A stretch of DNA of 58,591 bases, taken from positions 1 to 58,591 of the forward strand of contig JABDGR010000002.1 of assembly GCA_013285985.1 (NCBI GenBank), given 5' to 3'. Below the pieces are notes generated by a model. It worked only from the letters and a program-made list of their open reading frames with translations. It searched no databases and was not told the DNA's origin. Numbering within the stretch: the stretch's first letter is position 1; each line of letters starts with the position of its first letter. Position numbers and translations under genes: made by a program. Below, piece after piece: positions 1 to 58,591 of the stretch. This DNA comes from Verrucomicrobiota bacterium (GTDB taxonomy: Bacteria > Verrucomicrobiota > Verrucomicrobiia > Opitutales > JABDGR01).

Positions 1-530
1 AGGATTTTGTTCAACTCTTCGCGGATTTTTTCCATCTCCTGCGCCTGGATGTTGATGTCCACCGCGGGCGCGACGATGCGGCCCATGATGAGCGGCTGGT
101 GGATGAGGACACGGGCGTGCGGGTAGAGGAGGCGTTTGCCCTTGGGCGCGGCGCACAGGAGGATGGAGCCCATGCTGGCGGCCATGCCCGTCACCACCAC
201 GGTGATGGGGGAGGTGATGAGCTTCATCGTGTCGTAAAGGGCCATGCCCGCGGTGATGGAGCCGCCGGGAGAATTCAGGTAAAAGGTGATGCCTTTGCCC
301 GGCGCTTCGGCTTCGAGGTAAAGGAGTTTTTCCGTCACCTCGCGGCAGGAGCGGTCGCTGACTTCGCCCCAGAGCATAATTTTGCGCTGCTCGAGAAACT
401 TGCGCTGCAGCATGGCGCCGAGCGGCGGCGTCTTGGCGTCGTCATTGGCTCCCGGCGCGGGGGCCGGCGTTTCGGGCTCGTCTTCGTCATCATCGTCGAA
501 GCGGACGGGCAGTAGTTCTCGGTCGCTCAT
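1..530 (-). CDS. clpP: ClpP-family ATP-dependent protease proteolytic subunit (partial; C-terminus lies before the window start)
   Basis: Absent from the ORF track because it runs off the window edge. My reverse-strand translation from the ATG (complement of 528-530) reads MSDRELLPVRFDDDDEDEPETPAPAPG...GITFYLNSPGGSITAGMALYDTMKLITSPITVVVTGMAASMGSILLCAAPKGKRLLYPHARVLIHQPL. This includes the ClpP catalytic Ser (AASMG) and His (IHQP) contexts. Confidence 0.85.
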   Translation of the reverse strand, partial: MSDRELLPVRFDDDDEDEPETPAPAPGANDDAKTPPLGAMLQRKFLEQRKIMLWGEVSDRSCREVTEKLLYLEAEAPGKGITFYLNSPGGSITAGMALYDTMKLITSPITVVVTGMAASMGSILLCAAPKGKRLLYPHARVLIHQPLIMGRIVAPAVDINIQAQEMEKIREELNKI

Positions 531-594
531 AGCAATCAAGCGTGTAACGGACGGGTGCGTTTTGGCAAGGGCAAAGGCGGGCATCGACGCGGCC

Positions 595-1470
595 TTAGTA
601 CCGCCGCGGCAGGCCAAAGTAGCTGAGCAGCCAGGCTTCCTTCCAGACGCGGTAGCGGCCCTCCCAGGTGAGGATCCCGTGTTCTTCGTGGAGACTGCGC
701 GGAAAGAGAATGCCCGAGTCGGTGTTCGTGCGTTCGAGGATTTGCTGCTGCTGGTTGAGGTCGAGAATGGGGTCGTCGGTGAACGGCACGAGCAGCTCCG
801 GCCTCGCGGCGAGGCGGCGCAGGTGGCGGCACATGAGGGCCTCGGGTGAGCGCAGCCACGGGTGGCGCTCGACTTCCCAGTTTTCGGGGTAGAAACCGCC
901 AAAGGGCAAATAAATATTATCCGTGACCAGACGCGCTCCGCTTTGCGTGATGGAGGTGAACACGGCGCAGAGGGTCACGTTTCCGGTCGGCTGGGGGATG
1001 AACATGATTTGCAGGCGAATGTCGGCGTCGCTGTCGTTAAACACCGATACGCGCAAAGCCTGGCCGTCTACGAGGTCCGCCTTGAGGGATTGGATGGGCT
1101 GGAATTTTTCCTCCCGCAGCCATTCGCGGAGGGCGACGAAGCGGCGCTGATTAGGCCAGGCATCACCGTCGCGATTAATCGTGAAGCGCGGAAAAAGCGG
1201 AAGGGTGCTGTGGCTGAGGGCGCGGATGGCGAGCCACGAATACATCGTTTCGAGCAACGGCCAAAGTAAAATACCGGTGGCAAGCCAGAGCCAGACGGGG
1301 CGGTCGCTCTCGAAATAAACGGAGGCGAGCGCCAGGCCGCAGGAGAAAAGCACCCAGCGAATCCAATGGCTGAAGATGGACACCACCGGCGAGGCGAGGG
1401 TGTATTGCGCGTAGGTCAACCCGGCGGAAATCAGCAGCAGGGACCAAAAGGCGATGTCAAGCGTCGGCAT
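595..1470 (-). CDS. hypothetical membrane protein (N-terminal transmembrane helices plus soluble C-terminal domain)
   Basis: ORF 595..1482. The track start is TTG at 1482; an in-frame ATG at 1470 gives MPTLDIAFWSLLLISAGL. There are several hydrophobic segments in the first ~110 aa. No family recognised. Confidence 0.55.
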   Translation of the reverse strand: MPTLDIAFWSLLLISAGLTYAQYTLASPVVSIFSHWIRWVLFSCGLALASVYFESDRPVWLWLATGILLWPLLETMYSWLAIRALSHSTLPLFPRFTINRDGDAWPNQRRFVALREWLREEKFQPIQSLKADLVDGQALRVSVFNDSDADIRLQIMFIPQPTGNVTLCAVFTSITQSGARLVTDNIYLPFGGFYPENWEVERHPWLRSPEALMCRHLRRLAARPELLVPFTDDPILDLNQQQQILERTNTDSGILFPRSLHEEHGILTWEGRYRVWKEAWLLSYFGLPRRY

Positions 1471-1555
1471 GGGTTGGCGCAAGCATGTCCGTTTACTGGA
1501 ATAATTCCAAGCCCATTACGCAAACGGAGTATTTCCCGCGGGGCGGGCGGGGTGT

Positions 1556-2686
1556 TTAATTCAGCCGCAACGGCATGATGACGCAGAGAAAACTGTCGAG
1601 CGTCTTGAAAATTCCGGGGCTGAGCTCGTCTTTGAATTCGAAGAACACTTCGTCGTGGGCGAGGGCGCGCAGGGGATCGAGCAGGAATTGCGGATTAAAG
1701 GCGATTTGCACTTCGGTTCCGGCAAAGGCGATGGCCATGGTTTCGTGCGACTCGCCGAACTCCGGGCTTTGCGCGGAAATTTCGAGCAAATTTTTCGTCG
1801 CTTTGAGCCGCACGGAATTATTTTTGTCGCTGGTAACCAGGGCGGCGCGCTGCACGCATTCGGCCAGCAACTCGCGCTCGACTTTGACGCGGTGCTCGGT
1901 TTCTTTCGGGATGACCTGGCGGTAATTCGGATAATTGCCTTCCACAATTTTGGATACGAGGTAAATGCTGTCCACCAAGCCGTTGCCGGAGGCGGCCTCG
2001 CCGATTTCAATTTCAAACGCGGCCTGGCGATCGTTGAAGGTGATTTGCGCGGTCGCGCCCTGGCCGAGCAGGCGGGAAAGTTCCGCCACGGTTTTGGCGG
2101 GGAGAATCAGGCTGCCGGCATTGGCTTCCGAAACGGCGACTTCGTGGCTGACCAGCGCAAGGCGGCGGCCATCGGTGGCCACAAGCGTGAGTTTGCCGTC
2201 GGCAAAATTGAAATAAACCCCGTTGAGAATGTAGCGGTTTTCGTCGGTGGATTGCGCGTAAGAAACGCTTTTCAGCATCCGCGCGACATCGGCTTGCGGC
2301 AGCTTGAACTTGTGCTTGTCAGCAAACGATGGCAGTTGGGGAAATTCCTCTTTGCCAATGCCCATGATGCGGAACATCGAGCCGCCGGAAGAAATTTTCG
2401 CTTGATGACCGGGTGTGCTCTCGATGGAAACTTCGAGGTTCGGCAGCGCCTTGACGATTTCCGCGAGCTTGCGCACGGGCAGGGTAAGTGCGCCGGGCTG
2501 GGAAACCTCAGCCTTGATGCGGCAGCGGATGCCGAGATCGAGATTGGTGGTCGTCAACGCAACCCCGCCGTCTTCCGCCTGGAGGAGGACATTGCTCAAG
2601 ATCGGCATGGTTGCGCGGGTGCCGACAACATTGAGCACCTGCTGAAGACCCGTGGCAAAATGGTCCCGATTGATCTTGAATTTCAT
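1556..2686 (-). CDS. dnaN: DNA polymerase III beta sliding clamp
   Basis: 376 aa starting [41 protein letters not shown]..., which is the typical DnaN N-terminus, length and three-domain layout. Confidence 0.95.
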
Positions 2687-2948
2687 GGGGCGGAAGGTAG
2701 CCGGGATAGTGGGTTGCTGGCAATCACGAATCGCATAAATACTCAGATGAATAATAGGATAAGAATTAAGTATACTCTTATTATGGGCTGTGAGTATCGT
2801 GACAACTGCAAAAAGAGGCCGCCATCAAGATTTTGCAAAACCGTGGTCGGTGGAGAACTGAACCAAGGAACCGGACTTTTTGGGAAAATCGCAGTTGTTG
2901 GCCGGTTGTGCACAAACTCCTCGTTCATTTGGGCGGTGCCATTTGTGC

Positions 2949-3884
2949 TCAAAAGGCCTCGTCTTCGGTGGGGTCATCAGGTTCCGGCGGCAACGGGGGC
3001 TCGGAAGCCGGACGATGCTTGCGCAGCCAAGTGCGCCGCCAGTCGCGAACCAGCCCGTAAAAAATATAACAAAGAAAGAAAATTGCCGGGGAAAAAAAGC
3101 GCATGCGGTAGGCGATGACGATGGCGATGATGAAAAGAATGAATGGGCGGGCTTTGGTCTGCGTCTGCCAGTCGACGTGTTTGAAACTCGGGTAGGGAAT
3201 ATTGCTGACCATGAGCAGCGCGACCAGCAGGAGCAATGGCAACAGCAAAATGGAGAATTGCTGGAGGGTTTCCTTCTCAAAATCCATGTGCAACATGGCG
3301 AGCACGAGCGAGGCCACGAAACCCGCGGCGGCCGGCGACGGCAGCCCCATGAAATCCTTGGTCGATGCGTTCTTCGAAATGCCCGGCACCAGGGGATTCG
3401 TTATCACGTTGAAGCGAGCGAGCCGCACGGCCACGCACAAAAGATAGACAAAGCCCACGAGCCAGCCAATCTGTTGGAAAAGCTCGGAATATTTTCCGAG
3501 CGACGGGCCGAGGATGAGGAAAAACACCATCAACGCCGGCGCCACGCCGAAGGACACCGTGTCGGCAATCGAGTCAAATTCCTTCCCGAAAAGCGACTCG
3601 CGCCCGCCCAAACGCGCGACGCGCCCATCCAGCGCGTCACAAAACGCCGCGAACAAAATGCACCAGACGGCCTCGGTGTAAAATTCGTTCGGGTCGGCGA
3701 TATCCCCGTAGCGGGCCTGGATGCAGCGGATGATGGCCACGAAGCCGAAAAAGAGGTTCCCCGCCGTGAACAAATTGGGCAGGAAATAGATGCGCGCGGC
3801 CTCCTCCGGCGTCCGGTATTTTACCGACGCCGACGGCGCGGGAACATCGTCTTCTTCGGACGGCGGGTTGGGCAGGATGCGCAT
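2949..3884 (-). CDS. pssA: CDP-diacylglycerol--serine O-phosphatidyltransferase (CDP-alcohol phosphatidyltransferase family)
   Basis: CDP-alcohol transferase motif DALDGRVARLGGRESLFGKEFDSIADTVSFG, a polytopic membrane profile, and FLPNLFTAGNLFFG near the N-terminus. The track start is TTG at 3959; the first ATG is at 3884. Confidence 0.85.
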   Translation of the reverse strand: MRILPNPPSEEDDVPAPSASVKYRTPEEAARIYFLPNLFTAGNLFFGFVAIIRCIQARYGDIADPNEFYTEAVWCILFAAFCDALDGRVARLGGRESLFGKEFDSIADTVSFGVAPALMVFFLILGPSLGKYSELFQQIGWLVGFVYLLCVAVRLARFNVITNPLVPGISKNASTKDFMGLPSPAAAGFVASLVLAMLHMDFEKETLQQFSILLLPLLLLVALLMVSNIPYPSFKHVDWQTQTKARPFILFIIAIVIAYRMRFFSPAIFFLCYIFYGLVRDWRRTWLRKHRPASEPPLPPEPDDPTEDEAF

Positions 3885-4082
3885 GACTGGCCCGGCAACG
3901 AGGGCCAGGCGGGTAAAATCAATTAGTTTAAGGAAACTACCAAACCCCCGCCGTGTCAAACCCTGGCTGGGGTGGGCTTTTCACCTTTGTGTCGGGACGG
4001 TTCTGACAACCAGCCCTAACTGTGTTTGCCGTCTAAATATGCTATTTACCCACGCTGCTTGGAGTCACTATCCTATTCTCTG

Positions 4083-5777
4083 ATGAATGCCCCGTTTCGC
4101 AATCCATTCATCCGGACGGCGCTCCTCGCTGGGGCGATGACAACGGCGTATTTTATCGGCCGGGCCCACGAGGCTGATTTGGCTGCGGCGGCTTACGCCA
4201 AACAAACCAAAACCAGGCAGGAACAATGGAGGCTGGCACACACGCCCTTGGCCTTGGCCGCGATTAAAAATCTGTCACTCGAAGAGAGAAGCAGGCTGCA
4301 ACTAAACACCGTAAAACTGGGAAGTTCAACGCTGGCCATGGACAGAGGGGGTAATTTTTATGTTGATGGCGAAGATCTCGGCAAATTGGCCAAGCTGGAT
4401 CCAAACCAAGCGCTCGCGCTTTTGGCGAAACTTCCGCACGGCAAGATGACCAGCGAAGCCTACCAGAGTTTTTTCAAGCAATGGATCGCAGCAGACCCCG
4501 ACGCTACCGCGCTGATTACCACCACGGCAACCGAACTGCCGCAAGGACCGGAAAAAACCAGCGCCCTTTCTGCCGTAGCGGTGGCTTGGGCGCAGCAAGA
4601 TCCCAAAGCCGCTTTGGACTGGGCTTCGGGCCTGGATGAGGCCAACGCTTCGGCCCTGGGCAATACCCTGGCTTATGTCAGCGGATCCCAGCCGGCGCTC
4701 GCCGCGCAATATATTCAGGATATAACGAATGCCGATGAACGTAATAAATTGATCCTCCATATCGCCCAAAGCTGGGGCAATGCCAATTGGAACACACTCG
4801 ACCGGACCGACACCAGCGCCACGCTCGACTGGCTCGACCAAGTCGCCACCGGCGCGACCTATGACGCCGCCGTGAATTCCGTCTTTTGGTCTTACGGTTA
4901 TATTAACCCGGCGGCCGGAGCGGCCTTGGTCGACAAGATAAACGACCCGCAAGATCGAAGCGGCGCCATAAAAACGCTCAGCTTGGATTGGGCAGTCAGC
5001 AAACCAGGCGCGGTGCTCGATTGGTTGCAAACTCTGCCAGATGACGACAGCGCGATACGCGGTACGATGCTGGCGACCACGTTTACCACCTGGTCGAAAA
5101 AGAACCCCGATGCCGCCACGAGCTACGTGGAAGGCATCACCGACCCGCAGCTTTTCACGACACTCGCTCCCGCGCTTGCGCCCGCCATGGCGAAGGACGA
5201 CCCGCAAGCGGCGTTGAACTGGGTTAATGGATTTCCCGACAGCGCGGCGAAAACCCAGGCGATCAGCGGTGTGCTGGCGACGATGGCGGTGAACGATTTT
5301 ACCGACGCATGGAATTATGCCGCGAACCTGCCGACGGGCACGGCGCGCGACGGGGCGATGGACAGCCTCGTCTCCACCCTCAGCGGGACCAACCCCGCAC
5401 AGGCGGCAACGTTGTTGGGGCAGCTCGGCAGTGACGCCGCCGTATTGAGCGCCACCACCACTTTGGCGTTCAATTGGGCCAAGAGCGACCCGGCCGGTTT
5501 GTCCACTTGGATTAATACGCAACCGGCCGGCAACTTGCGCGATACCGCGGTGGAGCAGTATGTTTCTATACAGGTTGGGCGCGACCCAGCGGCGGCGGTA
5601 GCCCTGGCGAACACCATAGCCGACGACGCCACGCGCATGGCCTACGTGAAAGACAGCGTGCTCCAAATGGCCAAAAAAGATTTGGCGGCGGCGACCCAGG
5701 CGGTGCAGACCGCCAACATTGCCGAGGCCCAGCGGCAGAATATTTTGCTTCTGCTTTCGCAAGCGCCGGGCAAATAA
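4083..5777 (+). CDS. membrane-anchored alpha-helical repeat protein, paralog A (about twelve ~32-aa repeats)
   Basis: ATG at 4083 (track TTG at 4026). One N-terminal hydrophobic anchor (FIRTALLAGAMTTAYFIG). Reiterated W-x2-x-D/N-P-x-A-A-x2-W-x3-L/F-P units follow, e.g. WAQQDPKAALDWASGL, WAVSKPGAVLDWLQTLP, MAKDDPQAALNWVNGFP and WAKSDPAGLSTWINTQP. Confidence 0.75.
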   Translation: MNAPFRNPFIRTALLAGAMTTAYFIGRAHEADLAAAAYAKQTKTRQEQWRLAHTPLALAAIKNLSLEERSRLQLNTVKLGSSTLAMDRGGNFYVDGEDLGKLAKLDPNQALALLAKLPHGKMTSEAYQSFFKQWIAADPDATALITTTATELPQGPEKTSALSAVAVAWAQQDPKAALDWASGLDEANASALGNTLAYVSGSQPALAAQYIQDITNADERNKLILHIAQSWGNANWNTLDRTDTSATLDWLDQVATGATYDAAVNSVFWSYGYINPAAGAALVDKINDPQDRSGAIKTLSLDWAVSKPGAVLDWLQTLPDDDSAIRGTMLATTFTTWSKKNPDAATSYVEGITDPQLFTTLAPALAPAMAKDDPQAALNWVNGFPDSAAKTQAISGVLATMAVNDFTDAWNYAANLPTGTARDGAMDSLVSTLSGTNPAQAATLLGQLGSDAAVLSATTTLAFNWAKSDPAGLSTWINTQPAGNLRDTAVEQYVSIQVGRDPAAAVALANTIADDATRMAYVKDSVLQMAKKDLAAATQAVQTANIAEAQRQNILLLLSQAPGK

Positions 5778-5796
5778 ACTTCGATCACAGCGGCCA

Positions 5797-7431
5797 ATGA
5801 AAAAATTTATACTCTTCGTGCTTTGGCCCACGATTTTTTCCATCACGGCCATCGGCGCGTCTTTCTACCTCGGTTTGACCCAGGGGCAAAAGTTGGACGA
5901 GGCGGAGGCGCAGTTGTCTGCGCCGCCCAAGTCTCCGCAATGGGGCGCGACCCGCGCGCGGGCCAATGCCGCGCCCACTGAATATTTGTCTGTGGAAGAC
6001 GCCGGGGCAGAAATCGAGTACATCCTTGAGGGCCATCCGCTCCCAGGCCCAAATGGCGGGATATTTGGCATTCTATTACAAATGAAGCCAGACGAAGCGG
6101 TGAAGCTTTTGGCCGATTGGCCCGACATCAACAGGGGCAATATGCTGCAACAGCTTGCCCTGCGTTGGGCGAGGCAGGATGCCAAAGCCGCGCTTGAATG
6201 GGTGGGTACACTTTCACCGGAAGACGCGCAAAGATTATACACGGGCATTTTACTTCCCATCGGTGCTGAATTTGGGGCGCCGTTTGCGCGCCCCATTGAT
6301 CCAAGAGTCGCCGCACAATATCTGGACAAACTCACCAATCCCTCCGTCCGCGATCGCGCAGTCAATGTAATTGCCACTGGCCTCGCTCGTACAGATCCCG
6401 AAGGAGCACTCTCCTGGCTCGGCCAGAATGCGACGGGCGATACTTATACGAGAGATGTCACCAATCTTTTCACCATGCTGGCCTCACCCCAATTGAGATC
6501 CATGACCATGGACGATGGCACATTAATATCGATGCCATCGAACAACATGAGTAATCCCTCCGCGGCGGTCGCCTTGCTCGCCAAGTTGGGCGACCCCTCG
6601 CTGCGCACCGCCGCCATTGGCCAAATCGCCACCGGCTGGGCCCAGCTGGATCCGGAAGCAGCGGCCCAATGGGCGGTCAATTTACCGGCGACTGACAGCG
6701 CCGCACGCGCCTCCGCCCTCAACACCATCGTCGCGGGCTGGACGGTGAATGACCCCGCCTCCGCCGTTGCTTTCATGGAAAAATCCGGCGATCCCGCAAT
6801 GCTGCTCCCCTCCGCTCCAGGCATTGCGGATGCCCTGTCCAAGATTGACACGCAAGGCGCACTGAACTTTGTGCAAAAGCTTCCCGACGGCGTGGCCAAG
6901 GACCAGGCGCTCAACAATATTCTGGTCAACATCGCCCCGCAGGATTTTTCGACGGCGTGGAATTTTGCCGCAAACCTTCCGGAGGGCACGAGCCGCGATG
7001 CGGCGATGATCAGCCTCATCTCGGCCCAGGCGAACCAGGATCCGACGCAGGCAGCGGACTTGATTTACGAACTCTCCGGCGACATCGCCCAACAAAACGC
7101 CGCCCGCGCCCTGGCCAAATCCTGGGTGGCGCAAGACCCGCAGGCGGCTACGGAGTGGATGCAAACCCTGCCGATGGATCCCATTCGTAACGGCGCAGTG
7201 GCAGAGTTAATTATTGCGCAGGTTGACAAAAACCCTGCCGCCACCTTCCAATGGGCCAACACCATCACCACGGACACAAACCGGACCAACGCGATCCAAT
7301 ATGTGGTCGCGAACTGGGCAAAAACCGATTTGGCCGCCGCCCTCAATGCCCTGCAATCCGCCAACATCACCGATGAACAACGCGCGGCCATGACGCAAAT
7401 GATCAACCAGGCTCAAGCCAAGGCGAAGTAA
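5797..7431 (+). CDS. membrane-anchored alpha-helical repeat protein, paralog B
   Basis: ATG at 5797 gives MKKFILFVLWPTIFSITAIGASFYLGL. It has the same repeat grammar (WARQDAKAALEWVGTLSP, WAQLDPEAAAQWAVNLP, WVAQDPQAATEWMQTLP). It is colinear with paralog A through the C-terminal ...ANI(A/T)(E/D)(A/E)QR tail. Confidence 0.75.
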   Translation: MKKFILFVLWPTIFSITAIGASFYLGLTQGQKLDEAEAQLSAPPKSPQWGATRARANAAPTEYLSVEDAGAEIEYILEGHPLPGPNGGIFGILLQMKPDEAVKLLADWPDINRGNMLQQLALRWARQDAKAALEWVGTLSPEDAQRLYTGILLPIGAEFGAPFARPIDPRVAAQYLDKLTNPSVRDRAVNVIATGLARTDPEGALSWLGQNATGDTYTRDVTNLFTMLASPQLRSMTMDDGTLISMPSNNMSNPSAAVALLAKLGDPSLRTAAIGQIATGWAQLDPEAAAQWAVNLPATDSAARASALNTIVAGWTVNDPASAVAFMEKSGDPAMLLPSAPGIADALSKIDTQGALNFVQKLPDGVAKDQALNNILVNIAPQDFSTAWNFAANLPEGTSRDAAMISLISAQANQDPTQAADLIYELSGDIAQQNAARALAKSWVAQDPQAATEWMQTLPMDPIRNGAVAELIIAQVDKNPAATFQWANTITTDTNRTNAIQYVVANWAKTDLAAALNALQSANITDEQRAAMTQMINQAQAKAK

Positions 7432-7448
7432 AGACGTCGTCGTCAGTA

Positions 7449-7799
7449 CTACTTCTTTAAGCCTTCCAAATATTTCCAGAACGACTGGTGCTGTTCGATG
7501 AGGGTTTCTTCAGTGAAGGGGAGTTTGAAGCGGAAAACGAAATCGGCGAGCGAGTGTTGGTGCAGGATGTAATGCATGAAGAGCGTTTCGTCCATGGCCT
7601 CGAAATAGATGCGGAATTCGCCCGCGCGCAAGCGGTGGAAAATTTTGCCTTCGCGGGAAAAGCGGCCCATGTGGTCGGCCCCGGTGTCCAGTTCGTCCGG
7701 CTGGATGGCGCTGATTTGCTCCATGAGCGCGAGCTGGGCGTGCTTGGGGAGCCGCTTGAGAGCGGCGAGGGCCTGGTCGCTGAAATTGAGTTGATACAC
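7449..7799 (-). CDS. RelE/ParE-like toxin-fold protein with a ~30-aa C-terminal extension
   Basis: ORF 7449..7835 (TTG start); a GTG at 7799 gives (M)YQLNFSDQALAALKRLPKHAQLALMEQISAI...FHRLRAGEFRIYFEAMDETLFMHYILHQHS. This matches the RelE/ParE pattern y.i.fs..A...l..l ... yRlRvGdyRiiY...d..l.v..i.hR. Confidence 0.5.
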   Translation of the reverse strand: MYQLNFSDQALAALKRLPKHAQLALMEQISAIQPDELDTGADHMGRFSREGKIFHRLRAGEFRIYFEAMDETLFMHYILHQHSLADFVFRFKLPFTEETLIEQHQSFWKYLEGLKK

Positions 7800-7970
7800 G
7801 GGCAAAAAGGAGCACAAATCAGGCCGGAAAGACAATTAACCGGGCCATGGGCGGCAACTTTCGGAATGGGCGTTTGTTTCATACTATACACTTTATCGCC
7901 GGGGGATGTCAGGGCTAATTTCAGGCAGATATCCCTCCTGCGAGCAGCAATAGATAACACCTCTATCTTT

Positions 7971-8705
7971 ATGAATGCCAATGCTCTGCAAAAAATTTTC
8001 GCCTGGGTGGTTGTGGGAGTCTGTGCAGGGGGAATCGCCTGGGCAGCGGAGGCTGAGCCGCCAGCCAAGCCGCCGCCAACCCCGGAAGTGCCCGCCAACC
8101 CGTTTGGCCCCAAGCCGGCAACACCGGCCGATTCTGCGCCCGCGACCGGGGTTTCAACGATGACACCGGCATCCACCGGATCCGCCGAAGGTGAATCCTT
8201 TGTGCCGGCGGTGCGGGAAATGTTGCTGCAACGTTTCGATAAAAACAAAGACGGCAAACTCGATAACACCGAGCTGGCCGAGGCCTATGCCTTGTTTGCG
8301 GGTGGCGGAGGGGCGCGCGCGGGAACGCCGGAAGGCGCGTATGCCAATGGGCCGTTGTTTGGATTGCGGGGGCTTATCCTGCGCCATTTCGGCAAGCCGC
8401 CGAATGAGACGCTCGATGCCGCGGAAATCGTCGAATTGCACGCCTTTCTTTTTGGCGCAAAAACCGAGGCGCCCAAGCCGGGGGCGGAGCTCGACGCGTT
8501 GCGCCAGCAAATCGTCAAGCAGTTCGATAAAAAAGGCACCGGCCATCTCGACGAAGCCGAACTCGCCGCGGCCAAGACCTTCCTCCAGCAAATGCTGACG
8601 GATCTGGACAAATATGGCGGCGAAAAGCCCGATGCGTCGAAGAACGCCAGCCCGTCACCTGCCAACGCCACGAACTCACCGGCAGGCACGACTTCGTCGA
8701 AATGA
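7971..8705 (+). CDS. secreted EF-hand calcium-binding protein
   Basis: ATG at 7971 lies inside the longer track ORF 7488..8705. Signal-like N-terminus MNANALQKIFAWVVVGVCAGGIAWA, then a Pro-rich linker. There is a canonical EF loop (DKNKDGKLDNTE) and a second loop (DKKGTGHLDEAE). Confidence 0.75.
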   Translation: MNANALQKIFAWVVVGVCAGGIAWAAEAEPPAKPPPTPEVPANPFGPKPATPADSAPATGVSTMTPASTGSAEGESFVPAVREMLLQRFDKNKDGKLDNTELAEAYALFAGGGGARAGTPEGAYANGPLFGLRGLILRHFGKPPNETLDAAEIVELHAFLFGAKTEAPKPGAELDALRQQIVKQFDKKGTGHLDEAELAAAKTFLQQMLTDLDKYGGEKPDASKNASPSPANATNSPAGTTSSK

Positions 8706-8712
8706 GCGCCAG

Positions 8713-9258
8713 CTAGGTCAGAATCGGCGCGAGGACATCCTTGATGCGCGCAAGAAGTTTTGGCGCGGCAAAAAATCCGCAGCCGATGAGCCCGCCGGCG
8801 GAGATGACAAGGCGCACGTTCACCGAGGCGGGCGCGCCATCCAGGTGAACGGTGAGGGGGAATTCTTTGGGATGGTCCACATGTAGATGCGCGGCTGCCG
8901 CTAGAAGATGGAGTTTTTGGATTTCGAACGCGCCGCCGAAGGCTTTCGCGAGCACATTGAATACGGCTTCGAATTTTTCCGGCGGCACCTGCACCCAGTG
9001 TTGGGCGAGGTCGAGCTGAGCCATGTCCTCTGGGACAGGTTTGACAAAGCGTTCGGGAAACATGGCTGCAAAGACGAACTCGTAGGCGAACGAGCTGAGG
9101 CCGAGGCCAATGAGAAGAGGGGGAACCGGCCCCAGGATGGGGAGGAAATATAATGCGCCAGAAACATCCAACAGCACCAGCAAGACACCCAGCACCACCA
9201 GCCCAAGGCTGATGGTCAGGCGCGTGCGGCGCGGGAAGCTAAACCACAAATTTTTCAT
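8713..9258 (-). CDS. hypothetical membrane protein
   Basis: 181 aa with an ATG start and two or three N-terminal TM segments (LGLVVLGVLLVLL, LPILGPVPPLLIGLGL). It lies 12 bp downstream of the ABC ATPase gene on the same strand. Confidence 0.55.
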   Translation of the reverse strand: MKNLWFSFPRRTRLTISLGLVVLGVLLVLLDVSGALYFLPILGPVPPLLIGLGLSSFAYEFVFAAMFPERFVKPVPEDMAQLDLAQHWVQVPPEKFEAVFNVLAKAFGGAFEIQKLHLLAAAAHLHVDHPKEFPLTVHLDGAPASVNVRLVISAGGLIGCGFFAAPKLLARIKDVLAPILT

Positions 9259-9270
9259 GGACGCTCCGGT

Positions 9271-10770
9271 TCACGCCGCGGATTGCGCGACGCCGGCCAT
9301 CAGGCCCATCAGCGCCGCTTCGGAAAATTCGGCGCGCGGGAGCTCCCCGGCGAGCCTTCCTTCGCGCATGACCAGGACGCGCCCGCACAGGCCGATAAGC
9401 TCGGGCAGCTCCGAGGATATCATCAGCACGGCCTTGCCTTCACCCGCCAGTTCGTCAAGCAGCTGGTAAATTTCCGCCTTGGCGCCGACATCGATGCCGC
9501 GGGTGGGTTCATCCACGATGAGCACGTCACACTCGCGGGCAATCCACTTGGCCAGCGCGATTTTCTGCTGGTTGCCGCCGCTAAGCGAGGCGATGGATGT
9601 TTCGAGCGAGGGAGTTTTGACGCGCAGGCGTTTCGCGTAGCGTTCGGCCAGTTCGTGTTCGGCGCGACGGTTGACCCAGCCAAATCGCGTGAGCAACGGC
9701 AGTGCCGCCAGCGAGGAATTTTCCCGGCAATTCATCGAGAGCACCAGCCCCTGGCGTTTGCGGTCCTCGGGCACCAGGCCGGACTTGGCCGCGAGCGCCG
9801 CGCGAATGGAGCCGAGGCGGAGGGCGCGCCCGTGCATCATCACCGTGCCCGCGGCGGCGGGGTCGAGGCCAAAAATAGCCTGGGCCACTTCGCTGCGCCC
9901 CGCGCCGACCAAGCCGGCCAAACCGACGATTTCCCCCGCGCGCACGGAAAAATGGATGCCGGTGAATTTTCCCGGCGAGGACAAATTTTCCACCTGCAGC
10001 CGCACGGCGCCATAAGAGCGTTGCAAATGCGCCGGCTCGCGCACGAGCAGTTCGCGCCCAATCATCTGCCGCACGATGCGTTGCGGGCTGGTCGCGCCAA
10101 TGGGTTCAGTGACGACGTGGTGGCCGTCGCGCAGGATGGTAACGGCGTCGCAGAGCGCAAAAATTTCCTCGAGGCGGTGGGAAACGTAGATGAGGGTGAT
10201 GCCGCGGGCTTTGAGCGCGCGGACGAGGCGGAATAATTCGCGCGTTTCGCCGAGGGAGAGCGAGCTCGTCGGCTCGTCCATGATGATGACGTTGGCGCCG
10301 GTGCCGACAGCGGCGGCGATTTGCACCAGTTGTTCCTGACCCGTTGAGAGAGTTCCGATGAGGGTGGCGGGGTCGATGTTCGAGCCGATTTCCGCGAGCA
10401 TCGCCCGCGCGCGGGCGCGCAGTTCGCGGCGGTTGACCCAGCCCGCGGCGTTGCGCGGCTGGTCGCCCAGACACAGGTTTTCCTCGACGCTGAGATTGGG
10501 GCAGAACGCCAGCTCCTGGTGCACCATCGCCACGCCGAGCGCGCGGGCGGCGTGCGGCGAGACGGGGTGGATAACTTTTTCCTCCAGGCGAATCGCGCCG
10601 CCGTCGGGTTGGTAAACCCCGGCAAGGATTTTGCCGAGCGTGCTTTTCCCCGCGCCATTTTCGCCGACGAGCGCATGGCAGGCGCCGCGCTCGATGGAAA
10701 CGCTTACGCCGTCCAGCGCGAGCACGCCGGGGAAGCGCTTCGTAATCTGGTGGAACTCAAGAAACGCCAC
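9271..10770 (-). CDS. sugar ABC transporter ATP-binding protein (duplicated ABC domains, CUT2/RbsA-MglA type)
   Basis: Walker A GENGAGKST, signature LSTGQEQ, second domain GLVGAGRSE and LSGGNQQK. 499 aa, GTG start. Confidence 0.9.
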   Translation of the reverse strand: MAFLEFHQITKRFPGVLALDGVSVSIERGACHALVGENGAGKSTLGKILAGVYQPDGGAIRLEEKVIHPVSPHAARALGVAMVHQELAFCPNLSVEENLCLGDQPRNAAGWVNRRELRARARAMLAEIGSNIDPATLIGTLSTGQEQLVQIAAAVGTGANVIIMDEPTSSLSLGETRELFRLVRALKARGITLIYVSHRLEEIFALCDAVTILRDGHHVVTEPIGATSPQRIVRQMIGRELLVREPAHLQRSYGAVRLQVENLSSPGKFTGIHFSVRAGEIVGLAGLVGAGRSEVAQAIFGLDPAAAGTVMMHGRALRLGSIRAALAAKSGLVPEDRKRQGLVLSMNCRENSSLAALPLLTRFGWVNRRAEHELAERYAKRLRVKTPSLETSIASLSGGNQQKIALAKWIARECDVLIVDEPTRGIDVGAKAEIYQLLDELAGEGKAVLMISSELPELIGLCGRVLVMREGRLAGELPRAEFSEAALMGLMAGVAQSAA

Positions 10771-10771
10771 G

Positions 10772-11776
10772 CTACTTTTTCGGCAGCCACTTGTCCCAGT
10801 TCTTCGAATACTCCTCGACGTTGTCCTTGGTGACGGGGATCAGCGGGCTGGCCACGAAAAAGGAAGGCGGGGTTTTCTTGTTCAGGACTTTGTCCACGAG
10901 CAAGTGCACCGAAGTGTTGCCCCATTCGTAGCATTGCTGGGCGAGCAGTTCCTGCACATGGCCGTCGCGCACATAGGCCAGTTGCGCGGGCAGGGCGTCC
11001 ACGGCGACGACCTTGACGGACCCGGGCTGCCACTTCAATGCATTGTCGGTGAAGAGCGGCCAGCCGCCCACCATGGCCCAGCCGGTGATTTCCGGGTGCG
11101 CCTGCATGGTCTGTTCGACGGCGGCGGCGGCGTCCGCCGCGGTTTCCTTGTGGTTAACGGTCGGCAGTACGGTGATGCCGGGGTATTTTTTTGCTTCATC
11201 CTGAACGGCTTTCACGCGCTTCTGGAGGTTCGGCGCGTTCGGATTGCCGGCCAGGATGGCGACAACCCCTTTGCCGCCCATGATTTTGGCGAGTTCAGAC
11301 ATCACCTGCTGGCCGCATTTTTCATCATCGGTGCCGTAAATGGCAAAGCGGGCGCTTTTGGGTGCGTCGGAGTCGAAAGTAACCACTGGGATGCCGTTCT
11401 TGACCGCCTTGTTAATGGCATCCGTGACCTTGTTGGCGTCGGAGCAACTGACGGCGATGCCGTCCACATTCAGGGTGGTGAGGGCTTCGATGTTGTCGGC
11501 CTGCATCTGGGCGTTCTCGTCGTTGGGCGTGCGCCAATCAATCGAGATGTCCATGCCCAACTGTTTGCTAAGCGCCTTGGCCGCGTCTTCCGCGCCGATG
11601 CGCGCAACCTGGAACACGGCGTTGCTATTGGACTTGGCGACGACGCCAATGACCAGCTTCCGGGGCTTGGCCGCGGGAGCAGCGGACGCCGGCGCTGAAT
11701 TGGACGAGGTGCCGTAACTGGCGGCGAGCAGGAGCGACGCCGCGAATGGCGCGGCCAGGAGTAGGCGGATTCTCAT
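10772..11776 (-). CDS. sugar ABC transporter periplasmic substrate-binding protein (RbsB-like)
   Basis: Signal peptide MRIRLLLAAPFAASLLLAA followed by a periplasmic-binding-protein type I layout. It directly abuts the ATPase gene. Confidence 0.8.
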   Translation of the reverse strand: MRIRLLLAAPFAASLLLAASYGTSSNSAPASAAPAAKPRKLVIGVVAKSNSNAVFQVARIGAEDAAKALSKQLGMDISIDWRTPNDENAQMQADNIEALTTLNVDGIAVSCSDANKVTDAINKAVKNGIPVVTFDSDAPKSARFAIYGTDDEKCGQQVMSELAKIMGGKGVVAILAGNPNAPNLQKRVKAVQDEAKKYPGITVLPTVNHKETAADAAAAVEQTMQAHPEITGWAMVGGWPLFTDNALKWQPGSVKVVAVDALPAQLAYVRDGHVQELLAQQCYEWGNTSVHLLVDKVLNKKTPPSFFVASPLIPVTKDNVEEYSKNWDKWLPKK

Positions 11777-11891
11777 GGGAGTATTGACGCTAGGGGTGAA
11801 AGGATGGGGAATGGGGAGCCGTCAGTTTGGCCAAGCGGGCCACGAAATGCAACTGCGGGTTGTGCAGCACAAAGGGCAATCCGGCTAGACT

Positions 11892-13433
11892 TCAGCGGTT
11901 CCGCTTACCATACACTTCCAGCCGGCATTCGAAGCCTCCGAGGTCAATCGCCTGGCGGGAGTGAAGTGAAAGAGACGGGTCTTTCGGCTCGAGGCGCACA
12001 GGATTCGGAAACACCAGCCGGCCGCCGGGCTTGAGGGCCAGGGCGGCGGCGGTGAATAAGTCGTTAATAAGTCCAGTAAGGCTCGGCACGCGAATGCGCC
12101 GGCCCATGGGCGGGTTGGTGATGATGAGTGTGACACTTGAGGGGCCGAGGCCTTCAATTTTGGCGAAGTCGCGAAAATCTCCGCAGGCGAAGCGAGCTTG
12201 CAGCTCCGGCAATTTCGCCGCGGCAACGTTGGCCTGGGCGATTTTCAGCGCGGCGGGGTCGAGGTCGGTTCCGTGGATGCTCTTCACGCCGCCAAGCAGT
12301 GCGCTTTCGATAAGCTCCAGGCCGGAGCCGCAAAAGGGGTCCCAGATAATTTCATCCTTCACTCGTCCCGCGATGCGGGCCATGCACGCGGCCAGCGGCG
12401 GGTGCGAGGCCGCCCAAACGTCATCCGTGCGGTAATAAAGACGCGGGTCGGGGGTGAGCTTGGGCCGCAATTCCACGGAGCACCCGCCTTTGATGGGGTG
12501 GAGGTCAATCGCCCAGGGTGCTTGTCGGGCGTCGTTGAGAATTTTCGGGCACAGCGCATACGCGCGATTTGCGACAAGGTTGACCGCGCCGCGCTGGTGG
12601 CCCCGGCCGACATACGCGAGACGATAACGCAACGAACCTTCAGTGAACGCTTCGAATAATCGCCGCGACAACGGCGAGGTGATGACTTCGGCTAGTGGCT
12701 CAACCGACTGCACAGGCGTCGGCGCGCGCACGACCCCGAGGCCGAAACCCAGCGTGTCGAAACAGCGGAGAACGTATAATTCCGCGAGGGAAAACGGCGC
12801 GAGCGGCGTAATGGCGACGCACTCACCACGAAATTCCAGCAGGCGAAATTTTCGGTTTTTTGCGATAAATTCCCTCACTTCGTCGCGGACAATCGTTTCG
12901 AGGCCCTTCCGGCAGCGCAGGTGAATGCGTAATCCGCGGAAATGGGTGAAGACGCGGTCGAGACGGATGACGCTGGGGCTTTCCGCGCGCGCGAGGCTGG
13001 CCTTCACTTTCTGTTCAGTTTGTGGAAGCAGCCCGGGCGTTTTGCTCACCGCGCTCAATGTAGCCGCGCCGCCGATTTTTTCGAGCGCCCGGCCAACGGA
13101 TTTCTTTTCGCGCTCACCTGAAGGGGTCTCAAGCAGCGAAAGCAGTTCGCGCTCCTCGCCTGTGCCCGCGCCAATTTTGGGCAGCGCGGCCATGGCATAG
13201 CGTCGGATTTTTTCGGCGGGGTCGCGCAAAAGATTTTTCAGCCAATCGCACACGGCGGTTTTCTGTTCCGTTGCTCCCGATTCGGCAAACACCACGCCCA
13301 CCGCGCGAATAACCGCGACGTTCTGCATGCGCTCGCGGGGCGAGGCGCGGTCGAATGAAGGGACTGCTTCCGTCCAGAGCTTTTCCCATGGCAAGGCGCG
13401 CAGCCGGCGGTAAAGCTCCTGGTCGGATTTCAT
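11892..13433 (-). CDS. class I SAM-dependent methyltransferase with THUMP-like middle domain and HEAT-like N-terminal extension (RlmL/UPF0020-like)
   Basis: Motif I DPFCGSGLELIESALLGG and motif IV IITNPPMGRR. A ferredoxin/THUMP-like segment (IHLRCRKGLETIVRDEVREF) precedes them. The N-terminal ~150 aa is helical-repeat-like. Confidence 0.75.
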   Translation of the reverse strand: MKSDQELYRRLRALPWEKLWTEAVPSFDRASPRERMQNVAVIRAVGVVFAESGATEQKTAVCDWLKNLLRDPAEKIRRYAMAALPKIGAGTGEERELLSLLETPSGEREKKSVGRALEKIGGAATLSAVSKTPGLLPQTEQKVKASLARAESPSVIRLDRVFTHFRGLRIHLRCRKGLETIVRDEVREFIAKNRKFRLLEFRGECVAITPLAPFSLAELYVLRCFDTLGFGLGVVRAPTPVQSVEPLAEVITSPLSRRLFEAFTEGSLRYRLAYVGRGHQRGAVNLVANRAYALCPKILNDARQAPWAIDLHPIKGGCSVELRPKLTPDPRLYYRTDDVWAASHPPLAACMARIAGRVKDEIIWDPFCGSGLELIESALLGGVKSIHGTDLDPAALKIAQANVAAAKLPELQARFACGDFRDFAKIEGLGPSSVTLIITNPPMGRRIRVPSLTGLINDLFTAAALALKPGGRLVFPNPVRLEPKDPSLSLHSRQAIDLGGFECRLEVYGKRNR

Positions 13434-13445
13434 CGGCGGCAGAAA

Positions 13446-14540
13446 TCAATCCGCGCGGCGGGCGAGGCGGCGCTGCGCGAGCCAGGTGTTGAATTTATCC
13501 AGCGCGACCGCCGCGACGACGACCGAACCGGTGATGATCTGACTGTAATTCTGGTCTATGCCCAAAATGATAATGCCGGTGGTGATCATCTGGATGATGA
13601 GCGCACCGAGCATCGCGCCGAGGGCCGAGCCACGCCCGCCGGTCAAACTGGAGCCGCCGACTACTGCGGCGGCAACGACGTTCAATTCATAGCCATTGGC
13701 ATCGCCCGAAGAGGCCGAGCCGTAGTAACCCATTGCCAGCAGCGCCGCCAGCCCGGCCAGCCCGCCGCTCCACAGATACACCCCCAGCTTCACCTTTTGC
13801 ACTTGGATGCCGCTGTATTGCGCAGCAACTTCGTTGCCCCCGACGGCGAAAACGCGCCGGCCAGCCGCGAGACGCGAAAGAAATATCCAGCCGGCAATCA
13901 TCACCAGCACCATGACGAAAGGCGGCACCAGCGTCAGTCCATCGCCCACTTCAAACTTCACGATTTTTTGCAAGGCCGGTGGAAAATCGCCGATGGACTG
14001 GCCGCCGCTGGCCACGAGCGCGATGCCGCGGAAAATGGCCATCGTGCCGAGGGTGATGATGAATGGATGCATCCGCAGGCCGACAATCAGCCCGCCATTG
14101 ACCAACCCGCACAACAGGCCCATGCCCACGCAGACTACGACCGCGAGCAGCACGCTCATCCCGGCCGAAGCGCCGGTTTCCCCGAGATGGCGGAGCACCA
14201 GTGCGCTCACGACGGCCGCCAGCGCGTAAATCGCGCCGACGGACAAATCGATGCCGCCGGAAATAATCACCACCGCCATGCCCACCGCCATGATGCCGAT
14301 GAAGCTCGTGTCCTTGGCCAGTTGCGCGAGGTTGCGCGCGTTGAGAAATCGATTGCGGGTGACGAGGACTTTTTCGCCCGCGGCGTTGAGTTGCGGCGTG
14401 ACTTCGCCATCCGCCCCGCGCACCAGCACGGGCTGTTGGACGCTGCCGCCGAAACCGGCCAGCAAGAGGCCCAGGACGAGCACGACCAGCAGAAGGCCGC
14501 TCTCTTGAAAGCCGAATAATGAACGCAGGCGCGAGGACAC
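13446..14540 (-). CDS. sugar ABC transporter permease (RbsC/BPD_transp_2 type)
   Basis: 364 aa and polytopic, with the GGIDLSVGAI motif typical of CUT2 permeases. GTG start. Confidence 0.85.
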   Translation of the reverse strand: MSSRLRSLFGFQESGLLLVVLVLGLLLAGFGGSVQQPVLVRGADGEVTPQLNAAGEKVLVTRNRFLNARNLAQLAKDTSFIGIMAVGMAVVIISGGIDLSVGAIYALAAVVSALVLRHLGETGASAGMSVLLAVVVCVGMGLLCGLVNGGLIVGLRMHPFIITLGTMAIFRGIALVASGGQSIGDFPPALQKIVKFEVGDGLTLVPPFVMVLVMIAGWIFLSRLAAGRRVFAVGGNEVAAQYSGIQVQKVKLGVYLWSGGLAGLAALLAMGYYGSASSGDANGYELNVVAAAVVGGSSLTGGRGSALGAMLGALIIQMITTGIIILGIDQNYSQIITGSVVVAAVALDKFNTWLAQRRLARRAD

Positions 14541-14608
14541 GGGAGTAGCCTGCCACTAAAACGGGCCGGAGCGGCGCTGGCAAGACCGGGTGGGCCGAAA
14601 AAACAAAA

Positions 14609-15502
14609 CTACGCGCTGGCCGCTTCGCCGCCGTAGCGGGCGCTCTGCTCATCGGCATGATAGGACGAACGCACAAGCGGGCCGGATTCGACGACGCCAA
14701 AGCCAAGTTCTTTGATGCCAAAATCATGCCAGCGCACAAATTCCTCCGGCGTTGCCCACCGGGCAATGGGGGCGTGTTGCGGCGAGGGCTGCAAATACTG
14801 GCCGATAGTCACGATGTCCACGCCCGCGGCGCGCAGGTCGCGCAGGGCCTGGGCGATTTCGTCCTCGCGCTCGCCGAGGCCGAGCATGATGCCGGACTTG
14901 GTAACGAAGCCGCGGCCCTTGGCGTGGTGCAGGAGGCCGAGCGTGCGGTCGTAGCGCGCGGTCTTGCGGATGGGGCGTTGCAGGCGTTCGACAGTTTCGA
15001 GGTTGTGGTTAAGAATGTCGGGCTGGGCGTCGAGCACGGTGTCGAGCGGCTCGGTCTGCCCACGAAAATCGGGGATGAGCACTTCGATGGCCGTCTGCGG
15101 GTTGCGGTGGCGCACGGCGCGGATGGTCGCGGCCCACACACTCGCGCCGCCGTCCGTTAAGTCATCGCGCGCGACCGAGGTGATAACGGCGTGGCGCAGG
15201 CCCATCTTGGCCACGGCGTCGGCCACGCGCGCGGGTTCGCCAAAATCGAGTTCGGTGGGCCGACCGGTTTGCACGGCGCAGAATGAACAGGAGCGCGTGC
15301 AGATGTTGCCTAAAATCATGATGGTCGCCGTGCCGCGCGACCAGCATTCGCCCATGTTCGGGCATTGCGCGGACTGGCAGACGGTGTGCAGCTCATGGCT
15401 GTCCACCAGCTCGCGCGTCTGGCGATAGCGCGGGCCAGCCGGCAATTTGGCGCGGAGCCAGTCGGGCTTGCGGGCGGTTTCCATGAAGGGGGAATTATCC
15501 AC
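14609..15502 (-). CDS. lipA: lipoyl synthase
   Basis: CQSAQCPNMGECW auxiliary cluster motif plus radical-SAM CTRSCSFC. GTG start at 15502; alternative ATG at 15485. Confidence 0.93.
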   Translation of the reverse strand: MDNSPFMETARKPDWLRAKLPAGPRYRQTRELVDSHELHTVCQSAQCPNMGECWSRGTATIMILGNICTRSCSFCAVQTGRPTELDFGEPARVADAVAKMGLRHAVITSVARDDLTDGGASVWAATIRAVRHRNPQTAIEVLIPDFRGQTEPLDTVLDAQPDILNHNLETVERLQRPIRKTARYDRTLGLLHHAKGRGFVTKSGIMLGLGEREDEIAQALRDLRAAGVDIVTIGQYLQPSPQHAPIARWATPEEFVRWHDFGIKELGFGVVESGPLVRSSYHADEQSARYGGEAASA

Positions 15503-15529
15503 GAAATTTCACGAATTGGCACTAAAATT

Positions 15530-16225
15530 TTACCGCTTTTTCTTCCGCGTTTTTGCGGGGCCACTCGTCGACAAATAGTCATTATAGAGCTTCCAAAATT
15601 CTTCCGCCAGCACGCGCTTGATTTCATCTTTTGTCGGCGTTTTGTCAGCACCAAGTTCACGGGTAAGGGAAGTCACTTCGCCGATGTCCGGGCCGAGGCC
15701 GCAGGGGATGATGCCCGCAAACGACGCGAGGTCGCCATCCACATTCAGCGCGAAACCATGCCAGGCCACCCAGGAGCGCACGGCCACGCCGATGGCGGCG
15801 ATTTTGCGCTTTCCCACCCACACGCCCGTCTGCCCCTTGCGACGCGCGGTGGCCAGGCCGAAGCAGCCGAGGGCATTGATAATCGTCTGCTCGAGCACGC
15901 GCAGGTATTCGTGCAAATCACGCCGGGGCTCGAGGCTGACAATCGGGTAGCCGACGATTTGCCCGGGCCCATGGTAGGTCACGTCGCCACCGCGACCAAC
16001 TTCGACGACTTCAATGTCTTGCTTGGCCAGCATTTTTGCGTCCCAGAGCACGTTTTTCTCCGCGCCGCGCCGGGCGCCGAGGGTAAACACCGGGTTGTGC
16101 TCGGTGAAAACCAGTGTGTCTGTCACGGTGCCGGACTTTCGCGCTTCGAGCAGCGCGACCTGCCGGGCGAGCGCCGCGCGGTAGTCCGTGCGGCCCCAGT
16201 CAACATATTTGGATGATTTAACCAT
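15530..16225 (-). CDS. lipB: lipoyl(octanoyl) transferase
   Basis: RGGDVTYHGPGQIVGYPI, KIAAIGV and IIPCGL motifs. ATG at 16225 gives MVKSSKYVDWGRTDY (track start 16273). Confidence 0.9.
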   Translation of the reverse strand: MVKSSKYVDWGRTDYRAALARQVALLEARKSGTVTDTLVFTEHNPVFTLGARRGAEKNVLWDAKMLAKQDIEVVEVGRGGDVTYHGPGQIVGYPIVSLEPRRDLHEYLRVLEQTIINALGCFGLATARRKGQTGVWVGKRKIAAIGVAVRSWVAWHGFALNVDGDLASFAGIIPCGLGPDIGEVTSLTRELGADKTPTKDEIKRVLAEEFWKLYNDYLSTSGPAKTRKKKR

Positions 16226-16329
16226 GGATGACACAGAGAACGCAGAGTAAAGCAAACCCAGCGACGAAAACAATTAGTTTGTGTTCTCTGCGACATCCGT
16301 GTTCTCCGTGGTCAACTTTAACGCAACTT

Positions 16330-17205
16330 ATGCCCGAACTCGCGGAAGTGGAGTTTTACCGCCGTCGCTGGTGGGCGGCCGGCGCGCGGCAAACCGTGAA
16401 TGCCGCCGAGGCGAACTCGCGCTCGCGCGTGTATCGCAGTCTGGCCAGGGAATTTCCCGGTGGAGTAAGAGTGCTGGCAAAAACTTTGACAGGGGCGAAA
16501 TTGGCTGACTCCGCGACACACGGAAAGCAGATGTGGTTTGTGTTTAAGACGCCACACCAGACCAAACAATTTCTCTGGCTCGGCGTCCACCTCGGCATGA
16601 CTGGCTCAATGCACGCCGAGCCGGTGGATTACCTCGCGCAAAAGCACGACGCTCTTATTCTGAGTCTCGCCCGACGCACGCTAGTTTTCAACGATCCGCG
16701 TCAATTCGGCCGCGTGCGCGCGTGGCGAGGGCCGATGGGTGAACGCCCTCCCTGGCTGCAAAATCTGCCCAATGAAATTTTGTCGCGCGGGTTCACGGCG
16801 GAATTTGTGAGCAAGGTTTTGCAACGCCATGCCCGCGCACCGCTCAAGGCGGTGTTGCTCAACCAAAAATATTTTCCCGGCATTGGCAACTGGATGGCCG
16901 ACGAAATCCTCTGGCGCGCTGCGTTGCATCCCGCGCTCCCGTCGGGAAGAGCGGCCGATTTACCCACGGCCAAAAAACTCCACGCAGCGATTCAAAAAGT
17001 GGCACATGACGCCCTGTGTGTTATCGCGGGAGTGGGCGGAAAGCTTCCACCCGATTTGAACGTCCATATTCCCGACACCTGGCTCTTCAACCACCGTTGG
17101 GAGGACGGCGGCCTTTGCCCAAAAACCAAAAAGCCCTTGCGTCGCGCGGAAATCGGCGGGCGCACCACCTGCTGGAGTCCAGCGCGGCAGAAGCTGCTGA
17201 ATTGA
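16330..17205 (+). CDS. mutM: formamidopyrimidine-DNA glycosylase (Fpg/Nei family)
   Basis: ATG at 16330 gives MPELAEVEFYRRRW, with the catalytic Pro2/Glu3. The H2TH region is YFPGIGNWMADEILWRA. The C-terminal finger is degenerate. Confidence 0.85.
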   Translation: MPELAEVEFYRRRWWAAGARQTVNAAEANSRSRVYRSLAREFPGGVRVLAKTLTGAKLADSATHGKQMWFVFKTPHQTKQFLWLGVHLGMTGSMHAEPVDYLAQKHDALILSLARRTLVFNDPRQFGRVRAWRGPMGERPPWLQNLPNEILSRGFTAEFVSKVLQRHARAPLKAVLLNQKYFPGIGNWMADEILWRAALHPALPSGRAADLPTAKKLHAAIQKVAHDALCVIAGVGGKLPPDLNVHIPDTWLFNHRWEDGGLCPKTKKPLRRAEIGGRTTCWSPARQKLLN

Positions 17206-17277
17206 CAAGGGAAAGGTTGCCAGACGAGATATCCGTCGTTAGTAAGAAAAGTGAGGGCGCGGCTCCAGTTACACTCC

Positions 17278-18618
17278 ATGAAAACCAAATTTTTCGGCCT
17301 GATTCTGGCCGTGCTGTTATTTGGCCCGGATTTGGCCCGGGCGGACCTGCATCTGGTTTTTGACATTATCGAGGATGAGGATGTGCCCGCGCAGAACGAC
17401 GGAAAGACGCCACCCAGCCACACCAGCCGCAAGCTGCATGCCAAGGTTTTCCTGGGCAGCAACTACATTGATGAAGAGAGCGAGGAAGGCCGCACGCTAA
17501 TTGATTTTAGCGGCCTGAAATTTTATGGGTTATTTTCCAAGGACAAAACCTATGCGGCTTATTCGCTTTACTCCATTGTTGGATTCCGTGTGCAAGAGCT
17601 GCAGAACCGCCTCTCACTGGCAAAAGTCCTGTCCGCCGCAGCGGTCAAAGATGTCACCATGGGGGGAAGGTATGCGGAAAATGAACTTTCAATCCGTGCG
17701 CCCGACAGCCCCTCGTTGCCGCCGCCGGTCGCTTCCGACACCACGCTCACTTACGCCCTCGAGGGCAAACCGTTGTTCTCCCGTACCAGCGACGGCCAAA
17801 AACTTAATGCAACTGAAGCGGCGCAATTCGTGCGGTTCATCCGCTATCAATGCGGCCTGCACCCGGACATACTTGATGCCTGGCAAAAAGCAGCCACGTT
17901 GCCGAGCCACTTTGACATTTACCACTATGGCCCGGCGATCATTCACCAACAATTTTCTCTTTTGAGTTTCGACCGGGTGGAACACAAATTTTCTCCGCTG
18001 GAACAATTGGCCGGACTGAAAGAGGTGGACGTCCCGGCGCTAGCTCTTTGCGCGAAGGCCAACACGCTTGATCACGCACAGTACTCTGCCCGTTGCGACG
18101 ACTTGAAAAACTTGGCGGTGGCCGAGGCCAAGGCGGGACATAATCTTGATGCCGTCCTGTTGTTCCTCTCATACACCTTGGCCACAGGGCAGCAAATGCC
18201 GCCGGAATTTTCCACTTACCGTGATGCCCTGACACAGGACCGTGATGCCGCGTTGCTCATCAAGTCAATAACGCCGAAAAATGAAGAGGAAGGCAGGGCG
18301 GCAATCACCGTGTTGAGTTCTCTCGAGATGAAAGCGAAGTCGGGCAAAGTTTTCTTAAACATATACGAGGCCAACATTTTAGACCATCTTGGACAAGCCG
18401 ACGATGCAGTAAAGCTGCTCATAGCAGTTCTCAATGAACATCCTTACATGGTTGGAGTCTGGCACGATCTCGGCGACCTCTATTACAAGCGTTTTGCACC
18501 TGGCGAAGCTTGGGCATGCTGGGATGCCGGTCGTCGACTCTTGCCAACTCATCCGCTTTTCAAAGATGTGGACGACTTTGAAAAATCACTGAAAACGCAA
18601 CATCCGGAGTACTTTTAA
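17278..18618 (+). CDS. hypothetical secreted protein with TPR-like C-terminus
   Basis: ATG at 17278 gives the signal peptide MKTKFFGLILAVLLFGPDLARA. No family recognised. The C-terminal ~120 aa is helical-repeat-like (GQADDAVKLLIAVLNEHPYMVGVWHDLGDLYYK). Confidence 0.6.
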   Translation: MKTKFFGLILAVLLFGPDLARADLHLVFDIIEDEDVPAQNDGKTPPSHTSRKLHAKVFLGSNYIDEESEEGRTLIDFSGLKFYGLFSKDKTYAAYSLYSIVGFRVQELQNRLSLAKVLSAAAVKDVTMGGRYAENELSIRAPDSPSLPPPVASDTTLTYALEGKPLFSRTSDGQKLNATEAAQFVRFIRYQCGLHPDILDAWQKAATLPSHFDIYHYGPAIIHQQFSLLSFDRVEHKFSPLEQLAGLKEVDVPALALCAKANTLDHAQYSARCDDLKNLAVAEAKAGHNLDAVLLFLSYTLATGQQMPPEFSTYRDALTQDRDAALLIKSITPKNEEEGRAAITVLSSLEMKAKSGKVFLNIYEANILDHLGQADDAVKLLIAVLNEHPYMVGVWHDLGDLYYKRFAPGEAWACWDAGRRLLPTHPLFKDVDDFEKSLKTQHPEYF

Positions 18619-18662
18619 CCAAGCTTGCGGTTGACCACACCGAGACTACTGGCAGCAGGCTT

Positions 18663-20189
18663 TTACTTCACCACCGCAAGGTAGGCTTTCAACCGCGCAG
18701 CCATGCTGGCGCCGATGCCCGGGGTCTCGGCCAGTTCTTCCGCGGTTGCGGAGCGGAGGCGGGTGAGGTTCTTGAATTTTTTAAACAGAGCAGCTTGGCG
18801 CTTTTCGCCGAGGCCGGAGAAATCATCGAGCAGGCTTTCACGGATTTTTTTCGAGCGCAATTTCGCGTTGTAGGTGTTGGCAAAGCGGTGGGCTTCGTCG
18901 CGCAGGCGCTGTAGGAGCTGGAGGGCGGGCGAGTGCGGCGGCAATTTCAACCCGGCACGCTCATCGGGGAACACGATCGTTTCTTCACGTTTGGCCAGAC
19001 CAATAAAAGGCGGGGGCGTGAGTTCGAGGGCGAGAAAGGCCTTGAGCGCGGCGTGCACCTGCCCCTTGCCGCCGTCGATGACGAGCAAATCCGGGAAAGA
19101 CTTTTGCTCGCGGTGCAAGCGCCCGTAGCGCCGGCCCACGACCTGCTCCATCGCGCGGAAATCATCGTTGTGGATGTCGCCGCGGATGCGGAAGAGGCGG
19201 TAGCCGGATTTATCGGGTGCGCCATTCACAAAGCGGGCCATGGCGGCGACGACGAACTCGCCCGAGATGTGCGAGATGTCGAAGCATTCGAGCGTGCGTG
19301 GCGGCGCGGGCAGTTTCAGTGCGGCACCCAGTTCGCGCGCGCCTTCGGCGGCCTGGGGGTTTTTTAACCGCGGAGAGCGCCGGAAGGTCCGGTCACGCGT
19401 GGTGTTGGCGGTAGTCAGCTCGACGGCCTGGAGCAGGTCGCGTAATTCCGCGGCGCGCTCGAACTGGCGCTTCTCGGCGGCGGCGAGCATCTTGCCGTGC
19501 AAATCAGCCAGCCAGACGCGGGCCTTGCCTTCAAGAAAATCGGTGGCCGCTTGTAGGCGCGCGGCATAATCGGCTTGGGTAATTTCATTCGCCTGGCCGT
19601 AGATTTCCGCGCGGGCGTCGTCGTAAAGGCGGTAAAGTTCGCCGCCAGCAATCGGGGTGGGCGCGGAGGTGTCGCCCAGCAAAATGCCAAATTGCTTGCG
19701 CATTTCGGCGAGGGTGCGGCGCAGCAGGCCGCCGTTCGCAAACGGGCCGAAGTAGCGCGCGCCGTCCTCCCGGCGCAAGCGGGTGAGCCGGAAGCGCGGG
19801 AAGGCCTCGCGCGCATCCAGGCGCACGAGCAGGAACCGTTTGTCGTCCACAAAGTCGGTGTTATATTTGGGCCGCCAGTCCTTGATGAGCTTGCCTTCGA
19901 GCAGCAGCGCCTCGGTTTCCGTGCGCACCTCGACGATGTCCAGGTCGCGGACAAGTGAAACCATCGCGGCAATTTTGGGCTGCTCGAAATGGGTGCGGCG
20001 ACCGCGCTGAAAATACGAAGAGACGCGCTTCTTCAAATCCCGGGCCTTGCCGATGTATAAAATGGAACCAAAACGGTCTTTCATCAGGTAAACCCCTGGT
20101 CGATGCGGCAGCTGGCGCAGTTTTTCTTTCAGGCGCGAGGGAGGGGTTGACCGCGGGGACGCACTTTCCTGCTGGGGATTATCAACCAT
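18663..20189 (-). CDS. uvrC: excinuclease ABC subunit C
   Basis: GIY-YIG motif GVYLMKDRFGSILYIGKARDLKKRVSSYF, the UvrC central endonuclease region and a C-terminal (HhH)2 region. ATG at 20189 (track TTG at 20237). Confidence 0.93.
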   Translation of the reverse strand: MVDNPQQESASPRSTPPSRLKEKLRQLPHRPGVYLMKDRFGSILYIGKARDLKKRVSSYFQRGRRTHFEQPKIAAMVSLVRDLDIVEVRTETEALLLEGKLIKDWRPKYNTDFVDDKRFLLVRLDAREAFPRFRLTRLRREDGARYFGPFANGGLLRRTLAEMRKQFGILLGDTSAPTPIAGGELYRLYDDARAEIYGQANEITQADYAARLQAATDFLEGKARVWLADLHGKMLAAAEKRQFERAAELRDLLQAVELTTANTTRDRTFRRSPRLKNPQAAEGARELGAALKLPAPPRTLECFDISHISGEFVVAAMARFVNGAPDKSGYRLFRIRGDIHNDDFRAMEQVVGRRYGRLHREQKSFPDLLVIDGGKGQVHAALKAFLALELTPPPFIGLAKREETIVFPDERAGLKLPPHSPALQLLQRLRDEAHRFANTYNAKLRSKKIRESLLDDFSGLGEKRQAALFKKFKNLTRLRSATAEELAETPGIGASMAARLKAYLAVVK

Positions 20190-20276
20190 GATGCAATTTC
20201 CGGCAGAATTTTCAGGCGCGGCTGATGCAGGTGGCAAACGGAATCAAACTTTCAACTTGCAGGGACGGCTCTTTGA

Positions 20277-21197
20277 CTAAAACTTTTGCGTGCGCAGCCA
20301 GGCGATGCATTGGGGGGCCCAGGCGTCCGTGAGGCCGAAGCCGTGTCCGCCGTAGGAACCGCGCAGATAGACAACCGGCACATTGTTCTTCTCCAAGGCG
20401 GCCACATAGACGTCAGAATTGGCGATGGGTACCGTGGTGTCGGCGACGGAATGGACGATGAATGCCGGCGGATTGTTGGGCGCGACTTGTTTTTCGCCGC
20501 TCAGCAAGGTTTTCAAATCATCCGGCGCGTTCGGGCCCAGGAGGTTGTCCCGCGAGCGTTGGTGGGCGATGGCGTCGTCGCTCATCGAAATGACGGGGTA
20601 GAGCAGGATTTGCAAATCCGGCCGCGAACTCGCGCGATCAATAAAGTCCGCGGCCTTTGGATCGCCTTCGTCAAAATGGGTGGCGAGAGTGCTCACGAGG
20701 TGCCCGCCGGCGGAAAAGCCAATCACGCCGATGTGGTTCGGGTCAATTTTCCACGCGGGTGCGTAGGTGCGCACAAAGCGAACGGCCCGCTGGCCGTCGA
20801 GCATTTCCGCCGGATGGTGGTAATTGGCCGAGCCGAGGCGGTATTTGACGACAAATGCGGCAATGCCATTGCTCGCCAGCCATTGGGCAATTTTGGTGCC
20901 CTCTTTATCCGCAGCGAGAGTCGCATAACTGCCGCCGGGAAAGACAACCAAGGCTCCGCCGGTGGCCTTGGCCGGGTCGGGCACAAAAGCCTGAATTGTC
21001 GGAATGTCCTGCACCGGGTCCTGGCCGTGCTGGAGGGGCGCGTCGCCCGCCCACATCCGGAAAATCTGTTTGTCTTGCAGCGGCGGCGTGGTTGCGGCGG
21101 CAGTGGTGGTGGCCGACGCGGTGGCCGTGGCTGGGGAATCGGCAGCGGACATAAATGGAGTGGCGAGCAAAAAGAAAATAGCGGGGAATGGCTTCAT
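20277..21197 (-). CDS. alpha/beta hydrolase (esterase/lipase-type)
   Basis: Nucleophile elbow GVIGFSAGGHL. ATG at 21197 gives the signal-like MKPFPAIFFLLATPFMSA. Confidence 0.8.
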   Translation of the reverse strand: MKPFPAIFFLLATPFMSAADSPATATASATTTAAATTPPLQDKQIFRMWAGDAPLQHGQDPVQDIPTIQAFVPDPAKATGGALVVFPGGSYATLAADKEGTKIAQWLASNGIAAFVVKYRLGSANYHHPAEMLDGQRAVRFVRTYAPAWKIDPNHIGVIGFSAGGHLVSTLATHFDEGDPKAADFIDRASSRPDLQILLYPVISMSDDAIAHQRSRDNLLGPNAPDDLKTLLSGEKQVAPNNPPAFIVHSVADTTVPIANSDVYVAALEKNNVPVVYLRGSYGGHGFGLTDAWAPQCIAWLRTQKF

Positions 21198-21397
21198 AAA
21201 CACATGGGGGTGAGGGGCAATTCCTAACCACCGCCTGGCAACGCTGGCAATGGCAAAAGGCTCCGCTGGCATGATGTGCGTTCAGGACCGGCGATTTTGC
21301 GGAGTTTGCTTTTGGGTTGCGAGGCGCTGGCGGCCGCGCTTTGTTAGTCCACCCTTTGGTTATTCGCCGCCCCAACCGTCAGTTTACCCCCTGTGCC

Positions 21398-23203
21398 ATG
21401 AATGTTTCGTCGTTGTTGAAAATCCGGATTATCTTATTGCTGGTGTTGGCCGGGTCGGCCGGCCCCCGGTTACCTGCCCAAACTGCCGCCACGCCGAGCG
21501 CGGAGGTTAAAGACATCCACGTTGCCGCCGCAGGCTTTGCCATGGGCTCGGCAAACTTGATTGAAGATGTGCCGGCGAATCCGTACCCGTTCAACCAGGC
21601 GGCGGTAAAACAAGGGACGGACGTGGCCAAGCTCGGGCCGGATCCGAAAGTTCCGTATTTCACCGTGCGGTTTGCGTTGCCCGTGCCGCCCAGCACCTCG
21701 CGGAGCGGCGAGATACAGCTGACAGGGATGGACCCGGGGGTGTTCGAGCACAATCACTCGCCCGGTTTCGAAATCCTGCCCAATGGCGATTCTCTCGCGA
21801 TTTATTTCAGCACGCCGCGCGGCGAAAGCGAAAGCGCGAATACGACCACGTTCATTCAGGCGCGGCTGCGCTATGGAGCGGAGGAATGGGACATGCCGGA
21901 GCTTTTCATGGACTTCAAGGGCATCAACGACCAGTCGGGGCTGATGTGGAAGGACGGCAGCAAGGTGTGGTTTTTCGGCGGTGGACGCGGCGACGATCTG
22001 CGACTGCCCTTTAAAATTGCGACGACGACGGACAACGGGATGACCTGGGCGTTGTCGCTGCCAAAACTCGACGAACCGGCGAAGGATTTTACCGCCCAGC
22101 CGATTACCAGCGCGTTCCGGGCGGCGGATGGAGCGATCTATTTTGCGATGGACGGCGCCAAGTCCCAGAGTTTTTTGTGGCGCAGCAAGGACGACGGCGT
22201 GCACTGGCAGCAAATGGAAGGTCGCACGAGCGCGCGCCATTCACCCATTGTCCCGCTGGATGACAAGGGCAACTTGTTGTCTTTTGGCGGCAAAAACACG
22301 AGCATCAACGGCTGGGCGCCGGTCAGTTACTCCAAGGATTGGGGCGCAACCTGGACCAAAGGCGTGGCTTCCCCGTTTCCGGCGTTAAATAGCGGGCAGC
22401 GGCCCAGCATGATCCGGTTGGCGGATGGAAATCTTTTGTTCGTGAGCGACGATTACAATTTGAAGGCGCGGCAGCCGCCGCCCGACGGCTGGACCTATGG
22501 TCAGGGTTGTTTCGTGGCCATTTCGAAGGACAACGGCGCGAATTGGGCCTTCAAGCGCCTCCCGGTCGAAGTCCCATCCGAGGACGGCGGACAATTCGGC
22601 ACGCTGGGTTATGTAACGGCCCGGCAGGCGCCGAACGGCGTGATTCATGTGCTAAGCACGAAGACGCTGCCCTGCCTGGAGTACGAGTTCAACGAGGCCT
22701 GGATTTCTTCGAATGCCGGCGACATTGCGCCGGAAACAACTGGCGGCACCGTCAAACAATACTCCGAAAAATACGCCAACGGCAAAGTGCGCGCGGAATG
22801 GAGCGCGCGCATATGCCCGAACGGCCGCTACTTATTGGATGGCATGGAAACGGATTACTATGAAAACGGGCACAAGGAGCACGAGGTGACTTACGCAAGC
22901 GGACGTAAAACCGGCGAGGAAACTTTCTGGTCACCCGAAGGCACAAAACTGTGGAGCTGGACCCATGATTTGAAAAACAACACTGCGGTATGGGCGCATT
23001 ATTGGAGCAACGGGCTGAAGCGAAACGAGTCCAGTTGGGATGCGCGGCCGCTGGCGCGCGATCTTCCGCGCAATTTTGTGGGTTATGCCGCCAACGGCCC
23101 GGTTTACCAGTGGAAGGAGGATGGCAGCCCGGAGTTTGCCTATAATTTTACCGAGGGGTTTTACACGAGTGATTTGCCCTTGCCGAAGGCGCAGGCTAAA
23201 TGA
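21398..23203 (+). CDS. BNR/Asp-box (sialidase-like) beta-propeller protein with C-terminal MORN/YwqK-like repeats
   Basis: ATG at 21398 with a signal peptide. Four Asp-boxes (TTDNGMTW, SKDDGVHW, SKDWGATW, SKDNGANW). The C-terminus reads YYENGHKEHEVTYASGRKTGEETFWSPEGTKLW. Confidence 0.75.
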   Translation: MNVSSLLKIRIILLLVLAGSAGPRLPAQTAATPSAEVKDIHVAAAGFAMGSANLIEDVPANPYPFNQAAVKQGTDVAKLGPDPKVPYFTVRFALPVPPSTSRSGEIQLTGMDPGVFEHNHSPGFEILPNGDSLAIYFSTPRGESESANTTTFIQARLRYGAEEWDMPELFMDFKGINDQSGLMWKDGSKVWFFGGGRGDDLRLPFKIATTTDNGMTWALSLPKLDEPAKDFTAQPITSAFRAADGAIYFAMDGAKSQSFLWRSKDDGVHWQQMEGRTSARHSPIVPLDDKGNLLSFGGKNTSINGWAPVSYSKDWGATWTKGVASPFPALNSGQRPSMIRLADGNLLFVSDDYNLKARQPPPDGWTYGQGCFVAISKDNGANWAFKRLPVEVPSEDGGQFGTLGYVTARQAPNGVIHVLSTKTLPCLEYEFNEAWISSNAGDIAPETTGGTVKQYSEKYANGKVRAEWSARICPNGRYLLDGMETDYYENGHKEHEVTYASGRKTGEETFWSPEGTKLWSWTHDLKNNTAVWAHYWSNGLKRNESSWDARPLARDLPRNFVGYAANGPVYQWKEDGSPEFAYNFTEGFYTSDLPLPKAQAK

Positions 23204-23231
23204 GGGCTCGCCGGCCTTTTAGATTCACACC

Positions 23232-24311
23232 CTAGTTTTTCACCGCGGCATCAGCCGGTTTGGCGGCAGTGCTTTTGACTGCATCCGCAGATTCGCCGGA
23301 GGCGGCGTTGTTTGCGACGCATTCCGCCGGGGCGGGCTTGACCGCTTTGCCCCGGGTCGAAAACATGCCGGCCAAGGGACAATCTTTCAGCGCCTTGAGT
23401 CCGCTCAACACGCACTCGGCATTAACCACCGCGCCATCCCAGCCGGTATGAAGGCCTTCGGGCCGGCCCCCGGTCTGCGCCGCAACTTCGGGGGTGGGCA
23501 TATAGTAGAGATCCACTTGAGCGCGGCCAACGGACTCGTATTTGCGCGCGATGAGTTCGTAAAGGTCGATGAAGGGCGCGTTAACTTCCTTGGCAGCTTC
23601 GGCGGCCCAGGCGGCGTGGGTTGTGTTGTCGCGGCGAAAATGCTGTTCATCCACCCAATTTTTGCGCGGCGTGAGGGAACAAATGATGCAGGTGCCGCCT
23701 TGGGCGCGTGTTTCCTTGACGAACTGTTTGAGATACCAGCCAAAGGTGTGGAGCGTGGCGGGTTGGCCGCTGCGATCGGTGACCTCCTGAGTTTCGTCGC
23801 CCGTTCCGCGCAAGTCGGCCCCGCCATTGTCATTGGCCCCAAATTGCAGGATGACAAAGTCGCCCTTCTTGATTTGCGGCTGCAGATTTTTCCAAAAGAA
23901 ACCTTCGTAAAAACTGCGCGCGCTCGTGCCGCCGTAGGCGCGGTTGACCACGTTGACTTTTTTGATGTCGAAATAATAGGTGAGTGGGGCGCCCCAGCCC
24001 CACTGGTTCATGTTGCCCACGCCGTCGCCAAGGGTGCCATTGCGCACGGTCGAGTCGCCGATGAGCCACAGCGTCGGCAGTTTTGGGTCGGCGGGTACGG
24101 GCGGGAAGTAGCGGCCATTGCCCGGTGCGCCCGGCACGGCGAGTTTGCCCATTTGGGCGGCGCGGAAATATTCGAGCGGCACTTCGTCCGGCGTCGGGGC
24201 GGGTGTGGAAGCCGTGCCGGGCACCGGCGTTGACGTGGATCCGGAACCGGCGTTTTGGGCGGAGGCCGTTGCCACGCAGAGCAACCCAAGGAGAAAAAGA
24301 AGATTCTTCAT
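23232..24311 (-). CDS. SGNH/GDSL hydrolase, rhamnogalacturonan acetylesterase-like (CE12-like)
   Basis: Block I LWLIGDSTVRNG, block II AYGGTSARSF and block III QFGANDN, with a signal peptide. Confidence 0.85.
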   Translation of the reverse strand: MKNLLFLLGLLCVATASAQNAGSGSTSTPVPGTASTPAPTPDEVPLEYFRAAQMGKLAVPGAPGNGRYFPPVPADPKLPTLWLIGDSTVRNGTLGDGVGNMNQWGWGAPLTYYFDIKKVNVVNRAYGGTSARSFYEGFFWKNLQPQIKKGDFVILQFGANDNGGADLRGTGDETQEVTDRSGQPATLHTFGWYLKQFVKETRAQGGTCIICSLTPRKNWVDEQHFRRDNTTHAAWAAEAAKEVNAPFIDLYELIARKYESVGRAQVDLYYMPTPEVAAQTGGRPEGLHTGWDGAVVNAECVLSGLKALKDCPLAGMFSTRGKAVKPAPAECVANNAASGESADAVKSTAAKPADAAVKN

Positions 24312-24335
24312 GGAAAGGATTCAGGCTGGGGATAA

Positions 24336-26153
24336 TTACTGTGCGGGCGCGGGCGTTTGCTTGCGCGCGGCGGCGGCATTAGCGGCCGATTCGGCGGTCG
24401 AAGTGCCATCGAGTGCGGGGTTGGCCGGATCTGCCGCAGGGATTGCCTGACCACGGGCGGAAAAATATGTCGCCAAGGGGTCGTCCTTCAGCATTTTCAA
24501 ACCGCCGATGACAGATTCAGCGTTGATAATCGCTCCATACCAATCGGTGTGGGTGTGCTCTGAAGGCATAGGCACAAAAAGCGGTTCAACTTTGTCCGGC
24601 CCAAGTTCGTTATATTTGCGGGCGGTGATGGCGTTGAGGTCGATAAATGGCACGCTTTCGGCCTTGGCCACGTCACCGGCCCAATCGGCATAGGAAAAAT
24701 AGCCGGCGTTGGAGCGGATGATTTTCCCATTTTCCCAGATTTTGCGCGGGATGAGCGAGCAGATGATGGGCGTCGCCCCCTGGGCTTTGGTTTCCTCGGC
24801 GAATTTTTTCAGGTACCAGCCGAAGGTGTGGACGGTTTCTGGCTGGCCGCTGCGGCCGGTCACCTCCTGGGTTTCGTTGCCGGTGCCGTTGAGCGAACCG
24901 ATAGTGACGTTCGCGCCAGTCAGATCGCCGTTTTTGTCATTGTGGCCGAACTGGATCATCACAAAGTCGCCCTTCTTTACATTTGCGAGCACGCCGGGCC
25001 AATTGTTGTTGAAAAAAGTCCGGCTGCTCGTGCCACCGAGGGCACGGTTGACGACATTAATTTTGGCGAGGTCGAAATAATATTCAATCGGTGCGCCCCA
25101 ACCCCACTGGTTCAGGTTTCTTCCATCGCCTCCACCATTGCGCACGGTCGAGTCGCCGACAATCCATAGCGTGGGCAGCACCGGGTTGACAGGCAGCACG
25201 TTTGCGCCCTGGCCCAGCAGGGCCGTCGGTGTATTCATCATTACGCGCGGGCCTTCATTGTTGGCGACGTATTTTGCGTCGGCGGTTTCGATGGTCTGCC
25301 CCTCGGTCGAGAGCATCGCGGTGAAGGGGCTGCTTTTAAAAGCCTTGAGGCCGGAGACGATGATTTTGGCCACAAGGTCGGCGCCGGCGGGAGTGGTGTG
25401 GTTATGGTCGAGGTAGTTGACCATGATTTTTTCCCGACCAATTTTATCGTATTGGTCGCCTTCGAGGCTGGTCAGATCCAATACCGGCAGGTGAAACTTC
25501 GTGCCGACGGCCTTCGTCCACTCGGGATATTTGCCCCAGTTGGCGCGATCAATTTTATCTTCCGCAGTCGTATAACCCTCTTGTTGGCTGATGATGGCGG
25601 CGTCTTTGAAAGTGGCTTTGGGGTTGGTCCAGATGTCGCGGGCGGTAACCGTAAGCAAATAGACATGGGCATCTTTCGCTTGAGCGTCCGTGGCCATTTT
25701 GGACATATACCAGCCGTAGGTGTGTGCCGACGAAGTTTGCCGGCTGCGAGCATCCGTGCGCTCATGAAGGTCATCGTCGAATCCACCGGGCGTGGCCAAA
25801 CCGCCGTCGTTGATGCCAAAGACAATGAGCACATAATCGCCGACTTTGATCTGTGGCAGAACATTTGGCCAGTCGCCGTTATAATACGTAAGGCTCGAAG
25901 TGCCGGCATGGGCGACGTTTTTGATCGTCGCCTTCGCGGGGTCAAAATAGGCGGCAATGGCCGTGCCCCAGCCTTGGGCGCCCGGGCCGGTGTTTCTGGC
26001 CGTCGAGTCGCCGCAGACAAAAATACTGGGCACGGTTGCCGGTGCGGCGTCAGCGGAAGTCGCTGCCGCAGCGGGCAGCGCGACGAAGCTGACAAAAAAC
26101 GGCGCCAAAAAAATTAGCGGAAGACGGAATGGCCAAAAAGCGGGAACTTTCAT
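24336..26153 (-). CDS. tandem double SGNH/GDSL hydrolase (two CE12-like domains fused)
   Basis: Two GDS blocks: IFVCGDSTARN in the N-terminal domain and LWIVGDSTVRNGGGDG in the C-terminal domain. The C-terminal half is closely similar to the 23232..24311 product (NQWGWGAP, VHTFGWYLK). ATG at 26153 (track TTG at 26159). Confidence 0.85.
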   Translation of the reverse strand: MKVPAFWPFRLPLIFLAPFFVSFVALPAAAATSADAAPATVPSIFVCGDSTARNTGPGAQGWGTAIAAYFDPAKATIKNVAHAGTSSLTYYNGDWPNVLPQIKVGDYVLIVFGINDGGLATPGGFDDDLHERTDARSRQTSSAHTYGWYMSKMATDAQAKDAHVYLLTVTARDIWTNPKATFKDAAIISQQEGYTTAEDKIDRANWGKYPEWTKAVGTKFHLPVLDLTSLEGDQYDKIGREKIMVNYLDHNHTTPAGADLVAKIIVSGLKAFKSSPFTAMLSTEGQTIETADAKYVANNEGPRVMMNTPTALLGQGANVLPVNPVLPTLWIVGDSTVRNGGGDGRNLNQWGWGAPIEYYFDLAKINVVNRALGGTSSRTFFNNNWPGVLANVKKGDFVMIQFGHNDKNGDLTGANVTIGSLNGTGNETQEVTGRSGQPETVHTFGWYLKKFAEETKAQGATPIICSLIPRKIWENGKIIRSNAGYFSYADWAGDVAKAESVPFIDLNAITARKYNELGPDKVEPLFVPMPSEHTHTDWYGAIINAESVIGGLKMLKDDPLATYFSARGQAIPAADPANPALDGTSTAESAANAAAARKQTPAPAQ

Positions 26154-26388
26154 AACCAAGGGTGTGTGCTGGTGGGGTGGCGACTAAGAACGGAAGGTTC
26201 TTGAGCATGATGATATTTCCCGGACGAACAAGGCTATAGCGAATAGATTAAACCGAGGCGGGCGTAGGGCAGGCCGGAATAAGCAGCTTGGCAACCCTAC
26301 GTCATTCTGCCACTGGATTTTTCCGGGAATTGCTGTATATTATGCACTTGCAGTGCGTTCTCCTGGGCTCGCCGCAAAATATATATCC

Positions 26389-27675
26389 GTGAAAAAACTC
26401 GACCTGCTTACCCTGGGAGACGAGCTCTTGTTGGGCCTCCGCCCAAATGCGCATCTGGATTACCTCGGCGGCGAATTTGCCCGACATGGCCTGCCGCTGC
26501 GCCGCAACATCGTGGTTGGGGATGCCCCCGCGGACATTGAGGCCGCCTTCCGCGATGCCTGGCAGAGCGCCGATGTCATCGTCACCACCGGTGGTCTCGG
26601 GCCGACTTCGGATGACAATACGCGCGAAGCCATCGCCCAAGTGCTGGGCCTCCCGCTCGAGTTCGACCCCGCGGTCGAAGCAGCCATTGTCGAACGCTTT
26701 GCGCGCTCGGGCCGCCGCATCAATGACCTGGATCGCAAACAATGTTACCGTCCGCGCGGCGCGCAACCGTTGCGCAATCGTGCCGGCACCGCCCCCGGAA
26801 TTTATCTGGAGAAGGACGGCAAAATCCTCGTCATGCTTCCCGGCCCGGCCAATGAACTGTGGCCGATGTTTGAAAGCGAAGTTCTGCCGCGGCTCCAAAC
26901 CGCGGGGGTGCTGTCTTCCGGCGAGGCTTATTTGCAACTGCGCACTGCGGGCGTTCCGGAACTCCACGTCGAGCAGCGCATCCGCCCCATCGTGGATAAA
27001 TACCCCGGCCTCGGGCTGGCTTTTTGCGCGCACCAGGGCGTGGTGGACGTTCGCATCGCGCCGGCGGCGCGCGACTTTGGCCCGACCCAGCTTCAGGCCA
27101 TCGGCGACGAAATGAGTGCGGCGCTGGGCGAGGACTTTGTCTGCTTCGGCCACGCCACCCTCGCGCAAGTTGTGCTCGACGAACTGCGGGCCCGCGCGGC
27201 CACGCTCGCCGTTGCTGAATCGTGCACGGGCGGCCTGCTGGCCAGTGCTTTAACGGATATTCCCGGGGCGTCAAAAATTTTTCTCGGTGGCGTCGTCTCC
27301 TACACCGACGACGCGAAACTGCAAATGCTCGACGTGCCCGAAAGCCTCCTCGATCAGCACGGGCCCGTCAGCGCGGAAACCGCGGTGGCCATGGTCACCG
27401 GCGCGGCCGAACGTTTCGGCGCGGACTACGCACTCAGCGTCACCGGCCTGGCCGGGCCCGAAGGCGGCACCAAGGAATTGCCGGTCGGCACCGTTTTCCT
27501 TGGCTATTCGTCACCCGTCGGCGCCTGGTCGCGCAAAATGTTTTTTTCCGGCGACCGGCTTACCGTGAAGGCGCGCACTGTCAATGCGGCGCTCGACTGG
27601 ATGCGGCGCAAACTCCTCAAGTACAAAGTCGCCGAGCTGCATGCGACGGGCGTCGGCCGTGAAGCGAAGCCCTAA
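26389..27675 (+). CDS. cinA: CinA-family protein (MoCF-like domain plus nicotinamide-nucleotide amidohydrolase PncC domain)
   Basis: (M)KKLDLLTLGDELLLG N-terminus and the C-terminal AESCTGGLLASALTDIPGAS motif. GTG at 26389 or 26353. Confidence 0.88.
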   Translation: MKKLDLLTLGDELLLGLRPNAHLDYLGGEFARHGLPLRRNIVVGDAPADIEAAFRDAWQSADVIVTTGGLGPTSDDNTREAIAQVLGLPLEFDPAVEAAIVERFARSGRRINDLDRKQCYRPRGAQPLRNRAGTAPGIYLEKDGKILVMLPGPANELWPMFESEVLPRLQTAGVLSSGEAYLQLRTAGVPELHVEQRIRPIVDKYPGLGLAFCAHQGVVDVRIAPAARDFGPTQLQAIGDEMSAALGEDFVCFGHATLAQVVLDELRARAATLAVAESCTGGLLASALTDIPGASKIFLGGVVSYTDDAKLQMLDVPESLLDQHGPVSAETAVAMVTGAAERFGADYALSVTGLAGPEGGTKELPVGTVFLGYSSPVGAWSRKMFFSGDRLTVKARTVNAALDWMRRKLLKYKVAELHATGVGREAKP

Positions 27676-27708
27676 GCGCGCCCGGGGGCGAGCTTCCTCT
27701 ATTGCAAA

Positions 27709-29034
27709 TCACGCCACCGCGTCGCCCGCTTGTTCCGGCATCTGTAATTTCGCGATTTCCGCCGGGATGGCGTATTCGCGCACGGTTTCAAGCAGGCGCT
27801 TCGGCAGCAGTCCCTCGACGTAAACGCCTTCGGCGCGCGCTTGTTCGCGCCGGACGGCTCCGGCTTGGTGCAGGCGGTTGATCAGGTCGTAGCGCGAATG
27901 GGGAATCAGCAGGGCCTGCGGGATGGATTCTTCCGCGACCAGGTCTTCCAGCCGCGCGAGCAAGCCGTCCACGCCCTCCCGGGTATGCGCGCTTAAGAAA
28001 ATTGCGCCCGGGAACTGGACTTTCAGTTCAGTGAGTCGCAAGGGGTCGGCCACCCGGTCGAGTTTGTTAAAGACCGTCAGGATGCGCGCGTGGTCGGCGC
28101 CCAGTTCGGCGAGGACGGCCATGGTCGTCGCATGGTGAGCAGACGCCTCGGGGCTGGAGGCATCCACGACATGGATAAGAAAATCTGCCACCAGGGCTTC
28201 TTCCAGCGTCGCCTTAAACGCTTCGACCAGCCGGTGCGGCAGACGGCGCACAAAGCCCACCGTGTCCGTGAGCAGCAACACGCGGCCCGAGGCCATGCGC
28301 AAACGGCGGGTCGCGGGGTCAAGCGTGGCAAACAATTTGTCTTCGGCGAGCACATGCGCGCCGGTGAGCGCATGGAGTAGCGAAGATTTGCCGGCGTTGG
28401 TGTAACCGACAATGGCCGCGGTGGGCAACGGCACGCGCAGGCGCTGGCGACGCTGCACGTCGCGTTGCTTGCGAACCGTCGCCAATTCGGCGCGCAGGCG
28501 CTGGATGCGGTCGCGCACCAGGCGTTGGTCGAGTTCAAGCTGCGTTTCGCCTTCCCCGCGTTGGTTGACACCGCCGCCGCGCTGGCGGGAAAGGTGGCTC
28601 CAGGCCCGGCGCAGGCGCGGGAGAAAATATTCCGACTGCGCCAGCTCGACTTGCAGCCGCGCTTCCTTGGTCCGCGCGCGGGCCGCGAAAATGTCGAGGA
28701 TGACTTCCTGCCGGTCAATGACGATCAGGCCGCTTTCAGCCTCCCAGTTGCGCTGCTGGGCGGGGTGCAGTTCGTCGTCAAAAATCACCAACTCGCAGTC
28801 GTGGGCTTTGGCTTCGGCGATGATTTCCTGCGTTTTGCCGGTGCCGAGCAAAAAGCGCGGGTTGAGTTCGCGGATGCGCACCAATTGGCGTGCGGGTATG
28901 GTCAGCCCCAGGTTGGCGGACAATTCAGCCAGTTCCTCTAAAAGCGCTTCCGCCTCTTCGCGGGTCTGGTCAGGCCCTTGCAAGCCAACCAAATAGGCGC
29001 GGGGCGCGGCGGGTTTCGCAATAACGCCACTCAT
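27709..29034 (-). CDS. hflX: GTPase HflX
   Basis: G1 GYTNAGKSSLLHALTG, G3 DTVGF and the HflX N-terminal domain. ATG at 29034 (track TTG at 29067). Confidence 0.93.
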   Translation of the reverse strand: MSGVIAKPAAPRAYLVGLQGPDQTREEAEALLEELAELSANLGLTIPARQLVRIRELNPRFLLGTGKTQEIIAEAKAHDCELVIFDDELHPAQQRNWEAESGLIVIDRQEVILDIFAARARTKEARLQVELAQSEYFLPRLRRAWSHLSRQRGGGVNQRGEGETQLELDQRLVRDRIQRLRAELATVRKQRDVQRRQRLRVPLPTAAIVGYTNAGKSSLLHALTGAHVLAEDKLFATLDPATRRLRMASGRVLLLTDTVGFVRRLPHRLVEAFKATLEEALVADFLIHVVDASSPEASAHHATTMAVLAELGADHARILTVFNKLDRVADPLRLTELKVQFPGAIFLSAHTREGVDGLLARLEDLVAEESIPQALLIPHSRYDLINRLHQAGAVRREQARAEGVYVEGLLPKRLLETVREYAIPAEIAKLQMPEQAGDAVA

Positions 29035-29213
29035 GCGCGCCAGGAAATGGGAAACTTGCTCATGCAAATTATCGCGGTCGGAAACTTTAAGTTTACGAGA
29101 GCAGTATGATTCAAAATGCTCCCGGTGTCAAGGATGCCAGGCCTGTCGGGAATGGTTTGCGTTGTGACAAATTCGCGACTAGGAAAATCATCCGCGTCCG
29201 CATTAACCCACCG

Positions 29214-30641
29214 ATGAAGCTCGCCGTCTATTCCGGTTCCAGGTTTTGGCTTCATTTTCTGCCGGCGCTGACGTGGGTGGCAGCCATTTTTAGCACGGGG
29301 TGCGCCGGTGGCGGGGCCCGCGCGCCAGAGCCGACCACCCCGGAGGAAACTTACGCCAACCCACAGGCCTATCCATCGCCTTACCAATCGGCGACACCCC
29401 CTCGGCAACCGGCGGCAACGCCCAAGCCCGTACCACCGCCCGTCGCGCGTGTGGCCCTGGGGATTGATGTGCTCGCCGCAGAAAATTTTTCCTACCTGCA
29501 AGGCCGGCGCGTCGGGCTGTTGACTCATCCGGCGGGGGTAAACCGCGACGGGGTGAGCACGATCGACATTTTGCGGCGGGCGCCGGGAGTAAAACTCGTC
29601 GCGCTGTTCGGCCCGGAGCATGGTCTTTATGGCGATGAGGCGGCGGGCAACCCCGTGGCCAACCGGGTGGACAAGAAAACCGGGCTGCCTGTGTATTCGC
29701 TTTACGGCGATTTCCGCAAGCCGACGCCCGACATGCTCAAGGGCGTCGACGTGATGGTGGTGGATTTGCAGGACATCGGCACGCGCTCCTACACCTTCAT
29801 CAGTTGCCTGCGCAAAACGATGGAGGCGTGCTTCGAGCAGAATATAACCGTCGTTGTCCTTGATCGCCCCAACCCGCTGGGCGGCTTGAAGGTCGGCGGG
29901 CCGATAATTGAGGACAAGTGGTTGAGCTACGTCGGCGATTATCGCGTGCCTTATGTGTTTGGATTGACCATCGGCGAACTGGCGCAAATGGCCAAGGACA
30001 ACCCCGGCTGGCTTGATGTGCCCGAAAACGTGCGCGTGAGCGGAAAGCTCATAGTTGTGCCCATGAACGGCTGGCGCCGTTCGATGATTTGGCAAGACAC
30101 AGGCCTGAAGTGGGCACCCACCTCGCCGAATATTCCGACGGTGGGCGCGGCGTTCGGCTACAGCCTGGCGGGGCTGGCAGGGGCCATTAACACCGCCAAG
30201 TTTCAACATGGCGTCGGCACCGCGTACCCTTTCCGATTTTTGAATTATCCGAATCGCCGGCCTGCCGACGTGGCGGCAACGATGAACGCGCTCAACCTGG
30301 CCGGCCTCAATTTTGTGTCTTATACGTATCGCGATGCAGAAGGCACCGAACGCTCCGGCGTTTATGTGAATATCACCGACTGGAACGCGGTCGAACCGAC
30401 GCGGCTCGCATTCGAAATGATGAAGCTCGACGCCGCGTGGAACCCCAACGGCAATCCTTACGGTAAACTCAGCGGGACTGAGGCCAACAGCTTCGAAAAA
30501 TATGTTGGCTCAACCGCCTGGTTTCAGGAAATCAGCACCAAGGGCCGGCGCGCCGATGTGGCGGCTTTTTTCCGCACGTGGGACGCCCAGGACGCCGCCT
30601 TCCAGCAATGGAGCCAGCGCTGGTGGATTTATCCAAAATAG
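29214..30641 (+). CDS. DUF1343-family lipoprotein (NamZ-like exo-beta-N-acetylmuramidase family)
   Basis: ATG at 29214 with lipobox-like FSTGC. GLLTHPAGVNRDGVSTIDIL and VVDLQDIGTRSYTF are typical of DUF1343. Confidence 0.8.
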   Translation: MKLAVYSGSRFWLHFLPALTWVAAIFSTGCAGGGARAPEPTTPEETYANPQAYPSPYQSATPPRQPAATPKPVPPPVARVALGIDVLAAENFSYLQGRRVGLLTHPAGVNRDGVSTIDILRRAPGVKLVALFGPEHGLYGDEAAGNPVANRVDKKTGLPVYSLYGDFRKPTPDMLKGVDVMVVDLQDIGTRSYTFISCLRKTMEACFEQNITVVVLDRPNPLGGLKVGGPIIEDKWLSYVGDYRVPYVFGLTIGELAQMAKDNPGWLDVPENVRVSGKLIVVPMNGWRRSMIWQDTGLKWAPTSPNIPTVGAAFGYSLAGLAGAINTAKFQHGVGTAYPFRFLNYPNRRPADVAATMNALNLAGLNFVSYTYRDAEGTERSGVYVNITDWNAVEPTRLAFEMMKLDAAWNPNGNPYGKLSGTEANSFEKYVGSTAWFQEISTKGRRADVAAFFRTWDAQDAAFQQWSQRWWIYPK

Positions 30642-30694
30642 CAGGGGCCCTCGAGCGAAGTAAATCTGGCCGCAATCGTTACCGAGATATAAAA

Positions 30695-31756
30695 TCACAA
30701 CAACACGGTTTGCCCGGCATTGGCCGGAGGAACAACCCCGGCCGCCTTCCAGCCTTTTTCCGTCAAAACGCGACCCTGAGGCGTGCGTTGCAGATAGCCT
30801 TCCTGGATTAAGAACGGCTCGTGCACTTCCTCGAGGGTGTGCTCCTCTTCGCCGACGGCGACGGCGATGGTGTTCACGCCGACGGGGCCGCCTTTATAAT
30901 TGTGGGCCAGGACGCGCAGGATGCGCTTGTCCATTTCATCGAGGCCGGCTTTGTCAATTTCCAGCAATTCGAGTGCGGCTTCGACGACGGCGGCGGTAAT
31001 CACCCCTTGGGAGCGCTGGTGGGCGTAGTCCCGGACGAAGTGGAGCAGGTTGTTGACGATGCGGGGCGTGCCGCGGGCGCGGGCGGCGATGACTTGGGCG
31101 CCGTGGTCGTCCAGGTCCATTTTCACCAGCCGGCAGGTGCGGCGCACAATTTTTACGAGTTCCTCGCGGGAATAATAATCGAGGCGCGATTGCAGGGTGA
31201 AGCGGCTGCGCAGTGGCGCCGTGAGCAGGCCGGTGCGCGTCGTTGCGCCGACGAGGGTGAAGCGCGGAATGGTCAGGCGCACGCTGCGCGCGTTCGGGCC
31301 CTGGTCGATGAGGATGTCGATGCGGAAGTCCTCCATCGCGGAATAAAGGTATTCTTCGACAGTTTTCGACAGCCGGTGGATTTCGTCGATAAACAGGATG
31401 TCGCCTTCGGCGAGGTTGGTAAGCAGTCCGGCGAGGTCGCCGGCTTTTTCGATGACCGGCCCGGAGGTAACGCGCACCTTCCGGCCCATTTCATGGCCGA
31501 GGATGAAGGCGAGGGTGGTTTTACCCAGGCCCGGCGGGCCGGAAAGCAGCACATGGTTCAGGGCTTCACCGCGGGCTTTGGCCGCGCCGACGATGACGCG
31601 CAGGCGTTCGACCGTTTTGGCCTGGCCCGTGAAATCGTCAAAGGACGGCGGGCGCAACACGGCTTCCGCCGCGGCGGCCGGGCCGTCGGGCGGCGGCTGG
31701 TTCAAGGGGCCGCGCAGCGCCGCGGTGCCTTTGACGCTGGATTTTTTTTCGCTCAT
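30695..31756 (-). CDS. ruvB: Holliday junction branch migration DNA helicase RuvB
   Basis: Walker A GPPGLGKTTLA, Walker B ILFIDEIHRL and the RuvB C-terminal winged helix. ATG at 31756. Confidence 0.95.
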   Translation of the reverse strand: MSEKKSSVKGTAALRGPLNQPPPDGPAAAAEAVLRPPSFDDFTGQAKTVERLRVIVGAAKARGEALNHVLLSGPPGLGKTTLAFILGHEMGRKVRVTSGPVIEKAGDLAGLLTNLAEGDILFIDEIHRLSKTVEEYLYSAMEDFRIDILIDQGPNARSVRLTIPRFTLVGATTRTGLLTAPLRSRFTLQSRLDYYSREELVKIVRRTCRLVKMDLDDHGAQVIAARARGTPRIVNNLLHFVRDYAHQRSQGVITAAVVEAALELLEIDKAGLDEMDKRILRVLAHNYKGGPVGVNTIAVAVGEEEHTLEEVHEPFLIQEGYLQRTPQGRVLTEKGWKAAGVVPPANAGQTVLL

Positions 31757-31888
31757 GCCGGTAATGGCCAGTAATAACAGCAGCGGACGCAACGCCAAGA
31801 ACCAAAGGTGGCGCGGGTATAATCGGCCAGTTGGGGGTCATCTTTTCGCTCGCTCTGGATGGTTGGTTTTGTTCTATTCCCCGTCCCC

Positions 31889-32335
31889 ATGAAAAAACCA
31901 TCCGCCATCATTTTCGCCCTCCTTCTGGCGCTTGTCACGCCGGGCCTCATCTATGCCGCTCCGGCCGCTGCGCCGGCGGTTCCGGAAGTCGTGACCAAAG
32001 GCTTTGAGGCCTACAAAAAATCTTCCGCCGACGCGATAAATGCCTGGTACGTCGGATCGCCCATGGAAAAAAACAGCGAGGCGCGCCTCACCTTTGGCAA
32101 CAATCTGGCGAATTTTGAGAAGGGTTACGGGAAATATCTTGGCTGGGAGCTGGTCAAAGTCGTGCCGATTACTGCGTCCACGGAAATTGTCTATGCCGTG
32201 ATTAAATATGAAAAAGGGCCGATATGGGTGGCCTTTGATTGCTACAAGGCCGCGGATCAGTGGGTTCTGCCGTCCATCCGTTTGCAGACCAACGCGCAAG
32301 GCCTTCTGCCGCCATCATTGCTTGGCGGGCAGTAA
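31889..32335 (+). CDS. hypothetical small secreted protein
   Basis: ATG at 31889 gives the signal peptide MKKPSAIIFALLLALVTPGLIYA. No family recognised. Confidence 0.55.
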   Translation: MKKPSAIIFALLLALVTPGLIYAAPAAAPAVPEVVTKGFEAYKKSSADAINAWYVGSPMEKNSEARLTFGNNLANFEKGYGKYLGWELVKVVPITASTEIVYAVIKYEKGPIWVAFDCYKAADQWVLPSIRLQTNAQGLLPPSLLGGQ

Positions 32336-32346
32336 AATCGGCCGGG

Positions 32347-34632
32347 CTAACCTGGGCTGCGGCGCGGCAGCCACCAGCAACCGAGCCAGATTAACCACGC
32401 TACGGCGGTCACGAGCAGGCCCGTATGCCACGATGGTGGGTCGTAAACGACCATCAGGTGGTGATGCCCCGCCGCCAGGGGAATCGCGCGCACAATATAA
32501 TCTCCCGGCAGAACGTCATAATGGTCTTGGGTGCTGCCCGGCAGCGGGCGGGCGCGCCAGTCGCGGCTGTATAAATCCGTGATGAGGAGGATGGCCGGTG
32601 CGGGCGTGTCCGCTTCGATGCTGAGCGAGTCAGTGGTCGAGTCCGTCACTTTGGCCGTGCTGGCTATCGCGGAGGGTTGCGGACGTGGGGTAGGTTCCGT
32701 TTCAAGCAAGACTGTTTGGCGCGGATCGAAATCCGGCTTGGCGAATGCGGCGAAGACGGCGTCGCGGTTTGGCAGCACCTGATAATGCTGCACGAGCAGG
32801 ACGCGCGGCAATGCGCCGCGGCCTTCGACGATTTGATAGCCCTTGTCCGCATGCACAAAGGCGAAGCGAAAGCGGACCAGCGACAAAATCGGCGGCAGGT
32901 ATTTGAATTCCACGTATTGGGTGACATGATCCATCGGCCCTTGTTGGGCGAAGGTCATGAACTCGGCGTAACGCTTGAGCACCGCCGGGTCGTTGCCCCA
33001 TAAATCGGGTGCGCCAAGAAAGTACCCGTTGTCCTCGCGGTCGAAGTTTAACACGCGGTAGTCGCCGGGATGCGCTTCGACGTAGGCAGCCAGAATATCA
33101 GGCATCACCTCGGGCCAGCGGGACGTGCCCAGGCCGCCCCATGCAAACGAGAGCATTTCGAGCGGCAGCAACGCCAGCGGCACCCAGCGAAATTCCGGCC
33201 GACGCAATCCCGCCATCAGGCTGGTGCCGATAATCAGCCCCAGCCCGCCGGCCAGCAGCAAAGAATGGGCGGCGCCGGCGCCCAGGGTGGCTAGTGCCGG
33301 CTCGGGCGGATAGCCAACCCGCCCAAGGTAACTTTCGTGGGTGCCGACGATGAAGCTCCGCAAGGCGGCAATGCCTTCGGGGCTAACCACGAGATAACCT
33401 CCCGCCACCACCACTAGCAAGCTCACCGCCAGCACACCTCGTGCAAAAAATTTGCGCTCCAGCCGGCCACGCACCACGGCGTCGGCGCCCGCGCCGAGCA
33501 TCAGGATGACGAAGAGCAGCATCGGAAAAGAAAACTTGGCCAGGGTGCGGAAAGACCCAAAACCCGGGAAATAATCGTAAAGGATGCGCAAGAGCGGAGT
33601 ATGCCCCCCGAGGGCGAGCAGAAAGAGCAGCGCCGCGACGGCCAAATCCCGGCGGGCCGGGCGGCGGTGTTCGCGATCGCCGAGGGCAAACAGGGCGAGA
33701 ATCACGCCCGAGACGCCCATAAATACGGAAGCCTCCCACAAATAAATGCGGCCCCAATAGGTTTCAACGGGTAGATGGCCAAAAAACCATGGAGCGAAGA
33801 GCGTCAGGAGATTTTCCGGCGGAAAGGAAAATGAGCTCGCGAAGCTGAATTCCACTTTACCCTGGCGCACACTTTCAGCGGCCGCGGCAAAACCTGGTAA
33901 AAGTTGGGCCGCCGCCAGCGCCGCGGCCCCGGCATATACCACCACAGTCATTGGCAGCGCGCGCCGGATAAGAGAACGATCCGTCACGCTGAAGGCCAGC
34001 GCGTTCAACCCGGCGGCAATGGCGGTGTAGAAGACATATTGGGGATGCCCCGCGAGAATTTGTAGGCACACGCCCATGGCCGCGAGCAGCAACGGGCGCC
34101 GCGCGGGTCCGCGCCAGGCGTTTTCCAGAAAAATCAAAATCCACGGCGCCCAGGCCATGGAGCACACACTCGCCAAATGCCCGCCAAATAAATGCGGAAA
34201 AACCGGTCCGCACAAGGCTGCCGTAAACCCGGCCAGTGCACAGGCGGCGGGATGAAACCCGCGCCGCGTGCACCAATAGCCCATGCCCCAGGCCAGAATC
34301 AGCAAATGGAGCAGAAACGACAAATTCAGCGTCTGAACCAGCGGCAAAAACAAAAAGATGACGTTCAGCGGATATAATTCGGCAGATTGGAAATCACCCA
34401 GAAACGGCTGGCCGGCGTAGGTGTAGGGGTTCCAAAGCGGCAGATGTCCTGCGCTGATGCTGTCTGCCGCAAATGCGCGCCACGCCGCGAACTGCCCGGT
34501 CAAGTCCGTCCCCGCGGCGGAAAGGAACAAATCATCCGGCAATAAAAGCGCCAGGGCCAGCACCCCGGCCAGGCTGAGCAGGACGAAGAGCCACACGCGA
34601 CGGAATTTGGCCGCCGGTTCCAAGGGGGTCAT
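32347..34632 (-). CDS. YfhO-like polytopic membrane protein (putative GT-C glycosyltransferase)
   Basis: 761 aa with more than 10 TM segments. The N-terminal motif DLTGQFAAWRAFAADSISAGHLPLWNPYTYAGQPF resembles the YfhO family. A soluble C-terminal domain follows. Confidence 0.65.
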   Translation of the reverse strand: MTPLEPAAKFRRVWLFVLLSLAGVLALALLLPDDLFLSAAGTDLTGQFAAWRAFAADSISAGHLPLWNPYTYAGQPFLGDFQSAELYPLNVIFLFLPLVQTLNLSFLLHLLILAWGMGYWCTRRGFHPAACALAGFTAALCGPVFPHLFGGHLASVCSMAWAPWILIFLENAWRGPARRPLLLAAMGVCLQILAGHPQYVFYTAIAAGLNALAFSVTDRSLIRRALPMTVVVYAGAAALAAAQLLPGFAAAAESVRQGKVEFSFASSFSFPPENLLTLFAPWFFGHLPVETYWGRIYLWEASVFMGVSGVILALFALGDREHRRPARRDLAVAALLFLLALGGHTPLLRILYDYFPGFGSFRTLAKFSFPMLLFVILMLGAGADAVVRGRLERKFFARGVLAVSLLVVVAGGYLVVSPEGIAALRSFIVGTHESYLGRVGYPPEPALATLGAGAAHSLLLAGGLGLIIGTSLMAGLRRPEFRWVPLALLPLEMLSFAWGGLGTSRWPEVMPDILAAYVEAHPGDYRVLNFDREDNGYFLGAPDLWGNDPAVLKRYAEFMTFAQQGPMDHVTQYVEFKYLPPILSLVRFRFAFVHADKGYQIVEGRGALPRVLLVQHYQVLPNRDAVFAAFAKPDFDPRQTVLLETEPTPRPQPSAIASTAKVTDSTTDSLSIEADTPAPAILLITDLYSRDWRARPLPGSTQDHYDVLPGDYIVRAIPLAAGHHHLMVVYDPPSWHTGLLVTAVAWLIWLGCWWLPRRSPG

Positions 34633-34689
34633 GCGGCGTATTCTGAACGCTTTTCGTCGGGCCAGTCGAGGGGGAAGCGTTGGCCGTGC

Positions 34690-35721
34690 TCAACTCGTCG
34701 GGAACGGATTCCGTTCGGAAAATTGCGCCTGGTGCCAGTAGGGGTAAATGCGCGGTTTGGCGCTCGCGGCGTCGAGCCTGGCCATTTGCGCCGCGGTGAG
34801 CTTCCAATTCACGGCGTCGAGGTTCTGCCGCAACTGCTCCTCATTGCGCGCGCCGATGATGACGGTGGACACGCTGGGCCGCTGTAACACCCAGTTGATG
34901 GCGATTTGCGCGACGCTATGGCCGGTTTCCTTCGCGATTTCATCGAGCACGTCCACAATGCGGTGAACCTCCTCATCCGGGGCCGGCGGAGCGATTTTCA
35001 CCGTCCATGGGTCTTGCAAGCGGCTGACCTTCGGCAATTTTTGCCCGCGCCGCACTTTGCCGCCGAGCCGCCCGAAGCCGAGCGGGCTCCACACCACCGC
35101 GCCGACGCCCTGGTCGAGCGCTAGCGGCATCAACTCCCATTCATATTCGCGTCCGATGAGCGAATAATAGGCCTGGTGCGCCACGTAACGCGCGAGGCCG
35201 TATTTTTCCGAGACGGCGAGCGACTTCATGATGTGCCAGCCGGAAAAATTCGAACAGCCGATATACCGGATTTTCCCTGCGCGCACCAAGTCATCCAGCG
35301 CGTGCAGCACTTCTTCGACCGGCGTCAAAGCGTCGAAGCCGTGCAATTGAAACAGGTCGATATAATCGGTGCCAAGGCGACGCAGGCTGCCTTCGCAGGC
35401 TTGGATTAAATGCGCGCGCGAGGAGCCGACATCGTTCGGCCCGTCGCCAAAGCGAAACGTTGCCTTCGTGGAAATGATGACTTTGTCGCGCCGGCCTTTG
35501 ATGGCGCCGCCGAGGACTTCCTCCGCCGCACCCGCGGAATAAATGTCCGCGGAATCAAACATTGAGACGCCGGCCTCGAGGCAAATATCCACGAGCCGCG
35601 TGGCTTCCTTGACGTCGGTGTTGCCCCATTCGGTAAAACCTTTGCCGCCCGCGAATGTCGCCGTGCCCAGGCTCAGCGCCGGCACCTTGAACCCCGATTT
35701 GCCAAGTTGTCGAAATTCCAT
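34690..35721 (-). CDS. aldo/keto reductase
   Basis: ATG at 35721 gives MEFRQLGKSGFKVPALSLGT, with FDSADIYS and IGCSNF motifs. The track ORF extends to 36234 but that part overlaps gnd. Confidence 0.9.
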   Translation of the reverse strand: MEFRQLGKSGFKVPALSLGTATFAGGKGFTEWGNTDVKEATRLVDICLEAGVSMFDSADIYSAGAAEEVLGGAIKGRRDKVIISTKATFRFGDGPNDVGSSRAHLIQACEGSLRRLGTDYIDLFQLHGFDALTPVEEVLHALDDLVRAGKIRYIGCSNFSGWHIMKSLAVSEKYGLARYVAHQAYYSLIGREYEWELMPLALDQGVGAVVWSPLGFGRLGGKVRRGQKLPKVSRLQDPWTVKIAPPAPDEEVHRIVDVLDEIAKETGHSVAQIAINWVLQRPSVSTVIIGARNEEQLRQNLDAVNWKLTAAQMARLDAASAKPRIYPYWHQAQFSERNPFPTS

Positions 35722-35764
35722 GGGGTGGGGAATGGTTCGGGAATAGAAAACCAGTTGCGCGGCT

Positions 35765-37267
35765 TCACATCGGCAACTGTGGGCGCTTCGGGTCGGGCCA
35801 GTCGATGTGGAAGAACTTGCCGCGGGGCTGGTCCACGCGCTCGTAGGTATGCGCGCCGAAAAAGTCACGTTGGCCCTGGAGCAAATTCTGCGGCAGGCGC
35901 TCGGCGCGGTAGCCGTCAAAATACGCCAGCGCGCTGGAGAAGCACGGCATCGGCACGCCGAATTCCGCGCCGAGGGCGACGACCCGCCGCCAGTTGTCCT
36001 GCGCGGCTTCAATTTGGCCGCGGAAATACGGGTCGAGCAGCAGGTTCGCCAGTTTGGCGTCGCGGGCGTAGGCCTCGGTAATTTTTTGCAGGAAGGCCGC
36101 GCGGATGATGCACCCACCGCGCCAGATTTGCGCGATTTCGCCGAAATTAAGCGTCCACTTGTATTCCTTCTGCGCCTCGCGCATGAGCTGGAAGCCCTGC
36201 GCATAGGAGCAAATTTTCGAACAATACAGCGCATCGTGCACGGCCTTGACCAATTCGTCCTTGTTGCCCGAGAATTTTTTCGTCGGGCCCTTTAGGATTT
36301 TCGACGCGGCCACGCGTTCGTCCTTGATGGCGCTGATGCAGCGGGCAAACACGGCTTCGGCAACGGTCGGCGCGGGCACGCCCATGTCGAGCGCACTCGT
36401 GGAGGTCCACTTGCCGGTGCCTTTTTGTCCGGCGGTGTCGAGGACGATGTCCACAAAGGGCCTCCCGGTGACAGAGTCTTTTTGTTTGAGCACCGCGGCG
36501 GAAATCTCGATGAGGAATGAGTCGAGCACTCCCGTGTTCCATTGTGCAAAAATGTCGCCAACGGTGGCCGGAGCGAGGCCGAGCAGACGCTGGAGCAGGT
36601 CATACGCTTCGCAAATCATCTGCATGTCGCCGTATTCGATGCCGTTGTGGACCATCTTCACGTAGTGGCCCGCGCCATCCGCGCCAATGTAGGCCGTGCA
36701 GGGCACACCTCCCTGGATGGGCTTGCCCGGCGCAGCTCCTTCGAGCGGCTTGCCCGTCTTGGGGTCCACCTTCGCGGCGACGGCCCGCCAGACCGGCTCC
36801 AATTCTTTCCACGCGTCCATCGTGCCGCCGGGCATGAGCGAAGGGCCGAAGCGCGCGCCTTCCTCGCCGCCGGAAACCCCGCTGCCGATGAAGCGCAGGC
36901 CCTTGTCGCGCAGGCGTTTTTCGCGCGCGATGGTGTCGTTCCAATTCGCGTTGCCGCCGTCGATGATGATGTCGCCCGCCTCAAAGAGCGCGGCCAGCTC
37001 GTCAATCACGGCCTCGGTCGCGGTACCGGCTTTCACGAGGATGACCACCTTGCGCGGCTTCTTGAGCGACTTTACAAAGTCTTCGAGCTTGGCAAAGCCC
37101 ACGAGGCCGCCGGGCGTGTTGGGGTTTTCGGCGACGAACGCGTCGGTCTTCGAGGCCGTGCGGTTGAACACGGAGATGCGGAAGCCGTGGTCGGCGATGT
37201 TAAGCGCGAGGTTCTGGCCCATGACGGCAAGGCCGACGAGCCCGATGTCTGAGGTGGCGGTTGGCAT
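35765..37267 (-). CDS. gnd: 6-phosphogluconate dehydrogenase, decarboxylating
   Basis: N-terminal Rossmann motif [22 protein letters not shown]. Length is 500 aa, with the conserved IIDGGN motif and the C-terminal domain. Confidence 0.95.
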
Positions 37268-37326
37268 GATGAGAAAAGGAGCCGGACTTTAGGGCAGAGC
37301 GCACGCCACCGAAAGCCTAAAATCAC

Positions 37327-38274
37327 TCACTGCCAATCCAGCCCAATATCGGCCCAGGGGGCGTGGTGGACGAGGGCGCCGCAGGAGATAAAATCCAGGC
37401 CGATGCGGCCGAGTTCCGGGAGATATTCGAGCGTGACGCCGCCGCTGGCCTCGGTGCAGGCGCGTTGGCCAACGAGGGCCACGGCCTTGACTAGATCGAC
37501 AGGCGCGAAATTGTCCAGCAGCACGACGTCCGCGCCGGCTTCGAGCACAGGCGGGATTTGCGCCAGTTCGTCCACTTCGCACTCGATGAGCAGCTTGGGG
37601 TGGCGCGCGCGGGCCTGGCGCACGGCGGCGGCGAGGCGTTCACCCGCGGTCGCGTGCGCGGCGGCGAGGTGGTTGTCTTTAATAAGCACGCGGTCGAAAA
37701 GGCCGAGGCGGTGGTTCCAACCGCCGCCGCAGGCTACCGCATATTTTTCCAACATGCGGAAGCCCGGCGTGGTTTTGCGGGTGTCGAGGAGCTTGGTGGT
37801 GCTCGAACTGAGCGCGGCGACGTAGCGCGTGGTCTGTGTGGCGACGCCGGAAAGTTTTTGGAAAAAGTTCAGCGCGGTGCGCTCGGTTTTCAGCAGCGTG
37901 GCGGCGGGGCCGGTGACGGTGGCCAGTACCGCGCCTTTGGCGACGGTTTGTCCGTCAACCCTGCCCGGCGCGGGCTTCACCACGCATTTGGACCCGAAGC
38001 TTTCAAAAATCAACGGCAGCAATGGCAGCCCGCAGACCGTCAACGGCTGCCGGGCGACAAAATCCGCGCGCGCCGGGGCGTCGCTGACCAGGGCGGAAGT
38101 GGTGACGTCGCCGGGGGTGACGGGCCGCGCCAGTCCCGCGCCAGCCAGGTCCTCTTCGCGGGCGAGGGTGATAATCTGGCGCAGATAAGCCGGATCAAGC
38201 TCCGCCCACGCCAGCCGCTGGGCGAACGCGACGGCGGGCTTGATGGACGGGACTGATTTTGTGCGAGAAGACAC
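37327..38274 (-). CDS. nadC: nicotinate-nucleotide diphosphorylase (carboxylating) / quinolinate phosphoribosyltransferase
   Basis: LLDTRKTTPGFRMLEKYAVACGGGWNHRLGLFD...IKDNH. GTG start. Confidence 0.92.
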   Translation of the reverse strand: MSSRTKSVPSIKPAVAFAQRLAWAELDPAYLRQIITLAREEDLAGAGLARPVTPGDVTTSALVSDAPARADFVARQPLTVCGLPLLPLIFESFGSKCVVKPAPGRVDGQTVAKGAVLATVTGPAATLLKTERTALNFFQKLSGVATQTTRYVAALSSSTTKLLDTRKTTPGFRMLEKYAVACGGGWNHRLGLFDRVLIKDNHLAAAHATAGERLAAAVRQARARHPKLLIECEVDELAQIPPVLEAGADVVLLDNFAPVDLVKAVALVGQRACTEASGGVTLEYLPELGRIGLDFISCGALVHHAPWADIGLDWQ

Positions 38275-38412
38275 GTCAACAAACTAAGAATGAAGAAATA
38301 AGAAGTAAAACGCGGAATGCAAGGCACGGAACCCAGGTTAAATGCTGCCATGGGGGGTCGTTTTCTTCTAGTCTCGACTCAGGCGCGGAGTCAGGCAAGA
38401 TGCCGGGGCATC

Positions 38413-39204
38413 ATGCCGGCGACTGTTTTCACCATTGCCAACCAGAAGGGCGGGGTCGGCAAAACCACCACAGCCATCAACCTGGGCTTCGGGCTGGCGC
38501 GCCGGGGTGTGCCAACACTTTTGGTGGACCTCGACCCCCAGGCCAATGCGACGAGCGGCTTGGGCTTCGAAAAAGAAGCCGGGCGCAGCCTCTACGGCCC
38601 GCTGCATGGCGAGGGCACGGCAACGGAAAAAGTGCTGGCGACGCGCCAGGAAAATTTATTCCTCATCCCCTCGGAAGTGGATTTGGCCGCCATCGAAATC
38701 GAATTGGGCCAGAAGGACGATTATCTTGTGCAATTGCGAGAGGTGCTCAAGCCGCTCGTGGACGGCGACCGCTTTGGCGCGGTCATCCTCGACTGTCCCC
38801 CGGCGCTGGGGCTGATTTCGATGAACAGCCTCGCAGCCGCCAACCATTTGCTCATCGCGCTCCAGTGCGAATACCTCGCGATGGAAGGACTGAGCCAGAT
38901 TTTGAGCGTCGTCGAACAATTGAAGCAAGCCGGGGTGAACGAGCGCCTCTCCGTCGGCGGCATCATCCTGACGATGTATGACGTGCGCACGAACCTCTCG
39001 CGCCAGGTGGCCGACGAGGTGCGCAAACATTTCCCCAACCTGGTTTTTGACGCCGTCATTCCGCGGTCGGTGCGGTTGAGCGAGGCACCGAGCTTCGGCC
39101 AGTCCATCTTTGAATATGACGCGCTGTGCTCTGGGGCGCAGGCGTATGGGAAGCTGGCCACGGAAATGATCAAAAGGTTTTCCTTGCCGGAGAAGGCCAC
39201 TTGA
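38413..39204 (+). CDS. parA: ParA/Soj-family partition ATPase
   Basis: ATG at 38413. Deviant Walker A NQKGGVGKTTTAINLG, with ILDCPP and LTMYD motifs. Confidence 0.92.
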   Translation: MPATVFTIANQKGGVGKTTTAINLGFGLARRGVPTLLVDLDPQANATSGLGFEKEAGRSLYGPLHGEGTATEKVLATRQENLFLIPSEVDLAAIEIELGQKDDYLVQLREVLKPLVDGDRFGAVILDCPPALGLISMNSLAAANHLLIALQCEYLAMEGLSQILSVVEQLKQAGVNERLSVGGIILTMYDVRTNLSRQVADEVRKHFPNLVFDAVIPRSVRLSEAPSFGQSIFEYDALCSGAQAYGKLATEMIKRFSLPEKAT

Positions 39205-39224
39205 ACGGCCGCGCCGGTTTTGCC

Positions 39225-40073
39225 ATGCCCGCAAAAAAGTCCAGGAATCGCAGCAAGCCCGCGGTGTCGCGCGCGGCCAAGGCGCCGGCGGATTCCCTGC
39301 TCGCACGGCTGACGCGCTATGTGACGCGCCGGTTTGGCGGCGCCGAGCCGCGTGACCCATCGCTCGAAGCCTTGCAGGAGCGGCTGAAGTATAAATTTCG
39401 CAAAAAGAACTTACTGGAGGAGGCGCTGACGCACCCGTCCTTCGCCCAGCAGGAACGCCACCGCGTGCCGCACAATCAACGGCTGGAGTTTTTGGGCGAC
39501 GCCGTGCTGAGTTTGATTCTGGCCGAGCGGCTTTTTCACGATCTGCCCGGCGAGCGTGAAGGCGAACTGGCGCGGGCGCGTTCGGCACTGGGCAAGGGCG
39601 AATTGCTGGCAACGCTGGCGCGCAAGCTGGGCCTCCCGGCGTGTTTGCGCCTGGCCAAGGGCGACGCCGCCGCGGGCGGGCGCGAATGGATGTCGTCGCA
39701 GGAGGACGCCTTCGAGGCGTTGGTTGGCGCGGTGTATCTGGACAGCGATTTTGCGACGGCGCGCGATGTCGTCTTGAAATGGTTTGGCGACCTCGACGAA
39801 TTGCGCGCAGAATTGCTCAGCGGCGATAACCCGAAAGGCCGTTTGCAGGAATGGCTCGCGCAACGTGGATTGGCCCAAGCGCATATCTACCGGTTGCGGC
39901 AGACAACCGGGCCGGACCACGCGAAGGTCTTTCAGGTTGAATTGGTGGTAAACGGCGAAGTTTTGGGTGAAGGCGAAGGCCGCTCGAAAAAAGAGGCCGA
40001 AGAGCAGGCCGCGCGCACAGCCCTCGTTGCCCTGGCCCTGCGCGAACAGAAACAGCAGCAAACGCAGCAGTAG
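39225..40073 (+). CDS. rnc: ribonuclease III
   Basis: ATG at 39225. RNase III signature NQRLEFLGDAVL, EDAFEALVGAVYLD and a C-terminal dsRBD. Confidence 0.93.
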   Translation: MPAKKSRNRSKPAVSRAAKAPADSLLARLTRYVTRRFGGAEPRDPSLEALQERLKYKFRKKNLLEEALTHPSFAQQERHRVPHNQRLEFLGDAVLSLILAERLFHDLPGEREGELARARSALGKGELLATLARKLGLPACLRLAKGDAAAGGREWMSSQEDAFEALVGAVYLDSDFATARDVVLKWFGDLDELRAELLSGDNPKGRLQEWLAQRGLAQAHIYRLRQTTGPDHAKVFQVELVVNGEVLGEGEGRSKKEAEEQAARTALVALALREQKQQQTQQ

Positions 40074-40257
40074 AAATTACAAAAACACATCAGGGCGGCT
40101 GTGCGTGCAACCTGCTGGATGGCAAGGAAATATGATTTTTCCGAGTTGAAGTGCTTTCCAGTGTTTCACCGCTGGCGATTTTAGGTAACTATTACATGAG
40201 CATTGCTTAATCATACCGCATGCCCTCGTTATCGGAAACTCCCAACCCGCACCAATT

Positions 40258-40473
40258 ATGAATGACGACCCCGCCCAAAACCCTCCACGAAGCATCGAAG
40301 TTGAAAAAGAACGAACCAAACGCACGTCATCCGCCAGCACAATCGCGATCTGCACAGCGGGCTGCGCCTTTTTGTTGTTGGTGAACGCGCCGACTTGGCC
40401 CGCAGCCTTTGGAGTTATGGCCCTCAGTGGCATGGCCGTGGTCGTTTGTTATTACATTTTGCATCAGAAATAA
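40258..40473 (+). CDS. small hypothetical membrane protein (two TM segments)
   Basis: 71 aa with an ATG start. A charged N-terminus is followed by IAICTAGCAFLLLV and AAFGVMALSGMAVVVCYYIL. It lies 62 bp upstream of the kinase gene. Coding status is not proven. Confidence 0.4.
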   Translation: MNDDPAQNPPRSIEVEKERTKRTSSASTIAICTAGCAFLLLVNAPTWPAAFGVMALSGMAVVVCYYILHQK

Positions 40474-40535
40474 TGCGAACACCCGGTCGGGTAAAATTAG
40501 GCAAAACCACTGATTTCCCAAACGAGGCCTGACTC

Positions 40536-43500
40536 ATGACATTTCTGCTTACTCTGCTTGGTGGGATCGAGGCCGTAAAAAGCATGGTTCTGCTGTCGGC
40601 ATTGTTTTTAGGCCTGGGGGGCACGGTGCTATGGATTTGGGCGCTGATTGATTGCAGCAAGCAAACCAGCTCCGACCCCAGCCACAATCACCGCCAATTG
40701 GTGTGGTTGCTGGTCGTCGCCCTGACCCATATGTTCGGCGCGCTGCTGTATTTTATTTTCGGCCGGGCTTCGCTGATGTCATCACGCAGCGCCATTCCTG
40801 CCTCCACGCCGCAGACCATGGCGCGCGCCGCCGCCGCGCCCCCGTCCGTATCGCCGCAGCCGACTTCGCGCCCCAAGGCACAATGCCCCAAATGCGGCGG
40901 GCCACTGGGGCCGGATGCGCCGGAAGGCCTGTGCCCGCGGTGTTTGCTGCAAATGAACCTCGGCGCGCCGACACAGTTCACCGGTGAATCAGGGGCGCGA
41001 TTTACAACCAATGCGCCTCCGCCACCGATGCCGCCGGAGGAAATCGCCCAACATTTCCCGCAGTTGGAAATTCTTGAATGCCTCGGCCGCGGCGGGATGG
41101 GCGTGGTCTACAAGGCGCGGCAGCCGCGTCTCAACCGTCTGGTGGCGCTGAAAATTCTTGCGCCAGGCCGCCAGCAGGACCCGCAATTTGCGGAGCGTTT
41201 TTTACGTGAGGCCCAGGCGCTGGCGAAACTCAACCACCCCAACATCGTCACCGTTTACGATTTCGGCGAGTCAGACGGGCTTTACTATTTGCTGATGGAA
41301 TACGTGGACGGCGTGACGCTGCGTGGGCTGTTGCAAGGCGGCAAGGTGGAGTCCGGCCAGGCGCTGGCCATCGTGCCGCGCATTTGCGAGGCACTACAGT
41401 ACGCGCACGAGCAGGGCGTCGTCCACCGCGACATCAAGCCGGAGAATGTGCTGCTGGACAAGCAGGGCCGCGTGAAAATCGCGGATTTCGGCATCGCACG
41501 GATGCTGGGCGTCGAGGGCCTGCCTGCACACACGCGCGACCGCTACGTCATTGGCACGCCCTACTACATGGCGCCCGAGCAGGTCGAACATCCGCTGGAG
41601 GTGGACCATCGCGCGGACATTTATTCGCTCGGCGTGGTGTTTTACGAAATGCTGACGGGCGAATTGCCGCTGGGCCGCTTCGCCCTGCCGTCGCAAAAGG
41701 TGCAGTTGGACGTGCGGCTGGACGACGTGGTGTTGCGCACGCTGGAGAAAGAGCCGCAGCGGCGTTACCAGCAGGCGGGGCAGGTCAAGACGGATGTGGA
41801 GCACATCACGGGGGTGGGCACGAGCGGAGGATCACCCATTCCCGGTGTGGCTTTGGGCGCGCCACCGCGCCCGCCCACTCCACCGCCGGTTGCGCCGCCG
41901 CGCGGTGGTTTCGCAGCCAACCCGCCGGGCGAGTCGCGCTTTTCCGGCAAGGCGATAGCCGGCATCGTGTGGGCGGCGTTGGGCGCCACAACATTGATGT
42001 TGATTGGACATTCCGGTGTCGTGTTCCCGAGAGATTTCCATCTGCTGGCACTCATCTTCGTCTTCACATTTCTGGCCGCCCCTTTGGGCACAACGATCCT
42101 CGGCTGGGCCGCCGTGGGCGACATCCGCCGCTCGAACGGAAAAATTCACGGCCTCTGGCTGGCGGTGTTTGACGGCTTGCTGTTTCCCATTATCGCCCTG
42201 AGTGGGCTGATTTTGTTTATGTGCTTTGTGGCCGAGCGGCCGATCCTTGACCATTTTGCGCAATTCGCCAGCAACGGTCTGAACCGGCAGGATTTTATGG
42301 ATTTCCATCGGCTGGATTTCCTGGCGCCGGGAATTTTCCTTTCTCTAATCGCCGATATCTTGATTATCTGGCTGGTGGCGCGGGCGGTGCATCGCGTGAT
42401 GCATCCCGCCCCGGCGGAGCCAGCCAGCCTGCTTTGGGGGATGATGAAAGCGCTCGCGGTGATTGTTATATTGGCAATCGTGGCAACCGTGGTCTTTGCG
42501 GGCGTCGGGCTCCTTTCCTACAATGGAATGAGTCGCCAGTTTCTGGCGACGGCAGAACATATCGCCAATAAGGACTCTTTCCAAACCGTATGGAATCAGG
42601 CCGTGAACTCCATGATTCAAGCCGTGAACGCGAAATTGCCGGATTACAGCCTGCGCTACGATAACCTCCATGTGTTCTGGGCGCCGGAAATGAACCGCGC
42701 CACCATTGTATTGGACAATGCCCAGGAGATGATGGGGGTGAACGGCACCAATGCATGGAAGTCCGTCGACGGCTCACTCTACGCGACTTACACCGGCGAT
42801 GGAATGTGGACCATCCAGGGAGATGGCCATTTGGGCAATGTGCAATTCCAGGCGCCCGGGCCGGACACCGGCCAGCCGTTGCCTGAACCGGTCGGGCAGC
42901 CGCAGGCTGCTCTTTTTCCTGCACCGGCCTCAGCAAATGCATCGGCGTCTGCGGACGATATTGATTCACTGCGCGTCGAGTTGCAGCAGGCCCAACATAA
43001 TTTGGATAATGTGAAGCAGAAACTTGACCAGGGGCTGGCGGTGCTGGCGGACGTCATCAATGCCCAGGAAGTAGTGGATGTTTTGGACGCGGAAATAAAC
43101 GGCGGCCCGGTGCAAATTGCGCAGGCGCATCTCGACGCCGCGCAGCACCGACTCGCGAACGATGAGCAGTTATTGCGGGCCGGTTTAATCACCCAGGCGG
43201 ATTATGACCAGGCCAAAGCGGAAGTGGATGCGCGCAAAGCCGAGGCGGATGCTGCACAGGGAAATAATCAGCCGGTTGCGGCCGCAGCAAATGGGGCAAA
43301 CGTTCCTTCTCCAGCCGCGATCACCGTTCCCGACCCGCCGGGATACACCGTTACCTCGGCGTCCTCCTCCTCGCCCGCGCCGTCCATTCCGGATCCGCCG
43401 GCTTACGTGGCCGCGCAGGCAGCTCCAGACACTTCGGTCGCGGTGGAAATTGACGCAATCAAGCAACTCAACTTCGAAAATTCGCGGCTGGTTTCATTGC

Positions 43501-43751
43501 TCAATATCGCGCGGCGGCCCAACCTCAGTCCGGCGTCCCAAGTCCGCCTGGTGCAGACGGCCTTTTCCAATCTGGATTTTGAAAACAACAAAATAGCGCT
43601 GCTCTTGGAAATCATTCGCAATCCGAAGTTCAGCGAGCAGGCGCGCACCGCGATCTTGTCCCGGATTGGCTCACTCAATTTCGAAAACAGCCGGGTGGTG
43701 ATCTTGAACTTCCTGAACCAGCATCCGGCGACAGCTCCGGCGGCGCATTAA
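40536..43751 (+). CDS. multi-domain membrane Ser/Thr protein kinase (PLDc_N-like TM pair, zinc ribbon, kinase, polytopic block, coiled coil, C-terminal NFENS repeats)
   Basis: GRGGMGVVYKA, VALK, HRDIKPENVLL, DFG and APE kinase motifs. Zinc ribbon CPKCGGPLGPDAPEGLCPRCLL. The N-terminal WIWALIDC...LVWLLVVALTHMFGALLYFIFGR resembles the PLD-nuclease N-terminal TM domain. Confidence 0.9.
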   Translation: MTFLLTLLGGIEAVKSMVLLSALFLGLGGTVLWIWALIDCSKQTSSDPSHNHRQLVWLLVVALTHMFGALLYFIFGRASLMSSRSAIPASTPQTMARAAAAPPSVSPQPTSRPKAQCPKCGGPLGPDAPEGLCPRCLLQMNLGAPTQFTGESGARFTTNAPPPPMPPEEIAQHFPQLEILECLGRGGMGVVYKARQPRLNRLVALKILAPGRQQDPQFAERFLREAQALAKLNHPNIVTVYDFGESDGLYYLLMEYVDGVTLRGLLQGGKVESGQALAIVPRICEALQYAHEQGVVHRDIKPENVLLDKQGRVKIADFGIARMLGVEGLPAHTRDRYVIGTPYYMAPEQVEHPLEVDHRADIYSLGVVFYEMLTGELPLGRFALPSQKVQLDVRLDDVVLRTLEKEPQRRYQQAGQVKTDVEHITGVGTSGGSPIPGVALGAPPRPPTPPPVAPPRGGFAANPPGESRFSGKAIAGIVWAALGATTLMLIGHSGVVFPRDFHLLALIFVFTFLAAPLGTTILGWAAVGDIRRSNGKIHGLWLAVFDGLLFPIIALSGLILFMCFVAERPILDHFAQFASNGLNRQDFMDFHRLDFLAPGIFLSLIADILIIWLVARAVHRVMHPAPAEPASLLWGMMKALAVIVILAIVATVVFAGVGLLSYNGMSRQFLATAEHIANKDSFQTVWNQAVNSMIQAVNAKLPDYSLRYDNLHVFWAPEMNRATIVLDNAQEMMGVNGTNAWKSVDGSLYATYTGDGMWTIQGDGHLGNVQFQAPGPDTGQPLPEPVGQPQAALFPAPASANASASADDIDSLRVELQQAQHNLDNVKQKLDQGLAVLADVINAQEVVDVLDAEINGGPVQIAQAHLDAAQHRLANDEQLLRAGLITQADYDQAKAEVDARKAEADAAQGNNQPVAAAANGANVPSPAAITVPDPPGYTVTSASSSSPAPSIPDPPAYVAAQAAPDTSVAVEIDAIKQLNFENSRLVSLLNIARRPNLSPASQVRLVQTAFSNLDFENNKIALLLEIIRNPKFSEQARTAILSRIGSLNFENSRVVILNFLNQHPATAPAAH
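43450..43724 (+). repeat. three ~32-aa intragenic protein repeats centred on (L)(N/D)FEN(S/N) at the kinase C-terminus (DUF4476-like)
   Basis: IKQLNFENSRLVSLLNIARRPNLSPASQVRLVQ / AFSNLDFENNKIALLLEIIRNPKFSEQARTAILS / RIGSLNFENSRVVILNFLNQH. Confidence 0.55.
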
Positions 43752-43820
43752 CCCGATTCATCCAGGATTCAGGCTCGCGTGGAAGCGGGGCAAAGAATAT
43801 GCTGGGCGGTGATTTCCCCC

Positions 43821-44390
43821 ATGCACATTTCCTCTCTGGCTAAGTTCTGGCGGCCAATCACCGGCGTTCTTTTGGGCGCATTAATCCTGGCGGCCTGCTC
43901 CAAGAGCGCTCCGGCCGCGTCCGCGGACGAGGAAAAGCACGCCCCGCGCCTGGGAGCGTGGACGGAGGATTACGCCGCCGCCGTCAAGCAGGCCAAGGCG
44001 GAAAAGAAAAAAATCCTGCTCGATTTCACCGGGTCGGACTGGTGCGTGAATTGTTTCCGCCTCGACGACGGGGTTTTTTCCAAGCCGGAGTTTGCCGATT
44101 TCGCCAAGACGCACTACGTGCTCGTGACCCTGGATTTCCCCGCCAAAAGAAAAATGCCCGACAGCGTCACGGACCAAAATGCCGCCCTCATGACGAAATA
44201 CATGGTTCAGGGCCTGCCGACCGTGGTTCTACTCGATGCCGACGAGAACAAGCTCGTCTCCCTGCTGGGCTACCGGGGCGAAGATGCGGCGAAATTTATC
44301 GACGAACTGGAGCACCCCAGCGCACCGGCCATGCCGCCCGACCCGGCCAGTGCCGCACCGATGCCGCCCGCGACCCCGGCCAGTAAATAA
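43821..44390 (+). CDS. thioredoxin-fold lipoprotein (Thioredoxin_7 / DsbD-gamma-like, CxxC)
   Basis: ATG at 43821 with lipobox LILAAC. KKILLDFTGSDWCVNCFRLD carries a WCVNC active site, followed by GLPTVVLLD. Confidence 0.75.
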   Translation: MHISSLAKFWRPITGVLLGALILAACSKSAPAASADEEKHAPRLGAWTEDYAAAVKQAKAEKKKILLDFTGSDWCVNCFRLDDGVFSKPEFADFAKTHYVLVTLDFPAKRKMPDSVTDQNAALMTKYMVQGLPTVVLLDADENKLVSLLGYRGEDAAKFIDELEHPSAPAMPPDPASAAPMPPATPASK

Positions 44391-45584
44391 ATGAGGTTTT
44401 GCTTTGCCAGGTTGCTTTCTTGGCCGGCGGTCTTGTGCGCTGCCGTGGCGCTCGCAGGCTGCCAGAGCAAGCCGGAGGAGCGCCTGTGGGTGGATACGAG
44501 CATCAACGGGCGCCCTGTCCATCTGTTCGTGGATACCGGCTCGACGATTTCGATGCTGAAGCGCTCAACGGCCGCCGAACTGGGACTGAAAATCACCGAG
44601 CCGCCGCCCCAGCCGGATTTGCCTCCCGGCACATTGAATTTTGCGCTGACCGAACCGGGCGACTTGATGTTTTTGAATGCACCCAGCCATATTCGCTTCG
44701 GAGTGCATGACATGCCGCCCTATGTTCAGCTCGGCGCCGACGGCGTGGTCGGCTGGTCGGAATTGCGCCGGAAAATATTACTCTTTGACGCGCCGACTCG
44801 GCAGATTCATCAGCTGGACAAATTGCCCGACGACATCGCGGGGTGGGTGCGGTTAAGCATTTTGCCCAGCCGCCAGATGCTGATTTTGCAAACGCCGGGG
44901 CCCGGCGGCCCGCCCGGGTTGATTTACGTCGACACGGGCAACCCCTCCGGCGTCGGCCTGTCGCCGGAGCATTGGGAGGCGTGGCGCGGGGCGCACCCCG
45001 GCGAGCAGGAGACCATGCGAATTTATTACACACCCGGTGCGGGCGTGGTCACTTGCGAGCAATCCTGGGCGCGGGAGATCCCCCTGGGGCCGTTTACGCT
45101 CACGGATACGCCCGTGGAGAAAGGCGATCCCGTGACCACCGGGGCGGGCGGAGCGCAGCATGTGGCCACCCTGGGCATGGCCGCTTTGCGCCGGCTGGAT
45201 TTTATTTTCGATGGCACCCAAAACGTGGTTTACCTGCGCCCAAAAACCACGCCGCCCGCGCCTTTCGAGCATAACCGCCTTGGCGCGGTATTCACGCCGC
45301 TGAACGACAACAGCGAAAGCCTGGTGGCGGAGGTCGCGGAAGGCACGCCCGCCTACGAGGCTGGGTTGCGCGATGGCGACACCGTCACAGGCATCAACAA
45401 TGTCTTCCAGCTCAACTGGCGAAAACACCCCCAGCTGGGCCTGCCGGATTTTACCTGGGATGCCGGCAGCAAGGTGCGCCTGCAGGTTTTGCGCCACGGC
45501 AGCCATTACATGCTCTATGCCCGCATGCGCAACCTGATTGGGCCGGGGTCGGCAGGCTATGAACCGGCAGTGGGCGGGCATTGA
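44391..45584 (+). CDS. lipoprotein with two retropepsin-like aspartyl protease lobes plus a C-terminal PDZ domain
   Basis: Lipobox VALAGC. The two lobes are HLFVDTGSTISMLK and LIYVDTGNPSGVGL. PDZ-like VAEVAEGTPAYEAGLRDGDTVTGINN. The start codon directly follows the upstream TAA. Confidence 0.75.
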   Translation: MRFCFARLLSWPAVLCAAVALAGCQSKPEERLWVDTSINGRPVHLFVDTGSTISMLKRSTAAELGLKITEPPPQPDLPPGTLNFALTEPGDLMFLNAPSHIRFGVHDMPPYVQLGADGVVGWSELRRKILLFDAPTRQIHQLDKLPDDIAGWVRLSILPSRQMLILQTPGPGGPPGLIYVDTGNPSGVGLSPEHWEAWRGAHPGEQETMRIYYTPGAGVVTCEQSWAREIPLGPFTLTDTPVEKGDPVTTGAGGAQHVATLGMAALRRLDFIFDGTQNVVYLRPKTTPPAPFEHNRLGAVFTPLNDNSESLVAEVAEGTPAYEAGLRDGDTVTGINNVFQLNWRKHPQLGLPDFTWDAGSKVRLQVLRHGSHYMLYARMRNLIGPGSAGYEPAVGGH

Positions 45585-45607
45585 AACGCCGGTGGTTGTG
45601 TGCTTCT

Positions 45608-46372
45608 ATGAGTGCGCCCCCGATGAGCACGCCCGCCGACACCCCGCCGCGCCCGGTTGCCCCACGCGCACGTTTTGCCACGACGCGTTGGACGATGGTG
45701 CTCGCAGCGGGCCGTCGCTCATCCCCTGAGGCGGCGCGGGCGCTCGAGGAATTATGCCGGGTTTATTGGTACCCGCTCTACGTCTATGTACGCCGGCGTG
45801 GCCACGCGAAGGCGGATGCCGAGGATTTGACCCAGGCGTTTTTTGCCCGCCTCTTGGAGAAGGATTTTTTACGTGCCGCCGCCCGCGAAAAGGGCCGCTT
45901 CCGCACGTTCATGCTCGTGGCCTTCCAGCGTTTTTGCGCTAACGAATGGGACCGGGCTCGCGCGCAAAAACGCGGCGGCGGGCAGACGATTTTGTCCCTC
46001 AACCTCGACACCGCGGAGCGCCGCTATCATGCCGAACCAGCGGACGAATTGAGCGCCGACCGCATTTTCGAACGTCGCTGGGCGCTGACGCTCATCGAGC
46101 GGACCATCGCGCGCCTGCGCGGTGAATACGAAGCGGCAGGCAAGGGGAGTGACTTCGACCTGCTCAAGACCTTTCTGACCGCGGACAGCGACACTATTCC
46201 CTATGCGGAGCTTTCGGCGAAACTCGGACAGAGCGAAGGCGCGCTGCGGGTCGCCGTGCACCGGCTGCGCAAACGCTTCCGCGAACTGTTTCGCCAGGAA
46301 ATCGCCCAAACAGTTTCCAGCCCGGAAGAGATTGAAGGCGAACTCCGGTATCTGCTCTCGGTGCTTTCGTAG
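45608..46372 (+). CDS. ECF-type sigma-70 family RNA polymerase sigma factor
   Basis: TRWTMVLAAG...ALEELCRVYWYPLYVYVRRRGHAKADAEDLTQAFFARLLE (region 2) and YAELSAKLGQSEGALRVAVHRLRKRFRELF (region 4 HTH). The track start is TTG at 45581, overlapping the protease stop. ATGs occur at 45608 and 45623. Confidence 0.85.
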   Translation: MSAPPMSTPADTPPRPVAPRARFATTRWTMVLAAGRRSSPEAARALEELCRVYWYPLYVYVRRRGHAKADAEDLTQAFFARLLEKDFLRAAAREKGRFRTFMLVAFQRFCANEWDRARAQKRGGGQTILSLNLDTAERRYHAEPADELSADRIFERRWALTLIERTIARLRGEYEAAGKGSDFDLLKTFLTADSDTIPYAELSAKLGQSEGALRVAVHRLRKRFRELFRQEIAQTVSSPEEIEGELRYLLSVLS

Positions 46373-46411
46373 AAGGGGTGGAAATAATTCTTAAAATAGT
46401 TGTTGACCGAC

Positions 46412-46439
46412 AGAGGACTCTAATTTAAAGAGTACTCTA
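46412..46439 (+). promoter_or_regulatory. two copies of an 11-mer (AGAGGACTCTA / AGAGTACTCTA, 17 bp apart); the second contains the perfect 10-bp palindrome AGAGTACTCT ending 3 nt before the ATG at 46442
   Basis: Read directly from the sequence at 46412-46422 and 46429-46439. A degenerate copy, AGAGCACCCTA, sits at 47098-47108 in the same position relative to the ATG of the paralog at 47111. Confidence 0.3.
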
Positions 46440-46441
46440 TC

Positions 46442-47059
46442 ATGAATGAAGAAATGACCCAACCGCCGAGCCAGGCCGAGGCGCGTGCCGCCCTGGCCGA
46501 GGTGGATCGCATCATCGACCAAACGCGCCGGGCTCTGGCGCAAGGGCCCTCGGCGGCGTTGCTGATTTTGTGGGGCTGCATTTGGCTGGCCGCTGACGTG
46601 ACGACTCAGTTTTACCCCGCAGCCATGCAATGGCTCTGGTGGGTGTTGGATGGCGTTGGAATTTTAGGCTCGTGGTGGATCGGCGCTTGTCATGGCGCGA
46701 AAATCAAGAGTCCGGGTGCTTGGCGTTACGGAGTCTTTTGGTTGGTGCTGTTCGCCTATGCCGCGTTGTGGGTGTGCCTGTTGTTGCCGGTGAACTGGCC
46801 GCAGACCGATCTGCAGTGGGAACATTTCGAGCCGGTTTACCGGCGCATCACCGCTTATATCCACACCATTCCCATGTTTGCCTATGTTGTAGGCGGATTG
46901 TGGCTTGGGCGCTTCTTCGTCTGGCTGGGCTTGTTGGTCACGGCGCTCATTGTGGTCGGGCTGTGGTTCGTGCCGCACTATTATTATCTCTGGCTGGGTA
47001 TCGCCGGCGGCGGGTCGCTCATCGTCGCGGGTGTCTTCATCCGCAAATTTTGGAAATAA
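46442..47059 (+). CDS. hypothetical polytopic membrane protein, 205 aa, paralog 1
   Basis: MNEEMTQPPSQAEARAALAEVDRIIDQTRRAL, then about 5 TM segments, ending GVFIRKFWK. Confidence 0.65.
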   Translation: MNEEMTQPPSQAEARAALAEVDRIIDQTRRALAQGPSAALLILWGCIWLAADVTTQFYPAAMQWLWWVLDGVGILGSWWIGACHGAKIKSPGAWRYGVFWLVLFAYAALWVCLLLPVNWPQTDLQWEHFEPVYRRITAYIHTIPMFAYVVGGLWLGRFFVWLGLLVTALIVVGLWFVPHYYYLWLGIAGGGSLIVAGVFIRKFWK

Positions 47060-47110
47060 ATTCAGGCTGAAATCCTACTTAATCACTTTTAAACAACAGA
47101 GCACCCTATC

Positions 47111-47728
47111 ATGAACGAAGAACCTAATCCCCCGCCCAACCGCGACGAAGCCCGCGCGACCCTGGCCGCGATTGACGCCACCCACGCCGAGACTCGCCGA
47201 AACATTGGCAGTAGCGAGTTCGGGCCAAACATGATTTGGTGCGGGCTGCTGTGGATGGTGATATTTACGTATGTCCAGTTTCTCCCCGGCCCCGTATATT
47301 TGCTGTGGGTGCTTGCGGTGGCGTTTTTCGTTGCCTTTGCGGCGATGAAAAAACTCCGTCCGTCCCCCGTCAAGTCAGCCCCCGACTGGCGGGTCGGGGC
47401 GCTCTTACTGGTCATTCTTGGGTATGCCGGAATTTTTTGGGCTCTGCTGCAGCCGCAGGGGTTTCAAAAAAATTTACCATCGCCAGATGTCGTCATGGAG
47501 GCCCGAAAATTCGCCGCCTATGCCGTCATCGTTTCCATGTTCTTAAACGTTATTGTAGGCCTCACCGTACGGCCGAGCCGTTTTTTCGTTGGTCTGGGGT
47601 TGCTCATGACGGCGCTGGTTCTGGTCGGCTATTATTGCGTCCCCGCCTGGTTTTGTCTCTGGATGGCTGCGGTCGGCGGCAGTACGTTCGTTATCTCCGG
47701 CATCTTCATCCGCAAATTTTGGAAATGA
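47111..47728 (+). CDS. hypothetical polytopic membrane protein, 205 aa, paralog 2
   Basis: MNEEPNPPPNRDEARATLAAIDATHAETRRNI, then about 5 TM segments, ending GIFIRKFWK. Same length and layout as 46442..47059. Confidence 0.65.
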   Translation: MNEEPNPPPNRDEARATLAAIDATHAETRRNIGSSEFGPNMIWCGLLWMVIFTYVQFLPGPVYLLWVLAVAFFVAFAAMKKLRPSPVKSAPDWRVGALLLVILGYAGIFWALLQPQGFQKNLPSPDVVMEARKFAAYAVIVSMFLNVIVGLTVRPSRFFVGLGLLMTALVLVGYYCVPAWFCLWMAAVGGSTFVISGIFIRKFWK

Positions 47729-47731
47729 CCT

Positions 47732-48022
47732 ATGCCCGAACTCGACAAAATCATCCATTCGCCGGCCCGGCTCAAAATCATGGCCGCGTTGATGGCGCTG
47801 GGGCCCAGCGACCAGCTCGATTTTTCCACCCTCGGCACCACCCTGGGGCTGACGGACGGCAACCTCGGCGCGCACTTGCAGACGCTCGAGGAGGCCGGCT
47901 ACATCAAAATCGAAAAAACTTTCGTGGCACGCAAACCGCGCACCTTTGTGCGCACCACCACCCGCGGCCGCGCGCGCTTTGAGGAACACGTCGAGGCCCT
48001 GCGGGAAATTTGCAAAGTTTAA
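47732..48022 (+). CDS. winged-helix transcriptional regulator (HTH_34-like)
   Basis: LDKIIHSPARLKIMAALMAL...FSTLGTTLGLTDGNLGAHLQTLEEAGYIKIEKTFVARKPRTFVRTTTRGRARF matches the HTH_34 pattern. It starts 3 nt after the upstream stop. Confidence 0.8.
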   Translation: MPELDKIIHSPARLKIMAALMALGPSDQLDFSTLGTTLGLTDGNLGAHLQTLEEAGYIKIEKTFVARKPRTFVRTTTRGRARFEEHVEALREICKV

Positions 48023-48041
48023 CGGTTAACCCATTAAAATC

Positions 48042-48428
48042 ATGAAATGCTTCACCCACCGAAGTTCCGACGCCGTTGCCGTGTGCCGATCCTGCGGACG
48101 GGCCTTGTGCCCCGATTGCGTTGCGGAAGTCGGGCTTTCTTGTGCCTGCAAAAACCGCTGCGAACCGGATGTGGCAAAGTTCAACGAAATGCTCACTTGG
48201 GGCCGACCTGGGCCCCGGCCTGGGGCAGCGCTCCCAGTTGATTATTTCCGAATAATCTTCCTGATGGGAATGGGCCTGGCCTTCATCTGGTTCGGCTTGT
48301 TCTTCTTTGGCGGCCAGGGTGTAAATTGGTTTTTCGTCGCCATGGGAGGGCTCTTTTTCCTATTCGGTATTTCTCAATACTACATGAGCAAAAAACTTCA
48401 AAAATTCCTGGACAACAAGAAGGGCTAA
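48042..48428 (+). CDS. B-box-type zinc-finger membrane protein
   Basis: MKCFTHRSSDAVAVCRSCGRALCPDC has the pattern C-x2-H-x8-C-x2-C-x4-C-x2-C. Two or three TM segments follow (FLMGMGLAFIWFGLFFF, WFFVAMGGLFFLFGI). Confidence 0.65.
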   Translation: MKCFTHRSSDAVAVCRSCGRALCPDCVAEVGLSCACKNRCEPDVAKFNEMLTWGRPGPRPGAALPVDYFRIIFLMGMGLAFIWFGLFFFGGQGVNWFFVAMGGLFFLFGISQYYMSKKLQKFLDNKKG

Positions 48429-48484
48429 TCCCCTCTTGGAGCTCCCACAACCCCGCAAAAAACAATTTCCCATCCGTTAAAACC

Positions 48485-49456
48485 ATGAACACTCAAAATC
48501 CAAAATCAGCTCGAACCACCATCACGGTCCTCTCCCTGCTCTGCATAATTCTGGCCGGCGGGACCATCTATTCGCTCAGCCAGCTCCGCGATCTGGAGTC
48601 GGCCCAGGCCGATATGCAAAAAAAATTGGACGCCGAAGCAAAGGAAGCCAAAGACCTGGCGGCCGATGCGGCCCACTGGCGCAAACAGCGGGACAACCTG
48701 CTCGGGCAAAACAGCAACGCATCCAAACCGGCGGACGCGGACAAGTCTGCCAGCAAACGCATATTATCGCAGGATGAATTGAAGACGCTGGTAAAGAACC
48801 CCATGATGCAAAGCATGATCGCCTCGCAGCAATCGGCCGCCATCGCGATGACGTATAGCGCGATGTTGGACCACTTCAAACTCGCGCCGGAAGAACGTGA
48901 CTACCTGCAAAAGCTGCTCGTCGATAAGCAGATGGTCCAGGTCAACCTTGGGATGCAGATGATGAATGCGTCGATGTCCCCCGAGGACCGGGCGGCGCTG
49001 GGCCAGCAAATCGGCCAGGGCATGGCGGACGACGACGCGAAAATCAAGACCTTCCTCAATGATGACAAGGATTATGCTTACTACCAAACCTACACCCAGC
49101 AGGAGCCGGAACGGCTCGAGGTCGGCATGCTGCAGACCTCCCTCGGCGACAACGCCCTCAGCGCGGACCAGTCCGAGGCGCTGGCGAACCTGTTGAGCGA
49201 CTCACGCAACAGTTACCCGTTCACGGTGAATTTCTACGACCACCGCAATTTCGGCAACCCGGGGGTGATAAACTCCACCTCCATCAACAAGTTCCTCGAT
49301 GAGCAGACGCAATTTCAGGCCTCCCTCGTCGAAAAGGCCGCCGGGTTGCTGACGCCCGCGCAACTGGAAGCCTTCAAGCAAAATCAGGCGAACGTCCGAC
49401 AAATGACCCGAATGCAGATGAACAGCATCCAGCAACTGACCGGCAGCGGGCAGTAG
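48485..49456 (+). CDS. hypothetical membrane-anchored coiled-coil / Met-Gln-rich protein
   Basis: ATG at 48485 gives MNTQNPKSARTTITVLSLLCIILAGGTIYSL, a single TM anchor. A coiled-coil stretch follows (LRDLESAQADMQKKLDAEAKEAKDLAADAAHWRKQRD). No family recognised. Confidence 0.6.
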   Translation: MNTQNPKSARTTITVLSLLCIILAGGTIYSLSQLRDLESAQADMQKKLDAEAKEAKDLAADAAHWRKQRDNLLGQNSNASKPADADKSASKRILSQDELKTLVKNPMMQSMIASQQSAAIAMTYSAMLDHFKLAPEERDYLQKLLVDKQMVQVNLGMQMMNASMSPEDRAALGQQIGQGMADDDAKIKTFLNDDKDYAYYQTYTQQEPERLEVGMLQTSLGDNALSADQSEALANLLSDSRNSYPFTVNFYDHRNFGNPGVINSTSINKFLDEQTQFQASLVEKAAGLLTPAQLEAFKQNQANVRQMTRMQMNSIQQLTGSGQ

Positions 49457-49563
49457 GGAAGTCGTCTAATGCCCAGGCGCTGATTGCCACTGTCCAAGAA
49501 AGCGTGCAAAACGACGGGCGGGATTTATTATCGGTGGTTCGCCGGGAAAGCCGGTAGCCGCCG

Positions 49564-52500
49564 ATGAAACCCGTTCTTGTGCCCGTGGATTTTTCACCGC
49601 GCCTGCTCACGGGCGTGGCCGAAGCCGCCGCGGGGGCGTTTGCGGAGCAAATCACGCGCGAAAAAGGCCTGCCGGTCTCGCTGGTGCTAGCGCGCACATC
49701 CAGGCAACTGGACGGGCTGGCGGATGACTTGCAATTCTTCCATGAATTGGCCGGCAGGGAAAAAACATCGTGGGAGATTTTGCTTTATCCGGAATTGCCG
49801 GATGCGGGCGCCGAAGCGGCGGGGGTTGGCGGGGTCTTCGAACGGCAATGCGACCGGCTGGCCGTGCTCGCGGCTTTGGCGAAACGGGCCGAGAGCAAAT
49901 CCGCGCCCTCGCTGGTTATTGTCACGACCCTCGCCTCGCTCTTGCAGCCCGCGCCAAAGCCGGAGGACATGGCGGCGCGGGAAATCCGGCTGGCGCAAGG
50001 AGCAAGGGTGGATTTTCGCACACTGGCGGAAAAACTCGGCCACGAACTGGGCTATGACTGCGAGGCGTTGTGCGAAACGCCCGGGCAATACGCGGTGCGG
50101 GGTGGATTGCTCGACGTGTATCCCTTCAATGCGGCTGCGCCTGTGCGCCTGGATTTTTTTGGCGATGAACTCGAATCCATCCGCAGTTTTGACCCGACGA
50201 CCCAATTGACGGCGGAGACGCTGCGGGAAATTATTATTGCTCCAGCGCCGAAGGAGTTGGGCGGTGGCCCGCCGGCGGGCATCTTAAATTATCTGCCGAA
50301 AAGTGCCCACTGGATAGTCTGCGAACCTGCACGGCAGGCGGCGGAACAACCCGGGTTGTACACGGTGCCGGAAAAACTCGCGTCCATCCAGCCCACGCTG
50401 CAAACAATTCTCGATGCGCGGGCGGGCGCCAATGATTTTTGGGCTGGTTTGGGCGAGTTTGATGAAGCCGGCGGGCCCTTCGACGTCGACGCCGAACGGG
50501 TGGCTGCAGACACCGAGCCCACGCTGGCGCACCGCCCGCTGGCGAATATGCCGGCGCTCGGTCGCGCACGGCTGGAGAGCGACCAGGCTTCGCAACGGGC
50601 ATTTCTGCGCACGCTGGCGCAATGGTCGCGCGAAGGTACGGCCATCATCATCGTCACCCGCGCCGAGGGCGAGACTGGCCGCTTGCGGGAAATTCTCACC
50701 GAGGAAAAGTCCCTGCGTGACTTCTCCCCGAGAATCATTCCGGGCGATTTGGCCGCCGGCTTTCTGGCGCGTCCGGCCAAGGGGGCGCGGCTGGATTGGC
50801 CGTCGCTCGGAAAAAGCAAGGCGGTCGCGGTGGTGTCCGAGGGCGAAATTTTTGGGCGGCACCGCCAGCGCGTGGCGACGTTCCGCCCGCGGCGATTGCC
50901 GCAGCGGCACCGGGTGGACCAATTGCTGGATTTTTCCGAAATCGTGGAGGGCGACCACCTTGTGCACGTGGCCCATGGCGTGTGCCGGTTCCATGGACTG
51001 CGCAAGTTGACGACCCCTGGGCGCGATGAGGAGGTCATCTCCCTCGAATTCGCCGATGGGGTTGAGGTACATTTGCCGCTGCATGAGTCGCACCTTCTCT
51101 CCCGTTACGTGGGTCTGGCAAAAATCACGCCCAGGCTCGGCCGAATCGGCGGCAAAATCTGGGAGCGCACCCGCCACGAAGCCGAGCGCGCGACACTCGA
51201 TTTCGCGGCGCAATTGCTGCGTGTGCAGGCCGAACGCGACCAGCGCCCGGGTTTTCCTTTGCCGCCGGACGCGCCCTGGCAACGCGAATTCGAAGACGCC
51301 TTTCCGCATGAGGAAACACCCGACCAGCTGCGCAGCATCATCGAAACCAAGGCCGACCTCGAACGCGCGCGGCCGATGGACCGGCTGTTGTGCGGCGATG
51401 TGGGTTTTGGCAAGACGGAGGTGGCGCTGCGGGCCGCCTTCAAGGCGGTGCTCGGCGGCAAACAGGTGGTGGTACTGGCGCCGACCACCGTGCTCGTGCA
51501 GCAGCACTTGAACACTTTCCGCGAGCGCCTCGCGCCGTTTCCCGTTTCGGTCGAACAACTCAGCCGCTTCCGTCCGCCGAAACAGCAGAAGCAAGTGCTC
51601 GCGCAATTGCGCGACGGGCAGCTCGACATCGTCATCGGCACGCACCGCCTGTTGGGTGCGGATGTGCGGTTCAAGGACCTCGGCCTGGTCATCATCGACG
51701 AGGAGCACCGCTTTGGCGTGCGGCACAAAGAGAAACTGAAGCAACTCCGCGCGGATGTGCACGTATTGGCGATGAGCGCCACGCCCATCCCGCGCACGCT
51801 GTACTTTGCCCTGGTGGGGGCGCGCGATTTGAGCGTGATTGAAACCCCGCCGCGCGACCGCCTGGCCATTGAGACCGTGGTGAAAAGCTTCTCGCCGGAA
51901 CTCACGCAACAGGCCATCCGCCACGAACTGGGACGCGGCGGGCAGGTTTTTTATTTGCACAACCGCGTGGAGACGATTGAAGAATGCGCCCAGAACCTGC
52001 GTCGATGGGTGCCGGAGGCTCGGCTCGGCGTCGGCCACGGGCAGATGGACGCCGAGGATTTGGAGAAAGTGATGACCCGTTTCGTCGCCGGCGAATTCGA
52101 TGTGCTGGTTTGCACGACCATCATCGAGTCGGGCCTCGACATCCCGAATTGCAACACCCTCATCATCGAAGGCGCGGACCGCTTCGGCCTGGCGCAGCTT
52201 TACCAGCTGCGCGGGCGGGTGGGGCGCTTCAACCGGCAGGCCTACGCGTACTTGCTGTTGCACCGGCACGCCCGCTTGCTCGACCAAGCCCGCAAACGGC
52301 TGGCGGCCATCCGGCAATTCAACCAGCCCGGCGCGGGCTTCCGTCTGGCGATGCGCGACCTGGAACTGCGCGGTGCGGGCAATCTGCTCGGCGCGGAGCA
52401 GAGCGGTCACATCGTGGGCGTGGGCTTTGACCTTTATTGCCAGTTGCTGCGGCAGAGCATTGCCCGGCTTAAAGGCGAGCCGGCGGCCCTGGCCATCCGG

Positions 52501-53019
52501 GCGACGGTGCGGCTGGATTTTGTCATGGTCGGCGAAACAGCGGGCGCGGCTCCGGCCCTCATCACTGCGACGGATGACACGGGCGACCGCTACGCGGCCC
52601 TCAAGGAGGCGGACCTCGTCGGCCAGCAGGTTGCGCCCATTCCGGCCAATTTGCCAGCAGAGTATATTGCCGACACCCGCCTGCGCCTCGACCAATACCG
52701 CCGCCTGGCGCTGGCCGCCACCCCCGCCGAGGTGGCCGTACTCGCTGCTGCATTACGCGACCGTTTTGGGCCACTGCCCGAAAGCGCGCTGGCTTTGGTG
52801 AAGCTCACGGAAATTCGCGTCTGGGCGGAACAAAAGGGCCTCGTGGACGTCGAAACCGAAGGTAACCGGCTGAAATGCCGGAGCACCGGCCGGCGGGGCC
52901 AGCCGGCAGCTTACCTGCAGACCGGCCATCGCTTTCCCCGCTTGACCGCGACGAGGCCGCTGCCGAGAATGGACGAAGTCATTTCATTCATAAAACGCCA
53001 GGAGCCATTCCCGACATGA
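49564..53019 (+). CDS. mfd: transcription-repair coupling factor
   Basis: 1151 aa with Walker A DVGFGKTEVALRAAF, DEEHRFGV, helicase motif VI QLRGRVGR and a UvrB-homology N-terminus. Confidence 0.95.
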   Translation: MKPVLVPVDFSPRLLTGVAEAAAGAFAEQITREKGLPVSLVLARTSRQLDGLADDLQFFHELAGREKTSWEILLYPELPDAGAEAAGVGGVFERQCDRLAVLAALAKRAESKSAPSLVIVTTLASLLQPAPKPEDMAAREIRLAQGARVDFRTLAEKLGHELGYDCEALCETPGQYAVRGGLLDVYPFNAAAPVRLDFFGDELESIRSFDPTTQLTAETLREIIIAPAPKELGGGPPAGILNYLPKSAHWIVCEPARQAAEQPGLYTVPEKLASIQPTLQTILDARAGANDFWAGLGEFDEAGGPFDVDAERVAADTEPTLAHRPLANMPALGRARLESDQASQRAFLRTLAQWSREGTAIIIVTRAEGETGRLREILTEEKSLRDFSPRIIPGDLAAGFLARPAKGARLDWPSLGKSKAVAVVSEGEIFGRHRQRVATFRPRRLPQRHRVDQLLDFSEIVEGDHLVHVAHGVCRFHGLRKLTTPGRDEEVISLEFADGVEVHLPLHESHLLSRYVGLAKITPRLGRIGGKIWERTRHEAERATLDFAAQLLRVQAERDQRPGFPLPPDAPWQREFEDAFPHEETPDQLRSIIETKADLERARPMDRLLCGDVGFGKTEVALRAAFKAVLGGKQVVVLAPTTVLVQQHLNTFRERLAPFPVSVEQLSRFRPPKQQKQVLAQLRDGQLDIVIGTHRLLGADVRFKDLGLVIIDEEHRFGVRHKEKLKQLRADVHVLAMSATPIPRTLYFALVGARDLSVIETPPRDRLAIETVVKSFSPELTQQAIRHELGRGGQVFYLHNRVETIEECAQNLRRWVPEARLGVGHGQMDAEDLEKVMTRFVAGEFDVLVCTTIIESGLDIPNCNTLIIEGADRFGLAQLYQLRGRVGRFNRQAYAYLLLHRHARLLDQARKRLAAIRQFNQPGAGFRLAMRDLELRGAGNLLGAEQSGHIVGVGFDLYCQLLRQSIARLKGEPAALAIRATVRLDFVMVGETAGAAPALITATDDTGDRYAALKEADLVGQQVAPIPANLPAEYIADTRLRLDQYRRLALAATPAEVAVLAAALRDRFGPLPESALALVKLTEIRVWAEQKGLVDVETEGNRLKCRSTGRRGQPAAYLQTGHRFPRLTATRPLPRMDEVISFIKRQEPFPT

Positions 53020-54149
53020 TACTGCGGAAAGGAAACATTTTTTGGATAGCAGCGCTTTTTGGGGTCAGCAGCGCAACGGCCATCGCGGCGGACGCCCCTG
53101 CCGGAGCCTCGGTTGCGCCTGCCTCGGCAGATGATTCCGCGTCCGTGTCTTCAGCCGGGTTGAGGCAGACGCAATACACCAACGGGGTGGCCGCGGTGGT
53201 GAACGACAAAATTATCACCAAGGCCGAGCTGCAAAAGGAGTGCAAGCCGGTCATGGACCGGTTCGTCAGCTCCCTCGAGGGCAAATATCCCGACACCACG
53301 GAAGGGCACAAGGCCTGGGCGGAGGAATTACAAAAGCAAGGGGACGAGCTGGGCGCCGAAATGCTGCACAGCATGGTGGATCACATCCTCATCGTTAATT
53401 ATTTTCGCGACAAGGGTTACACCTTCCCGCAATCCTACCTCGACTGGCAATTTGACGACAGCATCACGACGCGCTTCAAGGGCGACCACGAGGAATATCT
53501 GCGCTACCTTTCCGCCAATGAGCTGACGGAGGAGGATTACCGCCGGGACCTCGAGGAAAACGACATCGTGGAATCCATGTTGCAGCAGTTGCACAAGTCA
53601 GTCACCGGCATCAGCCCTGACCGCATCAAGGCCTACTACGAAAAGAAAAAGCAGGACTTTTTCGTCAAGGAAGCGGCGCGGGTGCGCCAAATCACCCTCG
53701 ATTCCAAGCCGGTGGCGGATGAGGCGCCGGATCTTATCCAGCAGCTGGCGGCCAAGATCGTGCAAGAGGCCCGCCAGCCCGGCGCGAACTTTGCCGACCT
53801 GGCGAAGCGCTACAGCAGCGACCACACCGCCCGCAGCGACGACGTGCCGACCTACACTTATTACCGGGACGACAAAAACACCCTGCCGCCCAAGCTGCAG
53901 GAGGCCGTGTTCAAGCTCCAGCCCGGCGAAGTCAGCGACCCGGTGGCCAACGACCATTTCATTTTTATCTTCAAGTGCGAGGACCACACGGCCGAAGGCT
54001 ACCTGCCGCTGGAAAAAGTGCGCCGGGACATCGAAAAGCAACTCGCCGCGGACGACGAGAAGCAGACCACGGAACAGTGGCTGGAAAAACTGCGCAACAA
54101 GGCGTTTATCCAATATAATATGTACGGCCCGGAAGTGGCGGGCAAATAA
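53016..54149 (+). CDS. SurA-like/parvulin-type peptidyl-prolyl cis-trans isomerase (secreted)
   Basis: The ATG at 53016 overlaps the mfd stop by 4 nt (ATGA). Signal peptide MILRKGNIFWIAALFGVSSATAIA. Parvulin region FADLAKRYS...LQEAVFKLQPGEVSDPVANDHFIFIFK. Confidence 0.82.
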   Translation: MILRKGNIFWIAALFGVSSATAIAADAPAGASVAPASADDSASVSSAGLRQTQYTNGVAAVVNDKIITKAELQKECKPVMDRFVSSLEGKYPDTTEGHKAWAEELQKQGDELGAEMLHSMVDHILIVNYFRDKGYTFPQSYLDWQFDDSITTRFKGDHEEYLRYLSANELTEEDYRRDLEENDIVESMLQQLHKSVTGISPDRIKAYYEKKKQDFFVKEAARVRQITLDSKPVADEAPDLIQQLAAKIVQEARQPGANFADLAKRYSSDHTARSDDVPTYTYYRDDKNTLPPKLQEAVFKLQPGEVSDPVANDHFIFIFKCEDHTAEGYLPLEKVRRDIEKQLAADDEKQTTEQWLEKLRNKAFIQYNMYGPEVAGK

Positions 54150-54173
54150 TTCCCGAGGAAAACAAAACCCCGC

Positions 54174-56420
54174 TTAATTGCCGGCGGCGCGTATTCGAGC
54201 CAGAGCGGAGAGGGCGGCCGGGTTGTTGGGGTTGATATCGAGAGCGGCTTGGAATTCGCGCGCGGCGTCAGCGGGCTTGCCCAGGTTGGCCAAGCAGATG
54301 CCCAGATTGAAATGGGCGTCGGAGGAAGGCGGGGAAAGCTGGATGTACGCGCTGAATTCTTTGGCCGCCTCGGCATATTTGCTGAGATTGGCATAAAGGA
54401 CGCCGAGGTGGCCATGGGCGTCGGCATAGTTCGGATCTTGCTGGATGGCGCGAAGGTAATGCTGCTCGGCCTGGTCCGGTTGCTTCAATTGGGCGTAGGT
54501 GTCGGCCAGGTTCGATTCTGCTTGCGGATAAATTGGCTGAAAGTTCAATGCTTGCGTGTAGCACGCGAGCGCCTGGTCGTATTTTTGCTGTTGGGCGTAG
54601 ATGGAGCCCAGGTTGTTGAAGGCCGGGCTGTAGTGGGCCAGGCTGGCGGAGTAGCTGTAGGCGTTGATGGCGTCATCCCACCGCTGCAGGGCGACCAGCG
54701 CATTGCCGAGGTTGTAACTGGCGATGGCCTGGTCGCGTGGCCGCAGCAGGTTGGGTATCGCGCGCATATAATATTTCGCGGCCTCCACATTCCGGCCGAG
54801 CAAGCCGAGGGCGTTGCCGAGGTTGTTGTCGCAGTCCGGGTAGTTGGGCTTGATGCGTTCGGCGGCTAAAAATTCTTCGATACTTTCACGAACCCGGCCG
54901 TCGATATACAGCATGATGCCGAAATTTTCATGCGCGCGGGTGTCATTCGGGTGCTTGGCCACGGCGTCCCGCCAAAGAACAAGGCCGCTGCGGTAGTCAT
55001 CGTTGCGGGCAAAAGTCAGCGCGCCGAGGACCGCGGTGACGGCCAGGGCCGCGGGCAACGCCCGCCATTGCCATAATTTCCACAGGCCAAGGGCGGCGAA
55101 GACCGCGAGCGAAGCCAGCGGCAGATACATCCGGTGCTCGGCCGCTTGCTCTGTCACGATGGGCAGGATGCTCGAACTCGGGGCCAGAATGACAAAGAAC
55201 CACGCCCCCAGGAAGCCCAGTGTCGGCTTGCGCCAGAGCAGATACACTGTCCCGGCCGCCAGGAGCATCACGACAAACATCGCCAGGCAGTCTCCGGTGG
55301 TGAACGTGAGATTGCTCAGGCCCGAGCTGTCGCTGTAATCAATGACCAGTGGGTGTGGCCAGAAGGTCAATTTCAGGTAAGTCATCAGGGCGGAAAATTG
55401 CGCCACGGCGTAGTCATACCACGCCACACCCATGCCAAACCCGGCGGAGTGCCCGCGGTTTCCGGCATGGTGCACCAGCCAGGCCAGCGGCAGCAAGGCC
55501 AGCAACAATCCGGCGTACGCCGGCCAGCGCCGTCGAAGTGGCTCGGCCAATTTCTTTGACACGAAAATCCAGTCATACAACAACAGCATCACGGGAAGGG
55601 TGATGGTGACTTCCTTGCAAAATACCGCGGTGGCGCAGGCCAGTATCGCGAGGGGCATCCACAGCCACGGCCATTTTTGCGTCCCGCGCACAAAGCAGTA
55701 AAACGTCAGCAGATAGAACAGGCTCATCAGCGATTCAGCCCGTTGCGAGAGGTAGGTGACGGACTCGGTTTGCAACGGATGCACCGTCCACCAGAGCGCC
55801 GCCATTAACGCGACCGGCAGCGCCGCGGTGCCAAATTGCCCGCGAAGCTTGGGCAGTTCCAGCGTGCGGCGAATCAGGCCAAAGAGCGCCAGCCCAGCCA
55901 GTAAATGGATGGCGAGGTTGACGGCATGGTAACCTTCAGGGGCAAAGCCATCCTTTTGATGTGATTTCGCCCACGCGTAGTTTAGCGCGAACGACACGTT
56001 CACGAGCGGGCGGCCGGTCACCGTCTGTCCGTCATTCGGCGGCTGCAATGGGGCGGGGAGGCGCTCATAGAGTCTCTCCAGAGGTTCTTTTGCCTGGCTG
56101 CTTGGCGGCGGGGGCGTGGCCCAGCCGTTTTGAATGGTCGCATTTTCTTTCAGCGCCGGCAGGTCATCGAGGACGAAATCGCCATGAAAGCTGTTGCTGT
56201 AGGCGGCGAGGCCGGCGAGCACAATCAACAGTGCGGCGAGCAGCCCATGCCAGATGGGAACATTGGACGGGGGAAGAACCAGGGACTCGGAGGGCGACGG
56301 GGGCGCCGCCGCCGACGGGCGGGCTGAACCTGTGCGCGCAGCCACGTCCGGCGTCGGAACCTGGCCGGACGGTTGGTTCGGCAAAGAGGGCTGAAACTTT
56401 TTGTGCTTCGCAGCCGGCAT
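54174..56420 (-). CDS. TMTC-like membrane protein: polytopic GT-C/PMT_2-DUF1736-like N-terminal region plus C-terminal TPR array, paralog 1
   Basis: 748 aa. LAGLAAYSNSFHGDFVLDD, HAVNLAIHLLAGLALFGLIRR and HPLQTESVTYLSQRAESL, followed by 8 or more TPR units (e.g. YNLGNALVALQRWDDAINAY). Confidence 0.75.
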   Translation of the reverse strand: MPAAKHKKFQPSLPNQPSGQVPTPDVAARTGSARPSAAAPPSPSESLVLPPSNVPIWHGLLAALLIVLAGLAAYSNSFHGDFVLDDLPALKENATIQNGWATPPPPSSQAKEPLERLYERLPAPLQPPNDGQTVTGRPLVNVSFALNYAWAKSHQKDGFAPEGYHAVNLAIHLLAGLALFGLIRRTLELPKLRGQFGTAALPVALMAALWWTVHPLQTESVTYLSQRAESLMSLFYLLTFYCFVRGTQKWPWLWMPLAILACATAVFCKEVTITLPVMLLLYDWIFVSKKLAEPLRRRWPAYAGLLLALLPLAWLVHHAGNRGHSAGFGMGVAWYDYAVAQFSALMTYLKLTFWPHPLVIDYSDSSGLSNLTFTTGDCLAMFVVMLLAAGTVYLLWRKPTLGFLGAWFFVILAPSSSILPIVTEQAAEHRMYLPLASLAVFAALGLWKLWQWRALPAALAVTAVLGALTFARNDDYRSGLVLWRDAVAKHPNDTRAHENFGIMLYIDGRVRESIEEFLAAERIKPNYPDCDNNLGNALGLLGRNVEAAKYYMRAIPNLLRPRDQAIASYNLGNALVALQRWDDAINAYSYSASLAHYSPAFNNLGSIYAQQQKYDQALACYTQALNFQPIYPQAESNLADTYAQLKQPDQAEQHYLRAIQQDPNYADAHGHLGVLYANLSKYAEAAKEFSAYIQLSPPSSDAHFNLGICLANLGKPADAAREFQAALDINPNNPAALSALARIRAAGN

Positions 56421-56494
56421 GGGGTGGGCAAATTAAGAAGGAAGAACCGGGACGGAAAAAGAAAATTCAACGGGTATTTGGTCCGGAGGTTTGG

Positions 56495-58240
56495 CTAGGG
56501 GTTGTGCTGTTCAAGTCGTTTCCGGGCGTCGTCGAGGTTCGCGGAGCATTGCGGGAAATCCGGCTGAAGTTTGAGCGCCTGTTCGTATTCCGCAATCGCC
56601 TCCGTATAACGGCCCAGTTTTGCCAACACATACCCGCGCAGGTTATGGGTCGCGGCGTTGTCTCGCGCGAGTTGCGCGGACTGGGTGTAGGCGGCGAGCG
56701 CGTCGTCAAAGCGGCCCAATTCCCCAAGGGAGTTCCCCAGGTTGAAAAAAGCAATGGCTTGTTCATGCGGGCGGGAGAACTCCTGCGCGGCCTTGGTAAA
56801 GCAGTCGGCTGCGTCGTCCAGTGCGCCCATCACGGCCAGGGCTTTGCCCAGGTTGTTTTCGCATTCCGGGAAAATCGGCCTGAGTTCCAGGGCGTGATAA
56901 AACTCCTGCAAACTTTCCGGCAGCCGGCGTTCGTCGTAAAGTGCGACCGCCAGGTTCTCATGGGCGCGGGCCAGGGCGGGGTGCTTCAACGTGTCGTCCT
57001 GCCAAATCCGCATCTCAGAGTGGTAGTCCCGATTGCGGGCGATGGTGAGGCTACCGAATGCCGCTGCGAGTGCCAGTGCCGGCACGAAGGCACGTCGGCC
57101 CAGCCAGGCATGCAAGCCCAGGGCCACGCCCACCGCCAGCGCGGCCAAAGGCAAATACATGCGGTGTTCGGCCTCGGTCTCTGTGATGACCGGCACGATG
57201 CTTGAGCTGGGTGCGAGGACGACAAAAAACCACGCTCCCAGAAAGCCCGGCATGGGCCGCCGCCACAAGAGATACCCTGTCCCAATCAGCAAGGCCAGCA
57301 CCAGCGCCAATTGCGGCGCCACCTCGGTCGCATTCTTGGCCAGATCCATTCCGTAATCAAACGACAGCGGTTGCGGCCACACGCTCAACCGCAAATAATC
57401 CACCAGCGCGCCCGCCTGGGTAAGCGCGTAGGCCCATGGGCTGACCCCCGCACCAAATCCGGCTGATCCCGCCCGTGTGCCGGCGTGTGACACCAGCCAG
57501 CCCAGCGGCAGCCAGGTGGCGGCCAGGGCCGCGTAAAACTTCCGGCGCTGCCGTAGAGCCAGGGCAAAGGTCCCCGCGACAAAAGTGCGGTCGTAAAGCA
57601 AGGCCATGACCGGGGCGGTGACGATGACTTCTTTGCAAAAGACCCCGAGTAAACATGACGACACCGAAAATACCAACCACGCGTCCGCGCGCGGTTGCGC
57701 CAGCCCCCGCGCCAGACAATACAGGGTTAGCAAATAGAACAGGCCCATCAGCGATTCGGCCCGTTGAACGACATAAGTCACGGATTCCGTTTGCAGCGGA
57801 TGAAGCATCCAGAACAATGCCGCCGCCAGCGCCACCGGCCAGGCCTGCACGCCAAAAGACATTCGCAATTTTGGCAGTTCCAGAGTCCGCCGCACCAGGC
57901 CGAATAACGTCAACGCAGCGAGCAAATGGATGACCAGGTTGAAGGCATGATAGCCCCATGCCGAAAGTCCACTCAGTTGGTAATTCAACGCCAGGGATAA
58001 ATTCACCAGCGGCCGTCCCGTGGTGGTTTCACCGCCAGTCGGCGTGCTCAAAGCGGCGAACCAACCGTGCTGAATCGTCGCGTTTTCGATGATGGACGCC
58101 TTGTCGTCGAGCAGAAAAACCCCTTGAAAGCTGTTGCTGTACGCCGCCAGCCCCGCGAGCGCGATGACCAGCGCCGCCAGCAAAACTTTTCCGCTGGACG
58201 CTGGCGCCGGCAACGGCACAGATGCTTGGTCTTTCGGCAT
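56495..58240 (-). CDS. TMTC-like membrane protein with TPR array, paralog 2
   Basis: 581 aa. LAGLAAYSNSFQGVFLLDD, HAFNLVIHLLAALTLFGLVRR and HPLQTESVTYVVQRAESL are colinear with paralog 1. The TPR tail is shorter. Confidence 0.75.
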   Translation of the reverse strand: MPKDQASVPLPAPASSGKVLLAALVIALAGLAAYSNSFQGVFLLDDKASIIENATIQHGWFAALSTPTGGETTTGRPLVNLSLALNYQLSGLSAWGYHAFNLVIHLLAALTLFGLVRRTLELPKLRMSFGVQAWPVALAAALFWMLHPLQTESVTYVVQRAESLMGLFYLLTLYCLARGLAQPRADAWLVFSVSSCLLGVFCKEVIVTAPVMALLYDRTFVAGTFALALRQRRKFYAALAATWLPLGWLVSHAGTRAGSAGFGAGVSPWAYALTQAGALVDYLRLSVWPQPLSFDYGMDLAKNATEVAPQLALVLALLIGTGYLLWRRPMPGFLGAWFFVVLAPSSSIVPVITETEAEHRMYLPLAALAVGVALGLHAWLGRRAFVPALALAAAFGSLTIARNRDYHSEMRIWQDDTLKHPALARAHENLAVALYDERRLPESLQEFYHALELRPIFPECENNLGKALAVMGALDDAADCFTKAAQEFSRPHEQAIAFFNLGNSLGELGRFDDALAAYTQSAQLARDNAATHNLRGYVLAKLGRYTEAIAEYEQALKLQPDFPQCSANLDDARKRLEQHNP

Positions 58241-58301
58241 GGCGGCGAAACCTTCCTTTTAGACGCCAAGTTGGGTCGGGGCAACTACGCCTTCATCGCA
58301 C

Positions 58302-58334
58302 AAAAAAACAGGCCCGGCGTATGGGCCGGGCCTG
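58302..58334 (-). terminator. rho-independent terminator for the minus-strand gene ending at 58360
   Basis: Perfect 10-bp stem CAGGCCCGGC (58309-58318) / GCCGGGCCTG (58325-58334) with a 6-nt loop. On the minus strand it is followed by a T7 run (complement of A-run 58302-58308). Confidence 0.7.
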
Positions 58335-58359
58335 TCGTTGGGCAAATTTCGGGAAAACG

Positions 58360-58591
58360 TTATTTCGCGCCCGCGTCAATCCACGCGCGGAAGTCCGCGA
58401 GTTGATCCTGGGTCAGTGCCGGGATCGGGTTGGTTGCGGCCGTGCGGTTCTTCAAGGGCGGCATTTCCGCCCTGGCGACGGCGTCGGCGGCATAAAGGAG
58501 CGCATTACTTTGGTCGCCGTGGCCGGGGACGATCATCGGCTGGCCGTTTTTGTCTCCCTTGAGGATGCTTTCCTTGGTCAGAATCGAGAAG
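58360..58591 (-). CDS. C-terminal fragment of a Planctomycete-type cytochrome-c (PSCyt1-like) domain protein (partial; N-terminus beyond the window end)
   Basis: My reverse translation reads ...FSILTKESILKGDKNGQPMIVPGHGDQSNALLYAADAVARAEMPPLKNRTAATNPIPALTQDQLADFRAWIDAGAK*. It fits the PSCyt1 tail pattern vvPG....S.L.......MPP.....L...e...l..WI..GA. Confidence 0.6.
   Translation of the reverse strand, partial: FSILTKESILKGDKNGQPMIVPGHGDQSNALLYAADAVARAEMPPLKNRTAATNPIPALTQDQLADFRAWIDAGAK

Follow-up and report, generated by a model that had tools for sequence, protein, structure and literature searches.

In the genome of an Opitutales bacterium (Verrucomicrobiota), the genes for a Hanks-type Ser/Thr kinase (STK) and an ECF sigma factor are separated by two lipoprotein genes, raising the questions of how this sigma factor is controlled and what role the two lipoproteins play.

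Gene layout and encoded proteins

According to the ORF list of the window (the entire analysed stretch of 58,591 nucleotides), five co-directional ORFs, all on the plus strand, encode in this order a 2-TM peptide, the kinase, a thioredoxin-fold (Trx) lipoprotein, a protease lipoprotein and the sigma factor. This gene content had been read by the initial annotation, and all ORFs and domain identities were confirmed. The features referred to below are:

40185..40210, + strand: promoter-like element GTAAC-N17-CTTAA (sequence comparison)
40258..40473, + strand: 71-aa 2-TM protein (ORF, two hydrophobic segments)
40536..43751, + strand: Hanks-type Ser/Thr kinase, 1071 aa (Pfam, NCBIfam, TM and Cys positions)
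43821..44390, + strand: DsbH-like thioredoxin-fold lipoprotein (Pfam, NCBIfam, PDB match)
44391..45584, + strand: double-retropepsin and PDZ lipoprotein (Pfam, orthologue alignment, AF2, Foldseek)
45623..46372, + strand: divergent ECF sigma factor, 249 aa (TIGR02937, SigE alignment, Foldseek, adjacency statistics)
46442-47059: 205-aa multi-TM protein directly downstream of the sigma gene (+1; no family match in Pfam or NCBIfam)

The previously reported intergenic distances of 62, 69 and 0 bp are correct, but the last gap measures 23 bp only from an ATG at 45608 and 38 bp from the start at 45623, which is the gene caller's choice and common to the orthologues (MSTPADTPP..., 249 aa). In six loci the protease and sigma genes are 14-49 bp apart, and in L084 the protease gene starts 1 bp past the STK gene. 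These gaps are too short for separate promoters, and no terminator-like site was found in the intergenic gaps within the cluster. The window contains no second copy of the kinase or the sigma factor.

The 71-aa protein has two predicted TM helices and no family match (Pfam, NCBIfam). It is conserved at 69-89 % on the protein level in L089, L090, L093 and L109, representing the first operon gene in part of the clade, and is missing from L083 and L084.

The kinase (Pfam: Pkinase, E=1.9e-54 at residues 178-380) displays the Gly-rich loop (GRGGMG), Lys (VALK), HRD (HRDIKPEN), DFG and APE (YMAPE) motifs of Hanks-type enzymes. An N-terminal 2-TM hairpin (PLDc_N, 31-77) is followed by a CxxC-x12-CxxC motif (117-136), the kinase domain (~171-440) and five TM segments (473-657); the C-terminal domain of ~410 aa lacks Cys and comprises a coiled coil and three NFENSR-type repeats. 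The predicted topology has seven TM segments and places the C-terminal domain in the periplasm. The kinase domain is strongly constrained (86-96 % identity within the clade). The C-terminal sensor region varies among the orthologues, whose lengths lie between 732 and 2024 aa and whose C-termini differ.

The Trx lipoprotein (Thioredoxin_7, Pfam E=9e-16) combines a WCVNC active site with an LAAC lipobox. Its best PDB relative is 2ju5 (E=8.5e-29), DsbH of Chlamydia. It has the CxxC and the lipoprotein signal, is lipid-anchored and scores 111 bits against the DsbH equivalog NF043050 (cut-off 190). Among the orthologues WCxxC is invariant and the copy number ranges from 0 to 2 (0 in L084); in L086 and L088 a TM-like anchor replaces the lipobox.

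For the second lipoprotein, Pfam recognises a C-terminal PDZ domain and Asp_protease_2, the latter covering the first retropepsin half only. Two catalytic motifs are present (DTGS, 48-51; DTGN, 181-184), of which both DTG (48-50, 181-183) are invariant, together with lipobox Cys24, among six orthologues; across 67 homologues there is no variation at D181 and G183, and conservation reaches at least 90 % at D48, T49, G50 and T182. Foldseek (E 1e-10 to 1e-6) groups the AF2 model (pLDDT 93.3) with bilobal pepsins, with single-chain dimers of HIV protease and with a Bacteroides fragilis endopeptidase, the last of these (9iy9, E=1.4e-10) being the top structural match. Because of these matches, and with the second DTG invariant, the earlier reading as a double retropepsin holds, the two retropepsin-like halves being modelled as a pepsin-like pseudo-dimer. 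Compared to the B. fragilis enzyme, the protein possesses an extra PDZ domain, most like those of DegP/DegQ and RseP-type site-2 proteases, and is part of a small separate family (86 clusters).

The sigma factor has no Pfam match and reaches 34 bits with TIGR02937 (residues 54-235), i.e., less than the cut-off of 42.9. A 14-homologue profile aligns its regions 2.2 and 4.2 to Mycobacterium tuberculosis SigE (E=7e-6). AF2 predicts two purely helical domains joined by a linker, and the 12 best Foldseek matches consist of ECF sigma factors only, albeit at weak E-values of 0.04-0.6. Many homologues carry PF04542, PF08281 or PF07638. The protein is a divergent member of the ECF (group 4) sigma-70 factors, from a family with at least 7980 matches among 8000 scored candidates. 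Within the clade it is strongly constrained (74-90 % identity). Two further motifs are F-x-T-T-x-W near the N-terminus (18-23), which is invariant, and KRGGG in the linker (116-120).

Kinase-sigma pairing and control of the sigma factor

Anti-sigma-less, STK-associated ECF groups are established (ECF43, ECF59-62, ECF217 and ECF283; PMC7826278), and direct activation by phosphorylation was shown for EcfP and EcfK (PMC8999054, PMC13147305). In ECF43 sigma factors the DAED of region 2.2 is missing and replaced by uncharged Ser/Thr-containing residues (e.g., STTA), which constitute a phospho-switch: Thr phosphorylation supplies the negative charge (PMC8999054). EcfK is additionally phosphorylated in its linker (PMC8999054, PMC13147305). 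The present locus resembles EcfP/PknT of Vibrio parahaemolyticus and EcfK/PknS of Xanthomonas citri in that the gene of an ECF sigma factor without anti-sigma factor lies close to that of a membrane Hanks kinase, and kinase-dependent sigma activation is the likely common logic.

In contrast to the ECF43 sigma factors, the sigma factor of the window retains DAED at residues 65-68, within a DAEDLTQ stretch aligned to the DAEDLTQ of SigE. In 69 homologues D68 never varies, position 67 holds E or Q, and conservation of D65 and A66 is 90 % or higher. An assignment to the ECF43 (EcfP/EcfK) type was therefore rejected, and EcfP/PknT, invoked by the initial annotation as precedent, does not transfer directly: since the whole family keeps DA[E/Q]D, the known threonine switch cannot be assumed. 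The sigma factor should bind core RNAP at the DAED contact without phosphorylation, and its control point would have to lie elsewhere.

With ECF59-ECF62 (Jogler et al. 2012) and ECF217 (Casas-Pastor et al. 2021; PMC7826278) the locus shares the PVC taxon, the lack of a co-encoded anti-sigma factor, the neighbouring Hanks kinase and a large family of paralogues, of which a genome holds several pairs. Because ECF59/60 are reported to lack DAED (PMC8103513), membership in these two groups appears unlikely; ECF61, ECF62, ECF217 or an unclassified group are possible.

A closely related kinase adjoins 76 of the 91 sigma homologues (80 genome loci), 65 in the order sigma-kinase and 11 in the order kinase-sigma; several of the remaining 15 are located at contig ends. 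In kinase-first loci the STK gene stops ~10-65 bp (typically ~15 bp) before the sigma gene, with no inserts except one 146-aa ORF in L010. The pair of the window, kinase-first and split by two lipoprotein genes, is atypical for the family. Its kinase, encoded 1.9 kb upstream of the sigma gene in the same putative operon, nevertheless belongs to the sigma-linked family: its kinase domain mostly shares 60-77 % identity with those of kinases adjoining sigma homologues, and the N-terminal CxxC...CxxC motif is common to most of these. These data strongly support the proposed kinase-sigma link. The two genes make up a pair of the cognate type, and such pairs form a very large Verrucomicrobia/Planctomycetes class that had been predicted before. 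The locus is a lineage-specific variant of this class and does not overturn current understanding.

As previously stated, no recognisable anti-sigma domain follows the sigma gene; none was found with Pfam and NCBIfam in five downstream/flanking ORFs, though many anti-sigma factors escape HMMs (PMC7826278) and a novel one might do so here. A membrane anti-sigma factor might be sought in the 205-aa multi-TM protein, with the kinase acting on this protein rather than on the sigma factor. The protein occupies position +1 in the window, L081, L084, L086 and L088, has a short cytoplasmic N-terminus and lacks a family assignment. Its gene is, however, always followed at 3-8 bp by that of an HTH_34 regulator, both occur in L108 without an adjacent sigma gene, other genes part it from the sigma gene in L002, L083 and L109, and it is missing after the sigma gene in L001 as well as absent from the other ~90 sigma copies. 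By this distribution, the +1 membrane protein appears to travel with the HTH_34 gene and not with the sigma factor, rendering an anti-sigma function highly improbable.

A promoter-like element at the head of the putative operon

The element at 40185-40210 comprises a -35 region with the 'AAC' hallmark (GTAAC), a 17-nt spacer and a -10 region CTTAA, with ATTTT ahead of it, and is the sole match in the window (0.04 expected). It was found in 8 of 8 orthologous loci examined, once per locus (twice in L086) and always upstream of the first operon gene only, i.e., the 71-aa gene or, in L083 and L084, directly the STK gene; no such element was found upstream of the Trx, protease or sigma genes of the orthologous loci. 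In an alignment of 15 sequences, GTAA and CTTA are invariant and the spacing is fixed. A sister clade has the same motif 31-55 nt ahead of canonical sigma genes (10 of 102, against a background of 1.1 %), and in an independent clade 10 of the 11 kinase-first loci carry it directly before the STK gene. Since it heads sigma-first pairs in the former and kinase-first pairs in the latter, GTAAC-N16/17-CTTAA marks the start of the pair operon regardless of which gene leads.

This conserved ECF-type promoter-like element is a new finding of the present analysis, and its family-wide form, GTAAC-N16-CTT(A/C), may be used for predicting regulons. We infer that 40185-40210 serves as promoter and is read by the sigma factor encoded at the end of the cluster. 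The arrangement suggests that the five genes are regulated together by their own sigma factor, and that the lipoproteins are output expressed along with the pair.

Alternatively, the proximity of the genes could be functionally meaningless, if kinase and sigma factor originated from different pairs, the kinase had other targets, or lipoprotein and sigma genes possessed their own promoters within coding sequence, the arrangement being kept up by regional synteny alone. Synteny extends across the clade over the entire stretch between RNase III and Mfd, and the interleaved order could simply be conserved along with it. Over the whole family, the distances between sigma factors correlate with those between their partner kinases (Mantel r=0.29, reached by 0 of 500 permutations); for the window pair no such mirror-tree signal is apparent outside its own clade (r=0.05 versus a median of 0.21). 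In an NJ tree, sigma-first clades surround that of the window, for which reason the present kinase-first order arose by rearrangement; together with the low correlation this means that these two particular genes may not have been partners originally. A second canonical sigma-STK pair is also located few kb downstream in the orthologous genomes L084, L086, L088 and L109. On the other hand, the window and L081 lost this second pair while keeping the kinase/sigma pair studied here, and both the sigma factor and the kinase domain, the latter of the sigma-linked family, are strongly constrained in the clade. Furthermore, the family-type element stands at the operon head and not before the sigma gene, and the gaps at the Trx, protease and sigma genes amount to 0-49 bp. 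A merely accidental neighbourhood is thus considered unlikely.

The thioredoxin/protease module and proposed mode of action

Only one Opitutales clade shows the interleaved order. A jackhmmer search located no Trx or protease gene at the other sigma/STK pairs examined, and the two occur together without kinase or sigma factor in L091, L092, L108 and L110, the protease also alone in L111 and L097-L105. The co-occurrence check envisaged in the initial annotation thus had a divided outcome: the linkage of kinase and sigma factor is conserved, whereas the four-gene arrangement does not represent a conserved system. For the lipoproteins, two roles had been offered. As the Trx/protease pair is autonomous and its place between kinase and sigma factor clade-limited, that of sensory accessories is not favoured; because all five genes lie behind one conserved promoter-like element, that of first regulon members is the better option.

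PDZ proteases are known from sigma-E signalling, and PerP is a periplasmic retropepsin-like protease. Against this background, the lipoproteins could be periplasmic co-sensors of the kinase in a four-component envelope-stress sensor, with, e.g., the PDZ-aspartic protease clipping the periplasmic kinase domain or generating a ligand and the thioredoxin providing redox gating. Consistent with this, both DTG motifs and the PDZ domain, which resembles those of DegP/DegQ and RseP-type proteases, are conserved, and within the clade the protease is always encoded between STK and sigma factor, even at 40-47 % protein identity and, in L084, immediately past the STK gene. This retained position is compatible with a functional tie to signalling. 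However, the free-standing copies are as similar to the window proteins (Trx 57-62 %, protease 48-51 %) as are the flanked copies of L109 (54 and 47 %), the module is lacking from all other sigma/STK pairs, and Trx is dispensable in L084. The unconserved periplasmic domain of the kinase is unlikely to be a fixed substrate; this domain is Cys-free and the mature protease has one Cys, so that no obvious thioredoxin target exists in the system. Co-sensing by the lipoproteins is thus rather unlikely, if conceivable.

The locus is also reminiscent of Sigma-E/RseA/DegS/RseP, where a periplasmic PDZ protease is likewise encoded with an ECF sigma factor. In the window, by contrast, no anti-sigma substrate is recognised, the protease is an aspartic pseudo-dimer rather than a serine or metalloprotease, and its module is autonomous elsewhere. 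Regulated intramembrane proteolysis of the DegS/RseP type was rejected because no anti-sigma factor was recognised and the protease module also occurs independently of any sigma factor.

The reading preferred here, and regarded as probable, is that of one operon transcribed from 40185-40210 through all five genes, in which the kinase drives the sigma factor, the latter is autoregulated and the lipoproteins are output. The C-terminal, predicted periplasmic domain of the polytopic kinase would sense an envelope or extracellular cue, upon which the cytoplasmic kinase domain would activate the sigma factor, most likely via direct phosphorylation. Since DAED is kept, the phospho-switch would have to be another than that of EcfP, which acts through a threonine in sigma-2.2; candidates are the invariant Thr20/Thr21 of F-x-T-T-x-W or the sigma2-sigma4 linker. 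Active sigma factor would then transcribe its own operon from GTAAC-N16/17-CTTAA, resulting in positive feedback. Trx and protease would represent an autonomous periplasmic module carried inside the operon by this lineage, most likely as co-expressed output for periplasmic redox and proteolytic housekeeping and not as an indispensable sensor component.

Few signalling devices of Verrucomicrobia and Planctomycetes are as abundant, and as little studied, as ECF/Ser-Thr-kinase pairs, of which the DAED-less ECF43 type is the only one whose working is understood so far. The present locus is a clear DAED-intact case, for which a different control point must exist, and F-x-T-T-x-W and KRGGG offer concrete sites for mutation. 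One may even speculate, though this is quite doubtful, that the Opitutales clade recruited the free-standing Trx/aspartic-protease module as proteolytic and redox input to a kinase controlling a DAED-retaining sigma factor via a new phosphosite (e.g., the N-terminal Thr-Thr). If true, this would be a protease-gated kinase-to-sigma pathway without anti-sigma factor, mechanistically unlike both DegS/RseA and EcfP/PknT. The placement of an independent periplasmic redox/protease module under a kinase/sigma pair constitutes a natural experiment with a small, testable regulon.

Composition of the five-gene cluster

The window represents an ordinary chromosomal stretch (~60 % G+C) with housekeeping genes (among them DnaN, UvrC, HflX-like GTPase, RuvB, CinA, 6-phosphogluconate dehydrogenase, QRPTase, ParA, RNase III and Mfd), and Opitutales MAGs provide the nearest named relatives of its proteins. 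An Rfam scan of the window yielded no matches; four large ORFs with high GC3 (455–761 aa; 4026–5777, 5719–7431, 17251–18618 and 32347–34632) have no Pfam match. All five co-directional ORFs of the initial annotation were retrieved and their product identities hold, except that the last gap, put there at 23 bp or less, measures 38 bp, the sigma start at 45623 being backed by orthologues. The observation as such is borne out, and its interpretation is supported in part.

Features of the cluster
40258–40473 (+), 71-aa small protein with two hydrophobic segments
40536–43751 (+), 1071-aa membrane Ser/Thr kinase (STK)
43821–44390 (+), thioredoxin-fold lipoprotein (Trx)
44391–45584 (+), double-retropepsin-PDZ lipoprotein (protease)
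45623–46372 (+), ECF sigma factor

The second gene encodes a Hanks kinase of 1071 aa (Pkinase E=1.9e-54) whose catalytic motifs are intact. Its N-terminus carries a PLDc_N two-TM hairpin (40536–40766, residues 1–77), fused in frame ahead of a CxxC-x12-CxxC motif at residues 117–136. Most orthologues of the window's clade, i.e., the Opitutales lineage sharing the interleaved order STK-Trx-protease-sigma, have this hairpin; kinases of the wider family lack it, their Cys motif occupying the very N-terminus. Five more TM segments lie at 473–657, followed by a C-terminal domain of ~410 aa devoid of Cys. Three 'NFENSR/DFENNK'-type repeats are located near the kinase C-terminus (43400–43720; residues ~955–1060); in L109 (L numbers denote the genome loci compared), the counterpart of this repeat module is a separate 238-aa ORF (6443–7159) after the kinase gene. 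Retention of a PDZ-ligand C-terminus on the kinase was rejected, since the C-termini are unlike among orthologues. No Ser/Thr phosphatase partner was seen among the subset of window ORFs scanned.

Trx is Thioredoxin_7/DsbH-like with WCVNC and a LAAC lipobox, its best solved relative being 2ju5 (E=8.5e-29). Orthologues of the protease share both DTG motifs and the lipobox Cys without exception, and the AF2 model of the protease (pLDDT 93.3) matches bilobal pepsins as well as tethered retroviral protease dimers, confirming the earlier assignment as double retropepsin with PDZ.

Pairing of sigma factor and kinase

Comparison was based on 80 genome loci (Verrucomicrobiota and Planctomycetota MAGs plus Chthoniobacter flavus) containing 91 sigma copies. 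The sigma family is very large and highly conserved, with at least 7980 members (7980 of 8000 scored candidates matched), many homologues sharing 60–66 % identity with the window's protein. A kinase follows within 1.5 kb in 65 of the 91 copies (canonical, sigma-first order) and precedes sigma in 11 (kinase-first), in the latter case with the kinase stop ~10–65 bp, typically ~15 bp, before the sigma gene; 15 copies, several of them at contig ends, are without kinase. Partner kinase domains are mostly 60–77 % identical to that of the window (median 66 %), and the N-terminal Cys motif is common to most of them. The same kinase adjacency is the signature of STK-associated, anti-sigma-less ECF groups (ECF43, ECF59-62, ECF217 and ECF283; PMC7826278), and the window's kinase-sigma pairing belongs to this known, predicted class. 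A literature search on Verrucomicrobia, ECF and kinase returned nothing. Tandem sigma-kinase arrays (four pairs in ~15 kb of L004, 1–15400; three in L032, 4900–15400) speak for a massive multiplication of paralogues in Limisphaerales/Pedosphaera-type MAGs.

Distances among sigma factors and among partner kinases correlate family-wide (Mantel r=0.29, reached by 0 of 500 permutations), a result significant for the family and, outside its own clade, uninformative on the window pair; ranks of identity to the window's sigma and kinase are uncorrelated (rho 0.02). The proposed link between kinase and sigma factor is a property of the family, a related kinase adjoining 76 of 91 sigma copies; for the window pair itself, cognacy is presumptive.

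The window's sigma factor is divergent (no Pfam match; TIGR02937 at 34 bits, under the cut-off), and its best structural matches, though weak, are all ECF sigmas. With a profile of the family, regions 2.2 and 4.2 can be aligned to M. tuberculosis SigE, residues 65–68 (DAED) matching DAEDLTQ of SigE; across the family, the consensus of this motif reads DA[E/Q]D, and D68 never varies. In ECF43, uncharged residues take the place of the region 2.2 DAED, and phosphorylation of Thr at the former DAED site restores binding to the β' clamp helices (PMC8999054, PMC8103513); EcfK has an extra phosphosite in the linker (PMC13147305). Since DAED is retained in the window's sigma, contrasting its replacement in ECF43, the protein falls outside this group and is not of the EcfP type, so that the EcfP/PknT precedent invoked initially does not carry over directly. 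STK-linked groups keeping DAED may work differently according to reviews (PMC8999054), and a phospho-switch in the present system would be other than the sigma-2.2 switch. An F-x-T-T-x-W motif (residues 18–23; 45674–45691) N-terminal to region 2.1 is invariant in 69 of 69 aligned homologues and stands just before a short helix (22–31); in the AF2 model, it opens a helix predicted with low confidence. The motif may be a phosphosite or a regulatory segment and could, like the KRGGG motif invariant in the family's sigma2-sigma4 linker, be a site of the control point, as judged from conservation.

Promoter-like element and proposed operon structure

When the sequences preceding the small gene were aligned for four orthologues, a promoter-like element, ATTTTnGGTAAC-N16/17-(G)CTTAA, emerged at 40185–40210, the match being unique in the window (0.04 expected from shuffles). 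Its −35 part contains 'AAC', a hallmark of ECF promoters. Each orthologous locus has a single copy of the element, except L086 with two; all copies precede the small gene or the kinase, and none stands in front of Trx, protease or sigma. It is also found 31–55 nt upstream of canonical sigma genes in a sister clade including C. flavus; a score of ≥8/9 is reached there by 10 of 102 sigma upstream regions, compared to 1.1 % of random segments. In an independent kinase-first clade, 10 of 11 loci have the element directly in front of the kinase. Standing ahead of sigma-first and kinase-first pairs, the element therefore marks the operon head of the pair, whichever gene leads. This family-wide element and the retention of DAED are the useful new points.

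Gaps between Trx, protease and sigma are short (0–49 bp; kinase to protease 1 bp in L084), no intergenic terminator-like site was found inside the cluster, and a scan of 39800–49700 for sigma-70 consensus promoters and terminators gave no informative intergenic sites. Given element position, short gaps and lack of an internal terminator-like site, a single autoregulated operon of five genes is the most economical, sequence-based reading. Coincidental synteny would accord with the equivocal mirror-tree result; however, the promoter-like element, the close packing of the genes and a kinase domain and sigma under strong constraint render it quite improbable.

A second motif, GCTTGCG-N14-16-CGTTA, was rejected as promoter for the cluster, since the window contains only poor matches inside coding sequence. 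In another paralogue clade the motif is genuine. It is located 44–72 nt upstream of ~15 sigma paralogues of other clades (L004, L030, L032, L039, L043 and L086) and reaches threshold in 18 of 102 sigma upstream regions. The two motif classes suggest promoter specificity by clade within one sigma family.

Clade-specific gene order and the lipoprotein module

Within the window's clade (sigma identity 74–90 %), the order RNase III, small peptide or 516–520-aa gene, STK, Trx (0–2 copies), protease and sigma is followed by a 205-aa membrane protein (1–3 copies) with an HTH_34 regulator and then a coiled-coil protein (L081, L083, L084, L086, L088, L093 and L109; with extra genes between sigma and the membrane-protein/HTH_34 unit in L083 and L109). 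In the NJ tree, the clade is nested among sigma-first clades, apart from the kinase-first clade; the interleaved order has therefore arisen secondarily, by rearrangement.

Jackhmmer searches of every ORF in the 80 loci, with Trx and protease as queries, detected the two in no clade but the window's, apart from one unrelated distant match 9 kb away from a sigma. The linkage of kinase, Trx, protease and sigma, treated initially as one arrangement, is hence restricted to this clade among the 80 loci, and insertion of the lipoproteins between kinase and sigma is a clade-restricted variant. From the protease side, Trx-protease pairs of equal similarity (protease 48–51 %, Trx 57–62 %) were found without kinase or sigma in L091, L092 and L110; more distant proteases are solitary (L097–L105, L111), and the protease family is small (86 clusters). 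Trx and protease form a lineage-specific, autonomous module.

The persistent position of the protease would fit a role of the lipoproteins as sensor accessories of the kinase. This role is weakened by the autonomy of the module and its absence from all other sigma/kinase pairs, and by a kinase ectodomain and C-terminus that are not conserved (sensor region of 732 to 2024 aa among clade orthologues). Moreover, no thioredoxin substrate was found within the system, as the kinase ectodomain has 0 and the mature protease 1 Cys; sensor accessories are accordingly considered unlikely. We regard as reasonably probable that the receptor kinase would control the ECF sigma factor, which in turn would autoregulate its operon and thereby co-express, as output, a periplasmic redox/protease module that the operon had captured.

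Directly after sigma, two paralogous 205-aa multi-TM proteins without family match are encoded (46442–47059 and 47111–47728), followed by the HTH_34 winged-helix regulator (47732–48022). Despite the adjacency of the first of them to sigma, its function as a hidden anti-sigma factor is very improbable, because the protein travels with HTH_34 rather than with sigma. The membrane-protein/HTH_34 unit is conserved by itself (gap 3–8 bp, 1–3 copies of the membrane gene) and adjoins, together with the coiled-coil gene, a Trx-protease pair in L108, where no kinase or sigma flanks it.

The TM and coiled-coil protein downstream of HTH_34 (48479–49456; ORF from 48326) has jackhmmer relatives directly after kinase domains in the sigma/kinase loci L019 (11792–13297), L055 (6848–7906) and L020 (16455–18122), and may represent a detached kinase sensor module. 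A 128-aa protein (48042–48428) combines 2–3 TM segments with a B-box-like Cys/His zinc finger at its N-terminus (24.0 bits; cut-off 24.1) and has a counterpart in the window's closest relative (L081/L089) only. Near the stand-alone Fur-Trx-protease cluster of L110, an 802-aa protein (12671–15079, −) is annotated as Sigma70_r2, Sigma70_r4 and Serpin, an unusual sigma-serpin fusion.
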